A DNA stretch of 62,431 nt, the filler included, from Nitrospirae bacterium CG2_30_53_67 (GTDB lineage Bacteria; CG2-30-53-67), in NCBI GenBank assembly GCA_001873285.1. It is 4 parts of 4 records of this genome, joined end to end, with 100 filler letters (N's around TTAATTAATTAA, not from the genome) between each part and the next. Parts side by side here need not be neighbours in the genome. Positions count along the whole stretch, not along the records: positions 1 to 24,938 come from MNYV01000135.1; 3 more parts are not named here. The stretch is one strand, 5' to 3'. The number at the start of each line of letters is the position of its first letter. Position 1 is the stretch's first letter. Both the position numbers and the translations under genes were made by a program. The notes below the pieces were generated by a model, which searched no databases, was not told the DNA's origin, and saw nothing but the letters and a program-made list of their open reading frames with translations. Below, in pieces: positions 1-62,431 of this stretch.

Positions 1-1
1 C

Positions 2-145
2 GGGATCATCACGTTTCTCCTCTCGACCCTGGGGGTTTTCATCGGCAATCGTTTCGGGCACCTATTCGAAAACAAGATAGAGGTTCTGGGCGGGCTGATC
101 CTGATCGCGATCGGGATCAAGATACTGGTTGGACATACCTTATAA
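2..145 (+). CDS. mntP: Manganese efflux pump MntP family, C-terminal fragment (5' partial)
   Basis: Manual translation GIITFLLSTLGVFIGNRFGHLFENKIEVLGGLILIAIGIKILVGHTL* has the MntP C-terminal pattern E-x2-GG-x-ILI-x-IG-x-KIL; not in the ORF track. Confidence 0.8.
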   Translation, partial: GIITFLLSTLGVFIGNRFGHLFENKIEVLGGLILIAIGIKILVGHTL

Positions 146-168
146 TATGACCCCTCTCGCTATGCAGA

Positions 169-537
169 TCACTCAGGACTCTGAAACACCTTGGAAATCG
201 TCTGCTTGATACTGGGGAGATTCAAGGGCTTGTCGAAAAACCCTAAAACCCCGAGTTCTTCAGCCCTTTGCCGAGCTTCCTGGGTCCCCCATGCGCTGAT
301 CATGAGAACCTTGGTATCCGGATATTGTTTTCTTATCTCTTCGAGCACATCGAGCCCGCTGATTCCGGGAAGACGGAGATCCAGGATCACGGCATGGGCC
401 GGGTCTTCGCGCATCCCTTCCAGGGCCTGCTCCCCGGAGTTGAAACAAATCACATCATATCCATCCTTGGTAAAGGTCTTGGAGAGGGTCCAGCAGATCA
501 GTTTCTCGTCATCCACGACCATAAGTTTTTTTTTCAA
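169..537 (-). CDS. Single-domain response regulator (receiver domain only)
   Basis: VVDDE, LDLRLPG, ISAWG and FDKP receiver motifs; ORF track start 630 overlaps the upstream gene, TTG at 537 with a GGGGGAAG RBS is more plausible. Confidence 0.85.
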   Translation of the reverse strand: MKKKLMVVDDEKLICWTLSKTFTKDGYDVICFNSGEQALEGMREDPAHAVILDLRLPGISGLDVLEEIRKQYPDTKVLMISAWGTQEARQRAEELGVLGFFDKPLNLPSIKQTISKVFQSPE

Positions 538-607
538 TGAATGGCTTCCCCCAAAATCATTTGAGAAACAATGACGATATCCATGCAAAGTCACGGACGC
601 CTGCCTG

Positions 608-1288
608 TTAAGAACCGGCAGGAACCTCAATGGATTCCAGTGTCTCCATCTCCATTCCCAGAAAAGCCTCTGTGAGCAGAGACATACCCGTCATAAAATC
701 ATTTTTTGTACGGGACCGGGCCATGGCGCACAACTCCGGGATCCACCGGATCATGTGATTCCGGATAAAGGCCTTCTCGAGGCAAAGGAGTTCCATGGCG
801 TTGTCAGTGTTATTTGCCTTCCACGCCTTTGTCTCTCTCTCACATAAAAAGTGCATGAAGGAGAACTCCAGACCGATAAAATCCGGAAGGTCTTTATAGT
901 CCTTATCCATTTCAGCGCCTGCCTTGTGATATTCGTCCTTCACACTGATCGTATACGGTCCCTGAAGGAGTCCAAGAACCTCTTGCCCGCCTTCTATGCT
1001 TCTTCCGCGATAGACATTCTCATAGGGGGTGAGATACCTTCCTGAAGGAACGATGAAGAGATGGGTATACTCCTGTTTGAGCGCATCAAAGTCCCATGCC
1101 CCGCCGGAGAGAAACCTCTGAAAAGGCGCCGTGACTTCCGGGCCGAAGATCTCTTCAAGGTTCCCGATAAAATCATCACTCAGGAACGTTTCAACCTGTT
1201 CTCTGGTAACGGCGCCGAGGTAGAACTCCGCCAGGAACCTGTAGAGTTCACACCTCGGGCCCGCCAGATCTTTGAGCGCTTCTCTCAT
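608..1288 (-). CDS. TorD/DmsD-family molybdoenzyme maturation chaperone
   Basis: EYTHLF, PYENVY, LPDFIGLEFSFM (PDH..LE-like) and FIRNHMIRW motifs; directly downstream of molybdoenzyme subunits. Confidence 0.9.
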   Translation of the reverse strand: MREALKDLAGPRCELYRFLAEFYLGAVTREQVETFLSDDFIGNLEEIFGPEVTAPFQRFLSGGAWDFDALKQEYTHLFIVPSGRYLTPYENVYRGRSIEGGQEVLGLLQGPYTISVKDEYHKAGAEMDKDYKDLPDFIGLEFSFMHFLCERETKAWKANNTDNAMELLCLEKAFIRNHMIRWIPELCAMARSRTKNDFMTGMSLLTEAFLGMEMETLESIEVPAGS

Positions 1289-1857
1289 TTGGCCGTGAAC
1301 TTTATACTGGGATTGGTATGGCCCGAGTTGTTGAACCCGGCCGGCGCATTCTGACCGGACTCGCTTGCACTGAACGAGTCAACCTTGGTCAAGGTCCTTC
1401 CCAGACAGGTACTCACGCAGGCAGGCGGGAGCCCTGCATCAATCCGATGGACACAGAAGGTGCACTTTTCCACCTTCTTGGTGGCGCTGTTGTACTGGGG
1501 CGCACCGTAGGGGCAGGCAAAGATGCAGTACTTGCACCCCACACACTTGTCCTGGTCAATGAGCACGATCCCGTCCGAGTCCCTCTTGGAGATCGCCCCC
1601 ACCGGACAGGATTTCAAACAGGCCGGATCCGCACAGTGGTTGCAGGACATGCTCACAAAATCCACGCTTACATCTGGATAGCTCCCCGACTCACGGGTGA
1701 AGACCCAGCGGTAGCTCACATGTTCGGGAATTCCGCCCTGGCTCACCGGCATGGGTGACTGCAGGGGCGCCGTCCGGTTTTCGGCCTTGCAGGCAATGGC
1801 GCAGCTCCCGCACCCCGTGCACTTTCCTAAATCTATGCTCCATCCAAGTTGAGACAT
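1285..1857 (-). CDS. Four-cluster [4Fe-4S] electron-transfer subunit (DmsB/TtrB/NrfC family)
   Basis: CTGCGSCAIAC, CNHCADPACLKSCP, CVGCKYCIFACP and CTFC...ACVSTC; no signal peptide of its own. Confidence 0.95.
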   Translation of the reverse strand: MSQLGWSIDLGKCTGCGSCAIACKAENRTAPLQSPMPVSQGGIPEHVSYRWVFTRESGSYPDVSVDFVSMSCNHCADPACLKSCPVGAISKRDSDGIVLIDQDKCVGCKYCIFACPYGAPQYNSATKKVEKCTFCVHRIDAGLPPACVSTCLGRTLTKVDSFSASESGQNAPAGFNNSGHTNPSIKFTAK

Positions 1858-1868
1858 TTTACACCTCC

Positions 1869-4800
1869 TTATGAAACCTTGGTTATTTTCACATACGTAT
1901 TAAAGTAGCAGACGCTCCCGCCGATCTTCTCCTGTAGGGGGACATTGGTGTAAACCTTGTCCAGCCGGGAGATCGGGTTGGTCTGTATCCCAGCGCCTCG
2001 CGTGGTATCGTGACCCAGGGCATCTGCCACGCCGTCCACGATGTGGGGTTTGGAGCCGAGCTGCCAGTGACCATAATGGTGCGAGACCCCGACCACACCA
2101 GGGCGGATCCGGTTCGTCACCCAGACCTTGCCGGTCACGCCGGCGCTGTTTGATGCCGAGGTCAGCCTGATCGTGTCCCCGGTCTCCACGCCGAGGGCCG
2201 CAGCATCAGAGGCGTTGATCCAGACGGCGTTCTCAGGCATGACCAGCATGAGCCACGGATTGACCGCAGTCCTGGCCTGTCCGTGGTTCACCAGCTTATA
2301 GGTATTGAGCAGGTAGGGGTAACTTCCCTTATCGTCGTGCACCGAGGTCCCGTCCGAATGCATCAGGTCCTCATAGTGCGGCACGCCGGAATAGTACGTG
2401 CCCGTCACCGAATCCGGAACTCTGACGATGGAATCCAGATAAAAGCGGATGGAGTTGGCATACTTGCTTGTGAGGTGGGCAGTCCCGCTCCCCAGGGGGC
2501 CGGCGCCGTACTCGGTATCCAGGGCCTTGAACACGCCTCCTTTGGCAATGATCTCATCCACGGTCAGGGTGGGATAATCACTGAGCGCGCTGTTCCGGAT
2601 GTTCCGGAGCATGGCATAGGCATAGTCCCAGACGTTGTTGAGATTGTCTCCATTGGTATAGGCGCTGTTCCCCACGGCCTTGATGAGCTTGCTCGCGCCG
2701 TCCACGGTGAAGCTCTTGCTCCCGTCATAGCCCAGGGCCTTGGCCAGCCCGATGTGGATATCCACCACGGCCTTGGTGTTGGGAAGGACCGGCGTATAAT
2801 CGTTGGCGCTTCCGGTCGGGATGGTGGCCCCGATCTCGGCGCCACCGATATCCTTGCCGTCGAACTTGCCCACCACGGGTCGTTGGAAGGACGTTCCCCC
2901 CTGCACCATCCAGGGGATGCCCGGCGTCGAAAACTTCTCCAGATAGGTGGAATCCGGGAGCACGTAGTCGGCCATGGCCGGCACTTCGCCCATGACCGGG
3001 CTGATGGAGACCAGCAACGGAAGCTTGTCGTAGTTGTCGGCCCCGCCGGAAAGGATAGTCCGCTCAAATGTAGCCTGAAGGCCGGGCGTGGAATAGGGCC
3101 AGGCGTTCCAGTAGGTAATCAGGACCTTCATACCGTAGGGGTACTGATCCTCAACGCTCGGAATCACCTCCTGATAGTTGCCATGGAGCCAGAAGGGCCC
3201 CCACATCCGGGTTGCCGGGTAGGTCCCGGTAAAAAGATCTGCCACATCCACGGCATCGTAGAACTTCCCCTTCCGGTCAATACCGATGCTGGAAGAGTAC
3301 GGAGAGTTGGTGACCGTCTCCACGGCCACAACCCCGGTTTTCTCGCCATAACTTGCGCCTCCCTTGGTGCATCCCCCGCGCCAGTCGTAATTGCCGATCA
3401 GGGAGTTCAGATGCTGGATGCAGACCTGGTTGAAAAGACCGTTGGTGTGCTTCACGGCCCCCCGGTAGGTGATGGCCACGGCCTTTTTCCCATGGCTCGT
3501 GAACTCCGTGGCCAGTTCAATGACGTCGGCCTCGGTCAGGCCGCAGATGCCCGCCCATTCGGCCAGGGTCTTGCTCATGGCCTGTGCCTTGAATAATGTG
3601 AAGGCGGACTTGACCGCAATCCCGTTGACCGTGGTATCCACTTCCAGGTCCCCCTCCACCACCGTGGAAGAATTTCCGGCAAACTCGTCCGTAGTTGCGG
3701 TGGAACCCGGGACGGTTGTGGCCGTGCCGCTCACCAGGACCACGTTCTCATGAGCGCCGCCGCCGAGGCCGGCCTCGCTTGCATTCAGATAGGTAGCGGG
3801 GCTCGAGCCGTACTTGACCAGGTAGGTCGCGTCGCTCCAGGTCCATTCATTGTCCGCATTGGCCGCGCCCTTGGTGGCATTTCCAAGATAGGTGGTGTCG
3901 TGAGCGCTGTTCTCGATGATCCATCTGGCCATGCCCAGGGCCAGGGCTGCGTCCTGCCCGGGCTTGATGGGATACCACTTGTCGGCCTGGGCCGCCGAGT
4001 TGGACATGCGGGGATCCACGACCACATATTTGGCCCCGCTGTTTCTTTTGGCCTCCACAAGTTTGCGGCCGTAGGGATTCATGGGGAAGCCGGCCTCAAA
4101 GGGATTGGTGCCGAAGAGAATAATGAATTCCGCTTCCCGAGTGTCCGGCTGCCAGCCTTCGGTCCTGCCCGATCCATACCTGTTCTTGCCTCCGCTCGAC
4201 TTGTACTGCCACGTGATGACCTCGTTTCCGACGTGCCGGGTCGCCTCGCAGATGCTCGTGTGGGTAAGGTCGTAGTTGACCGTGCCCCACCCCGACTTCC
4301 AGATCCTCGAGCTCAGGGTTTTTTCAGTGCTCCTGCCCGGGCAGAAGCCCAGCATGTTCGCGTTTTTCCCCTTCTTGGTGTTGCTGGGATCCATGTAGTC
4401 ATAGCGAGTGGCCGCCGGGATCAGGGCATCAATCTTGGCCGCAATCTCGGAGAAGGCCGTATCCCAGGAGATGGCCTCCCACTCCCCTGCTCCTCTCTCG
4501 GTCCCCGGTTTTCTCCGCAACGGCTGTTTAATCCGGTAGGGATCGTACACGGTCTGAATCCCGGACTGTCCCTTGAGGCAAAGCCGTCCGGGTGTCACGT
4601 CCGCGGTTGAGGTGGCGGTGGTGTAGTCAAGCCTTTCATCGGGTTCCAGGTTGTTCGGATGATAGGGATTGCCGTCGATCTTGAGCAGGACCCCGTCCTT
4701 GACCCGTGCCTGGATGCCGCATCGGGAATGGCACATCTGACAGACGCTCCGAATCACATAGACGCCGGAATCGTATTCCGTGGCATTCGGGTCATTCTGT

Positions 4801-4949
4801 CCGTAGGTCGCGGCCAGGGCTTCATTTTGTTTGAAGAGGCTCGATCCAACCGCGGCGCCTGCGGCCAGTGCGGCGCCGGCCTTGATAAATTTTCTTCGTT
4901 CAATGGATGGATTGAGCCATCCTTTGAGTTGATCGGTCTTGCTCGCCAT
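1869..4949 (-). CDS. Mo/W-bisPGD oxidoreductase catalytic subunit, TtrA/SrdA-like, TAT-exported
   Basis: TAT motif ERRKFIK with ALA-A cleavage site; FS0 motif CQMCHSRC...RLCLKG; KIDGNPYHP; putative Cys Mo ligand in HTSICE; ADYVLPDSTYLE; C-terminal VSHHYGHW; 1026 aa. Confidence 0.9.
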   Translation of the reverse strand: MASKTDQLKGWLNPSIERRKFIKAGAALAAGAAVGSSLFKQNEALAATYGQNDPNATEYDSGVYVIRSVCQMCHSRCGIQARVKDGVLLKIDGNPYHPNNLEPDERLDYTTATSTADVTPGRLCLKGQSGIQTVYDPYRIKQPLRRKPGTERGAGEWEAISWDTAFSEIAAKIDALIPAATRYDYMDPSNTKKGKNANMLGFCPGRSTEKTLSSRIWKSGWGTVNYDLTHTSICEATRHVGNEVITWQYKSSGGKNRYGSGRTEGWQPDTREAEFIILFGTNPFEAGFPMNPYGRKLVEAKRNSGAKYVVVDPRMSNSAAQADKWYPIKPGQDAALALGMARWIIENSAHDTTYLGNATKGAANADNEWTWSDATYLVKYGSSPATYLNASEAGLGGGAHENVVLVSGTATTVPGSTATTDEFAGNSSTVVEGDLEVDTTVNGIAVKSAFTLFKAQAMSKTLAEWAGICGLTEADVIELATEFTSHGKKAVAITYRGAVKHTNGLFNQVCIQHLNSLIGNYDWRGGCTKGGASYGEKTGVVAVETVTNSPYSSSIGIDRKGKFYDAVDVADLFTGTYPATRMWGPFWLHGNYQEVIPSVEDQYPYGMKVLITYWNAWPYSTPGLQATFERTILSGGADNYDKLPLLVSISPVMGEVPAMADYVLPDSTYLEKFSTPGIPWMVQGGTSFQRPVVGKFDGKDIGGAEIGATIPTGSANDYTPVLPNTKAVVDIHIGLAKALGYDGSKSFTVDGASKLIKAVGNSAYTNGDNLNNVWDYAYAMLRNIRNSALSDYPTLTVDEIIAKGGVFKALDTEYGAGPLGSGTAHLTSKYANSIRFYLDSIVRVPDSVTGTYYSGVPHYEDLMHSDGTSVHDDKGSYPYLLNTYKLVNHGQARTAVNPWLMLVMPENAVWINASDAAALGVETGDTIRLTSASNSAGVTGKVWVTNRIRPGVVGVSHHYGHWQLGSKPHIVDGVADALGHDTTRGAGIQTNPISRLDKVYTNVPLQEKIGGSVCYFNTYVKITKVS

Positions 4950-4989
4950 AGGATTCTCCTTTCATTACGATAGCTGTAGGATTAAATTT

Positions 4990-5481
4990 TTATTGTGCGT
5001 AAAATTCAATGTCCGTGCCCGAACCATGGCATAACAGGCATTTGGATGTGCTGTACTTCTGGCGAAGCTGACCATTACCCCCGCTGCTCTGATATCCGGC
5101 CTGTATGGACGTCTCCAGAACAATATGTTCGTGGCACCAGACACACTTGGCATTCGTGGTGCTGCCCGAGGCCCAGGGCATCATGGCCGCATGCGCGTCG
5201 GCCCGTCCGTCCGTGGCGGTTCCCGAAGACTTGTTCCCGTGGCAGCTCACGCAGTCGCTGTTGTAGGAAGCGCTGCCGCTGTCGTGCACCGCAACCAGAT
5301 TGGTGGAGAGGGCATCGGCAAGATTCTGATCAATAGCCGCCTGGTCAGATGGGCTGACCGCACTCCCCGTGGCCGGGGCGCTGCCGCCTCCTCCGCCGCC
5401 CCCGGAACACCCTGCAAGGGCCAGCATGACAGTAACACTCGTGCAAAACATGAATCGTGAAACCTGTTTCTTCACTTGCAT
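4990..5481 (-). CDS. Triheme c-type cytochrome lipoprotein
   Basis: Lipobox LAG-C followed by a Gly/Ser/Ala linker; three CxxCH motifs (CVSCH, CVWCH, CLLCH). Confidence 0.85.
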   Translation of the reverse strand: MQVKKQVSRFMFCTSVTVMLALAGCSGGGGGGGSAPATGSAVSPSDQAAIDQNLADALSTNLVAVHDSGSASYNSDCVSCHGNKSSGTATDGRADAHAAMMPWASGSTTNAKCVWCHEHIVLETSIQAGYQSSGGNGQLRQKYSTSKCLLCHGSGTDIEFYAQ

Positions 5482-5506
5482 AATCGGCTCCTTTCTGCTT
5501 AAAAAG

Positions 5507-7618
5507 CTAAAACTTTAATTTATAAGTCAGGCTGACCGTCTCATTGCGTCCGCCCTGGCCGGATTCAATATCGTCATCATAGTCCTCATGCAGGTATCCC
5601 AGTGTCACATCCGAGCGGTCCGAAACGATCAGATTGAGCCCCAGGTTCACATTCTGATACTGGTTGTCGATCTTGGTCAAGGCGCCCAGATCGGTGGTTC
5701 CTGACTGGATTCTGCTCCGTGAATTTGAAAGTAGAAAGGAAATTAGAAGGTTGGCCTTGGGATTCAACTGATAGCTTGCGCCGAGGGTATAGGTATCACT
5801 GTAACTCTGAAATCCGAGGGCATCCTCCTGCATCACAAAGGTATTCAATGCCGACCAGCGGGTCTTGTCTGAAAGAAGCCAGTTGGCATCTTGAAGGAGC
5901 GCATCCCGCATATAAGCGGCAAAAAGATTCAGGTCATCTCTGACCTGCCACCACCCGTCAAGACTGATGCTGCGGTGACGCGACTCCCAGTCCTGGTCCA
6001 CGGAGTTGGACGCGTTCTTGTCGAGATTCGTGCCGGCGGTGCCGAACCAGGTGAAGTTGTCATTCTTCTGCTTCCCTTCGGTGTAGGAAGCGGAGACAGC
6101 GGCCCGGCCTTTGAGCAGGGAGTAGTCGGCCATGATCCGGCCGTTCCAGGACTTGTCCGGCTCCAGGATCAGGGCCGTATCACCCGCATCTTCATAGGAT
6201 GCAGAAGCCGTGATCAGAAGATCGGAGTAGAGACGGCTGTAGAGGCTCGCCGAATAGATCCATCGGTCCGAATCAATACTGTACGGGCTGGAAAAAGATG
6301 CGATGGCTGCACTGCCGGTCGGTCTCTGAAACTCCCGATCCGTCTGGTCCCTGCGGCCTGAAAGGCGGACCACCGTGTTGTAACGGTCCATACGGTAGGT
6401 CGCGTCGCCGCCGTATTTCCTGCTGGTGATCTCGGCCACGTGCGGGTCGCTGACATTGGAGTCCAGGTCCTTGTATCCGGAAGTCCCCGCCTGCGAGCTG
6501 TTCTCCCGCTGGTTGTAATGGTAAAATCCTGTAAGATCCGTATTCCGTATCCCGGTATAGGTGGCGGATGCAAGGAGTGTGGTCAACTTGATCTCCCCGT
6601 TGTAACCGGCGGCGTCTTGCAGGGCATTGTAGGATTCCTGGTCCAGGTCCGCATAACGGATGCCGAACCGGTAGGAAAGCGAGTCATTCAGGCGGTCCAC
6701 AAGATCCAGAGAGTAGGCATCCTTCTCCGATTCGGGGACAAAATCAATGGACTTGGCCGATGACACCATATTGGAATCGAGGGCCGCCGCATCGGCTAAG
6801 GTGTAGAGGTCATCGGTCTGGAAATTTTCCCTCTGGGCATTGAGAAAAACCCTGAGGTCGTCTTCCCTGACCGGGCCGATATTGAGCTCGGTCCCGATAT
6901 TCACAACCCGGCTGTCAAAGGGTTCGGCGCGGCCCCGCCATCGGGAAGAGATACCGGACGCCGAAACATCGCTCCCATCCAGAATATAGGTCAGGAACTT
7001 CCGGCCCCGCTTGTCCTCGTTGTTGACCCAGACATTCACGGAATTGAGAAGACCCCCCTCGGTCCCTCCCCAGACACTGGAATTCAGCATCATGGAAAGA
7101 TCGGTCTTGCTCCGCTCCACAAAAAACTCGGATGTGGAAGCGTCATTGTTGAACTGAGCCGTGTAGTTGCTCCCCGCAAGACCTGTGGTGATCGGGGCAT
7201 ACTCATCCATGTTCTTTCGGTAGCGCATGTAATCGAGATCAATCTTTACCCCTTCCGCCGGATCCACGGCCAGGAGCATCCGGTCATTTTTGAGCCAGGG
7301 GGCAAAGCGCTGGAGATGGAAGGAAGGATATTCGGCTCCGTTTTTCCGGATCATGAGATCAAGGTTCGGGACATTGAGCCGGTTGTATTTTTCTTCTTCG
7401 GGATAATACTGGTAACGGCTCAGGAAACCGGACGTGCTCGTATCCCCGTTCCGGTCATAGTACTGATCGTCCACCGTGACACTCCCCTGAGCTTCGTACT
7501 TACCGATGTCCGCTGCATAAACAGGGATAGAGAAGAGTCTCATGACAAAAAGCAGGACCAAGGCCCTCCGGGTTCCACTCATCAAGCGATTCATCCATTG
7601 ATTCCATTCCTTGTTCAT
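5507..7618 (-). CDS. Outer-membrane beta-barrel, MtrB/PioB/DmsF-like
   Basis: Sec signal (VYA-A); 703 aa; alternating beta-strand pattern rich in Tyr/Asp/Ser; C-terminal LTYKLKF beta-signal; directly downstream of a decaheme cytochrome. Confidence 0.85.
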   Translation of the reverse strand: MNKEWNQWMNRLMSGTRRALVLLFVMRLFSIPVYAADIGKYEAQGSVTVDDQYYDRNGDTSTSGFLSRYQYYPEEEKYNRLNVPNLDLMIRKNGAEYPSFHLQRFAPWLKNDRMLLAVDPAEGVKIDLDYMRYRKNMDEYAPITTGLAGSNYTAQFNNDASTSEFFVERSKTDLSMMLNSSVWGGTEGGLLNSVNVWVNNEDKRGRKFLTYILDGSDVSASGISSRWRGRAEPFDSRVVNIGTELNIGPVREDDLRVFLNAQRENFQTDDLYTLADAAALDSNMVSSAKSIDFVPESEKDAYSLDLVDRLNDSLSYRFGIRYADLDQESYNALQDAAGYNGEIKLTTLLASATYTGIRNTDLTGFYHYNQRENSSQAGTSGYKDLDSNVSDPHVAEITSRKYGGDATYRMDRYNTVVRLSGRRDQTDREFQRPTGSAAIASFSSPYSIDSDRWIYSASLYSRLYSDLLITASASYEDAGDTALILEPDKSWNGRIMADYSLLKGRAAVSASYTEGKQKNDNFTWFGTAGTNLDKNASNSVDQDWESRHRSISLDGWWQVRDDLNLFAAYMRDALLQDANWLLSDKTRWSALNTFVMQEDALGFQSYSDTYTLGASYQLNPKANLLISFLLSNSRSRIQSGTTDLGALTKIDNQYQNVNLGLNLIVSDRSDVTLGYLHEDYDDDIESGQGGRNETVSLTYKLKF

Positions 7619-7660
7619 CTATGAACCCCCTTTCTTGAAATCGAGAGTATATTTAATAAA

Positions 7661-7800
7661 GGTTCTTCTCCCATTTAGTGGGTAAAAAGGGTTACGCGAA
7701 TAGGACCCTCGGCCCCTTATGTTTTGAGCACTTCACTTGACCCCTGGAATCCTTGACCCCTTGACCCCTGATGTTTTCACCCACTCTTTTGAGATGATCC
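7661..7800. mobile_element. MITE-like dispersed repeat
   Basis: Imperfect terminal inverted repeats GGTTCTTCTCCCATTTAGTGGGTAAAA and TTTTCACCCACTCTTTTGAGATGATCC; internal TTGACCCC octamers; about 75 bp closely match 57441-57515 in reverse orientation. Confidence 0.65.
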
Positions 7801-7804
7801 ATAA

Positions 7805-8692
7805 TTAATACCTCAGATGCCGGTCCTGATGCGTCCCGTGCTGGGCGCCGTGGCACCCCGTGCATTTCCTGTAGATGGATGCCGCAGGCGTGGCCGCGCC
7901 CGTAGCCGAAGTCCCGTGCTTGGCGGCGGCGAGACTGTGGCAGCGTATACAGGCAAAAGGTTCCGCCACTTTCAAAAGACCCGGATTCACGGTCCCGTGC
8001 GGATTGTGGCAGATGGTGCAGTCCTCGGTGACCGGCGCATGTTCATAGGTCCATGGGCCCTGCTGTTCCTGGTGACAGCCTCCGCACCGTTCGCTCATCC
8101 CGACCAAGGCCAAGGCCTTATCTTCATGGGGATTGTGGCAGTCGGTGCAGGCCATGACCCCTTCCCTCATGGGATGATGATAAGGCATGTTCATCTGGGC
8201 CTTCTTTTCCGTATGGCAGGTCACGCATTTTTCGGTGATGCGGGAATTCCGGAGCCGGTCGCTCTTGACCAGCGCCGGGTCGTCTCCGTGCGGTGCATGG
8301 CAGTCAAAACAGGCGAGCCCCGCCTTCTTATGGCTGCTCGTGTGCCATCCGGTCAGCTTGCTGTTTTGTTTCTGATGGCAGGAGAGGCAGATCTCCGGCG
8401 ACGGGAAGGAGATGGTCTCCCTTCCGGGATTTTCCACATGCCTGCTCCCGAGTCCGTGGCAGCCTTCACAATTCTGATGGGAGGCAAGCGTCTTCATCTT
8501 CTCATGGCACGAAGCGCACTGTTCCGCACCCACGGCCGAGGCCCCCTCCACCTGGTTCCACACGGTCCTCGCCATGGGTTTGTCCGCGGACATGGCCGGC
8601 CTTTCAAGCGTGAATTGAACGGCCAGCACAAAAAACAGGATCAATAAAATATCCAGAAGGAGAATAAAGACATACCCGCTGCTTTTTTTCAT
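7805..8692 (-). CDS. Decaheme c-type cytochrome, DmsE/MtrA/PioA family
   Basis: Ten CxxCH motifs (CASCH, CEGCH, CLSCH, CFDCH, CVTCH, CTDCH, CGGCH, CTICH, CIRCH, CTGCH); family-typical HHPMREG and GPWTYEHAPVTEDC; N-terminal hydrophobic segment. Confidence 0.92.
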   Translation of the reverse strand: MKKSSGYVFILLLDILLILFFVLAVQFTLERPAMSADKPMARTVWNQVEGASAVGAEQCASCHEKMKTLASHQNCEGCHGLGSRHVENPGRETISFPSPEICLSCHQKQNSKLTGWHTSSHKKAGLACFDCHAPHGDDPALVKSDRLRNSRITEKCVTCHTEKKAQMNMPYHHPMREGVMACTDCHNPHEDKALALVGMSERCGGCHQEQQGPWTYEHAPVTEDCTICHNPHGTVNPGLLKVAEPFACIRCHSLAAAKHGTSATGAATPAASIYRKCTGCHGAQHGTHQDRHLRY

Positions 8693-8894
8693 TTCGCCCC
8701 CCTTATCTTGAATGACTGAACATGGATCGCATACCGGGAAATGTTTTGAAACTTTTGAAAATCTTTTTATTTACAGTTTATATGGACCGACTTTTAAGAT
8801 GAAACAGATCGGAAAATTACCTGATGAATTGCTTTGTGATCCGCTTCTCAGGTTCAGACCGCGAACAAAACGCAATAACATCATCGTTGGACAG

Positions 8895-8911
8895 TGCAGA
8901 TTTCATGCCAA
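8895..8911 (-). promoter_or_regulatory. Sigma54 (-24/-12) promoter of the cytochrome-porin-molybdoenzyme operon
   Basis: Minus strand TTGGCATGAAATCTGCA = GG-N10-GC, close to TGGCACG-N4-TTGCW; adjacent sigma54 activator gene. Confidence 0.8.
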
Positions 8912-8950
8912 AACAGCCTGCTCTGATTTTTTAGGAAAACTTTAGAAAGG

Positions 8951-8963
8951 AATCAACAACTTG
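8951..8963 (+). promoter_or_regulatory. IHF binding site
   Basis: AATCAACAACTTG matches WATCAANNNNTTR exactly and lies between the sigma54 promoter and the candidate enhancers. Confidence 0.65.
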
Positions 8964-9007
8964 AGAGAAGAAGACTTATAGCGCACTGACGATATGACAT
9001 TGAAAAA

Positions 9008-9058
9008 TGTACAGTTTGTATACAGAAGGCCGCCCTGTTCCTGTAAAGTTTATGCGCA
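9008..9058. promoter_or_regulatory. Two candidate upstream activator sequences for the NtrC-type regulator
   Basis: Related 17-bp imperfect palindromes TGTACAGTTTGTATACA (9008-9024) and TGTAAAGTTTATGCGCA (9042-9058), 34 bp apart and about 100-150 bp upstream of the -24 box. Confidence 0.5.
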
Positions 9059-9090
9059 TTGAACGGCCTATGTATGTATATATCCTTTGC

Positions 9091-9891
9091 CTATTTCCCT
9101 TGTTTTTCCTGGGAGATATTCTTGAGTTCGCCATTGATGACCTCCTGGTCCGCAAGACGCTTAGCTTTCTTGGCCGATTCATAGGACTCGTCCACCAGTT
9201 TCAGTATTTCATGAAAATCAAAGGAGTGCCATTTGATTTCTGCGAGCCTAAACTTCTCCTCTGCATCCTTAAGCGCTGCGGCCGCGTCAGTCACGGGATA
9301 CCCTTTTTTCCTGGCAAGGGTGACAAACTCTCCGCTCCATTTGACCGTGTTCTTGGCATAGAAGATCAGGTCGAGTGTGGCGTGGGCCTCCTCCGGCACG
9401 CTGGAAGAAAGGCCGCTCTTCGTGTTGTGACAACGGCGGCAGGCGTCGGCCACGTTTTCCGGGGAGAGGATGGCGGTATGCATGGAGCCGTGGCAGGTGA
9501 TGCAGGTCGGCCCGGGCACTTCTACGTTACCGGATAGGAGGGCCTTGTAATGCCTGCTCCGGGTAAATTCCTTCCACTGCGGCTGATGGCATTCGCCGCA
9601 GAGACCGGGTATGTTGGAGCCATGGACCCGGCTTCTCGGATCGGCCGGGCGCAATACGCCGGCATGGGCCTTATCGAGTCGGATATCAGCCGGGTTCCCT
9701 CCATGACAACGGTCGCAGGTCACACCGGCCTTGTCGTGCACCGAGTCCTTCCAGTTATAAAAAGCCTTACCTTCGACTTTGTTCTGCGGCAGGGTCGCGT
9801 GGCAAGCGATGCAGGAATTCCCCTCTGCGGATGCCGGCAGAATCAGGCAGATACAAAACAGCATCTCGGAAAATGAACGTAATGTGGACAT
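9091..9891 (-). CDS. Periplasmic pentaheme c-type cytochrome with helical C-terminal domain
   Basis: Signal peptide (ASA-E); five CxxCH motifs (CIACH, CDRCH, CGECH, CITCH, CRRCH); start moved to ATG 9891 after GGAGG. Confidence 0.85.
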   Translation of the reverse strand: MSTLRSFSEMLFCICLILPASAEGNSCIACHATLPQNKVEGKAFYNWKDSVHDKAGVTCDRCHGGNPADIRLDKAHAGVLRPADPRSRVHGSNIPGLCGECHQPQWKEFTRSRHYKALLSGNVEVPGPTCITCHGSMHTAILSPENVADACRRCHNTKSGLSSSVPEEAHATLDLIFYAKNTVKWSGEFVTLARKKGYPVTDAAAALKDAEEKFRLAEIKWHSFDFHEILKLVDESYESAKKAKRLADQEVINGELKNISQEKQGK

Positions 9892-9904
9892 GCCGCCTCC
9901 TTTT

Positions 9905-11311
9905 TCAGATCTCGAAATCACTGATCTTCTTCCTGAGCGTGGTCCTCGTGATCCCGAGAAGTTTGGCCGCCTGAACCTGATTCCCTTGTGAGATCTCCAT
10001 GGCCTTCCGGATCAGAATCTTTTCCACGTTCCCGATGATGGTTTCATAAGGCGCCCGTGAGCAATCCATGCAGCGATTGAGGGCATTCTCGACCATGAAG
10101 GAGAACCCCTTGAGGAAATCCCCTTCCCCATGGATATGCATGGGGATCTCTTCCTTGAAGAGGTCCAGGGAGAGGTAGTCGTATTTGCACATGACCATGG
10201 CCTTCTTCATGGTGTTCTCCAGCTCGCGGACGTTTCCGGGCCAGTCGTAGCTCTGCAGATACTCGACCAGTCCGGTCTCAAACCCCTGAATCCTGAGGCC
10301 GAGGGCGGCATTAAACCGCTGAATGAAATATTCCAGAAAAGCCGGCATATCATCCCTATGGTCTCGAAGCGGAGGGACACGAACGGCCACCACGTTCAGC
10401 CGGTGAAACAAGTCCTGCCGGAACCGGCCCTCCTTTATATGTTTCTCCAGATGCTTGTTGGTCGCGGCCAGGATCCGCGCGTCCGAATGAAGGGTCTCTG
10501 TGCCGCCCAGCCGCTGAAAGCTTCCATCCTGCAGCACGCGCAGAACCTTGGACTGGGTGGCAAGTGACATGTCTCCGATCTCATCAAGAAAAAGAGTCCC
10601 CCCTGCGGCCTGCTCAAACTTCCCCGGTTTTCCCGTGCTGTCTGCGCCGGTGAATGTGCCTTTCTCATATCCGAAGAGTTCACTCTCCAGCAGGTTCTCC
10701 GGAATTGCTGCACAGTTCACAGCCACGAAAGGCCTCTCCGTGCGGAGACTGTACCGGTGCAGGGTCCTCGCGATCAGGTCCTTGCCGGTCCCGGACTCTC
10801 CAAGGATCAGGACGGTGATATCGGACTTGGCCACTTGTCCGATGAGTTTATAGATCTCCACCATCAAGGAGCTGTTTCCGATAAGCCGCTCTTCTGTAAG
10901 CCGGTCATCCTCGGAGACCCGCTCGATCCCGGAGCTTTTCATCAGGCGGCCGGCCTTGAGCGCCCGCTCGATAACCTGGCGCACGGCGGCGATGTCCAGG
11001 GGCTTGGTGAGATAGTCAAAGGCCCCGGCCTCAATGGATAAAATGGCCTTGTCCGTGTCGCCGAAGGCCGTAATCAGGACCACGGGAAGATCCGGCTTGA
11101 ATTCCCTGATCTGTTTCAGGGTCTCCAGGCCGTCCATGCCCGGCAGTTTCAGATCCAGGAGGATCAGATCCGGGGCCGAGTCCCGGACCCTCTCCACGGC
11201 CTGCTCTCCATCCTCGGCCGTGAAGATCTCATACTCCCTGAAAAAGATCTTTTTCAGAAAGTGCCTGACACCCGGCTCATCATCAACAATCAGTATCCTA
11301 TCCATAGTCAC
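9905..11311 (-). CDS. Sigma54-dependent response regulator (NtrC family)
   Basis: Receiver domain; GESGTGKD; ESELFGYEKGTFTGA (GAFTGA variant); LFLDEIGD; WPGNVRELEN; Fis-type HTH. Confidence 0.95.
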   Translation of the reverse strand: MTMDRILIVDDEPGVRHFLKKIFFREYEIFTAEDGEQAVERVRDSAPDLILLDLKLPGMDGLETLKQIREFKPDLPVVLITAFGDTDKAILSIEAGAFDYLTKPLDIAAVRQVIERALKAGRLMKSSGIERVSEDDRLTEERLIGNSSLMVEIYKLIGQVAKSDITVLILGESGTGKDLIARTLHRYSLRTERPFVAVNCAAIPENLLESELFGYEKGTFTGADSTGKPGKFEQAAGGTLFLDEIGDMSLATQSKVLRVLQDGSFQRLGGTETLHSDARILAATNKHLEKHIKEGRFRQDLFHRLNVVAVRVPPLRDHRDDMPAFLEYFIQRFNAALGLRIQGFETGLVEYLQSYDWPGNVRELENTMKKAMVMCKYDYLSLDLFKEEIPMHIHGEGDFLKGFSFMVENALNRCMDCSRAPYETIIGNVEKILIRKAMEISQGNQVQAAKLLGITRTTLRKKISDFEI

Positions 11312-11317
11312 TCATCG

Positions 11318-12781
11318 TTAAACCGGAAGTAGAATGGAGAAGATCGTCCCCTTCTCCTTTTTGTCCTTGAGCGAAATCTCTCCCCCGTGTTCCTGAATGA
11401 TTTGATACACGATGGATAACCCCAGCCCCGTGCCCTTCTTCCGGGTGGTATAAAAGGGCTCAAAAAGATGTTCCCGAATCGTTTCATCTATGCCCTCTCC
11501 GGTATCCTCGATATCAATCTCCACATCCTCCTCGGAACCGTTTATCGAGGTCCGAATTCGGATCTCCCCGCCATCGGGCATGGCCTGAATGGCATTCAGG
11601 CAGAGATTCCCCACGGCTTCCTCCATCTTCCGCCGATCCACAAAGACCAGGGGAAGGTCTACAGCCGGGAAAAATTTCAGGCGGATACGGGCCGTCTCCA
11701 TCCTGGGGCGGTATTTGCCTGTCACCTCTTCGAGGAATGCGTTGATGTCCACGGGACTGAGATGGATCCTGGGAGGGGCCGCATAGACAAGGAAACGGCT
11801 GATGATCTCATCCATTCTCTGAACATCGTTCAATACCATTTCCCGTTCCTCCATGTCCAGCACGCCGGACGAACCGGGCTCATTCATGGCCTGGATGCAG
11901 AGTTTGATGGAGGTAAGGGGGTTCTTCAGCTCATGGGCCAGGTTGGCCGAAAATTTTCCTATGGCGTTTAGTTTCTCGCTCCGGATCAGTTTCTCCTGTG
12001 TCCGTTGCACCCGTTCAAAGGCCTCCTTGAGTTTTACGGACATTTCGTTGAAGGTCCCGGCCAGTTCGGCGGTCTCGTCCCGGCCCTTCACCTGGATCTG
12101 AGTCCCCCATTTCCCCTTTCCGATATTCTTCGCGCCCCGGATCACATGCAGGAGAGGAAGGATGTACCGCCGGGTCATCAAGAGGCTGACCAGGACCCCC
12201 AGCATAGTCAAAAAGGCCGCCATCCCCCATAACTCTCTTTTAAGGGACCGAACCTGCTTGAGATGGTACGCCCGGGTGATCCCGATCCGCACGTATCCGA
12301 CCTGCATGGTGTTGACCACGATCGGGGTGATGACCTCAAAAATGATCGAGGTCTTCGGGAGGATCAGCGCTTCTTTGCCCGACCAATCAAATCCTGACGG
12401 ATCTTCAAGCTCTTTCCGGTATAGATCCTTGCCCACAAAGGCCAGGAGTTTTTCTTCACGGCCGTAAACGGCGGCATATTCCACAATGCCCTCCTCGGAT
12501 TCCGGCGCCTTCTCTTCTTTTTTTATTTTAAAGACATCGAGGAGCCTGTAGAGGGCGAACAGATCCTCGTAGAGGAGGGGCTCCACGGCCTGGTGCGAGA
12601 GAGCCCTGGCAAGATAGACGCCGCGTTTTCTAAGCTCCGCCTCGGATTCCTTCTCGATATGATTGAAAAAAAATAAACTCAGAACGAAGATCAGGAAAAG
12701 AATCAGGAGGATGCTGGTCACCGACACCTTGAAGGCGAGACTTAAGTACCATCGTGTTTTGAAACGCGCAACTGATTCCAT
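11318..12781 (-). CDS. Membrane sensor histidine kinase (periplasmic domain, HAMP, HisKA, HATPase)
   Basis: Two TM segments; HAMP; AHELKNPL; NAIQA; DTGEGI; FEPFYTT; GTGLGL. Confidence 0.95.
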   Translation of the reverse strand: MESVARFKTRWYLSLAFKVSVTSILLILFLIFVLSLFFFNHIEKESEAELRKRGVYLARALSHQAVEPLLYEDLFALYRLLDVFKIKKEEKAPESEEGIVEYAAVYGREEKLLAFVGKDLYRKELEDPSGFDWSGKEALILPKTSIIFEVITPIVVNTMQVGYVRIGITRAYHLKQVRSLKRELWGMAAFLTMLGVLVSLLMTRRYILPLLHVIRGAKNIGKGKWGTQIQVKGRDETAELAGTFNEMSVKLKEAFERVQRTQEKLIRSEKLNAIGKFSANLAHELKNPLTSIKLCIQAMNEPGSSGVLDMEEREMVLNDVQRMDEIISRFLVYAAPPRIHLSPVDINAFLEEVTGKYRPRMETARIRLKFFPAVDLPLVFVDRRKMEEAVGNLCLNAIQAMPDGGEIRIRTSINGSEEDVEIDIEDTGEGIDETIREHLFEPFYTTRKKGTGLGLSIVYQIIQEHGGEISLKDKKEKGTIFSILLPV

Positions 12782-12792
12782 GGTCCGTCATT

Positions 12793-13713
12793 TCACCTGT
12801 CCGGCAGCCATGATGTCTTCCTGGAGGCCTTTAGAAAATTTTCCATCTCCCGGACCGAATCATAGAGACCAGCGGAAGGCTCCACAAACCGGTCTATCTT
12901 GAGATTTTTCAAGATCTTCTTCCCTTCGGGATCCTGGTCCATGCCGAACAGGATCGCCTGAAACCTCTCCCTGAACGGCTTGGCGGTCTTTGGAGAGACC
13001 ACCACCGGCGGCATGCCGAAAGGCTGGGAGGAAAGAATCACACGCGTCTTCTCCACGCTAAGGTCATTTCTCTCCTTGAGAGAGTCGTAAACCAGGCTGT
13101 CCACGGCCGCCCCGTCCGCGATCCCACGCGCCACGGCTTCAATGGATTTGTCATGACTATGGGTGTAAAAAAAATAAGAGAAAAACTGCTCCGGTATGGC
13201 CCCCTCTTTGCGGATCAGATATTCAGGGTAGAGGGCGCCGGTATTGGAGAGATCATCGGTATAGGCGAAGATCCTCCCCCTAAGATCATCGAAGGTCTTG
13301 ATGGGGCTCTCTTTGGCAACGATGATATAGGATTGATAGGTATCCTTTCCATAAATAATGGGGATAGCCGCCACAGGGAGCTTGAAATTCTGTTCCGCTC
13401 GGAGGTAGGCTCCCGTACAGATAAAGGCGTAGTCCACGGCGCCCAACTCAAGAAGATCGTTCACCTCCTGATAGGTCCGTCTCTGTTTCAGGACGACCCG
13501 TTGACCGAACTTCTTGGATAGATAGTCCAGGAAATCCTGATAATAGGAAAACGTCTTCTCCGGGGAAATCATAGCCGAGATGGCAAAACTGATTTCCTGC
13601 TTCTCATCCCCGATCGGAGTCGAGGACAAGCTTTTTTCCTCACCCGCCCACCCCGGAGGAGCAATCAGGAATAAAAAAAACACAAGACAGACGGCCCAAA
13701 GATACTGCTTCAT
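12793..13713 (-). CDS. PhnD-fold periplasmic binding protein, AioX/ArxX-like, with no ABC permease
   Basis: QRRTYQEVNDLL, AFICTGAY, SNTG, SHDKSIEAVA and ADGAAVDS motifs; directly upstream of the kinase; start re-called at MKQYLW (signal peptide). Confidence 0.8.
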   Translation of the reverse strand: MKQYLWAVCLVFFLFLIAPPGWAGEEKSLSSTPIGDEKQEISFAISAMISPEKTFSYYQDFLDYLSKKFGQRVVLKQRRTYQEVNDLLELGAVDYAFICTGAYLRAEQNFKLPVAAIPIIYGKDTYQSYIIVAKESPIKTFDDLRGRIFAYTDDLSNTGALYPEYLIRKEGAIPEQFFSYFFYTHSHDKSIEAVARGIADGAAVDSLVYDSLKERNDLSVEKTRVILSSQPFGMPPVVVSPKTAKPFRERFQAILFGMDQDPEGKKILKNLKIDRFVEPSAGLYDSVREMENFLKASRKTSWLPDR

Positions 13714-13823
13714 TTTATACCCGATCCCATAAAGGCGCGTCCGTTCATCCTTCGCATCAAAGACCTCCCCCTCCATGAAGGTTTTCATCATATCATCTTG
13801 AAATCGGCTTGGCAATAAACTTA

Positions 13824-14762
13824 TCAGGCAAAAAACTGCCGGATGTACCCCTGTGCCACAAAAAGCGTTGCGGCCCCGATCAGCCCCTTGATGAACCTGT
13901 CGGGCATATGCTTCTGTAGCCGCGCCCCCAGGTACATCCCGGCCAGACCGCCCGCGCCGAAAAGCGCGCCGAGGAGCCAGTCCGGCGAGGTGGAGAGACC
14001 CTGAGGCCCCGGGAGGATACTGTAAAAGCCGACCCCGGCAATGGAGGAGAGGAACGTTCCCATGAGTGACGCGCCCGCCACGGTATAGACCGGCAGGTGG
14101 AAAACTGCGACGCAGAAGGGGGCGATGATGGCCCCGCCGCCCACGCCGTAGGTCCCGCCGATGATCCCGACCACAAAGGCGAGAAGAAACATGGCCTGTG
14201 TCCCGAAGGAATATCTTCTTCCCTGAAATTCATATTCGGTCTTTTTCCAGGATATGGAGATGTTGCCGACCATGGACCCGTTGAGGTTTCCATTCACTCC
14301 CATGGGATGATTCGGATTTTTTGGAGATATCCCTTTGGCAATTACCTGATAGAGAAGCCTGACGGCCAGATACAAAAGGACACATCCCACAAAGAACTTG
14401 AAACCTCTCGGGTCCGGGAGGAAATAAACCCGGAGGTAATACCCGATGACAATCCCCGGAAGCGTCCCTAAGATAATTGTCCAGGTCAGCGGCCAGACCA
14501 TGCGCCCCTCTTTGATATACCGGTAGACACCGCTGGGGATGGCCACAATGTTGAAGACGAAATTGGTGGCGCTCACGGCCGGACTGACAAAATGCAGAAC
14601 ACTCATCTGGAAAGGGAGAATCAGAAATGCCCCGGAAACCCCGCCCATGGAAGCAAAGAAGGAGATGACAAAAGCCACTGCAGGAGGGAGCAGAAGCGAG
14701 GTCGTGACTCCGGACACCGGAAAGTGATAGACGAAAAGATTCAGGATATTATAATCGCTCAT
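13824..14762 (-). CDS. TauE/SafE (TSUP) family sulfite/sulfur-compound transporter
   Basis: About 8 TM helices; SMGGVSGAFL and GIIGGTYGVGGGAIIAP repeat motifs. Confidence 0.88.
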   Translation of the reverse strand: MSDYNILNLFVYHFPVSGVTTSLLLPPAVAFVISFFASMGGVSGAFLILPFQMSVLHFVSPAVSATNFVFNIVAIPSGVYRYIKEGRMVWPLTWTIILGTLPGIVIGYYLRVYFLPDPRGFKFFVGCVLLYLAVRLLYQVIAKGISPKNPNHPMGVNGNLNGSMVGNISISWKKTEYEFQGRRYSFGTQAMFLLAFVVGIIGGTYGVGGGAIIAPFCVAVFHLPVYTVAGASLMGTFLSSIAGVGFYSILPGPQGLSTSPDWLLGALFGAGGLAGMYLGARLQKHMPDRFIKGLIGAATLFVAQGYIRQFFA

Positions 14763-15306
14763 AAACCCAGATCCTCCCTCCGTCTCTCATCTCTTCGGTC
14801 CGTTTGACAAGACGTTTCTTATGAAGATTGAGAAGTCTCGTGCCGCTGGTATTGGCAGGAATCTTCAGAGCGCCGGAGAGATCGTTGGAGTTGATCCTCT
14901 TCTTGCCCTTTATAAAATCCAGGGTCTCTTTGAGGTAATTATTCAGGCTGCCGGTCAGGACTTTCTCTCCATCCCGCGTCTCCGCCATAACGGCAAGCTC
15001 TTTTCGTTCCAGAGCGACTTCAATGTTCTCTTTCTGATTCTCATTCAGACCGGTGAGAAGAATATATTTATCCCCGTACTCGCCGGAGAGCAGGCGCGAG
15101 ACAAGCTTGGCCACAATCTCATCGGCACAGGAAAAATCAATCACCCCGATCTTCGAAAAATCGAGTGCGACCACGGTTCCATCCGGCTCGTTCCCAAGGT
15201 CCCTCTCGATCCGTTCCCGGATCTTCTCTCCCGACGGCCGGGTCACAAGATCGTTTGAGCCATTCTTGAGTTCTTGTTTTAAGAATTTATAAAGATCGTA
15301 TTTCAT
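14749..15306 (-). CDS. STAS-like (DUF4325-type) domain plus C-terminal winged helix
   Basis: LVTRPSGEKIRERI...VALDFSKIGVIDFSCADE STAS-like pattern; wHTH-like tail TSGTRLLNLHKKRLV...WVY; start re-called at MKYDL. Confidence 0.65.
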   Translation of the reverse strand: MKYDLYKFLKQELKNGSNDLVTRPSGEKIRERIERDLGNEPDGTVVALDFSKIGVIDFSCADEIVAKLVSRLLSGEYGDKYILLTGLNENQKENIEVALERKELAVMAETRDGEKVLTGSLNNYLKETLDFIKGKKRINSNDLSGALKIPANTSGTRLLNLHKKRLVKRTEEMRDGGRIWVYERL

Positions 15307-16432
15307 GTCGATTCTTCCTTTTGCACTTCGGGCAGGTCTCCTGATGACAGGCCCTGCAATATGGCCGGCCGCAGGACAAACACGCGGCAAAACATCTTCC
15401 ACAAACGATGTGCAGTCTGTCGTCGCAGACAAAATAGCCGCCGCGTGGATGAAAGCACGATTCGCACGGCAGCGGGTCCAATCCGCCCGAGAGCGGATTA
15501 TAAGTAAGCGGGAAACCCCTTTCCGCAAGCCGCCGCTTGACGGTAATCCGGAACACAGGCGCCCGCGTGTCAATGGTGACCGCCGCAATGGGCTCGATCC
15601 GAATGTTCAGGGCGTACTTGGTGATCAGATCCTGGATCTTTCCTTGCCGCTCCATATCGATCACATTCAGTTTATCCGCCAGGCTGCCCGTGACACCGCC
15701 GTTTCTGCGTCCGATCTTCCGTTCGATTTCGTCTCTGAGAGCCTGATAATATTCAAAGACGCGCTTTACGTCCCGGTTGAGCCTCCGTTCAAGACTCCTG
15801 ATGAACTCCCCCTGGCGCTCCTGCACGATATGCGCGCCGGCGATGCACGCCGACCGGAACGCCTCTTCCGGAAGATCGGATTTCTGCGGCGGTCGTTCGG
15901 TATCGCCGCCCTCCGCATAGGGCTCAAACAGGTTTGCCGTGAGATCCCTCATCCCGCCCTCTACGGTCATCGTCGCACTATTCATGCCGTTTACCAGGAC
16001 CGGCACAATGCCCTCGTGCTTTTCGTCGGACAAGGCAGCAAACTTCAGAAGGACGAGCAGATACGAAACGCCGGTGATCTCCACCTTGTCCATGCGAAAG
16101 ACGGCGTTTTGAAAAACGACCCTTTTTCCAATGAGCCGCGCCGTTTTCCCGACATTCGGAAGCGCGGCATCCAGCCGGGCCGAGGCCACCCTCACTCTTC
16201 CGGCAAACAGCTTGTTCACGGAGCTGAAAAACTCCGAATCATAGGTCGCAGGAACTGCCGACCCGCATGCGCTGCCGTACGAGAATCCGAGCCTCGTGTA
16301 CTCAGGCACGCCCAGCACCGCCGTGATTTCCGGCGGGACAACGGCATCAAGGCAGTCATCCCCTGCCTTGTCCACAATCGCGCCGTGATACGAAAGTATC
16401 TCGGCTATGACGTCAGGCAGCGACTTGTACAT
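15287..16432 (-). CDS. YqhG-like partner of SNF2 helicase with C-terminal Cys-rich Zn finger
   Basis: Follows the SNF2 gene; coiled region RRLNRDVKRVFEYY; C-terminal CESC...CGRC...CLSC...CRAC...CPKC. Confidence 0.6.
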   Translation of the reverse strand: MYKSLPDVIAEILSYHGAIVDKAGDDCLDAVVPPEITAVLGVPEYTRLGFSYGSACGSAVPATYDSEFFSSVNKLFAGRVRVASARLDAALPNVGKTARLIGKRVVFQNAVFRMDKVEITGVSYLLVLLKFAALSDEKHEGIVPVLVNGMNSATMTVEGGMRDLTANLFEPYAEGGDTERPPQKSDLPEEAFRSACIAGAHIVQERQGEFIRSLERRLNRDVKRVFEYYQALRDEIERKIGRRNGGVTGSLADKLNVIDMERQGKIQDLITKYALNIRIEPIAAVTIDTRAPVFRITVKRRLAERGFPLTYNPLSGGLDPLPCESCFHPRGGYFVCDDRLHIVCGRCFAACLSCGRPYCRACHQETCPKCKRKNRHEIRSL

Positions 16433-16496
16433 GCGTCCCCTCTCCCGGCTGTGTTCCCTTTTGACTTCCCGCTCTGAACCCGGACCTCCGACCTTG

Positions 16497-18794
16497 CTAC
16501 ATCTCATAATCCTCGCCGAATATCTCGCTCTCCGCAGTCTTAGCCGTCAAGTACTCCTCTTTGGCCTTGATAAGATCCTTTCCCAAACGCGCGAATCCAT
16601 CCTGAAGCCCGGATGTCCCAGCAGTCTTCGACCAGAGATCCAGAATGATCTCCTCAAAATCCCTCTCCTCTTTTAGGTGGCCCAGGATCGGCTCGATCTC
16701 GCCGATGACCATCTCGAACATGTTGATCTTCGAGTCCAGGATCTCGATGATGTAGTCCTCAATGGTCTCCTTGACAGACAGGTTGAAAATGAAGACGTCC
16801 CGGGTCTGGCCGATCCGGTGGAGCCGTCCGATACGCTGTTCGATGCGCATGGGGTTCCAGGGGAGGTCGAAGTTGATGATGGTGTTGCAAAACTGCAGAT
16901 TCCTCCCTTCACCCCCTGACTCCGTGGAGATGAGGACCGGAACGTCGTTTTTGAACGCCTCGATCGCGGCGTCCTTTGCCTTGGAAGGCAGGTCTCCTCG
17001 GAACATCACCGAGGGGATATCATGACGGTCGAGAAGATCGGCAATGTAATCCATGCTTTTGATGAACTGGGTAAAGATGACCTTCTTTTCGCCCGGATTT
17101 TTTGCGAGGATCTCCATCAGCGCCCGCCCCTTGCCGATCTCCCCAAGACCGTCAATGCCCTCCAGAATATCCTCTGCGCCGATTCTCCCGTTCATGGCCA
17201 GAAGCGTCTGCTTCAGGGCAAAGAAGCTGCTTCCCGCCTCCCGCAGCAAAAGATAGATCGTCTGTTTTTTAAAATCCTGTCTTCTCAGGAACCCGTCAAG
17301 ACGAGCATAGACGTCCTTCTCTATTTCCGAAGGTTCCACCCGGATGGTCGCAGCGAACCGTTTCGGGAGCTTGAGGTCAATGGCGCTCCGGGTGTTTCTG
17401 ATCATGACGTCGCGCAGGAGCTCCCGCAGCCGGTCCTTGTCCGCCGTGTCCTTGAGGTTCCCCTTCCGGAGATATTCCGCCTTAAATTGCTTCTCCGTCT
17501 TGAACTGTCCGGGCTTGAGTATGGTAATCAGATTGAACAACTCGATGAGATGGTTCTGAACCGGCGTGGCCGTGAGCAGCAGGATGAATTTCTTCTGAAG
17601 CTTGTTCACCAGCTTCCAAGAAAGCGTAGAACGGTTCCGAAGGTGATGCGCCTCATCCACGACCACGAGATCGTAAAACGGCTCCGCAGCCCGCGGCATG
17701 TTCTTGGCGCTCTTGGCCGTATTCAGCGAGGCGATGATCAGCCGCTTCTTCCAGAAGCCATCCGGGTCTTCTGCGAATGCGCCGTCATCCGTGGTCACAA
17801 ACTCGAGGCCGAACTTGGCCTGCATCTCCTCCTTCCACTGCGAGACCAGCGGCGCCGGTGTGAGAACGAGGACGTTTCTTGCCATTCCCCGCATCAGGTA
17901 TTCTTTGATGATCATCCCGGCCTCAATGGTCTTGCCCAGCCCCACCTCGTCGCACAAGAGCGCCCGCCCGTGAAACTGTTTGAGCACCTTCTTGGCGGTC
18001 TCGATCTGGTACCAGTACTTTTCAACCGACACCATCGCGCTCAAACATAAAAGGTCATCGAACCCGCTCTGGACCGTGAGATAGGCGTAATCAATGTAGA
18101 GGAGGATCTCTTTGAGGGAAGACCGGCCCGATGTGACGAAGGACGATATGAGATCTTCCCGCAAAGGCTCGATTCTGACCGGGACGGAATATGCCGGAAG
18201 AGGAGTGACCGCCGGCGGCGCGGACGTGGGAGCAGAGGCCTTGCGCGCTTCCCGTCCTGCGGCAGGGCTTCCGCCTGTTCCTTTTTCTCCCGGTTCTCTG
18301 CCCGGCCCAGCGGTCCGAGATTCCGGCGTCCGCTCCGATTCCTGCTTTTCCGGATGGATGCTTAGGTTCGAGAACCGAGACGCATGTTTGCTTGCCGTCT
18401 CATGCTCCTTGTATCGTATAAAGGCATCCAGATCGGACAGTGCCCGCTTGGGACTTCGATCCGCGCGTCTGCCCGGCTGAATCTTCTGCAATGCCCTGGC
18501 TCTATTCAGATGCACCCTTGCCTGATCGAGATTCCCCAGCTCCGCCTCCAGACGACCGAACAGCCACACATCGGACCACAACGGGCCGGCCTTCACGAGC
18601 TTGTTCAGCCAGCGTTTTCCGAGTTCGTAGTTCTTCCACTCGAAAACGCAGAAATCGACCATCTCACGCGTCAGCTCATCATCGGCAAATTGATCCAGGA
18701 GCTTCTCCATGCACCGGTAGGCCCGCCTGTATTCCTGCTTCCGCCGGAATTTCTTGTAGGACTTATAAATATCGTCGGGGGTTTCGAACAACAT
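16497..18794 (-). CDS. SNF2-family helicase (YqhH-like) with N-terminal helical/TPR-like extension
   Basis: LCDEVGLGKTIEAG, VVDEAHHL, LLTATPVQN, STESGGEGRNLQ and PWNPMRIEQRIGRLHRIGQ. Confidence 0.93.
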   Translation of the reverse strand: MLFETPDDIYKSYKKFRRKQEYRRAYRCMEKLLDQFADDELTREMVDFCVFEWKNYELGKRWLNKLVKAGPLWSDVWLFGRLEAELGNLDQARVHLNRARALQKIQPGRRADRSPKRALSDLDAFIRYKEHETASKHASRFSNLSIHPEKQESERTPESRTAGPGREPGEKGTGGSPAAGREARKASAPTSAPPAVTPLPAYSVPVRIEPLREDLISSFVTSGRSSLKEILLYIDYAYLTVQSGFDDLLCLSAMVSVEKYWYQIETAKKVLKQFHGRALLCDEVGLGKTIEAGMIIKEYLMRGMARNVLVLTPAPLVSQWKEEMQAKFGLEFVTTDDGAFAEDPDGFWKKRLIIASLNTAKSAKNMPRAAEPFYDLVVVDEAHHLRNRSTLSWKLVNKLQKKFILLLTATPVQNHLIELFNLITILKPGQFKTEKQFKAEYLRKGNLKDTADKDRLRELLRDVMIRNTRSAIDLKLPKRFAATIRVEPSEIEKDVYARLDGFLRRQDFKKQTIYLLLREAGSSFFALKQTLLAMNGRIGAEDILEGIDGLGEIGKGRALMEILAKNPGEKKVIFTQFIKSMDYIADLLDRHDIPSVMFRGDLPSKAKDAAIEAFKNDVPVLISTESGGEGRNLQFCNTIINFDLPWNPMRIEQRIGRLHRIGQTRDVFIFNLSVKETIEDYIIEILDSKINMFEMVIGEIEPILGHLKEERDFEEIILDLWSKTAGTSGLQDGFARLGKDLIKAKEEYLTAKTAESEIFGEDYEM

Positions 18795-18843
18795 TCCAAG
18801 ACTCCTCGCTTAGTGGTCCTTTTCGTAAATCAAGATTCACGAC

Positions 18844-19698
18844 TCATTCCAAATATTTAAAGTTTAGATTAAGCTTACTCTTCTTAATCTGTAAATCGAG
18901 ACTGAATATGTTGTTGATTTCTATTCCCAATGGAGTAAGAAAAACTCTATCATAGCTTAAACTCGACTTAATCCTATCTACCAGTCCTAATTCCATGCAC
19001 CACAGGTTCGAGGCCAAGTCTATATCAGGATTAAAATTGGCAATATAGTCTTTGCCATTCTGGGTCAAAACAATCAAATCATTCCGCGCTTCTATCATTT
19101 CAAAATCCAGCGCAAGTCTCAAATAGCACCTGAAATTTGTCGTTTGGGGTGAAGTGAAATATTTTGCCAATTCTTTCGAATTAAGAATCTCTTTAGAATA
19201 ATCATAGAAAGGCTTAAGAATTTTATTGAGCCATCTTAAATAACAGATGGTATAGTTGGATGGCTTGGGCAGGGCCAAGCCGAAGCTCAGACTTAAACGA
19301 TCAACTGTAGATGTATAAAGATTCTTTACTTCATTTAAAGAATAAGTCCGAACCAATACGTCATTTGCCAATCCGAAAGAATCAATCTTCTGCCTAATGT
19401 TCTTTTCGGCCTCAATAGCGTAAATCATGCAATATTCCGTATTCTTTACAAAGTTGACGTTCTTATAATTTAAGACTTGATCGAAGCAATAATCTATTTT
19501 GGCCTTTTCTTCCAAAAGTGTTTCGAGTTCTACAATCAACTGATTTCTTTTAATATCTTCCAGGATAAAATCTATCCTACCAAAGTCGGTTGAAACCTGT
19601 TCCCCCCTCTTGACCGCTATTTTAAAATTCAGCGCATCTGAAAGATAGTCCAAATTATTCAGCAACGTCCATTGAACAAGTGACTCATTCATGACCAA
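18844..19698 (-). CDS. Putative restriction endonuclease (PD-(D/E)xK-like N-terminus), possibly internally deleted
   Basis: GRIDFILED...LIVELET nuclease-like motif; AT-rich; downstream of a methyltransferase fragment. Confidence 0.5.
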   Translation of the reverse strand: MVMNESLVQWTLLNNLDYLSDALNFKIAVKRGEQVSTDFGRIDFILEDIKRNQLIVELETLLEEKAKIDYCFDQVLNYKNVNFVKNTEYCMIYAIEAEKNIRQKIDSFGLANDVLVRTYSLNEVKNLYTSTVDRLSLSFGLALPKPSNYTICYLRWLNKILKPFYDYSKEILNSKELAKYFTSPQTTNFRCYLRLALDFEMIEARNDLIVLTQNGKDYIANFNPDIDLASNLWCMELGLVDRIKSSLSYDRVFLTPLGIEINNIFSLDLQIKKSKLNLNFKYLE

Positions 19699-20474
19699 AC
19701 ACCCACCTGATCGAACCCGATGGTCTCACAGAACTTGATGATCTCTTCTCTTATGGGTATGATCTTGTATCTCCCGTAATAGACCGAGCGCGCAAACTGG
19801 TCGCCGATGTTCACGCAGAGACGGCAGCCCTTGTGCAGTACCCGGCAGCACTCCTTCCAGATAAGGTTCAGGTTATTGATGTAGTCTTCGTAATTATCGT
19901 TGAACCCGATTTGATTTCCGTTGCCGTAGTCCTTCAGATGCCAATACGGAGGCGATGTGATGACAAGATGTATGCTCTCTTTCATGTCAAAACCCTTCAT
20001 TGATTTTATGTCGGCGGCACGAATCGGCAACCCGAGAGATTTGAGAACCCGTTGTCGCTCCGGCCAAACCGTTCCCGTAGTATCCAAAGTCTGGAACTCT
20101 ATCGCGACGAAGTCTTTTACCTTGCCGGCTTTAGCGGAAATCAGGAAGTAGTCCACGCTGCCGCCTGGTATCGACACTTCCGGGATCACATGGAATTCGT
20201 TTCCCGGCTCGTGCAGCGTCAGCAAATGAACGCAGTCTGTAAAAACTTGTTTGCGCTCCAACAGTCGGTTTGGGCAGATGATTATTTTTTTCGCATCTTG
20301 TCCGTATCTAACCGAGCAGGTTCCAATTGAAATGGCTGGCTGGCTTTTACGAACCTTGAAGCAGCGCGTGTTAGTGAACGGGCACCACTGTCTCTTAATA
20401 ATCTGTTCCCATTTAACGCCCTTTATCTTCTTAGTCGGGTAACCGAATAGCTCAAGCACTTTGTTTTCATTCAT
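19689..20474 (-). pseudogene. Chimera: N-terminal NotI-family endonuclease fused in frame to a truncated beta-class DNA methyltransferase
   Basis: First ~160 aa carry CPF...CFKVRKS...GTCSV...ICPNR...VDYFL...AIEFQTLDTTG (NotI-like); last ~100 aa carry HLVITSPPY...VNIGDQ but lack the SAM-binding FxGxG half. Confidence 0.7.
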
Positions 20475-20486
20475 CGGATATTGGTC

Positions 20487-21566
20487 CTATAGAAGGATGT
20501 GACATCTGCGCTCCGCAATGCGTAGGTACTCTTGGGATAAGTCGATGCCTATTGATTTTCTGCCAAGTCGCAGCGCCGCGAGCATCGTTGTTCCGGTTCC
20601 ACAAAAGGGATCAAGCGCAACGCCGTTCCCGGGACAAGTAGCCAGAATGGGAATCTTGCAAAGGTCTTCAGGATAAGCGGCAAAGTGCTCGTCACGTTGC
20701 TGGGTGTCCTCGGGGAGGATATCCCATACATCTCTCGGTTTGCTGCCTTGAGGGTGATATCTCAGAAAATAAAATCCTTTTTCGGACAGTTCTCTGGCCC
20801 TCCCAGACACCTTTTCGGAATTCGAGTGCGTTGTGCGCTGTTGTCCTCTGATGATCATCCGAAAATCCGCGACCTTCCCCTTTCTCATATCGTCAAGCAG
20901 AGAGTTCAGCGCAAGAAGCGCGTTTTTCTTCTCCTGCGGCGTCAGTGCGGAAGATAGTTCTATTTGCCGCTTGTATCTCACACCGCTTACGCCTGTCGCG
21001 GATACAATGGCGCCGTTCACTACTTTACTTTTTTTCGGGTTTGATCGAATAGCATCAACATCGTAATAGTATCCCTTCGGCGACTTGACAAAATGAAAAA
21101 CATATTCATGGACATTCCCGAGCTTGTCGAGAGCATTGTCCGGCCCGCCCTTTACCTTGTTCCATATCACATCATTCCGGAGAACCCAACCTTGTCTGTC
21201 GGTGAGCTCAAAGGCTACTCTCCAGGGAATGCCTAACAGACGTTTGTTCTGATAAGTATCTCCGATGTTCAGCCAAAAAGACCCCGTGTTTTTCAGAACG
21301 CGCTTAAGTTCAAAAAATACCGCTGATAGTTGAAGGATATAATTCTTATAGTCGTCCTCAAGACCGATACCAGTGACGGCGTACTGCCTCTGACCCCAAT
21401 AAGGCGGACTCGTCATGCAGCAATCAACTGATTCCGCAGGGAAGGCTCTAAGCACTTCCAGTGCATTGCCGCAGATAAATAACGGGCGTACTGATGAGCC
21501 TCGAAGGTAATCCGCTAATTCCCGATCAACGGCATCTATGACTATGGTTGCTGCTTGTTCTCGCAT
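20487..21566 (-). CDS. Beta-class N4-C/N6-A DNA methyltransferase, probable partner of the NotI-like nuclease
   Basis: TSPPYW, WLNIGDTY, HFAAYP and LDPFCGTGTT. Confidence 0.92.
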   Translation of the reverse strand: MREQAATIVIDAVDRELADYLRGSSVRPLFICGNALEVLRAFPAESVDCCMTSPPYWGQRQYAVTGIGLEDDYKNYILQLSAVFFELKRVLKNTGSFWLNIGDTYQNKRLLGIPWRVAFELTDRQGWVLRNDVIWNKVKGGPDNALDKLGNVHEYVFHFVKSPKGYYYDVDAIRSNPKKSKVVNGAIVSATGVSGVRYKRQIELSSALTPQEKKNALLALNSLLDDMRKGKVADFRMIIRGQQRTTHSNSEKVSGRARELSEKGFYFLRYHPQGSKPRDVWDILPEDTQQRDEHFAAYPEDLCKIPILATCPGNGVALDPFCGTGTTMLAALRLGRKSIGIDLSQEYLRIAERRCHILL

Positions 21567-21605
21567 AGTATGCCTTTCTGTTCTGTTTAAGTTCTTTCGG
21601 TATTT

Positions 21606-21902
21606 TTATGATGCATTGCTACCTTTTTCACCGAACGCAGAGGGAATCATCGAGAACTTAAGATTGTTGATATAGTCCTCATAACTGTCGTTGAATCCGA
21701 TCTGACTTCCGTTACCGTAGTCCTTCAGTTGCCAATACGGAGGCGATGTGATGACAAGATGTATGCTCACTTCTTTCAGCTCTTGCATTCTGCGGCCGTC
21801 ACCGATGATAATGGTGTTTTTGGGAGACATATTTTTTACCTCTGCTTTAATAGCCATATATCTTTTCGTATCTGTCTTCCGTCCACTCCCATATCGAGAC
21901 AT
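21606..21902 (-). pseudogene. N-terminal fragment of a beta-class DNA methyltransferase
   Basis: IIIGDGRRM...HLVITSPPYWQLKDYG...YEDYINNL, then homology stops; near copy of 19870-19977. Confidence 0.75.
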
Positions 21903-22164
21903 CGTGCTTGCCTGATTTGTTTATGCCCCCAGGTTCATAGCCACAGTCAGAGGCAATTTCTTCGAAAACTCTCGTAGCTTCCTCAAGTGAACCAAAATGA
22001 TTTACTTCGACTGCTACTCCTTGTTTGACCCACACAACTACATATTCTGCTATACATGGCTCCGGCATCATATAACAAATAACGCCATCTTCATTGATAA
22101 ATACATCATCCATTCCTTTCCTTTTCCTCCGCTGCAACGCAATATGACTGTTTTGGAAAATCAA
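21847..22164 (-). CDS. Small acidic hypothetical protein
   Basis: ORF with AAGGAAAGG RBS before MDDVF; no recognisable motif. Confidence 0.4.
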   Translation of the reverse strand: MIFQNSHIALQRRKRKGMDDVFINEDGVICYMMPEPCIAEYVVVWVKQGVAVEVNHFGSLEEATRVFEEIASDCGYEPGGINKSGKHDVSIWEWTEDRYEKIYGY

Positions 22165-22574
22165 CTACAACCAAGTAATACGACCAGAGAATTCGGAAAC
22201 CGTTCTCCAGTCATCCATCATGTCATCCTCCTTTGGTTAGGGATTTGAGTGGACAAACATCGTAACCGAAGAGGCGACAGACCGCCAATACTTAACCCCA
22301 GAACTTGGAGGGAAGATCCTAACTCTTACAATTTAAAAATCGCCCTATCTCTTCTTGGTTCTTTTTTTCATAGCAACGTTTTCTGCCTTTTTCGTAGTCA
22401 GGTCACTACCCACCAATTCATCACAGATGTCAAACAGATGATAAACATCCCAGCTTGTCGCCTCAAATCTAATTCGTGCTCTTGATACGTACTTTTTACC
22501 GTTCATTTGTAGAAACCCTCAGGAAACCCCGTGGGTTTCTGCCCTTCGGGTCCCACTAAGGATAATTCCGGAAG

Positions 22575-22633
22575 CTGCGCGCCAAACAGCATGACGGCTT
22601 CATGCCACGTCCGTCTTGATCGGCTTGTTGGGG
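22575..22633 (-). other. Truncated attC-like site overlapping the end of the SfiI-type methyltransferase
   Basis: Minus strand CCCCAAC AAGCC GATCAAGACGGACG...GCCGTCATGC resembles the left half of an attC site; no matching right half or GTTRRRY found. Confidence 0.45.
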
Positions 22634-23616
22634 GCTGCTTCACTGCTTTTTCGCGTTAACTGAAATAAATCGAGATTCTCTTGTTTGCCCTTCATAAGAG
22701 CAAGCGTGAGCGCTCTCTTTGCTAAATCAACAGATGAGGGACAAACATCAACTCCAATAAATCGACGATTCTCACGAATCGCGGCGGTTGCCGATGTCCC
22801 GCTCCCTACGAAGCAATCCAGAACCAAGTCGCCAGGATCAGTGAGCAACCGTATTACCCGTCGCGGCAATTCAAGCGGAAACTTGGCTTCATGATCATCG
22901 TTTGCGCGCACTGAAGGTATATACCATACCCCACGCGAACCCCATGTCGTCCATTCATCGTCTGTTAAGCGATCCTTATCGACCTTTGTATGCCCCGGTT
23001 TCCAAAATATGTATATGTACTCGAACTCGTCAACTGCTCTGTAACTCATGGTGTGCCAGCGAGAATTTTCCCACGCGGCATCTTTGACCCAGGCTCTACG
23101 GTCATATAGATAGAGTCCACAGTCTAAGGCGTACTGTTCGATCATGCCGCCGACGAGCTTGACTCGGGTCTGTGTTTCATACTTCCCACCTCGGATGTTG
23201 TTACCCTTCATTCTCCGGTCGACCGTTTGCTCGCTGCAGCCAAGTATTGCGGCAATTTGCTTACGATTGAAACCCGGATGCCTGGACCATACCTCAAGCA
23301 CCTTCTCACGTGTTATATCGTTCCGTTTTCTGCGCGATATATTTTCAGCCATTATTCTCGGCATATCCGGATCTTTAAAACAAAGTATATCCGCGATATT
23401 GATAGCGAGAAACGCTCCCGGTTTCAGAATAATTGAATGAGCTTCAATCGTGCGACGTAATAGGTTTTTCCAATCAAAAAAGGACATATCACGTTCGTAA
23501 GCTTTTCCAACATGATAGGGGGGCGACCATACACTGAGTGCTACTGTATTAGCATCAATATGTTCAGCAAGATTTCTAGCATCCCCCTCATAAATGTTAT
23601 CGGGTTCATATTTCAT
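22600..23616 (-). CDS. Beta-class DNA methyltransferase with inserted HTH, M.SfiI-like
   Basis: WSPPY; internal HTH RKQIAAILGCSEQTVDRR; HEAKFP; LDCFVGSGTS; paired with an SfiI-like nuclease; start re-called at MKYEP. Confidence 0.88.
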   Translation of the reverse strand: MKYEPDNIYEGDARNLAEHIDANTVALSVWSPPYHVGKAYERDMSFFDWKNLLRRTIEAHSIILKPGAFLAINIADILCFKDPDMPRIMAENISRRKRNDITREKVLEVWSRHPGFNRKQIAAILGCSEQTVDRRMKGNNIRGGKYETQTRVKLVGGMIEQYALDCGLYLYDRRAWVKDAAWENSRWHTMSYRAVDEFEYIYIFWKPGHTKVDKDRLTDDEWTTWGSRGVWYIPSVRANDDHEAKFPLELPRRVIRLLTDPGDLVLDCFVGSGTSATAAIRENRRFIGVDVCPSSVDLAKRALTLALMKGKQENLDLFQLTRKSSEAAPNKPIKTDVA

Positions 23617-23623
23617 ACACACC

Positions 23624-24343
23624 TCACCCATCCCATTTGGAGTTAATGGTACGATCTTCTGAATTATACTCAACTGTCTGGACACGCCAGACAGCCTTCA
23701 GTTTAAGGCGATGGAAGCTGAGTCGAACGCGGAACTCTTCTCCACGCGAAGGAGCGTTGCGTCCCGCGATCCATATTGTATCATGGGCATTTGGATTATA
23801 GCGGTCTTGGAGAATGCCACTCGGGATTGCCGCAAGTGTTAGTTGCTTAAGCCTGTAGTTTTCATGCTCGTCTTCATAATGATAATGGGCCAGTAACGTC
23901 GTTGTAATGAATGCTTGCCCACCATGTACGGATACGACCGGCAAATCGCCTCTTTGCTCCACCTCTCGGCCACTTCTTACTTGGCGAATGGCTAACGCCA
24001 ACTGTGACATCTGCATGGTCGCACTACTACTATTTTTCTCGGCCTTGCTATCAACGAAAAGAGCCTGTCGAGCCGAGAACTCCGGCAAGATAATGTATCT
24101 CGCTTTGCGGTAATCAACATTGCCAAGAATCCTTTGCTGAACTTGATAGCCGCCAAGCCGATCCAACATTTCCCTTGTAATATCTTCCGCAATATCTTTT
24201 GGATCATCCGAACTTTGCTTGAAAATGTCGAAAGCGTCATAACCGAAATCAAAGGCGGCAGCATAGAGAGACCTGAGACTCTGTTTCTCGATTGCCTCTA
24301 TCTCATCCGGTGTTAAATTGTTTGGGTCTCGTAGATGTTTCAT
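23624..24343 (-). CDS. SfiI-family type II restriction endonuclease
   Basis: EIEAIEKQSLR, IAEDIT, VDYRKARY, LFVDSKA, RYNP...AGRNAPSRGEEFRVRLSF...WRVQ parallel the R.SfiI sequence as recalled. Confidence 0.85.
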   Translation of the reverse strand: MKHLRDPNNLTPDEIEAIEKQSLRSLYAAAFDFGYDAFDIFKQSSDDPKDIAEDITREMLDRLGGYQVQQRILGNVDYRKARYIILPEFSARQALFVDSKAEKNSSSATMQMSQLALAIRQVRSGREVEQRGDLPVVSVHGGQAFITTTLLAHYHYEDEHENYRLKQLTLAAIPSGILQDRYNPNAHDTIWIAGRNAPSRGEEFRVRLSFHRLKLKAVWRVQTVEYNSEDRTINSKWDG

Positions 24344-24570
24344 TATGAATAAATCTCTTCCCACTCATCCTTCAATTCTTTATATACCTCTCATGTCATC
24401 ATCTGCTCGCATTCGGGGCAGAAGCCGTCACAGCCGTCGTCGATGTAAGTGAAGCCGAGCTCGCTATATATTTTGTTAAACTGTTCGGGGTCGGCGGCAT
24501 ATTGCTCAAATTTTCCGACTCTCTCATTGAATTTTGTTCGTAATGCATCTTTGTCGCAATCTTTTCCCAT
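24343..24570 (-). CDS. Small Cys-rich protein with in-frame UGA (candidate selenoprotein or nonsense pseudogene)
   Basis: AAAGGAG RBS; MGKDCDK...DDGCDGFCPECEQMMT-UGA(24391-24393)-EVYKELKDEWEEIYS-TAA; the TAA overlaps the nuclease ATG (TAATG). Confidence 0.55.
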
Positions 24571-24762
24571 CTGTCACTCCTTTCTGTCCCCACTCATCCT
24601 CATCTGCAAAGTGAGAGAGTTCTTTATCTTTATTCAATGGATTCAATTGAAGCATAAACATGGGAGGTTGTCAACAAGAATTTTACGAAACCCATAAGAA
24701 AATAACTTGAAAAGAAAAACATCGGGTAGGAAGAGGCTCTTAAAAATTCTGAAAGGAATAGA

Positions 24763-24938
24763 CTATACCTCCGGCAGCATGATGTTGATCTGGGCGCCAG
24801 GGAAAGGGGCAAGATTGCGTTCGCGCTCTTTGCCCCAGACCCATTCGGGAATGATGGAGAGCTTTGCTGTTCCCGAACGGATGGAGAGTTTGCCGTTCCA
24901 CTCCTTCACAAACCGCCGCACGCCCGCCAGCCCCTGGC
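24763..24938 (-). CDS. C-terminus of a GHKL/HATPase_c protein (5' part lost in gap)
   Basis: Manual translation QGLAGVRRFVKEWNGKLSIRSG...PFPGAQINIMLPEV* fits the HATPase G2 box and last strands. Confidence 0.65.
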
Positions 24939-25038
24939 NNNNNNNNNNNNNNNNNNNNNNNNNNNNNNNNNNNNNNNNNNNNTTAATTAATTAANNNNNN
25001 NNNNNNNNNNNNNNNNNNNNNNNNNNNNNNNNNNNNNN
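24939..25038. other. Artificial contig linker
   Basis: N-run, TTAATTAATTAA, N-run; exactly 100 nt and repeated at all three gaps. Confidence 0.97.
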
Positions 25039-25110
25039 AAAAATGGGCGCTGTCCCTATTTATTCGTTATTTATTCGTCCAAAAATGGGCGCTGTCCCTA
25101 TTTATTCGTC
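25039..25110. repeat. Tandem pair of REP-like palindromes AAAAATGGGCGCTGTCCCTATTTATTCGT
   Basis: Two copies about 42 bp apart at the contig end; a third copy AATAGGGCGCTGTCCCTATT lies near 45637-45656. Confidence 0.75.
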
Positions 25111-25138
25111 CCGGGTAATATTGAACTCCCGGCAAGTG

Positions 25139-25198
25139 GCCTAACGACAAGCATAAGCGGCGGCGCTTTTTGCCGTCCGCTTGATGCGCTTGTTATGT
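25139..25198 (-). other. attC: Integron attC site (60 bp)
   Basis: Minus strand ACATAAC-AAGCG-CATCAAGCGGACGGCAAAAAGCGCCGCCGCTTATG-CTTGTC-GTTAGGC; hairpin with an extrahelical C in the left L box. Confidence 0.9.
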
Positions 25199-25273
25199 GT
25201 ATTTTTTCTTTCATTTATAATCTTGCCCGTCTTTCTCAACTAAAACAAGGATGGCGGAAGCTGATTCTCTTCA

Positions 25274-26197
25274 TTATTCAACAACCGCCTTATATTCCGC
25301 TATTTGTTCAAATAGAGTAAGTTGTTCAATTCTTTCGGTTTTATACTCGATTGGAATTGCTTTAAAATTCGTAATAAGGGCTTCAACCATAGGGTTGCGA
25401 TTAGTTTCTTTTCCACCCACATGATAAAAATGTTCACGAGTTAGTATGTCGTAAGAATTCCAGAGCGAATCTATATAGTCATTCTTTCTATAATCGTTAT
25501 GATGCCATGTAGACAGAATGAATGACGAGTTAGCCTTTTGCAGAGAACTGAAAAGCTCCTTTTCTTTTTCTTCTTCCCACCCATTGAAATAATCTGTATG
25601 TCTATCAATGTATGGTGGATCACAATAAATCATGTCATTTGAATTAGCCATTGCAATTGTCTTTTTAAAATCCTGGCATAAGAATTTAAAATCATTAAAC
25701 TGAAGCAAATAGTAAACATATTCAATCTGATTCACTATTTTTGTGACATACGCTTGTGCGAAACGCTCTGGTTTACGGCAAAACGGAACATTAAACCCCC
25801 CTTTGCGATTAAATCTTATCATCCCGTTAAAACATGACCGATTAAGGAAAATAAAATCTAATGGATTATGTTCATTATTAAATCTATCTCGAATTTTGTA
25901 ATAATGGTCTTCGCCCTTCTCCAATAGAATTGCTCCTTCTCTTTGGAGGTATTCTTTTGCCTTTTCTGGTGTTATGTCCTTTTTTTGTATAGCAGTATAA
26001 AAATTGATTAAATGTGGATTGGAGTCAGCCATTATAGCTTTTTTCGGACATACATTAAATGCTACAACACCAGTGCCCATGAATGGCTCTATCCAAGTAC
26101 CAGTAAAGGGTTCAGGAATAATACTGTTTATCCAAGGTACTAATTTTGTTTTTATACCCTGTGATTTTATCGGAGGAACATATATTTTTTTGTTCAT
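25274..26197 (-). CDS. Dam-family m6A methyltransferase, M.EcoRV-like (cassette gene)
   Basis: [29 protein letters not shown] and YCDPPY; AT-rich; start re-called at MNKKIY. Confidence 0.92.
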
Positions 26198-26207
26198 TAA
26201 GAGTCCT

Positions 26208-27035
26208 TCATTCCCCTGTACGTTTAGGGACAATTAGTTTTGTATCGCCTTTTTTATATTCAACAAACTCTTTTAGATTTGAAACTGTCACTGCTTCATT
26301 GTTTTCATTTGTCGTTTTTATTTTCTTATAGTTTATCCAATATTCATCAAACCATTTTTCTCCAAGTTTTGAGAACATACCACGACCATTTATAATATCC
26401 TCAATATGTGTAATGCTACCAATATTAGCTGTATTACCGCTCCCCCCCTTATCACTTGCAATTTTCCATTTCTCAACAACAAAAAAATTGAAATCTTTAA
26501 CGACAGAAGATATTGATTTGAGTTTTGAAATATCATAAGATTTCGTTTCATCAATCGTAACACCGTCAGCCCTGCTATATATGATACCCAAACAGAAATG
26601 ACCAGAATAGTCGCTATACGGAAACTGAATGTTCTTGGTGCTTTTACGATTTTGAAAATATTCGCCATGCGAACCCAGCGTAAATCCATTACACAAGTGG
26701 GATTTTGCAGGGTTCTTATATGTGGTTTTGAAATCAACTGCAAATTTTATTTTTTCATTCGAGGTCTTTACAAATGAAATGTCTGGATAATAATTTTGAT
26801 GTTCAGCTAATACAATTTTGTAACCATATTTAGACGCAAATTCCATAATTTTGGGAAAAAGGTGAATTTCAAGGATTTTAGACACAATTTTTGTGTCAGC
26901 AGAAATTGTATAGATGTTTTTAAATATGTCGATAAATCCCTTAACAGTCCATTGTCCATCTTTTGAACTTATGTGGGATTGAAATGTTTTTACAAATTCT
27001 TTTAATTGGTTTTCAAACATTTCTTTTTCACTCAT
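26208..27035 (-). CDS. EcoRV-family type II restriction endonuclease (cassette gene)
   Basis: [33 protein letters not shown] and [11 protein letters not shown] recognition loop match EcoRV; start re-called at MSEKE. Confidence 0.9.
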
Positions 27036-27095
27036 TTTTTTTCCTTTTTTTGCAAGCCCTGTGGACGGTGCGCATCCAAGACGGGCGAATTTTTT

Positions 27096-27165
27096 AATAC
27101 ACATAACTATTGTATATATAGTTTCTTGATAAAACCTATGGACTGCTCGAATGCTATATAACACA
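27096..27165 (-). other. attI: Integron attI recombination site
   Basis: Minus strand G/TTATGTGTATT (27107-27096) is the exact 12-nt complement of AATACACATAAC at the left arm of the attC; GTGTTATATAG occurs twice upstream (27154-27164, 27247-27257). Confidence 0.75.
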
Positions 27166-27272
27166 CCTTCGTACTCTTTCCCATAAGCTCATGTCTTTCA
27201 ACGACTTGAATCCTTTCCTCCAAATTTGCGGGGTGATATATGGTTTCTATATAACACCCCGCAGCTTCCGGG

Positions 27273-28250
27273 CTACAATGAGTCAGCCGGACTGCGGACT
27301 CCCTTGCCGCCCCGGTTTAGAACGTGGGTGTAGATCATTGTTGTCTTCACGTCCTTATGACCCAGAAGTTCCTGTACGGTACGGATATCATAGCCATCGG
27401 ACAGCAAATGCGTGGCAAACGAATGCCGGAATGTGTGGCAGCTCGCACGCCTGATGAGACCGGCCTCACGGACAGCCTCGGCCACCGCCTTCTGAACAAG
27501 GGACTCGTGGACGTGATGTCGTCCCTGCTGGCCGGTCCGGGGATTCAACCACCGCTTCTCCTGCGGGAATACCCACTGCCAGCGCCACTCTGCAGCGGCA
27601 TTCGGATATTTCCGATCGAGGGCATAAGGCATTTGGACGCGGCCCCACCCTTCAGAGAGGTCCTTTTCATGGATGGTCTTGTTTTTCTCCAGGCGATCCT
27701 GAAGGGGTTGTTTCGTTGATGCAGGGAGCATGGTAACCCTGTCTTTCGCGCCCTTTCCGTCACGAACTGTGATCTCGTTCCGGGCGAAATCGATATCCTG
27801 AACCCGCAGCCGCAGGCATTCCATGAGCCGCAGCCCCGCGCCGTACATCAACGAGGCCATGAGCCACTTGTCACCTGTCAGGTGGGTGAGGACGGCCTTC
27901 ACTTCATCGCGTGTCATGACCACGGGTACACGGTGAGGCCGACGCGCCCGGATGACCGCTCCCAGATCGCCGACTTCTTTGTTCAGGACGTGCCGGTAAA
28001 GAAACAACAGGGCACTGAGTGCCTGATTCTGCGTGGATGCGCTGACTTTTTCCTTGACGGCAAGATGGGTCAGGAAGGCGTTGATCTCGGGTTCGGCCAT
28101 CTCGGATGGATGGCGTTTGTTGTGAAAGTAAATGAACCGCCTGACCCACAGGCAGTAGGTCTGTTCGGTCCGGCGGCTGTAATGGCGCGAACGCAGGGCC
28201 TCGCGCATCTGGTCGAGGAGCCTGGACTTTTGGGGTTGTGGAGGCCGCAT
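27273..28250 (-). CDS. intI: Integron integrase
   Basis: Tyrosine recombinase residues ([20 protein letters not shown]...TTMIYTH) plus the IntI-specific insert [18 protein letters not shown]...RHHVHES; start uncertain (28250 or 28307). Confidence 0.95.
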
Positions 28251-28336
28251 GGTATCAACTTTAAAGGTTATGGGGCAAGAGCTCGGCAGGCAATTAAGTT
28301 TAGGCATGGTTTGCACCCTGGTTTTAATGATTTGGC

Positions 28337-28366
28337 AGTATATCTTCAGGGAATTACGCCTGTCAA
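28337..28366 (-). promoter_or_regulatory. Sigma70-type promoter for intI
   Basis: TTGACA-N18-TATACT on the minus strand. Confidence 0.55.
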
Positions 28367-28466
28367 GAATAATTATAACCGGAAAGGGGATGATAAAGAA
28401 GTACACTATGCATGGATAGACCGACCGTGAACTGGATTGAGAAGCATCGAACCAAGAGGCATTTGA

Positions 28467-28494
28467 TTGACAATAGGTATAGTTTAGGTATAAT
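28467..28494 (+). promoter_or_regulatory. Consensus sigma70 promoter of brnT, probably leaderless
   Basis: TTGACA-N16-TATAAT; ATG starts 8 nt after the -10 box with no RBS. Confidence 0.75.
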
Positions 28495-28502
28495 TATTAT
28501 AT

Positions 28503-28772
28503 ATGGAGTTTGAATTCGACGCCAGGAAAGGCGAGGCCAACAAGATAAAACATGGGATTGACTTCTACGAAGCCCAGGTTCTGTGGGATGACCCGGATTT
28601 GATTGAGATCCCCGTAAGAACCAGTGATGAACCAAGATTACTTGTAATCGGAAAGATTGGGGGGAAGCATTGGTCAGGGGTTATTACCTATCGGGGCAAT
28701 AGGACAAGGATTATTTCGGTACGACGTTCGAGGAAAGAGGAGGTTGATATCTATGAAAGCAAAAGAGTTTGA
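28503..28772 (+). CDS. BrnT-family toxin
   Basis: MEFEFDARK...NKIKHGIDF...RIISVRRSR. Confidence 0.9.
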   Translation: MEFEFDARKGEANKIKHGIDFYEAQVLWDDPDLIEIPVRTSDEPRLLVIGKIGGKHWSGVITYRGNRTRIISVRRSRKEEVDIYESKRV

Positions 28773-28977
28773 TGAAAAATTTGATAAAGGCGAGGATATT
28801 TCGAAACATCTGGATGTGTCAAAGGCAAGAAGGCCTGAGCACGAGCAGAAACGGGTGAATGTTGATTTCCCTTTGTGGATGATCCAGTTGTTGGACAGAG
28901 AAGCAAAACGTTTGGGTGTGCCTCGGCAATCCATTATCAAGCTCTGGGTCGCAGAGCGTCTTGAAAAGGTGACTTGA
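28753..28977 (+). CDS. BrnA/CopG-type antitoxin
   Basis: MKAKEFDEKFDKGEDI...RVNVDFP...RQSIIKLW ribbon-helix-helix; overlaps the toxin end. Confidence 0.88.
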   Translation: MKAKEFDEKFDKGEDISKHLDVSKARRPEHEQKRVNVDFPLWMIQLLDREAKRLGVPRQSIIKLWVAERLEKVT

Positions 28978-29026
28978 AAGGATCCGCTACACAACTACTT
29001 GACGTTATGACGCTACACTTGAAAAC

Positions 29027-29164
29027 ATGAAAACAATTACCAAGAGAGCAACCATATACCTCGATTCCCAGATCCATAGAGCTCTGCTACTCAAAGAAAT
29101 AGAGGCGATTCAGAAGAAAGATCGTCTGCGCATCATGGAAGAGAAAAACCCATTCAGAATATAG
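29027..29164 (+). pseudogene. Deleted TA remnant (CopG-like N-terminus joined to a RelE-like fragment)
   Basis: MKTITKRATIYLDSQIHRAL resembles RHH antitoxin starts; EAIQKKDRLRI resembles a RelE helix; only 45 aa. Confidence 0.45.
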
Positions 29165-29179
29165 TGAGAACAACTCGAC

Positions 29180-30475
29180 TCAGGGGGTGCGGGGACGCCC
29201 GAGGTATTCATTCATCCCTTTGATGGCGCAGAATTCCCCGCACATGGAGCAGACCTCCTGGTCTTGCGGAGGCGACGACTGCCGAAGGGACCGTGCCCAC
29301 TCCGGGTCCAAAGAGAGCCGGATCTGTTCCTCCCAGTTGAGCGCCCGCCTGGCCTTGGCCATGCTCACGTCCCGGTCCATGGCGCCCGGGATCCCTTTGG
29401 CAATGTCCGCGGCATGGGCCGCGATTTTCGACGCGATGACACCCTGTCTCACGTCCTCGACCGTCGGGAGCCTCAGGTGCTCGGACGGGGTCACATAGCA
29501 GAGGAAGTCTGCGCCTGCGGCTGCGGCCAATGCCCCTCCGATGGCCGAGGTGATGTGGTCATAGCCCGGCGCGATATCCGTGACCAGGGGCCCGAGCACG
29601 TAAAACGGCGCGCCGTGACACAGGGATTTCTGCATCTCCACGTTGGCCTTGATCTGATGGATGGGCACATGCCCCGGCCCTTCGATCATAACCTGGACTT
29701 CGGCCTCCCGGGCCCGGCGGGTCAGCTCGCCCAGGGTGATCAGCTCCTGGATCTGAGCTCGGTCCGTGGCATCGGCCAGGCAGCCGGGCCGCATGCCGTC
29801 TCCGAGACTGAGACAGAGGTCATAGCGCCGGGCAAGATCGAGCAGGCGGTCGAAGTCCTCGTACAGCGGGTTCTCCCTCTCATGATGAATCATCCACTCC
29901 ACAAGAAAGGAACCCCCTCGGCTCACCACATTGAGAAGGCGGCCCTGATGCTTCAGGGCTTCCAGCGCGGAAAGGGTGACTCCGCAGTGGACGGTGACGA
30001 AGTCCACGCCTTCGGAGGCCTGCCGCTCGATCACGTTAAAGAGATCGTCGGCGTTCATCTGCACGATCCCCTTCTTCTGCTCCGCGGCCAGAAGGGCGGC
30101 TTCATAGATCGGTACGGTCCCGACCGGAACAGGAAACTCCGAAAGGATCCGGCCGCGGATGGCCGGAAGGTCGCCGCCTGTGCTCAGGTCCATGAGGGTG
30201 TCGGCCCCGGCCTCCACGGCCGTGCGCGCCTTTGCCATCTCTTCGTCCGCCTGCGCGTGGTCTTTTGAAGTCCCGATGTTGGCGTTGATCTTGGTGCGAA
30301 GCCCTTGCCCGATCCCGATGGGCACGCCGTTCTTCCGTGCCCGGCTCTTCACGATCACGATCCTTCCGTCCGACACGGCTTGGGCGATCTGTTCGGAGGC
30401 GATCCCCTCGTTCTCGGCCACCTGGTTTACCTCAGGTGTGATCTCTCCCCTGCGTGAGGCGCTGATCTGGTTCAT
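29180..30475 (-). CDS. thiC: Phosphomethylpyrimidine synthase
   Basis: [37 protein letters not shown] and C-terminal CSMCGEFC. Confidence 0.96.
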
Positions 30476-30476
30476 G

Positions 30477-31109
30477 TCATGTCCTTTCATTGATGAGAGA
30501 GATAAACTCCCTGGCCGCCTTCCTTACATCCGTTGCGGTTAGGATGCCGGAGATCAGGGCGATCCCGTGGGCTCCGGCATCGAGAACCGCGTGCGTATTT
30601 TCCTTGTTGATCCCTCCGACGGCGAAGACCGGGATACGGATCTTTCGAGTCACCTCGGAGAGGCGGTCGAGGCCCACCGGCGGGCCGTACGCCCTCTTGG
30701 ACGGGGTTTCGAACACGGGTCCGAATGTGATGAAGTCGGCCCCGTCTTCCTGGGCTCGTGCCGCCTCCTCCAGAGAATGCGTGGATACCCCGATGTATTT
30801 GGAATCGCCTATGATCTTTCGGGCCTCGGCCGCTGAATAACCGCTCTGCGTGAGATGAACGCCGTCCGCCTCCACGGCCGCGGCCAGATCGGCGCGGTCG
30901 TTGATGAAGAGCCTCGCCCCGAACTCCCGTGTGAGCTTGCGCAATTCCAGTCCTGTCTCAAAGATCCTGCGGTCGCTCCAATCCTTCTCCCTGAGCTGTA
31001 TGGCCTGCACCCCCCCCTCAAGCGCCTCCCGAAGCTCGGGAAGCAGGGCCTCATCCTTGACCTGGCGCCGGTCCGTGATCAGGCAGAGCTCAAAATCTAT
31101 TGGTTTCAT
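30477..31109 (-). CDS. thiE: Thiamine-phosphate synthase
   Basis: [29 protein letters not shown] and AVGGI. Confidence 0.94.
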
Positions 31110-31882
31110 GATTGAATCAGCCCTTCCACCGGGCTGCTCGCCGAGGCGTAGAGTTTCTTGGGGATTCGGCCGGCCTTAAAGGCCAGCCGCCCGGCCTGAA
31201 CGGCGTGGTTCATGGCGCGGGCCATCATCACCGGATCTTTGGCCCCGGCAATCCCCGTGTTCATGAGCACGGCGTCGGCGCCCAGTTCCATGGCGATCGC
31301 GGCATCGGATGCGGTTCCCACACCTGCATCCACCACCACCGGCAAAGAGACCGTTTCTATGATAATCCGGATGTTGTAAGGATTGCAGATCCCGAGGCCC
31401 GATCCGATGGGCGCGCCCAGGGGCATGACCGCCGCGGCCCCCGCCTCCTCAAGTTTCTTGGCCATGATGGGATCGTCATTGGTGTACGGAAGCACGATGA
31501 ATCCCTCTTTGACGAGCACGCGGGTCGCCTCGAGCAGGGCCTCATTGTCCGGGAACAGGGTCTTGGGATCTCCGATCACTTCCAGCTTGACCATGTCCGA
31601 GATCCCCGCGGCACGGGCCAGACGGGCCGTGCGTACGGCTTCATCGGCCGTGAAGCACCCGGCCGTATTCGGAAGGATCTTGTATTTTTTCGGATCAATG
31701 TATTCGAACAGGTTCTCCTTGGACGGATCCGTGATGTTGACCCGCCGGACCGCGACCGTAACCACGTCCGCGCCCGAGGCCTCCACGGCGAGCCGGGTCT
31801 CTTCAAAGTCCTTGTATTTGCCGGTCCCGATCCAGAGCCTGGATTTGAATTCGATCCCCTCAATAACCAACTTGTCTTCCAT
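31106..31882 (-). CDS. thiG: Thiazole synthase
   Basis: [37 protein letters not shown] and ASASSP. Confidence 0.97.
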
Positions 31883-31973
31883 GATTTCTCCCTTCTTTGA
31901 TCACTGATCCTCTCTACTTTTGCTGTCTTCCGTTCTTGCTGTCGTCCGTCCTCTGTCCTTCCGCCCGCCGCTC

Positions 31974-32180
31974 CTATCCTCCCCCCACAAAGCTTACAAT
32001 CTCAATCCGGTCCCCTTCATGGAGGGGCGTCTTATCATAGGCCTCGGGCGGAACGATCTCACGGTTTCTCTCCACGGCCGCACGGGCGCAGGAGATCCCG
32101 ATCTCTTCGATCAATACAGAGAGTAAGATCCCATCGGCAACGTCTTTTTCTTCACCATTGACAAGAATTTTCATCTCCAC
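31974..32180 (-). CDS. thiS: Sulfur carrier protein
   Basis: Ubiquitin-like, 68 aa, ends IEIVSFVGGG. Confidence 0.95.
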   Translation of the reverse strand: MEMKILVNGEEKDVADGILLSVLIEEIGISCARAAVERNREIVPPEAYDKTPLHEGDRIEIVSFVGGG

Positions 32181-33492
32181 CTTTCTGTTTTATTTCAAAT
32201 TTCAAATTTGAAATTTCAAATTGTTTCTGCGTGGCGCTGCCGGCATGTTCTCTCAGATATTCCGTGAGAGACGAAAGTGCATGGGTGAGGCAGAAATCCC
32301 TGATCTCCCCTTTTCCCGCCTTGGTACGAAACCGCTCTCCGGTCCGGCCGGCCCGGTAACAGGCGGTGCAGAGACTGGGGAGCAGGCCGGCCCCGAGGAC
32401 CGAACGGACTACCTCTTCCAGGGATCTTGTGTCGTTCAAAGAGAATTGGGATGTGCCCCCGCCCTGGTCCGGGTGGGTATACCCTCCGATGTCGGTGCGG
32501 GAGCCGGCGCTGATCTGCGATGCGCCCAGATGGATGACCTGATCTCGAAGGTCCGCGCTCTCTCGCGTGGAGACCACCACTCCGGCATAGGGGACCGCGA
32601 TACGATAGACGGCCACGATCTTCCTGAAGTCCCGGTCCGAAACCGGGAAGGGCGCTTGGATAAGGGCCGCTCCTTCTGCGGGCATCAGCCGGGGAACCGC
32701 AATGGTGTGCGGGCCTGCGCCGTAATGCTCTTCCAGATACCGGGCGTGAGCGATCAGGGAGAGGACCTCAAACCGGTAATCGTACAAGCCGAGAAGGGCG
32801 CCCATGCCTACATCCTCAAATCCCCCTTCCATGGCCCGGTCCATGGCCGAGAGTCTTTTATGATAGTCATGTTTTAAACCGGAAGGGTGCATCCTCTCAT
32901 AGGTCTTTCGGTGATAGGTCTCCTGGAAGCACTGATAGACCCCGGCGCCCGAGGCCTTGAGCCTTGAAAAATCCTCTACGGTCATGGGCGCGGCATTGAC
33001 GTGAACGATGCGGATGCCGGTCTCCCTGTAGACGGCTTCCACGGCCGCAGTCAGGTATTCCACGGATGAAGCGGATGGGTCCTCGCCTGCCACCAGCAGG
33101 AGACGGCGGTGCCCCTTGCCGTAGAGGAAAGCGGCCTGCTGCGCGATCTCCGGGATGGAGAGGGTCCTGCGGTCCGCCTGTTGATTGTCCCGGCGGAAAC
33201 CGCAATACAAACAGTTGTTGATGCACCGATTGGAGACGTACAAGGGGGCAAAGAGGCCGATCCGTTTTCCGAAGGCCTTTTCCTTGATCTCTCTTGCCGT
33301 GCTGTAAATCATATCCAGGCATGGTTCCCCGCTCACATTCAGAAGGGCCGCAGCCTCATCCAGTCCAAGGCCCTCCCCTCTTGCGGCCCGGTCCAGGATG
33401 TTCCTTATCCCATCGGCTTCCACCGGACCGGTCTGCATCAGGGAGTGGATGTATTCGTCATCGATTACGAGGTCATGAACCCTCTCCGCCAT
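32152..33492 (-). CDS. Radical SAM tyrosine lyase with HydG-type sequence in the ThiH position
   Basis: FAPLYVSNRCINNCLYCGF; FQETY; GPHTIAVPR; SAGSRT; C-terminal CTAC-x22-C. Confidence 0.88.
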   Translation of the reverse strand: MAERVHDLVIDDEYIHSLMQTGPVEADGIRNILDRAARGEGLGLDEAAALLNVSGEPCLDMIYSTAREIKEKAFGKRIGLFAPLYVSNRCINNCLYCGFRRDNQQADRRTLSIPEIAQQAAFLYGKGHRRLLLVAGEDPSASSVEYLTAAVEAVYRETGIRIVHVNAAPMTVEDFSRLKASGAGVYQCFQETYHRKTYERMHPSGLKHDYHKRLSAMDRAMEGGFEDVGMGALLGLYDYRFEVLSLIAHARYLEEHYGAGPHTIAVPRLMPAEGAALIQAPFPVSDRDFRKIVAVYRIAVPYAGVVVSTRESADLRDQVIHLGASQISAGSRTDIGGYTHPDQGGGTSQFSLNDTRSLEEVVRSVLGAGLLPSLCTACYRAGRTGERFRTKAGKGEIRDFCLTHALSSLTEYLREHAGSATQKQFEISNLKFEIKQKGGDENSCQW

Positions 33493-33494
33493 CT

Positions 33495-34304
33495 TTATTT
33501 TTCACCTTCCTCTCCCAGCAGAATACGAAGGACCAGGCTGGCCTGGTGGTGCGCGGCCACGCCCACCCGGGGGGACATCAGTCCCACACCAGGCCCGGCG
33601 GCCGTTGCCCCGTCGCCGACCATGAAGCATCTGCCGGAAAAACGTGTAATCCGAATCTCTTCAGAAGGTCCGTAGCCGGCCAGGCCCGATACCCCCACCA
33701 CGAAGCTCTCCGGAAGTTTTGAAAGAACCGTGTTACAGAGCATGGCCTTGGCCTCCGGGGTGTCGAAGGCCTCCACCACCACCCGGGCGCGCTTCATGAT
33801 GCCGGGGAGGTTCTCGGGGCTCAGGCGCACCTCATACCCTGTGATACGGATATAAGGGTTGATTCTTTTCAGGTTCCGGATCGTCGCCTCCACCTTGCTC
33901 ATGCCGATCTGGTCCGTAAAATACTGCTGCCGGTTCAGATTGGACGGCTCCACCACGTCATAGTCCGTGAGAATCAACTCTCCTATTCCAAGCCGTGCCA
34001 GCGCCACGGCCACTGTGGAGCCGAGCCCGCCGAGTCCTGCGATACCCACCACACCCTTTTTTACTTTTTCGTGAACCCCGGGGGTATGACGGGCCGTGAC
34101 CAGGGTTTGAAACTCCTCTGCAGAAGGGGTTTCCCCCCGCCGGATCAGGACGATCCTGTCTCCTGGGCTGAGTCTACAGTTTTCCCGCACCGGAAATCCG
34201 TTGACGATCAACAGATCGGCATCCGGCTTGAATGCCTTGTGAATGTCAAATAGGGTCCACGACTCCAAAACGTCATGATAGCTTTCGTTAACCTTGATCT
34301 TCAT
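33495..34304 (-). CDS. thiF: ThiS adenylyltransferase with N-terminal ubiquitin-like domain
   Basis: GLGGLGS, DYDVVEPSNLNRQ and EAFD; N-terminal ThiS-like domain. Confidence 0.92.
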   Translation of the reverse strand: MKIKVNESYHDVLESWTLFDIHKAFKPDADLLIVNGFPVRENCRLSPGDRIVLIRRGETPSAEEFQTLVTARHTPGVHEKVKKGVVGIAGLGGLGSTVAVALARLGIGELILTDYDVVEPSNLNRQQYFTDQIGMSKVEATIRNLKRINPYIRITGYEVRLSPENLPGIMKRARVVVEAFDTPEAKAMLCNTVLSKLPESFVVGVSGLAGYGPSEEIRITRFSGRCFMVGDGATAAGPGVGLMSPRVGVAAHHQASLVLRILLGEEGEK

Positions 34305-34426
34305 CTGATTTTTCTTTAAACCAGAATCCGAGGGCTGTAAACTGAATGATTGGGAGATCCGGATACGAAAGGATTATCCGGTGATTTGGAAGGATAGGCA
34401 TCCCCGGCCGGTGCAAACCATCATCC

Positions 34427-34519
34427 AAACCGCTTCCCTACGCTGGCATTACCCAGATCAGGTTCAAGGGGTTGCCCGTGTTTTACAGGCTCTCAGTTGT
34501 TACAACTCCCCCAGGGTTT
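34427..34519 (-). ncRNA. TPP riboswitch
   Basis: Minus strand GGGGGAG...CTGAGA...CCCTTGAACCTGATCTGGGTAATGCCAGCGTAGGGAAG in the leader of the thi operon. Confidence 0.95.
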
Positions 34520-34531
34520 ACTGGAGATTAG

Positions 34532-34560
34532 ACATTAGCAGAACCGGCTCAGCATGTCAA
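34532..34560 (-). promoter_or_regulatory. Sigma70 promoter of the thi operon
   Basis: TTGACA-N17-TAATGT with TGn extension, just upstream of the riboswitch. Confidence 0.65.
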
Positions 34561-34840
34561 ACGCTTTTCTCTCGGCGGGTTTGTAAAAGCTGTCGAGGGT
34601 CTTCAAAAGGCCTTTTTTCTGCAGGATGTTATGGCATCCGTCTCCCCATGGGACAAGAAGGCGGCATCCGCCCGGATTTGCAATTGACTCTACAGGCGAT
34701 ATATGTTTAAAATGGTTGATGATCAAGGAGTTATCCATCTGATTTTGATCCATCTATCTCTATCTTGGACCCAGTCTGAATACATCCAGGGCGGTTTCCC
34801 TGAAAGGTGAGGGGTGAAAAGTGTTTAAAAAGACCGGGCA

Positions 34841-36169
34841 TTGATCATGAACAGCATCAAGAGAACAGACGGACTCAAGATCATGCGTGTCCACCCCGGG
34901 TCCAAGGCCGAGAGGTCCGGAATCAGGGAGGGAGATTTCCTGCTAAGGATCAACGGCCGTCTCATAGAAGATCCGATTGATTACCGTTTTTTTGAAAGCG
35001 AGGAAGATGTCGTTATTGAGATCGAACGCGAGACGGCCCATCACCGCATGGCATTAACCAAGGAAATGGATGAAGACCTCGGGCTTGAACTTAAAGAGCC
35101 GCGTTACAGGACATGCCGGAACCACTGCATGTTTTGCTTTGTCCGTCAGATGCCCAAGGGTCTGCGGAGATCCCTGTATGTGAAGGACGATGATTACCGG
35201 CTCTCCTTCATGCATGGGAACTATATCACACTGACCAACCTGACCCAGTCGGATTTTGAACGGATTTTTCAGCAGCGTCTCTCCCCGCTCTATGTTTCAG
35301 TTCATGCCACAGAGGATGCGGTCAGGCGAAGGATACTGGGGAATCCGGAGGCCCCTTCTATTCTCCCGGCCATGAAGCGCCTCATATCCGGCGGGATCCG
35401 TCTGCATACGCAGATCGTCTTGTGCCCCGGCGTTAATGACGGGGCGGTGCTGGATCACACGGCGGGCGAACTGATGGATCTCTGGCCGGGCGTTTCCTCC
35501 GCGGCCGTGGTCCCGGTGGGGTTGACACGGCACCGAGAGAATTTGGAGCCCCTTCAGGGGATAGATCCGCATTATGCCGGGTGGGTCCTGAATCAAGTCG
35601 AGGCCTTCCAGAAGATATGTATCCGGCGGTTTTCAGAGCCGTGGATCTTTGCCTCCGATGAATTTTACCTGACCGCCGGCCGCTCTTTTCCTCCCGTGAA
35701 GCGCTATGGGGAACTCCCCCAGGTCGAAAACGGCGTCGGCATGACGCCGTTGTTTGTTCAACAGGTGGAAAAGGCGCTGAATCGTCTTCCCAAAGATCAG
35801 GCCGGGAGAAGGTATGTCATCGGGACAGGGGTATCGGCCTATCCCGTCCTTCACAGGCTGATTCAGCGGATTATGGATCAGACCGGATGCAGAGTGGACC
35901 TGGTCCGGATCAGGAACCGGTTCTTCGGGGATTCGGTCACGGTTTCCGGCCTTCTCACCGGAAGTGACCTGATGGATGCCTTCTTGAAGCATACCCATAC
36001 CGGCGGCCCCATCATCCTCCCGAACAGTATGCTCAGGCTTAAGAAGAGGACCTTTTTGGACGGGATGAACATACGCGATGTGGAAAAACAGATAGGCTGG
36101 CGGCTCCGGTTTGTGGAAAGCAGCGCGGAGGGGTTTTTGAGCCCTTTTTTAAAAGTTAGAATTCCTTAA
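34841..36169 (+). CDS. PDZ plus radical SAM-like Fe-S protein, DUF512 family
   Basis: N-terminal PDZ; CRNHCMFCF; LYVKDDDYRLSF; YITLTNL; QVENGVG. Confidence 0.88.
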   Translation: MIMNSIKRTDGLKIMRVHPGSKAERSGIREGDFLLRINGRLIEDPIDYRFFESEEDVVIEIERETAHHRMALTKEMDEDLGLELKEPRYRTCRNHCMFCFVRQMPKGLRRSLYVKDDDYRLSFMHGNYITLTNLTQSDFERIFQQRLSPLYVSVHATEDAVRRRILGNPEAPSILPAMKRLISGGIRLHTQIVLCPGVNDGAVLDHTAGELMDLWPGVSSAAVVPVGLTRHRENLEPLQGIDPHYAGWVLNQVEAFQKICIRRFSEPWIFASDEFYLTAGRSFPPVKRYGELPQVENGVGMTPLFVQQVEKALNRLPKDQAGRRYVIGTGVSAYPVLHRLIQRIMDQTGCRVDLVRIRNRFFGDSVTVSGLLTGSDLMDAFLKHTHTGGPIILPNSMLRLKKRTFLDGMNIRDVEKQIGWRLRFVESSAEGFLSPFLKVRIP

Positions 36170-36325
36170 TTTCATTAGAGAAAAATACTTTCCCCTGGAT
36201 CAGAATAGACCTTGACAATTTTGGTCACCATCAACTAAAATTTTAATATAGGCAATGTGACTGTTCCTTCATGGATCCAGGATGCCGTACGCGTCCGGGA
36301 TGCGGTCGGCTGAGGAGGTTGTTTC

Positions 36326-38023
36326 ATGGCAGGGAGATTAGGCGCCCTCTTGATTAACGCGAATCTGATCAGTGAAGAGCAACTGCAGAAAGCCCTTGCC
36401 AAGCAAAAAAAAGAAGGCGGAAGACTCGGAAGCAGCCTGGTTCACATGGGATATATCAAGGAAGACAGCCTGATCGCCTTTTTAAGCCATCAGTACGGCA
36501 TCCCGTCCGTTGATGTTTCAAAGTTTGAAATCGACCGTGAAGTGATCAAACTGATTCCCTCCGAAGTCGCCCAGAAATACATGATTATCCCGCTCAACCG
36601 GACCGGTTCGACCCTGACCATCGCCATGGTCGATCCCTCCAATGTCTTTGCCATCGACGATGTCAAATTCATGACCGGGTACAATGTGGAACCGGTGGTT
36701 TCTTCGGAGGCCGCGATTAAAGAAGCCATCAACAAGTATTATGACTCATCCGACATGCTTCAGACCGTGATGCAGGATATCCAGGAAGATATCAATATTG
36801 ATATCATCGAAGATACGATAGAGGATGTCGACATCGGGGAGATCAAGCAGGCGGTCGAGGAAGCCCCGGTCGTCAAACTGGTCAACCTGATCCTCGCTGA
36901 GGCCATCAAGAAGGGGGCGAGCGATATTCATATTGAACCTTATGAAAAGGATTTCAGGGTTCGTTACCGGATAGACGGCGTGCTCTACGAGGTGATGGCG
37001 CCCCCGAAACGGCTCAAGGATGCCCTGACCTCCCGCCTGAAGATCATGGCTGAGCTGGATATCGCCGAAAGGAGGCTCCCACAGGACGGCCGCATCAAGT
37101 TGAAGATGAAAGGCAAGGAAGTGGACCTCCGTGTTTCCACCCTGCCGACCCTTTTTGGGGAAAAAGTGGTGATGCGTATCCTGGACAAGAGCAACCTCAT
37201 GCTCGACATGACCAAGCTGGGGTTTGAGGCCGAAGAGCTGAAGAAACTGACGAAAGCCATCTTCGCCCCCTACGGCATGGTCCTGGTCACGGGGCCGACC
37301 GGGAGCGGTAAATCCACAACCCTTTATTCCGCCCTCGGACAGATCAACAAGCCGGAGATCAACATCATGACGGCAGAGGACCCGGTGGAATACAACCTTT
37401 TTGGAATCAATCAGGTCCAGATGAAGGAAGAAATCGGGTTGAACTTCGCGGCCTCTCTCCGATCCTTCCTGCGTCAGGACCCGGATGTGATCATGGTGGG
37501 TGAGATCCGGGATTACGAAACCGCCGAGATCGGGGTCAAGGCGGCCCTGACCGGTCACCTGGTGCTGAGCACCCTCCATACCAATGATGCGCCGAGCACC
37601 ATCAACCGACTGCTGAACATGGGGATCGAGCCATTTCTGGTCGCCTCTTCGGTGATCCTGATCATGGCCCAGCGTCTTGCCCGGAAGGTCTGTTCGGAGT
37701 GCAAACAGCAGGTGGAGATTCCGGAAAAGACCCTGATTGATATCGGACTTACGCCCAAGCAGGTCTCAGAGGTCACCATCTACCAAGGCGCCGGATGCGC
37801 GGCGTGCAACAATACCGGATACAAAGGCCGGTTGGGCCTCTATGAAGTCATGCCTGTGGATGAGCACATTCGTGAACTCATCCTTGAAGGGGCCTCTGCG
37901 GCGGAGATCAAGCAGGCCGCCATTGAAAACGGGATGATGTCCCTGCGCATGGCCGCATTGAATAAGTTGATGAGCGGTGTCACCACGGTTGACGAAGTCC
38001 TCCGGGTCACCTTCGGAGACTGA
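36326..38023 (+). CDS. pilB: Type IV pilus assembly ATPase
   Basis: MshEN-like RLGALL/RLGSSL; ASDIHIEP; GPTGSGKSTT; LRQDPDVIMVGEIRD; Zn-binding CxxC pairs. Confidence 0.96.
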   Translation: MAGRLGALLINANLISEEQLQKALAKQKKEGGRLGSSLVHMGYIKEDSLIAFLSHQYGIPSVDVSKFEIDREVIKLIPSEVAQKYMIIPLNRTGSTLTIAMVDPSNVFAIDDVKFMTGYNVEPVVSSEAAIKEAINKYYDSSDMLQTVMQDIQEDINIDIIEDTIEDVDIGEIKQAVEEAPVVKLVNLILAEAIKKGASDIHIEPYEKDFRVRYRIDGVLYEVMAPPKRLKDALTSRLKIMAELDIAERRLPQDGRIKLKMKGKEVDLRVSTLPTLFGEKVVMRILDKSNLMLDMTKLGFEAEELKKLTKAIFAPYGMVLVTGPTGSGKSTTLYSALGQINKPEINIMTAEDPVEYNLFGINQVQMKEEIGLNFAASLRSFLRQDPDVIMVGEIRDYETAEIGVKAALTGHLVLSTLHTNDAPSTINRLLNMGIEPFLVASSVILIMAQRLARKVCSECKQQVEIPEKTLIDIGLTPKQVSEVTIYQGAGCAACNNTGYKGRLGLYEVMPVDEHIRELILEGASAAEIKQAAIENGMMSLRMAALNKLMSGVTTVDEVLRVTFGD

Positions 38024-38130
38024 CGTGAGGGCGAGGGTTGGAGATCCAGGTTAAAACTTTTTTTGTTTCAGGCGCCGTTCCCGGGCGTGATGAAATATAA
38101 CAAGCCGAGATTTTTTTATAGGAGGGTTCA

Positions 38131-39255
38131 ATGACCCTGAGTTTACATCAACTGTTGAAAACCATGATAGAAAAAGGCGCATCGGATCTGCACGTCACCA
38201 CGGGTTCCGCACCCCAGATACGGGTAGACGGAAAGCTGATGCCCTTGAATCTCCCGCCCTTATCCTCGGCTGAGACCAAGCAGCTCTGCTACAGTGTGCT
38301 GACCGATGCGCAGAAACACCGTTTTGAAGAAGAGAGCGAACTGGATCTCTCCTTCGGGGTCAAGGGGCTCAGCCGGTTTCGGGCGAATTTTTTTATGCAG
38401 CGCGGGGCCATGGGCGGGGCCTTCCGGACCATACCCTACAAGATTCTCACCTTCAGCGAGCTGGGGCTTCCGGCCGTTGCAGAGAAACTTTGTGAAAAAC
38501 CCAGGGGATTGATTCTGGTGACGGGCCCCACGGGAAGCGGAAAATCAACCACCCTGGCCTCCATGATCGACAAGATCAACAGTGAACGGCATGAACATAT
38601 CATTACGGTTGAGGATCCCATTGAATTTCTGCACCATCACAAGAAGTGCGTGGTGAATCAGAGAGAGGTCAATGCGGATACCAAGTCTTTTAAAAACGCC
38701 TTGAAATACATCCTGCGTCAGGATCCCGACGTGGTTCTGATCGGGGAGATGCGGGATCTGGAGACGATCGAGGCCGCCCTGATCGTCTCCGAGACCGGCC
38801 ATCTGGCCTTCGCCACGCTCCATACGAATTCCGCCGTCCAGACGATCAACAGGATTATCGATGTCTTCCCATCCCATCAGCAGTCGCAGGTCCGGGCCCA
38901 GCTTTCCTTTGTTCTTGAAGGAGTGCTTTCCCAGCAGTTGCTTGCCAAGGCCAGCGGAGAAGGACGCGTGCTGGCCATTGAGGTCATGATCCCGAACGCG
39001 GCCATCCGGAACCTGATTCGAGAGGACAAGGTCCATCAGATCTACTCGTCCATGCAGACCGGGCAGGAACAGTTCGGCATGCAGACCATGAACCAGGCGC
39101 TCTATGACTTGTATAAAAAACGGTTGATTACCTATGAGGATGCATTAGGGCGCTCCACGGTGCCTGAAGAGATGCTGGTGATGCTGCAGAGAGGCGGCGC
39201 CGTTGGAAATAATGACGATATGAGAAGCCGCCGTTCGTCAAAGGTGAAATACTAA
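38131..39255 (+). CDS. pilT: Type IV pilus retraction ATPase
   Basis: ASDLH, GPTGSGKSTT, AIRNLIRE and GMQTM. Confidence 0.96.
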   Translation: MTLSLHQLLKTMIEKGASDLHVTTGSAPQIRVDGKLMPLNLPPLSSAETKQLCYSVLTDAQKHRFEEESELDLSFGVKGLSRFRANFFMQRGAMGGAFRTIPYKILTFSELGLPAVAEKLCEKPRGLILVTGPTGSGKSTTLASMIDKINSERHEHIITVEDPIEFLHHHKKCVVNQREVNADTKSFKNALKYILRQDPDVVLIGEMRDLETIEAALIVSETGHLAFATLHTNSAVQTINRIIDVFPSHQQSQVRAQLSFVLEGVLSQQLLAKASGEGRVLAIEVMIPNAAIRNLIREDKVHQIYSSMQTGQEQFGMQTMNQALYDLYKKRLITYEDALGRSTVPEEMLVMLQRGGAVGNNDDMRSRRSSKVKY

Positions 39256-39292
39256 AAACAAACAGCAGTCAAATATTTCCTGGAGATGAATT

Positions 39293-40504
39293 ATGGAAGC
39301 TTTCAAGTATGCTGGGAAAACAAGCGCCGGGATCATCAAGAAGGGCGTCATACAGGCGGCCTCGAAAGACGAGGCCATGTCCATCCTGCGCCAGCAGGGG
39401 ATTCGCGCCACTTCAGTGAAACCCAAACCCAAAGACATTGAGATCAAAATCCCCGGACTGGGGAGGGGAGTCAAGGAAACGGAGATCGTGATCTTCACCC
39501 GGCAGTTTGCCACGATGATCGATGCGGGACTCCCTCTGGTTCAGTGCCTGGATATTCTTTCCTCCCAGACTGAGAACAAGACCTTTGCAAAGGCCATTGC
39601 CGCCGTTAAGCAGGACGTCGAAGGCGGATCCACCTATGCGGATGCCTTGCGCAAGCACCCGAATATTTTCAATGATCTTTATGTCAATATGGTGGAGGCC
39701 GGCGAAGTCGGCGGCATCCTGGATACGATTCTCAACCGTCTGGCCGGCTATATTGAGAAGGCCGTTAAACTGAAGAAGAAGGTGAAGGGGGCCATGGTCT
39801 ATCCGGCCGTGGTGTTGAGCGTTGCTGTGATCGTGGTCGCCATCATCATGGTCTATGTGATCCCCGTATTTCAGAAGATGTTTGCGGGGTTCGGAAGCGC
39901 TCTTCCCGCTCCGACACGGCTGGTGATCGCGATGAGTGTTTTTGTAAAAGCAAACATTGTGTTTATGATCATGGCCATTGTTCTTTTCGTCATTGCCTTC
40001 TCCCAGGCCTACAAGAGGTCCCAACGCTTTAAGAAAGGGGTCCATATTGCTCTGCTTAGGTTCCCCTTGATCGGCACCCTGATCCGAAAAGTGGCCGTGG
40101 CCAAATTTACGAGAACGCTTGGGACGCTGATCAGCAGCGGTGTGCCGATCCTGGACGGGCTTGAGATCGTGGCCAAGACCGCCAACAACAAGGTTATCGA
40201 AGAAGCGGTCATGAAGACCCGAGAGAGTATCCGGGAAGGGAAAACCATTGCGGAACCCCTCTCCGAGACCAAGGTCTTTCCGCCTATGGTCGTTCAGATG
40301 ATCGGCGTCGGAGAGCAGACCGGCGCTCTGGATGCCATGTTATCCAAGATCGCCGACTTCTACGACGAAGAGGTGGACAATGCCGTGGCGACCCTGACCT
40401 CCATGCTTGAGCCGATCATGATGGTCTTCCTGGGCGGAACCGTCGGGTTCCTGGTCGTGGCCATGTACCTGCCGGTCTTCAAAATGGCGGAAGTCGTCCA
40501 TTAA
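39293..40504 (+). CDS. pilC: Type IV pilus platform protein
   Basis: FTRQFATMIDAG, GEVGG, GEQTGALD and AMYLP. Confidence 0.95.
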   Translation: MEAFKYAGKTSAGIIKKGVIQAASKDEAMSILRQQGIRATSVKPKPKDIEIKIPGLGRGVKETEIVIFTRQFATMIDAGLPLVQCLDILSSQTENKTFAKAIAAVKQDVEGGSTYADALRKHPNIFNDLYVNMVEAGEVGGILDTILNRLAGYIEKAVKLKKKVKGAMVYPAVVLSVAVIVVAIIMVYVIPVFQKMFAGFGSALPAPTRLVIAMSVFVKANIVFMIMAIVLFVIAFSQAYKRSQRFKKGVHIALLRFPLIGTLIRKVAVAKFTRTLGTLISSGVPILDGLEIVAKTANNKVIEEAVMKTRESIREGKTIAEPLSETKVFPPMVVQMIGVGEQTGALDAMLSKIADFYDEEVDNAVATLTSMLEPIMMVFLGGTVGFLVVAMYLPVFKMAEVVH

Positions 40505-40554
40505 CCCGGTCCGGTTTCATTCCGGTTTAAAACCGGCTTGCCCGGGATGAATCC

Positions 40555-42288
40555 GTGAGGCCGATGTCGGGTCGTTTTCTCATGTCCGAAAGATTTGAAT
40601 TACATGATGATGACATCACGAACCGCTTGAAGTGGCTCATGCTCATGCGCATGATCCTGGTGACCTTCCTGCTTGGGGTCACGCTGATCGCCGGCTTCAA
40701 GAGCCGCAGCCAGGAAGTGGTTTCGTCATTTACGTCGCTCTATCTCCTGATCGGATACTCCTATCTTTTTACGGGTTTTTCTGCGGTTGTATTCAAATAT
40801 GTGAAGCGGAAGATAGGGCTGAGCTATTTCCAGATCCTGGGCGATATCGTATTCATCACCGGAGTTCTTCAAATCACCGGCGGGATTGAAAGTCCTTTTG
40901 TCTTTCTCTATTTTCTCTCCATCATCAGCGGAAGCATTCTTTACTATAAGCGGGGGAGCCTGTCCGCCGCCGCCTTGAGCGCCCTTTCTTATATGGTTCT
41001 CTTCTATTTCAACACGGCAGGCTGGTCCTGGTTCCATGCCGGCGGTCATTCCATAACGGAAATGACGCAGCTGTATTACCGGGGTTTCCTGAATCTTTTT
41101 TCGTTCTTTGTCATTGCCTTCTTAAGCAATGAGCTGGCGAAGCGTCTGGAGACGGCCGGGGAGGAGATCAAGGAGAGAGAGGACAGGATTGAGGATCTGC
41201 AGGTCTTGCATGAAAATATCATCCGCAGCGTGACCAGCGGCCTGATCACGACGGATCAAAACGGCATGATCACCTCGGTAAACCTCTCTGCAGAGAAGAT
41301 TCTTCAGATGTCCATGAATGAGATCCTTCACGCAGGAGTCGTCCGGATCTTCCCTTATCCCGAAGTCAGGGGCTACCTGAACCGTCATGTTTCGGATGAT
41401 GATGAAGGCTACAGCCGGTTTGAAATAACCCATATCAGCCGGCATGGCGATGAGAAGACCCTGGGTATGACTCTGTCGCGCCTTCGGAACACGAAGGGCG
41501 ACTATACCGGTTTTCTTTGCGCCTTTCAGGATCTGACCCGATTCAAGTCCATGGAAGAGAAGATGAAAAAAAGAGAACAATTGGCCGTCATCGGCGAGCT
41601 TGCCGCGGGCATCGCCCATGAGATCCGAAATCCCCTTGCTTCCATGAGCGGCTCCATCCAGGTGTTACGATCCGAACTCGATCTCAGCAAGGAGAACAGA
41701 AGGCTCATGGATATCATCCTCAAGGAGACGGACCGGCTGAACAGCCTCATCGGGAACTTCCTGATGTATGCGCGCCCGCGTTCTTTGGAGTGCAGGCCTG
41801 TTCGGATCAAAGAGCTGATAGACGAGGCGGTCACCCTTCTGAAAAACAGCGGAAGGATAGCGGCTTCGATCCGGATCGAAACGGATATCGAAGAAGATAC
41901 GGAAATTTTTGCCGACCCCGTTTCCATCCGCCAGGTGTTTTGGAATCTTGCGGTCAATGCCGTTGAAGCCATGCCGGAGGGCGGCATCCTTCGGGTGTCG
42001 GTCAAGGCGCAGGACCGGAAGCTCTCCAAAGAGAAAGGGAGCACGGGATTTGTGCGGATGACGGTCTCGGATACGGGCGGGGGGATCGATCCTGCGGCCA
42101 GGAAAAAACTCTTCTTCCCTTTCTATACCACCAAGGAACGCGGGTCGGGGCTGGGGCTTGCCATTGTCCATCAGATTGTACAGCAGCATGCGGGCTGGAT
42201 CGATGTGGTCAATCATCCCGGATCGGGAGTGGAGTTCCATCTCTATCTGCCTGAGGCCGCCCCATCCATGGTCTTGAATGGAGTATAG
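40555..42288 (+). CDS. pilS: Sensor kinase PilS
   Basis: Multi-TM N-terminus, PAS, AHEIRNPL and HATPase; located between pilC and a sigma54 regulator. Confidence 0.85.
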   Translation: MRPMSGRFLMSERFELHDDDITNRLKWLMLMRMILVTFLLGVTLIAGFKSRSQEVVSSFTSLYLLIGYSYLFTGFSAVVFKYVKRKIGLSYFQILGDIVFITGVLQITGGIESPFVFLYFLSIISGSILYYKRGSLSAAALSALSYMVLFYFNTAGWSWFHAGGHSITEMTQLYYRGFLNLFSFFVIAFLSNELAKRLETAGEEIKEREDRIEDLQVLHENIIRSVTSGLITTDQNGMITSVNLSAEKILQMSMNEILHAGVVRIFPYPEVRGYLNRHVSDDDEGYSRFEITHISRHGDEKTLGMTLSRLRNTKGDYTGFLCAFQDLTRFKSMEEKMKKREQLAVIGELAAGIAHEIRNPLASMSGSIQVLRSELDLSKENRRLMDIILKETDRLNSLIGNFLMYARPRSLECRPVRIKELIDEAVTLLKNSGRIAASIRIETDIEEDTEIFADPVSIRQVFWNLAVNAVEAMPEGGILRVSVKAQDRKLSKEKGSTGFVRMTVSDTGGGIDPAARKKLFFPFYTTKERGSGLGLAIVHQIVQQHAGWIDVVNHPGSGVEFHLYLPEAAPSMVLNGV

Positions 42289-43665
42289 ATGGATCCCATT
42301 TTAATCGTTGACGATGAAGAAAGCATGCGGGAGTTTCTCTCCATCATGCTGAAAAAGGAAGGGTACGCCGTGAAGACGGCGGAGAGCGCCGGTGATGCCC
42401 TCCGCATGATTGAAAAGCAGATCTTCGCCCTGGTGATCTCAGACATCAAGATGCCGGGTATGGATGGAATCCAGCTCCTATCAGAGATCCGGAAGATCTC
42501 TCCGGATACGCAGGTTCTCATGATCACAGCCTTCGGTTCCACGGATACCGCTGTGGAAGCCATGAGGAAAGGGGCCATCGATTATGTGGTCAAGCCCTTC
42601 AAGGTGGACGAGATCAAGATCATTATTGAGAATGCCCTGGAGAAAAAGCGCCTGGAGCAGGAGAACGTCCTTCTGAAGCAGGAGCTTTTGTCGCTCGGCG
42701 GACTGGACCGGATCGTGGGGAAGAGCCAGGCCATGCAGCGTGTTTTTTCGGTCATTCAGAAGACGGCCAACAGCAAGAGCAATGTCCTGATTACCGGGGA
42801 GAGCGGCACCGGCAAGGAGTTGGTCGCCAGGGCCATCCACCGGCTGAGCCAGCGGGCGGACAAGCCGTTTGTCAGCGTGAACTGCGGCGCGCTTCCCGAG
42901 AACCTCTTGGAAAGCGAACTTTTCGGTCACCAACGCGGGGCCTTCACCGGCGCGGTGGAGAACAAGATGGGGTTGTTTCAAGCGGCGGATGGAGGGACGA
43001 TCTTTCTCGATGAGATCGGCGAGATGACCCCTGCCATGCAGGTCAAGATTCTGCGCGTCCTGCAGGATCAGGAGTTCCGCAGGATCGGCGGGATTGAGGA
43101 TATCCGTGTGGATGTCCGCGTGATTGCAGCCTCCAATCAGAACTTCGACCGGATGGTCAAGGAGAAGAAGTTCCGTGAGGATCTCTATTACCGGCTGAAT
43201 GTCATCCCGATAGAGGTTCCAAGCCTGAGAGAGAGAAGAGAGGATATCCCCCTGCTGGTGAGCCATTTTCTCAAAAAGTATTCCCCAAACGGGGTTCTGA
43301 CCGTAACACAGGAGTGCATGGACCTTCTGGTCCGGCATGAATGGAAGGGAAATGTCCGGGAACTTGAAAATATCATTGAGCGGTCCATTGTGATGATGCA
43401 GGGGGACCGGATTACCGTTGATTGTCTTCCCAAGCATATCCTGGAGGGGGCTGAATCCTCCGGAGATCTCACTGTGGAGATTCCTGCAGACGGAGTGGAT
43501 TTCGACCGGGTCATCTCGGAGATCGAAAAGGATCTCCTCCTCAAGGCGCTTCATAAAACCGGGTGGGTCAAGAAGGAAGCCGCCCTCATCTTAAACATGA
43601 GCTTCCGTTCCTTCCGCTACAAATTGAGCAAGTACGGCATCAGCAAGATTGATGCCGAAGACTGA
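42289..43665 (+). CDS. pilR: Sigma54 response regulator PilR
   Basis: Receiver domain, GAFTGA and HTH ending SFRSFRYKL. Confidence 0.87.
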   Translation: MDPILIVDDEESMREFLSIMLKKEGYAVKTAESAGDALRMIEKQIFALVISDIKMPGMDGIQLLSEIRKISPDTQVLMITAFGSTDTAVEAMRKGAIDYVVKPFKVDEIKIIIENALEKKRLEQENVLLKQELLSLGGLDRIVGKSQAMQRVFSVIQKTANSKSNVLITGESGTGKELVARAIHRLSQRADKPFVSVNCGALPENLLESELFGHQRGAFTGAVENKMGLFQAADGGTIFLDEIGEMTPAMQVKILRVLQDQEFRRIGGIEDIRVDVRVIAASNQNFDRMVKEKKFREDLYYRLNVIPIEVPSLRERREDIPLLVSHFLKKYSPNGVLTVTQECMDLLVRHEWKGNVRELENIIERSIVMMQGDRITVDCLPKHILEGAESSGDLTVEIPADGVDFDRVISEIEKDLLLKALHKTGWVKKEAALILNMSFRSFRYKLSKYGISKIDAED

Positions 43666-43836
43666 CGGAATCCATTACTCTGACTCTCCCCATATCAGGC
43701 CTGTTCCTGAGTTCTGCGGCTTTTCTAAAAAATCCGGCGCTTGAATTTTAAATCGGCATGTGATAACGTACCCGTTAAAGGTTCACGGCATGCAGGAACT
43801 TTGACGTTATCATAACCCACCCATGGGGAGAAGGCC

Positions 43837-44181
43837 ATGCTGATACTCAAGATGATAGTCACGCTGATCATTTTTCTCGGTCTCCTTTTTTTTGCAAATC
43901 AGAACAGCACGGATGTTTCAATTTATTACGGCATGAAGGGCCCCATCCAGCTCCCCCTCTTTCTTGCGATCCTGATATCATTCCTGGCCGGAATGATCAT
44001 CGCGTTATTCATCAGCTATATTGAGAAGTTTAAGCTCAAAGGACAAATTCGGGCTCTCAGGAGAGAGAAAAAGGCGATGGAAGGGGAACTGAACTCCCTT
44101 AGGAGAATGCCCATACTTGAATCCATGACCCAAAGACATCCTGAAGAAATCCCGCCGGATGAGCCCAAGGGGATCGTATGA
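43837..44181 (+). CDS. lapA: Lipopolysaccharide assembly protein A
   Basis: Two TM helices with FANQN, then a coiled coil; overlaps lapB. Confidence 0.8.
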   Translation: MLILKMIVTLIIFLGLLFFANQNSTDVSIYYGMKGPIQLPLFLAILISFLAGMIIALFISYIEKFKLKGQIRALRREKKAMEGELNSLRRMPILESMTQRHPEEIPPDEPKGIV

Positions 44182-45335
44182 TCCATCCTCAGATCGAGAC
44201 GATCCTTCTGATCGGGATAGGATTCCTTGCAGGGGCCGCCCTCGTCCGGATCCTTCCCAGGAAAGACCACGTCTCCAAGAATCAGCAAGAGGGCCGTACC
44301 GGCTTTTACAAAAGTCTGAACTATATCCTCTCCAATGAGCATGATAAAGCCATCGAGGAATTCACCCATATGGTGGAGCTGGATTCCGAAACCGTGGAGG
44401 TCTATCTTGCCCTGGGAAGTCTGTTCCGCTCCAAGGGCGAGGTCGGCCGGGCCATTCGGATTCACCAGAGCATCATCGTCCGCCCTTCACTGGACAAGAG
44501 GATCAAGGTCCAGGCATACTTTGATCTGGCCCTGGACTACCAGAAGGCCGGTCTTTTCGACAACGCAATCGAAACATTCAGGGCCGTTATTCAGTTGGAC
44601 CCCCATCATTTCCAGGCGCACCAGCGCCTGGAAAAGATCTACGAAGAGGAGAAGAGCTGGGACAAGGCCTTCGAGATCCAGAAGAAGATCCAGAAACTGA
44701 CCAACACCAAGGACACCATGGTGCTGGCGCATCTGGAAACCGAAAAGGCCAAGCGCCTTCAGGAGCAAGGCCCGATAGACGATGCAATCCAGGGCTACAG
44801 GAGGGCGATACAGATCGACCGCAGATGTGTGGATGCCTATCTGCATCTCGGCGACCTGTTCCATGATCAGGGAAAGTACCAGAAGGCGATCGGCATCTGG
44901 GAAGAGGTTTCAGAGCTCATCCCGGAATATGCCTTTCTGACCTACAAGAGGCTGGAGAATGCCTATTACGAACTCGGCCGGTACGAGGAGATGGGGGAGA
45001 TCTATAAGAGAAATGTTACCAGGAATTCCAAGGATGTCCAGAGCCGGTTGGTCCTGGGAGACCACTACATCAGAAAAGGGGAGCTAAACGACGCCGCCCA
45101 GGAATACCAGGATGTCATCAGGATCAGTCCGAATTGCATTGAGGCCCACCGGAGGATGGCGGAGATCCTGGTATCCCAGGGAAAGATGGATGAACTCAAA
45201 CGTGAACTGGAGATGGTGATGACGATCTTTTCCACCAAATACCTTTTTTACCATTGCAGCGGGTGCGGTTTTGAATCCAAGAATATCCTCTGGCACTGCC
45301 CCCAGTGCAAGAGCTGGGATACTTTTGTCCATTAA
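44178..45335 (+). CDS. lapB: Lipopolysaccharide assembly protein B
   Basis: N-terminal TM; LGSLFRSKGEVGRAIRIHQ; TPRs; C-terminal CSGCGF...WHCPQCKSW rubredoxin. Confidence 0.92.
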   Translation: MIHPQIETILLIGIGFLAGAALVRILPRKDHVSKNQQEGRTGFYKSLNYILSNEHDKAIEEFTHMVELDSETVEVYLALGSLFRSKGEVGRAIRIHQSIIVRPSLDKRIKVQAYFDLALDYQKAGLFDNAIETFRAVIQLDPHHFQAHQRLEKIYEEEKSWDKAFEIQKKIQKLTNTKDTMVLAHLETEKAKRLQEQGPIDDAIQGYRRAIQIDRRCVDAYLHLGDLFHDQGKYQKAIGIWEEVSELIPEYAFLTYKRLENAYYELGRYEEMGEIYKRNVTRNSKDVQSRLVLGDHYIRKGELNDAAQEYQDVIRISPNCIEAHRRMAEILVSQGKMDELKRELEMVMTIFSTKYLFYHCSGCGFESKNILWHCPQCKSWDTFVH

Positions 45336-45747
45336 AACCGGAATTCGTTATTCGCCCGTGGCCGCCTTGTGGAGTTTGATCTCCACCATATCAAAGCTCC
45401 CTTTTCAATGATCCCTTTCTATCAGAATTAATGCTGAGGACCACGGGCATAAGTCGGCTTGGCCTGATCCTCCTCCTTTACGAGTCATCAACCGCCGGTA
45501 TGGGAACCATGCATTAGAATGATCTTGACATGAATATCTATTGGGTGATAAATAACCCTTAACGGTAAAAATAGAAAAAGTGGAAGGCTTGTTTTCTGAA
45601 ACTTACTTGCATCAGCAGAGGGAAGATTAAACATTAAATAGGGCGCTGTCCCTATTATTTTACTAACACGTAATATCATGACAATAATTGCCTTTACTAC
45701 CTCCCGTTCTTTTTGGTATGATGATTGACAAATGATACGGACATCCC

Positions 45748-47043
45748 ATGACGAAAAATAGAAAATACGATAAAACCAAAAAGGACATCCCTCTCGTTGC
45801 GGAAGAAGAAGCCGTTTATCTGGCACGAGTAGACGGAACATTACAGGATGTAAAATTAAAACCCAAGCTGATTGATCTATTCGCCGGTGCCGGCGGTATG
45901 ACGCTCGGATTCACGAAGTTGACCGGTCATGGTTTTGAGCCGGTTTGGGCGAACGATTTTAACGATCATGCAGCAAGGACGTACAATGCCAATTTCGGCA
46001 ACCATTGTATCGTCGGCGACATTGTAAGCATTCTCGAAAACCCACGTACTAAAATTCCGAAAGCCGACGTAGTCATCGGCGGCCCACCCTGTCAAGGTTT
46101 CAGCCTTCTCAATAAGAACCGAGACGACGACCCGCGCAAGCAACTATGGCGACCGTACATGGATATTGTAGAACGCTCCGGCGCCTCCATTTTCGTCATG
46201 GAAAATGTCCCCCAAATGCTTGATTCTTTCGAGCATGGTGAAATCATCGGAGTTGCCGAATCGCTGGGTTTCAAACTTCGCTGGGCTAAGTTATGTGCAG
46301 CGGATTACGGCGTATCGCAAACAAGATGGCGTGCTTTCATAATAGGCTGTAAATTCGCAGACCCTGAAGGTGTTTTCCCTCCGAAAAAAACAAACTACAA
46401 TATCAACAACGGTTATCGCAAAGCGTTTTCTGAAGAGTTCGACTCATATATTGTGAATCCTTCGCCGTGGAGAAACGTTCGCGATGCCATCGCCGATCTG
46501 CCGCCGCCGGTCGGAACGGAAATTCGGGACATCCCGCCCCCGCTTGACCTTCACTTCGGACGTACGCCTACGCCGATGAGTATGAAACGTTATCGCGCTA
46601 TACCGAAAGAGGGGATGAATCGATTCGACCTTCAAAAGAAAGCGCCGGATATTACTCCTGCATGTTGGATTCGCAAAACATCCGGCGGTACTGATCTATT
46701 CGGAAGGCTCTGGTGGGATAGGCCGTCTTTTACTATAAGAACGGAGTTTTTCAAACCGGAGAAAGGGCGCTATCTTCATCCCGTGCAGCATCGGCCTATA
46801 ACCCACCGAGAGGCTGCGAGACTGCAATCATTCCCCGATGATTTCAGATTCGTCGGGACAAAGATAGAAGTAGCGAAACAAATAGGCAACGCAGTCCCGC
46901 CATTGTTGGCCGCGCGCATCGCCGATTGTGTATACACGTTGCTTCTGTCCAAGGAAATAAATCGATGTCGGACGTCTTCAGCAGGAAAAAAAGAAGCTGG
47001 ATTATGGCGCGAGTTTCAGGTAGCAACACAAAGCCTGAAATAA
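45748..47043 (+). CDS. dcm: C5-cytosine DNA methyltransferase
   Basis: DLFAGAGG, GGPPCQGFS, MENV, QTRWR and QIGNAVPP. Confidence 0.95.
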   Translation: MTKNRKYDKTKKDIPLVAEEEAVYLARVDGTLQDVKLKPKLIDLFAGAGGMTLGFTKLTGHGFEPVWANDFNDHAARTYNANFGNHCIVGDIVSILENPRTKIPKADVVIGGPPCQGFSLLNKNRDDDPRKQLWRPYMDIVERSGASIFVMENVPQMLDSFEHGEIIGVAESLGFKLRWAKLCAADYGVSQTRWRAFIIGCKFADPEGVFPPKKTNYNINNGYRKAFSEEFDSYIVNPSPWRNVRDAIADLPPPVGTEIRDIPPPLDLHFGRTPTPMSMKRYRAIPKEGMNRFDLQKKAPDITPACWIRKTSGGTDLFGRLWWDRPSFTIRTEFFKPEKGRYLHPVQHRPITHREAARLQSFPDDFRFVGTKIEVAKQIGNAVPPLLAARIADCVYTLLLSKEINRCRTSSAGKKEAGLWREFQVATQSLK

Positions 47044-47372
47044 TCGTCCGAAGAATACTTTACGGCTTGGGTTTTCGTTATCGTATAAATGTCCGAAAGT
47101 TGCCAGGCACTCCCGATATTGTATTATCGAAGCATAATAAAGTGGTCTTCGTTCATGGCTGTTTCTGGCATGGCCATAAAGGCTGTAAACGTTCCAAGAG
47201 GCCAACTACGAATGTCGCTTTTTGGAACAGGAAAATAGACAAGAACATCGAGAGAGACAAAAACGGTTTAAAAGAACTTCGGCGGCTCGGTTGGAAGCCG
47301 CTGGTGATTTGGGAATGCCAGACAAAGAAACTCGAATCACTGGAAAAAAGGCTCGTTCGCTTTTTCAAATAG
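46965..47372 (+). CDS. vsr: Very-short-patch repair endonuclease
   Basis: MSDVFS...RSWIM...NTKPE, LPGTPD, FVHGCFWHGH and IWEC. Confidence 0.95.
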   Translation: MSDVFSRKKRSWIMARVSGSNTKPEIIVRRILYGLGFRYRINVRKLPGTPDIVLSKHNKVVFVHGCFWHGHKGCKRSKRPTTNVAFWNRKIDKNIERDKNGLKELRRLGWKPLVIWECQTKKLESLEKRLVRFFK

Positions 47373-47382
47373 GGGGTGCTTA

Positions 47383-47931
47383 ATGGGATCGAAAGACAAA
47401 CTGCGGGCATATCTTGAAGCGAACGTAGGCAAAGTTCTTAAGACGGCTACACTTCGCAAGGTCGCAGGCGTAAGCGAGTACGCACGAAGACTTCGAGAAT
47501 TACGCGATCAAGAAGGCATGCAGATTCGCTCCCATATCGACAGGCACGACCTCAAACCCGGCGAATACGTGCTTGAAAGTCTAAAGAGAATTCCGATGCT
47601 GGGACGCGGCATATCACCCCAGCTACGTAATGAAATTCTTGAGCGCAACGGTTTCACCTGCCGACTATGCGGTGCCGGATCTACCGACCCCGATCCATTC
47701 AATCCTTCTCGAAAAATCCGGCTTCATATCGACCATATCATTCCACTGAGCCAAGACGGCACAAACGATAAGAACAATCTGCGAGTGCTCTGTTCCGCGT
47801 GCAATCAAGGCCGATCAAATATTCAGCCGCTTACCGAATCTGCTCGAAATGTTTTGGCCCGTATCCGTCGCCTTCCTCGTGCATCTCAAAAAGAAGTTTA
47901 TGAAGCGTTGAAGAAGGCATTTGCAGAATAA
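47383..47931 (+). CDS. HNH endonuclease with N-terminal winged helix (probable restriction enzyme)
   Basis: ARRLRELR; CRLCG...LHIDHIIP...NLRVLCSACNQGRSN. Confidence 0.88.
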   Translation: MGSKDKLRAYLEANVGKVLKTATLRKVAGVSEYARRLRELRDQEGMQIRSHIDRHDLKPGEYVLESLKRIPMLGRGISPQLRNEILERNGFTCRLCGAGSTDPDPFNPSRKIRLHIDHIIPLSQDGTNDKNNLRVLCSACNQGRSNIQPLTESARNVLARIRRLPRASQKEVYEALKKAFAE

Positions 47932-47974
47932 AGTTCGGCCTGATATATCCTTGTCTTTACAATACGCGATGAAC

Positions 47975-48034
47975 GTCCAACAAGCGGCTCGACACCGTCC
48001 GGGCTTCGCCCGGCGGGTCAGCCGCGCGTTATAT
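47975..48034 (+). other. attC: Integron attC site (60 bp), distant from intI
   Basis: GTCCAAC-AAGCG-GCTCGAC...CCGGGCTTCGCCCGG...GTCAGC-CGCGC-GTTATAT; extrahelical C in the left L box. Confidence 0.85.
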
Positions 48035-48092
48035 TTTCCATCACGCCCCTCGGTCTGACACCAGGTAGAACACCGAGAAGAAGAGGATTTTC

Positions 48093-49654
48093 ATGCCACG
48101 ACTGACCGAACAAGAACAACAAGAGATCATCCGTTTTCTGGAGGCGGGCAAACCGCTGCCGGACAAATTTCGTTTCCTGCTCTTTGAGGACAAGCGCGAG
48201 GTCGAATTGGTCTGGAACGGCAAGACCAGCGAGGTCTCCAATATCGTGCTGCCCTTTCAGGTGATCGAGCAGGTGGACGAGCCGCGCGCCGAAAGGCCAG
48301 AGGACACGTCACCACAAGGATTGCTTTTTGACGAGCGCGGCCGCCAACTCAAGGGCTGGACAAACAAGCTCATCTGGGGTGACAACAAGTTGATCCTCTC
48401 ATCGCTGAAGAACGGCCCCCTGCGCGAGGAGATTGAAAAGCAGGGCGGCCTTAAGCTGATCTACATCGACCCGCCCTTCGACGTCGGCGCGGATTTCAGC
48501 ATGGACATCGAGATCGGCGGCGACACCTTCACGAAAAACCCCAACATCCTGGAAGAGATTGCTTACCGCGACACCTGGGGCAAAGGCACGGATTCCTTTA
48601 TCGCCATGATCTACGAGCGGCTGGTGGTGATGCACGATTTGTTGGCCGAAGACGGCAGTATTTATGTCCATTGTGATGTGAGAGTTGGAAGTTTTCTAAA
48701 ACTCGTGCTAGATGAAATTTTTGGTGAAATTGGTTTCAATAGCATGGTCATCTGGAAGAGAAGATCAGGCATAGTACAAAAGACAAATCAGTTTGGAATT
48801 ACGACTGATTTTTTATTCTATTACAACAAAACTGATGAGTTCACGTTTTCCCCCCAGTTTACAACAGAAGACACAGAGGACTATATCAAGGAAAGATATA
48901 CTTATAAGGAACCAGGTGGAAGAGTTTACAAGCTTGGTGATTTAAGCAATCCCGCGAACAGACCTACCCTGAAATATGAATATAAAGGATATGCTCCTCC
49001 AGAAAAAGGATGGGCTGTTTCCCGAGAACGAATGGAGCAAATGGATAAGGAGGGAAGATTATATTTTCCGAAAGACAAAGCTAAAAGATTAATGCGAAAA
49101 CAATTCCTGGATGAATGGAAAGGTAAACCTGTTCAAAACCTATGGGATGATGTTTTTCCTGTTAACTCGCAGGCAAAAGAAAAAGTTGACTACCCCACGC
49201 AAAAACCCGAAGCCCTTCTTGAACGCATCATCAAAGCCTCTTCCAACGAAGGCGACCTGGTTGCCGACTTCTTCTGCGGCTCCGGTACCACCGCCGCCGT
49301 GGCGGAAAAGCTGGGGCGCAAGTGGATCGTCAGCGATCTGGGCAAGTTCGCCATTCACACTACCCGTAAGCGTCTGATCGGCGTGCAGCGGGAACTCAAA
49401 GCCGAGGGCAAGGACTACCGCGCCTTTGAAATCCTCAACCTGGGCAAGTACGAACGCCAGCACTACATCGGAATAGAACCGCTAATAGACGCGAATGCAC
49501 GCGAATCAAAAGAAGATATTGGCGTTCATTCGCGTTCATTGGCGGTTGAAGATGTTTCCCGCCGGGAAATGCAGCGCCGGATCATCGAACAAAAAGAAAA
49601 GGAATTTGTGGAACTGATCCTTCGCGCCTACCGCGCCGAGAAGACCGACGGCTT
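48093..49654 (+). CDS. Type III Mod-like beta-class adenine methyltransferase (3' partial)
   Basis: LIYIDPPF, IYVHCD, YPTQKPEALLERII and DFFCGSGTT; cut by the gap. Confidence 0.9.
49477..49547. repeat. Palindromic repeat embedded in frame in the Mod gene
   Basis: 30-bp arms AACCGCTAATAGACGCGAATGCACGCGAAT and ATTGGCGTTCATTCGCGTTCATTGGCGGTT with 10-bp periodicity. Confidence 0.7.
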
Positions 49655-49754
49655 NNNNNNNNNNNNNNNNNNNNNNNNNNNNNNNNNNNNNNNNNNNNTT
49701 AATTAATTAANNNNNNNNNNNNNNNNNNNNNNNNNNNNNNNNNNNNNNNNNNNN
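49655..49754. other. Artificial contig linker
   Basis: N-run, TTAATTAATTAA, N-run. Confidence 0.97.
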
Positions 49755-49984
49755 CGGTCGGCATGAAAGGCATACGGCCGGCTGTTATCTCGGAAGAACT
49801 TGCTGCAGAGCTTGATGACTTTCTTTCCTTCAGACATGTGTTCAGGAATATTTACGGCTTTGAGCTGAAGGGAGAGCGGGTCATATATCTTTCCAAAAAA
49901 TTTGATACGGTTGCTGAATGGTTTATCAGAGAGATTAAAACATTCCTGATATTTCTGGGAACGGAATTAAAGAGCGGGTTATGA
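49755..49984 (+). CDS. HEPN (HepT/DUF86-like) ribonuclease toxin, C-terminal part
   Basis: IRPAVIS...FRHVFRNIYGFEL. Confidence 0.75.
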
Positions 49985-50256
49985 GCGGGGGCAATCAAAG
50001 CTGACATTTCAAGTCATCTGAAAATCAATAAGGACGAGATTTTTTTTATGTAGGAGGGGTCTCGGATACCAATGTTATTGAGGACGGCCTTCACGGAATT
50101 TTGCCAGTTCAAGACATAACCACATTATATACTTATTTAATATTCGTCTCTCCTTACTAAAGAGGGGAAATTGAAATTCCTCCCTTTTCTTCATGAAAAT
50201 ATTTTACTTGCCGGATATGCACACGAAAAGAAAATAATTTGGGGAAATATTGGGTA

Positions 50257-50290
50257 TTGACAAAATGGACAAATAAATGTACATTAAGAT
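50257..50290 (+). promoter_or_regulatory. TA promoter overlapped by a palindromic operator
   Basis: TTGACA followed by the inverted repeat AATGGACA-AATAAA-TGTACATT upstream of the antitoxin. Confidence 0.55.
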
Positions 50291-50331
50291 GCATATAAGA
50301 CAGGTCGATGACTCGTAGAGAGGAGTACATT

Positions 50332-50613
50332 GTGACGAAGACATTACCCATTACCAAGGCCCGTTACAAACTCAAAGATCTTAGTAAGGAGTTTGCAAGG
50401 GAGAAAGAACCCGAGGCAGTTGCTGTCACAAGGCGAGGAGAGCCGATACTTGCAGTCATGCCATGGGATCTTTATGAGTCGTTAATAGAAACTCTGGAAA
50501 TCATGGGTGATAAAGATCTAATGGAAGGTCTGCAACAAAGCATCCGGGAAATAAAGGAAGGGAAAACAATCCCATGGGAGGAGGCGAAAAATGATCTTGG
50601 GTTAGAAGGATGA
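50332..50613 (+). CDS. Phd/YefM antitoxin
   Basis: TLPITKAR...VTRRGEP...YESLIETLEI; GTG start after GAGGAG. Confidence 0.9.
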   Translation: MTKTLPITKARYKLKDLSKEFAREKEPEAVAVTRRGEPILAVMPWDLYESLIETLEIMGDKDLMEGLQQSIREIKEGKTIPWEEAKNDLGLEG

Positions 50614-50924
50614 GTTACAAAATAGTTCTCACCGAGAAGGCAAAAAAAATGCTTGCAGCTATTTCTGATCGCCGTGTAAGAGAGAAGATTGCCTATCGAA
50701 TAGATGGTCTATCGCAAGATCCCGACAAACAAGGCAAAGCTTTGACCGGTGACCTCGCAGGATATCGAAGCATAAGGGCGGTTGGACAACGTTATCGTAT
50801 TCTCTACCGTGTGGAAAGGAAGGAAGTGGTTGTTATAATAGTAGCGGTTGGCATTCGAAAACAAGGAAGCCGTTCCGATTTATATCATCTGGCCAAGAAA
50901 CTTCTTCGTTTAAAATTACTATAA
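50610..50924 (+). CDS. RelE/ParE toxin
   Basis: GKALTGDLAGYRSIR...YRILY...VGIR; ATGA overlap. Confidence 0.92.
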   Translation: MSYKIVLTEKAKKMLAAISDRRVREKIAYRIDGLSQDPDKQGKALTGDLAGYRSIRAVGQRYRILYRVERKEVVVIIVAVGIRKQGSRSDLYHLAKKLLRLKLL

Positions 50925-51176
50925 TCTATATTCGCCTCACCTTTGTAAGCCGATGGCTCGTTGATGGGAGGATAGGCGGGGTAGAGCCAAGGTGAATCTA
51001 CCTCTCCATTCCCCTTCTTACAAAGGATGGGAAAATGAAATGCCTCCCGGCGCCTGCCCTGAGCGCAGTCGAAGGGGCCTCCCAGTGCTGAATTATTGAA
51101 AATGCATAGCGAACGCATTCACCGCCCCTTGGGGGCGGGATTAGTCTTAAACAGGGCAAATGGGTTCCGGGCTCGT

Positions 51177-51572
51177 CTATTGGAACAGCTTGAGCGGATA
51201 GTGCTCGGCGATTCTTTCGAAGTGGCGATCCAGGGAATAAAGAGACATGCGATGCTCAAGTGCTGTTTGAGCAATAATCAAGTCTACGGCGCCGATGTGA
51301 ATACCTTGTTTGGATAGATTGTGGCCCATGCTTCCTGCCTTGTTGTAGACCTCTTCATCGGTCTTGATATAATCGACGGCCTCCAGAAACTTCATGAGAA
51401 ATCTAAGCTCCCTTTCGCCCTTGGCTCCTCTGTAGAGCTCGGTCACAACAATCCCTGACACAGCGGCGCTGTTGCGAACGAGCAATGGCTTCAGGGAAGC
51501 CGACACCGGGTCATTTCCCCCTCGGAAAAATTCAATCCACACGGGGGTGTCAACCAGGACCTTATCTTTCAT
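51177..51572 (-). CDS. vapC: VapC PIN-domain toxin
   Basis: VLVDT, ELYRG, DLIIA and SLDRHF. Confidence 0.92.
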   Translation of the reverse strand: MKDKVLVDTPVWIEFFRGGNDPVSASLKPLLVRNSAAVSGIVVTELYRGAKGERELRFLMKFLEAVDYIKTDEEVYNKAGSMGHNLSKQGIHIGAVDLIIAQTALEHRMSLYSLDRHFERIAEHYPLKLFQ

Positions 51573-51756
51573 GTCTTAACTTCTCCCAGTCGGCCATGAA
51601 CTCGAGCTTTCCCTGCATGGCAATTGCTTCTTCAATGGTTTTCCTGCGGATGAACTCCTGCAATGCCATGATGACCGCCCGTCTCTTTGTATTGCTTTTT
51701 GAGAGCTTCATTGCCTCACGTATAAGGTCATTTGGGATGTCTAATGTTGTTTTCAT
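51562..51756 (-). CDS. vapB: VapB antitoxin
   Basis: MKTTLDIPNDLIREAM...TKRRAV; overlaps vapC. Confidence 0.9.
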   Translation of the reverse strand: MKTTLDIPNDLIREAMKLSKSNTKRRAVIMALQEFIRRKTIEEAIAMQGKLEFMADWEKLRHER

Positions 51757-51924
51757 TTTATATCTCCTCTGACCAAGTATATATATCTAATATATATATT
51801 TTATTACATATGTCAAGTCTATTTTCCAAATCGGATTCATAAGAAATATCATTTCGAAAGCATCGCTCACCTCTATCTTTCGGTTACGCATCCCCCGTCA
51901 CAAGACCGCTCTCATATATTTGCA

Positions 51925-52137
51925 TCAGAAATAACGCCGGCCGAGGTAGATGACGATCAATCCGGCTGCCATGACGGTGATGCCGAAGGTGCGGATCACG
52001 CCGCTCGGTATGGATGGAAGGCGTTTTGCCAGTTCTCTTATCTGATTTGGAAAAGCGAAGTATAAGATTCCCTCGAAGACCATGGCAAGCCCGAGAGCGG
52101 AGATGAAGAGTTTCAAGGCGTCTCCCTGGGGGATCAA
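51925..52137 (-). CDS. DUF2065 small membrane protein
   Basis: ALGLAMVFEGILYFAFP...IRTFG. Confidence 0.8.
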   Translation of the reverse strand: MIPQGDALKLFISALGLAMVFEGILYFAFPNQIRELAKRLPSIPSGVIRTFGITVMAAGLIVIYLGRRYF

Positions 52138-52757
52138 TCTGCATAAACGGTCACGATGAGTGAACCGCCGATGATATGAACCTCCTTGATGGTGCGGATC
52201 TGTTTTTCAAAGGGATTGATATCCAGGTCGTTCAGAATTTCAGGCATGAATTGCGGAGGGATTCGAAGGTCTCCAAGGAAAATCTCTTCAGGCTCGAAAA
52301 CGATCTGGTTGGATCGAACGGCGGGTTTGGTTACGATCCGGAAGGCGATCTTGGCATTGCGAAGTTGCTTTGAGATAAAGTTCTCTTCCATGCCGCTTAA
52401 GGTTTTGCTGATGAACGGATTAAAAAGACCGGAAAAGATGGTCCGATCCTTGTCCAATTGCACATAGACCTTGAATACCCGGTCATTCTCCAGTTTTTGC
52501 TGAACCCATGAGTTGATTTCCATCCCCGTGAATGAGATGTCTTTGGTTTTTTTGAAATTGAAGGCCAGGGTTTCGTCAATGAGCATCTTGGTGATCTTTG
52601 CCTGGCAGCTTTCAGCGGCTTCAGTAGAGATGTCCGTGGCCGCAATCTTTACAGGTGAAAAAACCTTCATGGAAATATAAAGGATCCCCGAGACGATGCA
52701 GAGGAGTATAAGCAAAAAAATAATGAAAAGGGGCGATTTCTTCTTTTTAGCAGGCAT
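52134..52757 (-). CDS. Membrane-anchored hypothetical protein
   Basis: Basic N-terminus, one TM helix, beta-rich domain with IFLGDLRIP. Confidence 0.65.
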   Translation of the reverse strand: MPAKKKKSPLFIIFLLILLCIVSGILYISMKVFSPVKIAATDISTEAAESCQAKITKMLIDETLAFNFKKTKDISFTGMEINSWVQQKLENDRVFKVYVQLDKDRTIFSGLFNPFISKTLSGMEENFISKQLRNAKIAFRIVTKPAVRSNQIVFEPEEIFLGDLRIPPQFMPEILNDLDINPFEKQIRTIKEVHIIGGSLIVTVYAD

Positions 52758-53030
52758 TGCTTATCTCTCTTCCAAAATGTGAAGCGGACCTTTTAGAAAA
52801 CAAAAGGATAAAATGACATCGCCACGACAATCCTTTTATTTTATTACTTAATCTTTTCCATAAGTTACTATACCTTATCGGCATAAGTCAACGTATTTCT
52901 ATCATCGGATGATTTTTGTATTTTATTGGATCGGATTTCCATGTATGATCATGGCTGTCTCCGGGCATTCGACAGAGAGGGTATTTTCGATATGGAAAGG
53001 GGTTTTTCTTTATATTAGAGGAGAGAAGGG

Positions 53031-53588
53031 ATGATCTGCAGGCTGATTGAACAGGAGATTCCTTATACGGGGAGGGAGCTTGCCTCCCATTGGGCGTTCA
53101 GGTCTTTTGGCCTTTTAGGGGACAGCATGGTGGCCTTTGCAGGCCCTTGTGACGTCGGTACCGACCGGATGGCGGATCTCGTGGATGTCAAAGCAGATGC
53201 GCCGATATGGAGCGAACGGATGCTGCACTTTATCGTGGAGCATTTCGGGTGCGGGCTCGAGACGGCGATCCTCCGGCAGAGGCTCCTGATCTGTATCATT
53301 CAGGAGATCCTCAACGGCGGATTCAAGGCGCAGATCATCCGGCGCAAGGGGGATGACCTGTACGAAGGGGATGCAAAGCTTTCGGTTTCCATTGCCGTGC
53401 AAAGCCCGGTTTCCTGCATGATTCACGTGGGTCTCAACATCGAAAGCCGGGGGACCCCTGTAAAGACCATGGGTCTGAACGATCTTGGCGTGGAGCCGAG
53501 GGCCCTGGCCAAGGACGTGATGGCCGGGTATCTCGATGAGTTAGAAGGGATGACGGAGGCGCGCTGCAAGGTGCGTGGAGTACCCTGA
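53031..53588 (+). CDS. DUF366 family protein (biotin/lipoate-ligase-like fold)
   Basis: YTGRELASHW, MADLVD, MLHFIVEHF, RKGDDLY, KLSVSIA and IHVGLNI. Confidence 0.8.
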   Translation: MICRLIEQEIPYTGRELASHWAFRSFGLLGDSMVAFAGPCDVGTDRMADLVDVKADAPIWSERMLHFIVEHFGCGLETAILRQRLLICIIQEILNGGFKAQIIRRKGDDLYEGDAKLSVSIAVQSPVSCMIHVGLNIESRGTPVKTMGLNDLGVEPRALAKDVMAGYLDELEGMTEARCKVRGVP

Positions 53589-54334
53589 TGGATGCTGCGG
53601 CTGAGATCATGGAGATATTCTCCTCGATTCAGGGTGAGGGACCGCTGGTGGGGGAGCGCCAGCTCTTTGTCCGGTTCTACGGCTGTAACCGTGCCTGTCA
53701 ATACTGTGATACGGAGGCGTCCAAAGGTCCGGTCAGAGACTGCCTGATTGAAAAAACGCCGGGGCGCAGGGATTTTACCGCACGCCCCAACCCCCTGAGT
53801 GCGGAAGAACTCATCCGGATCATCCGGGACGCCGTGAGACACCGACACCTGCATCAGTCTCTGGTATTGACCGGCGGGGAACCCCTGCTCCATGCCGGAT
53901 TTCTGTCCGCTCTGCTTCCGGCCGTAATCCGTGAGATCCCGGTTCTCCTGGAGACCAACGGTCTTTTGTATCATGAACTCGGAGAGATCCTGCCGTGGGT
54001 GGAGACCATCTCCATGGATGTCAAGCTCGCCTCGGCCACGGGCGAGGCCGAGGACTGGGAATCACACCGGCTCTTTCTGGACTTGGCGAAGACCAGGAAA
54101 CTCTATATCAAGGCGGTGCTGACACCCCGTGTGACCGATGAGGAGATCCGTCTTCTATCCGATCTGATCGAGAAGGCCGATCCCGGGATCCCCCTGATCC
54201 TTCAGCCGGTGCACGGCGCCGAGGCTGATCCGGAATGGACCCGCCGCCTGCTCGACATTCAAGGCGCGTGCAAGGAGCGCCTCCGGAGCGTCCGTATCAT
54301 CCCTCAGATTCATCAGGCGCTGAATATGCTTTGA
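53588..54334 (+). CDS. queE: 7-carboxy-7-deazaguanine synthase
   Basis: EIFSSIQGEG, FVRFYGCNRACQYCDT, TGGEPLL, LETNG and PQIH. Confidence 0.9.
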   Translation: MDAAAEIMEIFSSIQGEGPLVGERQLFVRFYGCNRACQYCDTEASKGPVRDCLIEKTPGRRDFTARPNPLSAEELIRIIRDAVRHRHLHQSLVLTGGEPLLHAGFLSALLPAVIREIPVLLETNGLLYHELGEILPWVETISMDVKLASATGEAEDWESHRLFLDLAKTRKLYIKAVLTPRVTDEEIRLLSDLIEKADPGIPLILQPVHGAEADPEWTRRLLDIQGACKERLRSVRIIPQIHQALNML

Positions 54335-54353
54335 TCAACGGAAAGGAAAACGG

Positions 54354-55647
54354 ATGACCCATCAAGAAAAGATTGCATCAAACGGATACGGCATTTTCGG
54401 GTTTATGCATCAATACGTTGTACTGATTGTGGCGGCTTGTCTGGGGATCGCCCTCTCTTTGTTTCTGTTCAACACTTCACGGACGTGGGAAAACAAAAAG
54501 ATACAGGCGGAGTTTGAGAGGATTGCTGCGGACCATATCTCCGCTTTCAGAAAAACCATTCAAATCAATTTGCACGAGCTTGATGCGCTCCACGCCTTTT
54601 ATCTCGGTTCTGAAAAGGTTGAACGGTTGGAATTCAGGAAGTTTGCCGAGCACATGATGGTGGAAAATCCATCCGTGCAGGCGCTGGAGTGGATTCCTCG
54701 TGTTCTCCAAAAGGAGCGGATCGTCTTTGAAGAGACGGCGCGAAGAGAGGGGTTCCAGGATTTCGAAATCAGCGAGATCAATGCGGCAGGCAAGCGGGTC
54801 AGGGCGGGCCGACGGGACGAGTATTTCCCCGTCTATTTTCTGGAACCTCTGAAGGGAAACGAGCGCGTCCTGGGGTTTGATGCCGCCACAAGGCCCGCTA
54901 GGCTTGAGGCCATGAACCTGGCTGCCGACACCGGAAAGACCGCAGCCACCAGAAGAATTCATCTCGTACAGATAAAAGAGGAAGAGTCCGCTATCCGGGT
55001 ATTTCACCCGGTCTTCCGCAAAGATGCTGAGGTTGATACCGTGGAATTCAGGCGCGCAAATCTTTCGGGTTTTGTAGCGGGAGTTTATCGGGTCGGGGAT
55101 ATGCTGAAAAACAGCCTGATATTTTCCCATCCTCAGGGGATTGATATTTACCTTTACGACGACTCCGCCCCTGCAGACGAACGACTTCTATATTTCCATG
55201 CCTTTCGGACAAGGAAGGAATCCGTGCAGCCCGTTACAGATGAGACTCAGCTCAAATCAGGGATCTACTACGAGGAGCGCTTTGATGTGGCAGGCAGAAC
55301 ATGGCGGATGCTTTGCCGGACCACACCGGATTATGTCCATGCCGCAAGAACCTGGGAGCCCTGGGGGATCCTTGCGGCCGGGTTGATGTTTACGGCCATG
55401 ATTTGCGGTTATCTCCTGATCAACCTGGTCCGGATGAACCAGATTAAAGGTCATGTCGAAGCGCTCAACAAAGCGAAAAAAGAACTGGAGCATGAGATCA
55501 TCGAGCGCAAAGAGGCGGAAGAGGTCTTGAGGGAGAGCGAGGAACGGTTCCGGCAGTTGACCGAGGCCGCCTTTGATGGGATTGCTCTCTCTGAAGAAGG
55601 AAGGCTTTTAAAGGTCAATGAGTCCTTTGCCGCGATGTTCGGTTACG
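54354..55647 (+). CDS. CHASE-domain sensor with PAS (3' partial)
   Basis: TM, CHASE (QALEWIPRV, EYFPVYFLEP, VLGFD), TM, then ESEERFRQL start of PAS. Confidence 0.88.
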
Positions 55648-55747
55648 NNNNNNNNNNNNNNNNNNNNNNNNNNNNNNNNNNNNNNNNNNNNTTAATTAAT
55701 TAANNNNNNNNNNNNNNNNNNNNNNNNNNNNNNNNNNNNNNNNNNNN
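55648..55747. other. Artificial contig linker
   Basis: N-run, TTAATTAATTAA, N-run. Confidence 0.97.
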
Positions 55748-55986
55748 CGAAAACCAAGATAATGATGGCGGTTCATGAGCGTATCCCACGTTTCACGCTC
55801 GGTGGCTATGATGGGGCGGACAAGAAGTGTATCTGTGGTGGGATAAACCTGCGGCGCGTGGTGAATCGGTGTGTGCGGGGGATCGTTTGCCATAAAACCG
55901 TTATACACGATTCCCAATAGAAAAACCAGTGAAATATATTTGCGCTACGATATCAACAGGCTATGCCGAACTATGACATGACCCTG
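55748..55986 (-). mobile_element. End of an ISAs1-like insertion sequence with DUF4338-type ORF start (55893 into the gap)
   Basis: Terminus CAGGGTCATGTCA on the minus strand; ORF VRPI...WDTLMNRHHYLGF; sits at a contig break. Confidence 0.6.
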
Positions 55987-56056
55987 GTTCCAGCGATCCC
56001 TAATTGACATTTACACGTGTTTTTGTATAACATTTCTATTTTTAACGGGGCACATC

Positions 56057-57388
56057 ATGGCTTTTACAGTTTTTGCAGACCGGAGCGGGAAGATTTATGA
56101 TCATCCTGAACTGGAGCTCTCCGGGCAATCCGGGCGGCAATGGATCCGTATCCCTGAATCGGAATTGATCCCGCTTCCTGAGGGGAGCAAGCTTTTTACC
56201 ATGCCCGGACGCGCCGCCGTGGGATGGGATCCCAAGACCGCGGCGTATTCCGTGTTCAACGGCTGGAAAAGCCTCGATGAGAACCAAGGTATCAAGCCTC
56301 ACCAGGCCCATTCAGGATCCTTCACGGCCGTGGCCGCTTTTCTCCCTGCCGGTTATACCCGCCTTTATCTTCCGGCGGTGTCGGTCGAAAAACCGAAGCC
56401 TTACCTCCCCCTCTGGACCTACACGTCCGTTGGGTGGACGGAACAAGGGTTCTGTGCGCCGGCGGTACGGATCGATCCCATGACCCACTCGGAACCCTGT
56501 CATTATGACGACCGTGAAATCATAAAGCACGTGGAGAAACGAATCGCCATGGACCCGGGGAACCGCCTTCTCCGCCATCTGAAGCGCTGTGCCCTTTCCG
56601 ACCATTGTTTCGCCGCAAAAAATCTTTTCATGGGGCGATGGGAGGCCCCGCTCCCCACCTCCCCGTCATGCAATGCCTCTTGCGCGGGGTGCCTTTCCTT
56701 GCAGCCCGAAAACGGGTGCGCCGCCTCTCAGGATCGGATCGATTTTGTCCCGACCCCGGATGAGGTGGTGCGTACGGCCCTTCCCCATCTTAAGCATGTG
56801 AAACAGGGGATCGTCAGCTTCGGCCAGGGGTGCGAAGGTGAACCCCTGCTTCAGTCCGCCCTCCTTTGCAAGTCCATCCGCAGGATGCGCCAAGAGACCG
56901 AGCTGGGAACGATCCATCTCAACACCAACGGGTTCTCTCCTCAATCCATCAAGGGCCTCAGAAAGTCGGGCCTGGACAGCATCCGGATCAGTCTGAATTC
57001 ACCACGAGAAGAGACCTACCAGGCCTATTACCGACCCAAGGCTTACCGATTCAGGGATGTGATCCGTTCCATTGGTACGGCCGTGGACTCGGGGCTTTAC
57101 ACCGCCATCAACCTCCTGGTCTTTCCGGGCATCACGGATCTGGAACCCGAGGCTGCGGCCCTTCTCGATCTGATCCGAAAGACCCGCGTGCAGATGATTC
57201 AAATGAGGAATCTCTCCATCGATCCTGAAATCTATCTCAATCTTTTCCCGTCGCTTTCCGGCCGGGCCATCGGAATCCTTAACCTCATTCGGCTGCTGAG
57301 AAAAGAGTTCCCGCAGATGGAGATCGGCTATTTCAACCGCCCCAGGGAGTTATTCAAAAAGCAGTTGGTCCGGGAGTTGACGATCTGA
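56057..57388 (+). CDS. Radical SAM protein of unknown function
   Basis: CNASCAGC, SFGQGCEGEPL and NTNG; extra CALSDHC. Confidence 0.88.
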   Translation: MAFTVFADRSGKIYDHPELELSGQSGRQWIRIPESELIPLPEGSKLFTMPGRAAVGWDPKTAAYSVFNGWKSLDENQGIKPHQAHSGSFTAVAAFLPAGYTRLYLPAVSVEKPKPYLPLWTYTSVGWTEQGFCAPAVRIDPMTHSEPCHYDDREIIKHVEKRIAMDPGNRLLRHLKRCALSDHCFAAKNLFMGRWEAPLPTSPSCNASCAGCLSLQPENGCAASQDRIDFVPTPDEVVRTALPHLKHVKQGIVSFGQGCEGEPLLQSALLCKSIRRMRQETELGTIHLNTNGFSPQSIKGLRKSGLDSIRISLNSPREETYQAYYRPKAYRFRDVIRSIGTAVDSGLYTAINLLVFPGITDLEPEAAALLDLIRKTRVQMIQMRNLSIDPEIYLNLFPSLSGRAIGILNLIRLLRKEFPQMEIGYFNRPRELFKKQLVRELTI

Positions 57389-57440
57389 CTTCCGGACGGC
57401 AAGGTTCTTCTGTCCGGAGGCAGGATGCATAGAGAGTCTT

Positions 57441-57914
57441 AGATCATCTCCAAAAGAGTAGGTGAAACCATCAGGGGTCAAGGGGCCAAGGAGTCAAGGG
57501 GTTGAGTGAAGTGCTTTTCAAGACTTGAGGGGTCAAAGATTCAAGGGGTTGAGTGAAGTGCTATATAGCCTTGCATAAATAAGGCTACATATTGTCATTC
57601 TCCGGCTTGACCGGAGAATCCAGATTTTTTTCTCTGGATTGCCCGATCAAGCATGCCCTCCGATCCCCCGATCAAGTCGGAGGACAGGCCCGATCGGGGG
57701 GTCGGGCAATGACGATAGAGCAGACAAGATTAAGTATACTATGCAACGTTAAGAATAATATTATGTCGCTTTAATTATGCAATAATATATAAAAAACATC
57801 AGGGTTCAAGGGTTCCAGTGTTATTCTCTGGAAATTTTGCTTGCATTTAAGTATTTCACTTGACCCCTTGGACCCTGGAATCCTCGAACCCAAGATACGT
57901 TTGGGAGAAAAACC
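57441..57914. mobile_element. Composite MITE with nested palindromic REP-like element
   Basis: Ends AGATCATCTCCAAAAGAGTAGGTG and TGGGAGAAAAACC match the two ends of the 7661-7800 element; GGGGTCAA octamers; nested GTCATTCTCCGGCTTGACCGGAGAATCCAG...GGGCAATGAC. Confidence 0.65.
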
Positions 57915-57964
57915 AGAATTTCAGATGATAATCAAATGCACCATGATGTCCAGAGGAAGGAACA

Positions 57965-58606
57965 ATGAAACAGAATCCCATTGAAGTGATCTTCTTTGAT
58001 CTTGGGCGGGTGCTGGTTGATTTCGACCTCCACCGGATCGCGGAAAGGCTGTCTCTTGCATCCAGCGGCCGAGCGCGGTTGGACTCGAAAACCCTTTTTG
58101 AACGGGTCTTTGGTCCTGAACAGGGGCTCTCAAATGACTTCAATGCAGGCAGGATCAGCCCTGAAACATTCTATTTTAGGATCGCCGAGGAATTCGATCT
58201 TTCACTCCCGTTCGATTCCTTTGCTCGGATCTGGGCCGAGATTTTCACGGAAAACCGGGAAGTCACCCGGATGATTGAAGAGCTGGCAGGACATTTCCGG
58301 CTCTTCCTGCTCTCGAATACCGATCCCATCCACTTCAAATATATCGTGAAAACATTTCCAGTACTGCGGCTCTTTGAATCCTGGATCCTCTCCTATGAAG
58401 TGGGTGTATGCAAGCCTGATGAGAAAATTTATCAGACAGCCCTCAGCTATGCCGGGGTCAGCGCCGGCCGCGCCGTTTATATAGATGATGTAGAGGAATA
58501 TATCCGGGCGGCTGAAAAACTCGGGATCCGGGGGATCCATTTTACATCCGCAGAATCCTTGAAAAAGGACCTGACGGCGCTTCTCCCTTTCCGATTCAGA
58601 CCCTGA
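57965..58606 (+). CDS. HAD-superfamily phosphatase (YihX-like)
   Basis: FFDLGRVL, LLSNT, KPD and YIDD. Confidence 0.92.
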   Translation: MKQNPIEVIFFDLGRVLVDFDLHRIAERLSLASSGRARLDSKTLFERVFGPEQGLSNDFNAGRISPETFYFRIAEEFDLSLPFDSFARIWAEIFTENREVTRMIEELAGHFRLFLLSNTDPIHFKYIVKTFPVLRLFESWILSYEVGVCKPDEKIYQTALSYAGVSAGRAVYIDDVEEYIRAAEKLGIRGIHFTSAESLKKDLTALLPFRFRP

Positions 58607-58641
58607 ATCAAAGCAGCTTATAGAGGGGGACGGATCTTCAT

Positions 58642-59784
58642 TCAACGCAGGAGTTTCAGGATATTTCGTGCGAGCTTCTCCGGGTCATGGCGAACCTTTT
58701 GATCATCGCTTGACAGCAGATCCGCTTCAACAGGATGGACTCCCATCCTGCGGATTTCTTCTATATCATAGCGCGTGGCTTCGGCCCCTTCGCCGTGGTA
58801 ACGGGACTTAAGATGAAGGGGAAGCGGGGCATGGTTGATCAGGACATGATCAATCAGGCGAAAGCCTGCGTGTTCATGGATCACACGGATATGATCTTCC
58901 ACGGTGAAGCCCCGTGTCTCCTCCGGTTCAGTCATGAGATTCGCGACAAGAATCTTTCCGGCGGGCGATCTTTTGATCGCGTCGGCCACCCCGTGAATCA
59001 TCAAATTCGGCAGGATGCTGGTATAGAGGCTGCCGGGACCGATGATGATCCCATGGGCTTTCTCCAGTGAAGCGATGGACTGATCCAGTGGTCTTGCGCC
59101 CTCCGGTTCGATCATGATCCGGCGGATCGGCTTTGGACAGGCATTGATCGCGGTCTCGCCCTCGATCATGGATCCGTCGGCAAGCTCCGCCCTGAGAACG
59201 GCTTTTTCCAGCGTGGCGGGAAGGATCTGCCCGTTAATAGCCAGGATGGAACTGAGGTCCGAGACGGCCTTGAAAAAACTCTGATTGATTTCGGATAAGG
59301 CCGCAAGGATCAGGTTCCCGAGACTATGGCCCGAAAGCCCGTTGTCACCTTTGAAACGGAATTTCAGCAGCTTCGCCATCAGGGATTCATTCTCGGAGAG
59401 TCCGATCAGGCAGTTTCGGATATCCCCCGGCGGAAGGACGTTGAGTTCATGGCGCAGGCGGCCGGAACTCCCCCCGTCGTCGGTCATAGCGACGATGGCG
59501 GTGAGCCGCTCTCTAAAAGACGGCTCGATCATGTTTTTATCGGAATTCGTGAAGAGGTAGTGTTTCAACCCTCGAAGCAGAACCGGCAGACCGGTTCCTC
59601 CGCCGATGGAGACGATACGAAGATGGGGGTCCACCTGAAGCTTCCCCCCTGAAAGATCCTGCCCGGGTTCCATCTCCCAACGGGTCATCCCGGTATGCGC
59701 ATCCACTACGGAACGGTAAGAAACCTCCCTGACGATTTCGTTTCCTTCTTCGTCATAGAGACGGATCGGGATCTTTTTCTCCAT
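58642..59784 (-). CDS. YvcK/GlmR (UPF0052, CofD-like) protein
   Basis: IGGGTGL, TDDGGSSGRLR, PPGDIRNC, GHSLGNL and GPGSLYTSI. Confidence 0.93.
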   Translation of the reverse strand: MEKKIPIRLYDEEGNEIVREVSYRSVVDAHTGMTRWEMEPGQDLSGGKLQVDPHLRIVSIGGGTGLPVLLRGLKHYLFTNSDKNMIEPSFRERLTAIVAMTDDGGSSGRLRHELNVLPPGDIRNCLIGLSENESLMAKLLKFRFKGDNGLSGHSLGNLILAALSEINQSFFKAVSDLSSILAINGQILPATLEKAVLRAELADGSMIEGETAINACPKPIRRIMIEPEGARPLDQSIASLEKAHGIIIGPGSLYTSILPNLMIHGVADAIKRSPAGKILVANLMTEPEETRGFTVEDHIRVIHEHAGFRLIDHVLINHAPLPLHLKSRYHGEGAEATRYDIEEIRRMGVHPVEADLLSSDDQKVRHDPEKLARNILKLLR

Positions 59785-59842
59785 AAATTCAGGATAAACG
59801 ATTTTGTTTTAGAAACCAAGCGGAAACTTTTTTCAAGAACCC

Positions 59843-60104
59843 GGGTGTGCGACAAATTTGTGGGTAAATATTTCTCTAAGAACGTCATTCCCCGACCCCC
59901 CGATCAAGTCGGGGGGCATGCTTGATCGGGGAATCCACCCTTCGGCAGGCTCAGGGTGACAATTGTCATGGTGAGCTTGTCGAACCATGGATTGTCCGGT
60001 CAAGCCCCGGTAAACCGCCCCGGCAAGCCGAGGGCAAGAGGGGAAGCCGGACAATGACAAACATATATAATCCTGATGTTTACCCATAAATTTGTCGCAG
60101 ACCC
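59843..60104. mobile_element. MITE with 26-bp terminal inverted repeats carrying palindromic repeats
   Basis: GGGTGTGCGACAAATTTGTGGGTAAA and TTTACCCATAAATTTGTCGCAGACCC (24/26); flanks CAAGAACCC and CAAGACCCC (8/9, probable target duplication). Confidence 0.8.
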
Positions 60105-60210
60105 CAAGACCCCATTCATCTTGCCTTTTTCATTAATGAATGCTAACATGGTCTTAAAAGCGTTGTAATTTTAATGAGTTATGGAGATTTCAAGAAAGGG
60201 CATCCCCTGC

Positions 60211-62431
60211 ATGATCACCCAAAATGATCTCGTGATCAGCGAGAAAAATTATAAAAGGACCCGCCTTGTCCTCGACATCCTTCGCCGGTTTCTCAAGGTC
60301 AACATCAAGGTCCATAACCTGACCGGCCAGTTTGAAACAGGGGACATTTTCCTTTTTAATCATTTCGCCCGCTTTGAGACCTTTATCCCACAGTACCTGA
60401 TCTTTGAGGAGACCGGGAAGATCAGCCGTTCCCTCGCCGCTCCCGAACTGTTCAGGGATGATACCTTCGGAAAATATCTCATGAGTATCGGCGCTGTTCC
60501 CACGAATCTGCCGGACATTATCCATTTTATGGCCTGTGAGATCAACCGCGGATACAAGACCATTATATTTCCGGAAGGTTCCATGATCAAGGACCGGCGG
60601 GTTTTAGGACCCAAAGGCCGTTTCCGGATCTATGCAAGAGAAGAAAAGACCTACCGCAAACCGCACACGGGAGCGGCGGTGATCGCCCTTTATGCCCAGC
60701 AGTTGCGAGACCTTTTCATCCTGACTTATGAGAGGAAAAATCAAAAAACCCTCAAGCAAATTTCATCCCTGTTTAAGATCGATGACCCTGAGCGATTCCT
60801 CTCGACCGCATCCCGGCCGGTGATGATCATCCCTGCCAACATCACGTTTCACCCCTTGCGGGGGGATGATAATTTTCTCAGAAAGATTTCAGAACGCATG
60901 GGAAGGATCAAGAACAACCGGATGGAAGAGGAACTGATCATAGAAGGGAATATCCTGTTCAAGGATACGGACATGGATATCCGGCTCGGAGATCCCATTC
61001 CGGTCAAGGACTATCTCGGCCGCACGGATTCCTTGCTCTTAAAATCGAGATATTTCATGATGAATGAAGCGATGCTGAAAGGCGCGGCCACCCGCCTGCT
61101 CAACCGCCTGGAGATCGTCCGTTCAGAGATCCTTTCCGAACGGATCATGACCCAATACATGAAATCCATCTACTCCCTGGTGACCGTCAATATGGAACAC
61201 CTCTGTGCCGAGATCATCTATGAGCTGATCCGGAAATATAAACAGCGTGAGGTGTCCAAAACTTTTTTTGTCCGCTCCCTTTATCTGACCATTAAGAAGC
61301 TTCAGAGAGCCGAGGGCGTTTTTCTTCACCGCGGTCTTCAGAACCCGGACCGGTACGATTCACTGCTCAAGTTCACCAACCGGGACCTCAGGGACTTCTT
61401 GATCAATGCGGCAGCTTCCGGGCTGATTCAGGAGAAGGATCATCAATACCTATTCCTGCCGGCGCTTGAGCAGAGCTACGACTTCGACGTCATTCGTATC
61501 AAGAACTTCATCAAGGTCCGCTACAATGAGGTTCAGCCCGTTCCTGCGGTCAGGGAGATGGTACATGAAGTCCTGACCCAATACGACAAGCTCAACACCC
61601 CGCAATCCAGGGCCGCTCTGCTCTATGATGACGACAAGAGAAGCTATGTCTGGGATCAGGCCATTTTTTGCAAATCAAAATATGAGGAGATCAACAAGGA
61701 GGAAACCAGGGTCCAGCCCGGAGATCCTTTCTTTTTCATACCGGAGCATGGCGTTGAACCCAAGGCGGGGGTCCTGCTGATCCACGGGCTGAGCGCCTCC
61801 CCTGCCGAGATGAGGCCTCTCGGGGAGTTTCTCTCCGAGCAGGGTCTTTTTGCCTACGGCGTGCGCCTTAAAGGACACGGCACCTCCCCCTGTGACCTGG
61901 ATTTCAGAAAAATAGACCAGTGGTATCATTCGGCTTTCCGCGGGTGGGAAGCGCTTCGATGTTACTGCGATAAGATATTTGTCGCGGGATTTTCCATGGG
62001 GGGATGCATCGCATTGAAGCTTGCCGCCGAACATCAGCATGAGGTGACGGGGATCGTCTCTATCTCCACACCGCTCCGCATCCGGAATAAGAATATCTTA
62101 TTTGCAAGCCTCGCCAACCAGATCAACAGGCTGGTGGCCGTCCTTCCCTACCTCAACGGCATCAAGAGATTCAAAAAATCCTTTCCCGAAAATCCTGGGA
62201 TCAACTATCAGAACATTCCCATCAGCGCGATCCATGAATTCAAAAAACTGATGGAACAGACCGAGGTCTCTCTGGGGGAGATCTACCAGCCGGCCCTGAT
62301 CATTCAGAGCAAGGGAGACCCCACCGTAGATCCGGTCAGCGCAGAGATGATCATGAAAGGAATTACTTCCAAGGACAAACGGCTGCTGCTGATTGATTCA
62401 AATAAACACGTCATCGTCCTGGACAAGGGTT
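60211..62431 (+). CDS. Lysophospholipid/glycerol-phosphate acyltransferase fused to a C-terminal alpha/beta hydrolase (3' partial)
   Basis: Manual translation: FNHFARFE and IFPEG (acyltransferase); LLIHGL, GFSMGG, GDPTV and KHVI (Ser-Asp-His triad); absent from the ORF track because it runs off the window. Confidence 0.85.
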   Translation, partial: MITQNDLVISEKNYKRTRLVLDILRRFLKVNIKVHNLTGQFETGDIFLFNHFARFETFIPQYLIFEETGKISRSLAAPELFRDDTFGKYLMSIGAVPTNLPDIIHFMACEINRGYKTIIFPEGSMIKDRRVLGPKGRFRIYAREEKTYRKPHTGAAVIALYAQQLRDLFILTYERKNQKTLKQISSLFKIDDPERFLSTASRPVMIIPANITFHPLRGDDNFLRKISERMGRIKNNRMEEELIIEGNILFKDTDMDIRLGDPIPVKDYLGRTDSLLLKSRYFMMNEAMLKGAATRLLNRLEIVRSEILSERIMTQYMKSIYSLVTVNMEHLCAEIIYELIRKYKQREVSKTFFVRSLYLTIKKLQRAEGVFLHRGLQNPDRYDSLLKFTNRDLRDFLINAAASGLIQEKDHQYLFLPALEQSYDFDVIRIKNFIKVRYNEVQPVPAVREMVHEVLTQYDKLNTPQSRAALLYDDDKRSYVWDQAIFCKSKYEEINKEETRVQPGDPFFFIPEHGVEPKAGVLLIHGLSASPAEMRPLGEFLSEQGLFAYGVRLKGHGTSPCDLDFRKIDQWYHSAFRGWEALRCYCDKIFVAGFSMGGCIALKLAAEHQHEVTGIVSISTPLRIRNKNILFASLANQINRLVAVLPYLNGIKRFKKSFPENPGINYQNIPISAIHEFKKLMEQTEVSLGEIYQPALIIQSKGDPTVDPVSAEMIMKGITSKDKRLLLIDSNKHVIVLDKG

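Follow-up and report, generated by a model that had tools for sequence, protein, structure and literature searches.

Gene content of the locus

The DNA analyzed (hereafter the window, 62,431 bases in full) comes from the uncultured aquifer bacterium Nitrospirae bacterium CG2_30_53_67. Positions 1-24,938 correspond to MNYV01000135.1, and contig C19, one of the 183 contigs of a MAG that is 95% complete, begins at position 1. Six minus-strand ORFs at 608-8692, which a preliminary description had read as one operon, are all present and intact where it placed them; in the transcribed direction they encode a decaheme cytochrome, an outer-membrane barrel, a triheme lipoprotein, a catalytic subunit, an FeS subunit, and a TorD-like chaperone, with genes overlapping or separated by 11 to 186 nt (Table 1). 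The genes are as described there, but the range left out same-strand upstream genes of the unit (9091-13815) and with them the regulation: a sensor, a kinase, a sigma-54 regulator and a pentaheme cytochrome lie upstream, and a -24/-12 match precedes the decaheme gene.

Table 1. Features of the locus, in window coordinates
Feature	Position	Strand	Basis
Stand-alone receiver-domain protein, downstream of the chaperone gene	169..630	-	Response_reg, 88 bits
TorD/NarJ-type maturation chaperone	608..1288	-	PF02613, 89.4 bits
Four-cluster [4Fe-4S] electron-transfer subunit	1285..1857	-	190 aa; Fer4_11, 105 bits
Catalytic Mo/W-bisPGD subunit, Ttr-like, group A	1869..4949	-	1026 aa
Triheme c-type cytochrome lipoprotein	4990..5481	-	163 aa; LAGC lipobox; three CXXCH
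MtrB/PioB-like outer-membrane beta-barrel	5507..7618	-	703 aa; AlphaFold2 fold
MtrA/DmsE-like periplasmic decaheme cytochrome	7805..8692	-	295 aa; ten CXXCH
Putative sigma-54 -24/-12 promoter, TGGCAT-N5-CTGCA	8895..8910	-	Match to TGGCAYNNNNNYTGCW
Secreted pentaheme c-type cytochrome	9091..9921	-	Five CXXCH; Cytochrome_C7, 38.6 bits
NtrC/AtoC-type sigma-54-dependent response regulator	9905..11311	-	Response_reg; Sigma54_activat, 232.9 bits; HTH_8
Membrane sensor histidine kinase, HAMP-HisKA-HATPase	11318..12781	-	Pfam
AioX/ArxX/ArrX-subfamily periplasmic oxyanion-binding sensor protein (predicted)	12793..13815	-	PDB matches

Pfam and NCBIfam scans found no NrfD, DmsC or NapC-type gene among the ORFs scanned on the MNYV01000135.1 contig. 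Beyond the TorD-like gene the contig has only the receiver-domain gene, which overlaps it by 23 nt, and any anchor gene farther downstream would not show in the window. The same operon in a sister genome (G004) is followed by a receiver ORF at the equivalent place, then moaA, moeA and an ACR3 gene; NrfD is absent there as well.

An outer-membrane conduit

The decaheme cytochrome matches chain A of PDB entry 6r2q ('Structure of the Mtr complex') at E 1.3e-37, a chain labeled 'Cystathionine beta-synthase' in the match output but which we take to be MtrA, and scores 189.9 bits against the DmsE family model TIGR03508 (cut-off 192.2). It is the sole match to the DmsE/MtrA-type family in its own genome at E <= 1e-10, and in a genome this complete this indicates that the conduit is dedicated to this operon. 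The AlphaFold2 model of the barrel is all-beta (pLDDT 85, pTM 0.78), with MtrB (6r2q_B) as best Foldseek match (E 1.6e-20, TM 0.68/0.73). TonB-dependent receptors reached TM 0.30-0.43 and were rejected as its identity, which upholds the MtrB-like assignment of the preliminary description. Support from family models, which that description had proposed as a check, came out below cut-off for both proteins, and it is the structural match that identifies the barrel: this barrel has no Pfam match of its own and only 21.5 bits to TIGR03509, under the NCBIfam cut-off. PF11854 is matched by 13 of 30 barrel-family members, among them those of L017 and L021 (370 and 359 bits), and the Thermoanaerobaculia barrels are confirmed by hhalign at 97% across 510 columns. 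G000 and the sister genome G004 share this conduit (decaheme 75%, barrel 64% identity) and differ in catalytic subclade (38%).

Matching 6r2q in both proteins, the pair resembles the conduits of MtrCAB, MtoAB and PioAB. Unlike in those systems, the partner here is a molybdoenzyme with a triheme adaptor, the barrel falls under Pfam and NCBIfam cut-offs, and the Pfam/NCBIfam scan found no MtrC-like surface decaheme encoded at the locus.

The closest arrangement is Shewanella DmsEFAB(GH), an extracellular DMSO/iodate reductase reported to be encoded, as here, in one operon of MtrA-type decaheme, MtrB-type barrel and TAT bisPGD enzyme, with a four-cluster FeS subunit and a chaperone in matching order and without an NrfD/DmsC anchor (PMC9732548, PMC11302344). 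The DmsEFAB-like architecture noted previously is borne out by the order of all five genes. Three things set the present operon apart: its catalytic subunit is Ttr-like and Cys-ligated whereas DmsA is Ser-ligated; an extra conserved triheme cytochrome is encoded between barrel and enzyme; and an arsenic-type three-component sensor together with sigma-54 governs expression. A surface location is here a proposal only.

The enzyme and its relatives

The catalytic subunit has a twin-arginine RRKF leader (TAT), an N-terminal Fe4S4 domain and an HTSICE motif with Cys234 as ligand, and matches the Pfam families Molybdopterin, Molydop_binding, Molybdop_Fe4S4 and TAT_signal. Its best NCBIfam model is TtrA, in a near full-length alignment (residues 65-996 against model positions 73-992) at 306.8 bits against a cut-off of 1750; PhsA is next, and ArrA gives 149.4 against 1600. 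The best PDB sequence matches are PsrA (2vpw, 4.4e-33) and ArrA (6cz7, 1.4e-32). DmsA was rejected, as the preliminary description had anticipated, given 173.5 bits to dmsA_ynfE (cut-off 777.7), TtrA as best model, and the Cys ligand.

The FeS subunit lacks a signal peptide and, counted in the translation, has 16 Cys arranged as four cluster motifs. It falls below cut-off for both DmsB (154.7 against 214.1) and TtrB (123.7 against 416), and is presumably exported together with the TAT-bearing catalytic subunit. The chaperone scores 43 bits to TIGR03482, under cut-off; most group A loci have its gene next after that for the FeS subunit.

We compared 79 related loci. Groups A and B are labels of this analysis, from an enzyme tree built without reference TtrA, SrdA or PSR-1 enzyme sequences, and the published Ttr-like arsenate reductase clades stand outside the comparison. 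In group B (14 loci) the enzyme is NrfD-anchored, in the order FeS-NrfD-MoA, with NrfD adjacent in 10 of 11. In group A, the window enzyme's clade, a conserved small cytochrome stands in NrfD's stead; adjacent NrfD was found in none of its 63 loci, confirming the lack of an NrfD anchor claimed earlier. The group A relatives found are all MAGs, judged from 78 record titles and, where available, source names (Candidatus Scalindua japonica being one), and hosts include NC10, Nitrospinota and Chromatiaceae, lineages not known as arsenate respirers.

Of 51 group A loci with flank, 50 have a homolog of the small cytochrome encoded immediately before the catalytic gene. H66, H97, the three CXXCH and Y161 are invariant, and M100 nearly so, which suggests one His/Met heme. 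On this conservation the triheme cytochrome is the small-cytochrome subunit of group A enzymes, replacing NrfD. In the nearest enzyme clade (L002, L009-L011, L015, L054) a class-I-like monoheme domain is fused to it, a hint that the enzyme couples to a cytochrome pool of higher potential. The lipid anchor does not track the conduit, as the lipobox is missing in four conduit-bearing Thermoanaerobaculia loci and the small cytochrome is a lipoprotein in four conduit-less NC10 loci.

The conduit is not the routine feature that the preliminary description required. Among the 35 group A loci whose upstream flank reaches 4.5 kb or more, eight have an MtrAB-type pair ahead of the enzyme and 27 do not, which makes the conduit an accessory feature, though a recurrent one: the eight loci and the window occupy six separate places in the enzyme tree. 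With most loci lacking the pair, the group A enzyme, judged by gene content, plainly works in the periplasm in conduit-less relatives.

That most relatives lack it could also mean that conduit and enzyme are mere neighbors here, with no electron-transfer link. We consider this very improbable, as the same conduit-enzyme order recurs in nine genomes of at least five phyla, the intergenic gaps are short or the genes overlap, a single sigma-54 promoter match precedes the gene set, the decaheme is the only one of its kind in the genome, and four Planctomycetota loci have a different putative porin and a 12-13-heme lipoprotein at the conduit position.

Regulation and a probable link to arsenic

The sensor protein matches ArrX (6x6b, 3.1e-49), AioX (6esk, 6.3e-40), PtxB (2.7e-18) and PhnD (6.6e-07) in the PDB, the first two by a wide margin, with 171 bits to ArrX and 141 to AioX. 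Six of seven pocket residues are identical (Tyr, Cys, Tyr, Ser, His, Asp), with one Ser replaced by Thr. Of 22 binding proteins compared (the window and 21 loci), 21 keep the pocket and the short, ArrX-like loop, group B sensors sharing the ArrX-type short loop; the binding protein of L022 looks AioX-like. A gene for a TauE/SafE-type anion exporter adjoins the sensor gene.

The best NCBIfam model of the kinase is AtoS (231.9 bits, under cut-off). The pentaheme gene shares 17 nt with the end of the regulator gene, and its product is a candidate periplasmic relay co-transcribed with the regulators. A search of both strands of the window for the promoter element, TGGCAYNNNNNYTGCW, gave a single match, where 0.21 are expected; one or more matches occurred in 19 of 100 shuffles. 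The match is some 200 nt ahead of the start codon of the decaheme gene. This layout recalls AioXSR, ArxXSR and ArrXSR, in which an AioX-subfamily binding protein, a kinase and a response regulator likewise lie beside molybdoenzyme genes and in which AioR and ArxR, like the regulator here, are AAA+ sigma-54 activators with a -24/-12 promoter. It differs in combining a sensor nearest to arsenate-binding ArrX with a regulator of arsenite-oxidase type, and in that the regulated enzyme is neither Aio, Arx nor canonical Arr.

Across the comparison, an ArrX-like protein is encoded beside 16 of the 63 loci of group A and 5 of the 14 of group B, and ACR3, ArsC-type, ArsA or ArsD genes lie within 10 kb of 13 of 63 and 2 of 14 (15 of all 79); ACR3 exceeded the NCBIfam cut-off in four of six genes tested. 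Three of these ars-flanked loci carry a conduit (L044, L042, L095). All 66 readable catalytic sequences carry a Gly-Arg motif by which arsenic enzymes are reported to differ from true Ttr (PMC12949373, section 4.2). In the window enzyme it is G205-R206, 28 residues before Cys234, although in a phmmer alignment to ArrA it is G194-K195 that falls opposite ArrA's Gly-Arg.

The preliminary description had allowed a sulfur, selenium or arsenic oxyanion as substrate; the ArrX/AioX-type sensor, the flanking ars genes and the Gly-Arg motif narrow this to arsenic, and the substrate is likely an arsenic oxyanion or a close analog such as antimonate. A different oxyanion of S, Se or Sb, among others (tetrathionate, thiosulfate, polysulfide, selenate), with a sensor of correspondingly different specificity, is a decidedly improbable alternative. 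It would fit TtrA and then PhsA as best family models, the catalytic versatility described for the TtrA/SrdA/alternative-ArrA family (PMC10100899), the report that ligand specificity in the AioX/ArrX sensor family is not set by the pocket residues alone (PMC5908839), and the exporter gene beside the sensor gene; moreover, the 14 loci nearest the window enzyme (L001-L015 and L054) have no ArrX-like or ars genes in their available flanks. Yet the TtrA score is far below cut-off, the Cys-containing sensor pocket is kept, ars genes flank loci of both groups, and the Gly-Arg motif is present. Nor is the locus like TtrBCA of Salmonella and Shewanella: true Ttr is described as having the gene order ttrBCA, a TtrB with a TAT leader and a TtrC of nine helices (PMC12949373), while here the order is not B-C-A, there is no TtrC and the FeS subunit has no TAT leader.

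Ttr-like 'alternative' arsenate reductases are known from Anaeromyxobacter sp. PSR-1, Geobacter sp. OR-1 and Pyrobaculum aerophilum, and share with this enzyme a Ttr-like subunit of about 1000 residues, Gly-Arg, and associated arsenic genes and sensors (PMC11462812, PMC12949373, PMC10100899). The Ttr homologs of PSR-1 and OR-1 are reported as As(V)-induced and As(V)-reducing (PMC11462812). What distinguishes the present system is a c-type cytochrome in place of the membrane subunit and the attached conduit. The earlier view that no characterized example is known holds in part, with Ttr-like arsenate reductases already published (PMC11462812, PMC12949373) and no paper found in the literature that describes a conduit-wired, cytochrome-coupled Ttr-like arsenate-type operon.

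The enzyme probably acts as a reductase. The opposite direction, a third kind of arsenite oxidase, would pass electrons from arsenite through the FeS subunit, small cytochrome, c-type cytochromes and decaheme to extracellular Mn(IV)/Fe(III) oxides. Such an enzyme would share with Aio, whose electron partner is a cytochrome, the use of a cytochrome in place of a quinone-reactive NrfD subunit; the near-invariant Met100 and the class-I-like fusion in the nearest clade point to higher-potential hemes, hosts include aerobes, nitrite oxidizers and phototrophs, and the L022 binding protein is AioX-like. However, MtrA-type decahemes are low-potential wires, so that arsenite oxidation through one would run uphill, and no energy would be conserved if electrons were dumped outside. 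The regulator is sigma-54-dependent, as AioR and ArxR are reported to be and ArrR is not (PMC5908839), but the sensor is nearer to ArrX than to AioX by score and loop, and those Ttr-like enzymes whose activity has been reported are reductases (PMC11462812, PMC12949373). We regard this oxidase as improbable.

Proposed mechanism

We tentatively suggest, at somewhat short of even confidence, that the operon encodes an arsenic-induced, cytochrome-coupled Ttr-like arsenate reductase on the outer face of the cell, wired by the conduit as in DmsEFAB. By homology, the periplasmic ArrX-like protein would sense arsenate and signal through the kinase and the sigma-54 regulator to the -24/-12 promoter before the decaheme gene. 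Sequence features suggest that the TorD-like chaperone helps cofactor loading of the catalytic subunit, whose TAT export may carry along the FeS subunit. Electrons from the quinol pool would leave via an inner-membrane dehydrogenase encoded elsewhere, and periplasmic cytochromes, with the pentaheme as a candidate, would pass them to the decaheme-barrel pair across the outer membrane. The triheme cytochrome, holding the place of the quinol-oxidizing NrfD anchor of the sister clade, may be the enzyme's dedicated electron entry and in this organism connect to the MtrA-like decaheme threaded through the MtrB-like barrel. The triheme-FeS-Mo enzyme could then reduce arsenate to arsenite at the cell surface, mineral-bound arsenate included, which would keep arsenite outside the cell. 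The operon joins an outer-membrane conduit to an uncharacterized relative of arsenate-respiring enzymes under an arsenic-type sensor, and if the proposal is true it could show how microbes reach mineral-held arsenic.

The arsenate reductase might instead stay in the periplasm, with the conduit importing electrons (from Fe(II) minerals, partner cells or cathodes) or exporting them to dissolve arsenic-bearing iron oxides. MtoAB and PioAB take in electrons from extracellular donors and are conduits that end in periplasmic carriers, which the locus resembles in having no MtrC-like surface decaheme. The unit of small cytochrome, MoA, FeS subunit and chaperone without a conduit is the common form, and the small cytochrome of four conduit-bearing loci has no lipobox. 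Against this, electron uptake would conserve no energy, as both half-reactions would lie outside the inner membrane, and a quinol pool that already feeds a periplasmic enzyme would make the conduit redundant. Furthermore, dmsEFAB, the only characterized operon of decaheme, barrel and molybdoenzyme, is described as extracellular (PMC9732548). We judge a periplasmic location unlikely, though well worth weighing. The surface enzyme that we favor would need type II secretion to cross the outer membrane; dedicated secretion genes are absent from the operon, a point for the periplasmic alternative, but secretins and a weak GspL match (29.9 bits) occur in both genomes (G000, G004).

The operon and its conduit

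Twelve closely spaced genes occupy positions 169-14762 of the minus strand of the window, and the six at their core, from decaheme cytochrome to chaperone, are present as the preliminary description had read them, with predicted domains and motifs that agree. Four further genes upstream on the same strand, from pentaheme cytochrome to binding protein, fall outside that description. The chaperone and FeS genes overlap, as do the receiver and chaperone genes (by 23 nt) and the pentaheme and regulator genes (by 17 nt); the largest gap inside the operon, of 186 nt, separates the decaheme gene from the barrel gene and contains three direct copies of GGGGTCAAG, seen by eye (~7735-7770, minus strand). 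Window positions 1-24938 are contig C19 of a 2.37-Mb, 183-contig, 95%-complete MAG, and because position 1 is also the contig start, the operon runs into the assembly edge. The claim that the system has no NrfD-type anchor stands as far as the C19 part, on which no NrfD-family gene lies, but an operon that meets a contig edge cannot prove absence from the window alone. In the sister genome, G004, the genes that come after the operon are those for a receiver protein, MoaA, MoeA and ACR3, and NrfD is not among them.

Genes of the operon in the window, and the alternative gene pair in Planctomycetota (locus coordinates)
Feature	Position	Strand	Basis or setting
Stand-alone receiver-domain gene	169-630	-	directly after chaperone gene
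TorD/NarJ-type chaperone	608-1288	-	family profile matches
FeS subunit, 190 aa	1285-1857	-	16 Cys in four cluster motifs; without signal peptide
Molybdopterin enzyme, 1026 aa	1869-4949	-	RRKF twin-arginine leader, Fe4S4 domain, HTSICE (Cys234)
Triheme cytochrome, 163 aa	4990-5481	-	LAGC lipobox, glycine-rich linker, three CXXCH
MtrB-like barrel, 703 aa	5507-7618	-	signal peptide; predicted structure
Decaheme cytochrome, 295 aa	7805-8692	-	ten CXXCH
Secreted pentaheme cytochrome, 276 aa	9091-9921	-	upstream of decaheme gene
NtrC/AtoC-type sigma-54 activator	9905-11311	-	upstream, same strand as operon
HAMP histidine kinase	11318-12781	-	upstream, same strand as operon
Periplasmic binding protein (ArrX/AioX-like)	12793-13815	-	upstream, same strand as operon
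TauE/SafE-family anion exporter	13824-14762	-	PF01925, 134 bits
Planctomycetota gene pair	L027 7058-9475; L029 808-3281; L033 3267-5743; L041 7430-9557		directly before small cytochrome and enzyme genes

The decaheme cytochrome belongs to the MtrA/DmsE family: it scores 189.9 on the DmsE-family model TIGR03508, 2.3 bits under the cut-off of 192.2, its G004 orthologue passes at 195.2, and its match to chain A of 6r2q, an Mtr complex structure, has an E value of 1.3e-37. It is the only DmsE/MtrA-type match in its genome (E <= 1e-10). The 703-aa protein itself has no Pfam match; its relatives, only 34 among 1.84 billion representative proteins, include matches to PF11854 (MtrB_PioB) in 13 of 30. 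Its AlphaFold2 model (pLDDT 85, pTM 0.78) is all-beta, and the best Foldseek match among solved structures is MtrB (6r2q_B; E 1.6e-20, TM 0.68/0.73), whereas TonB-dependent receptors, the fold that would have spoken against a conduit, reach only TM 0.30-0.43. Because MtrB is the best fold match and those receptors fall far lower, we conclude from the predicted structure that the protein is an MtrB-like barrel.

The catalytic subunit

As had been proposed from its size and Cys motif, the catalytic subunit is not a DmsA: both DmsA models score it far under cut-off (dmsA_ynfE, 173.5 versus 777.7; PRK14990, 109.7 versus 1600), and the Mo-ligand position is Cys234 within HTSICE, not Ser as in DmsA. 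The operon resembles DmsEFAB in decaheme cytochrome, barrel and gene order, and differs from it in its catalytic subunit. On the TtrA equivalog NF011567 the window enzyme scores 306.8 against a cut-off of 1750, and its relatives in the two groups described below score 361-568. True Ttr has the gene order ttrBCA and a nine-helix membrane subunit, TtrC, according to PMC12949373. The window enzyme is Ttr-like but departs from this type on four counts: its gene order is cytochrome-A-B-D; no NrfD-family gene lies on its contig; the FeS protein, which starts MSQLGWSIDLGKC, has no twin-arginine leader; and a Gly-Arg motif is present.

That motif, found in Arr, Arx and Ttr-like arsenate reductases and missing from true Ttr according to section 4.2 of PMC12949373, would correspond in the window enzyme to G205-R206, 28 residues N-terminal of Cys234. 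We favor this equivalence because the spacing and the PsrA alignment agree, the PsrA residue aligned with R206 lying at the same distance from the Cys ligand as in the window enzyme (phmmer alignment); the phmmer alignment to ArrA disagrees and puts G194-K195 opposite the ArrA Gly-Arg. A Gly-Arg pair occurs in 66/66 catalytic sequences, from both groups, with a readable motif region. With a Ttr-like catalytic subunit that lies outside the true TtrA clade and carries Gly-Arg, the window enzyme fits the published concept of Ttr-like arsenate reductases, from which it differs in having a cytochrome in place of the quinol-oxidising subunit and in its attachment to an outer-membrane conduit. Its many metagenomic relatives, at ~50-54% identity, bear the source names 'tetrathionate reductase subunit A' or 'anaerobic selenocysteine-containing dehydrogenase'.

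A widespread clade with a small-cytochrome subunit

A scan of one genome per species yielded 78 loci, all MAG records, to which the sister-genome locus L095 was added; locus contents were called by local phmmer and hmmsearch over six-frame ORFs. A FastTree tree (SH-like support, midpoint root) was built from 65 rows, the window and 64 loci, leaving out 15 loci with enzyme ORFs shorter than 850 aa. The family splits into small-cytochrome-coupled loci (group A, n=63, the window's group) and NrfD-anchored loci (group B, n=14), with two fragmentary loci in no clear group.

Group A and group B loci compared
Feature	Group A	Group B
Gene order	small cytochrome-MoA (catalytic subunit)-FeS-chaperone	FeS-NrfD-MoA
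NrfD adjacent	0/63	10/11 with enough flank
NrfD elsewhere in locus	5/63	
Small cytochrome upstream	50/51 with at least 600 bp of flank	0/11
Hosts	many phyla	Dehalococcoidia, Actinomycetota, Bacillota, Methanoperedens, others
Tree	holds window	one clade, support 99

The sole group A exception, L044, has a two-heme ORF at the small-cytochrome position. Group A is a widespread uncultured clade, recognizable by its gene order and by the small cytochrome that its members share as a conserved subunit, and extends to hundreds of metagenomic proteins besides the 63 loci; a search for a cultured relative (e.g. Anaeromyxobacter) with the L036 enzyme found only uncultured-organism names. Because the ArrA family model gives the window's catalytic subunit 149 bits against a cut-off of 1600, surveys with arrA, aioA and arxA markers would probably miss the clade.

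The small cytochromes form a genuine family with a ~95-residue core in which H66, H97, three CXXCH motifs and Y161 are invariant and M100 nearly so; the near-invariance of M100 suggests one His/Met-ligated heme. Their N-terminal tethers vary widely, and a lipid anchor does not track the presence of a conduit. In the clade nearest the window enzyme (L002, L009, L010, L011, L015, L054), a class-I-like domain at the C-terminus (CxxCH ... GGMGPL) gives the small cytochrome a fourth heme, and this fusion hints that the protein is coupled to a pool of soluble cytochrome c. Models of small cytochromes built without heme are unreliable: the AlphaFold2 model of the window's triheme protein has pLDDT 68, and with it Foldseek found no match in the PDB and a wide VIA-align search nothing at Z >= 2. 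A weak Pfam match of the triheme protein to MtrC domains II/IV (32.1 bits) was rejected as a sign of surface location because the decaheme, a cytochrome of periplasmic type, and other cytochromes score similarly on that model.

Recurrence of the conduit

Besides the window, 8 of the 35 group A loci whose upstream flank spans 4.5 kb or more have a ten-heme cytochrome and then a 600-780-aa ORF ahead of the small cytochrome gene: L017 (Desulfurellales), L021 (Myxococcales), L028, L032, L042 and L062 (Thermoanaerobaculia), L044 (Ozemobacteraceae) and L095 (G004). The operon of the preliminary description is thus conserved in part, with freedom from an adjacent NrfD gene holding throughout group A but the decaheme/porin pair confined to this minority. 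The L017 and L021 barrels match PF11854 at 370 and 359 bits, that of G004 is 64% identical to the window's, and those of Thermoanaerobaculia are joined by profile-profile comparison (97% probability over 510 columns); the L044 ORF is a candidate not confirmed as a barrel. The nine conduit-bearing enzymes occupy six separate places in the tree, several of them early-branching, a scatter that would arise from an old association lost several times or from several separate recruitments.

In the window's small phylum the barrel occurs in 2/14 genomes, the window's own, G000, and G004, which represent two genera of one family. Comparison of window positions 608-8692 with L095 (G004 contig C46) 8239-16371 gave identities of 75% for the decaheme cytochrome, 64% for the barrel, 58% for the FeS subunit, 44% for the triheme protein, 38% for the catalytic subunit and 34% for the chaperone. 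Because the conduit proteins are 75% and 64% identical, whereas the catalytic subunits are 38% identical and come from different subclades of the tree, the comparison implies exchange of the catalytic module on a conserved conduit.

In four Planctomycetota loci the place of the pair is taken by an ORF of 436-491 aa, which has a signal peptide and ends in Phe, and then a lipoprotein cytochrome with 12-13 hemes. The ORF matches BBP2_2 in 1/4 (E 5e-4), has an Atlas neighbour named 'Beta-barrel porin 2 family' (0.98), and aligns by hhalign with 78% probability over the last 85 columns only; as a lead, these two genes may represent another porin-cytochrome arrangement, of a different kind, that serves this enzyme family. 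In L038, L049 and L060, a seven-to-ten-heme cytochrome and a large ORF lie downstream.

Sensor, regulation and the probable link to arsenic

The binding protein is encoded with a sensor kinase and a response regulator beside a molybdoenzyme operon, as are AioX, ArxX and ArrX, and its best solved relatives are ArrX (3.1e-49) and AioX (6.3e-40), far ahead of PtxB (2.7e-18) and PhnD (6.6e-07). ArrX and AioX sense arsenate and arsenite; their subfamily pocket comprises Tyr88, Cys106, Tyr131, Ser161, Ser163, His192 and Asp210 (AioX numbering), of which Cys106 is missing from PhnD, and pocket residues alone do not set selectivity, according to Badilla et al. (PMC5908839). In alignments to the ArrX and AioX chains the window protein keeps 6/7 of these residues, with Ser163 replaced by Thr, and it aligns to ArrX through a short loop that differs in AioX. 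Among the 22 binding proteins compared, those of the window and of 21 loci, the pocket is kept throughout and the ArrX-like loop in 21. In an alphaproteobacterial locus (L022 5858-6703, minus strand) the loop and pocket flanks look AioX-like, and the family may hold both sensor types.

ArrX-like binding proteins flank 16/63 group A and 5/14 group B loci, counted with no flank-length filter, and genes for ACR3, thioredoxin-type ArsC, ArsA or ArsD lie within 10 kb of 13/63 and 2/14. The ACR3 proteins of L044, L095, L041 and L022 pass the NCBIfam equivalog cut-off, which those of L018 and L056 narrowly miss; three ArsC-like proteins, tested in the same way, reach 124-165 of the 174.3 required. 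In the window's own genome, contig C166 has an ACR3-like gene (L096, 935-2011; 262 bits against 282.8) after two small ORFs, which may belong to a separate ars operon. In Anaeromyxobacter PSR-1 and Geobacter OR-1, Ttr homologues are reported to be induced during As(V) respiration and to reduce As(V), and arsenate reductase is also the function given for a homologue in Pyrobaculum (PMC11462812, PMC12949373, PMC10100899). Sensor, resistance genes, Gly-Arg motif and published precedent together point to arsenic as the likely substrate; for the window enzyme it counts against this that its 14 nearest loci (L001-L015 and L054) show neither ars nor ArrX-like genes in the available flanks. Two systems considered for comparison were set aside: SoeABC, the 'alternative arsenite oxidation' candidate of Thioalkalivibrio (PMC6620896), is unrelated, and the Methanoperedens Arr/Arx enzymes (PMC13685797) are canonical RGRY-motif enzymes with NrfD, outside this clade.

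The only window match to the sigma-54 -24/-12 pattern lies at 8895-8910 (minus strand), ~200 nt upstream of the decaheme start; 0.21 matches are expected per window, and 19/100 shuffles gave at least one somewhere. A strict sigma-54 pattern was found upstream of the decaheme gene in none of the eight other conduit loci, and a scan for sigma-70 promoters and terminators showed no enrichment.

Direction and location of the reaction

The window enzyme is somewhat more likely to work as a reductase than as an oxidase. Its regulator is of the AioR/ArxR type, one small-cytochrome heme is probably His/Met-ligated, the nearest clade fuses a class-I-like monoheme domain to that cytochrome, and many hosts are not anaerobic respirers, which all speak for oxidation; but the window sensor stands nearer to ArrX, NrfD-anchored group B has sensors of this type too, the activities reported in the family are all reductase, and the partner cytochromes are MtrA-type multihemes, all of which argue for reduction.

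Known respiratory arsenate reductases are periplasmic and fed from the quinol pool via ArrC or CymA. This enzyme may instead sit on the outer face of the outer membrane: gene order matches dmsEFAB exactly, only an outward-wired terminal reductase would, we infer, conserve energy, and reduction outside would keep arsenite out of the cell and reach sorbed arsenate. Secretins and a weak GspL match (29.9 bits) occur in the genome; in the T2SSK family search, the control matched in 10/14 genomes, which left that search uninformative. On the other side, the relatives mostly have no conduit and so must work in the periplasm, and the lipid anchor of the small cytochrome does not follow the conduit. 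A complex prediction (barrel 36-703, decaheme 70-295, triheme 60-163) speaks neither for nor against this, having scored 0.00 in a run without controls.

We tentatively propose, while thinking it somewhat likelier to prove wrong than right, an extracellular, outer-membrane-docked arsenate reductase: a Ttr-like molybdoenzyme that a triheme adaptor holds at the surface, where an MtrAB-type conduit opens, from a family wired to conduits more than once (MtrAB type in five phyla; an unrelated putative porin and 12-13-heme lipoprotein in Planctomycetota) and with catalytic modules swapped on a conserved conduit (G000/G004). What goes beyond sequence anatomy and gene context in this proposal we infer. 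Aquifer sediments hold most of their arsenate bound to iron minerals, and the arsenic that they release is a major water-quality problem. A molybdoenzyme under arsenic-type control and wired to an outer-membrane conduit would give a testable route to solid-phase arsenate, or one coupling arsenic redox chemistry to extracellular donors and acceptors; were the proposal true, aquifer bacteria could respire mineral-sorbed arsenate with arsenite kept outside the cell. Such a system bears on arsenic biogeochemistry and extracellular electron transfer, and would add a second kind to the molybdoenzymes with a known link to a porin-cytochrome conduit, so far represented by DmsEFAB alone. In line with the earlier remark that no example had been characterized, literature searches, mainly of non-subscription journals, found no published account of a conduit joined to a non-DmsA molybdoenzyme or of the cytochrome-coupled clade.

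Accessory and flanking genes

The pentaheme cytochrome, encoded between the sigma-54 regulator gene and the conduit-operon promoter, ends in a ~100-aa helical region without heme and could be a periplasmic relay to the decaheme cytochrome; its only counterpart among the 78 loci is a larger multiheme ORF in L063, matched in part at 51 bits. The TauE/SafE gene ends 8 nt ahead of the sensor-protein gene on the same strand, has a weak counterpart in L059 (24 bits), and could serve in export of an oxyanion product. The receiver gene directly follows the chaperone gene in both G000 (169-630) and G004 (L095 7836-8219), on the minus strand in each, and may act as a phosphate sink for the arsenic-type sensor system or as another of its outputs.

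All 24 listed sequencing runs that contain this DNA are of aquifer or groundwater DNA, each marked as a possible source of it, with no RNA run among them. Window positions 24939-62431 are other contigs, whose type IV pilus and restriction genes are not proven neighbours of the operon. A dense restriction-modification run at 16497-27164 comprises an SNF2 helicase, several N6/N4 methylases, SfiI-like and EcoRV-like endonucleases and a Dam-type methylase, and is followed by a phage-type integrase at 27273-28406.
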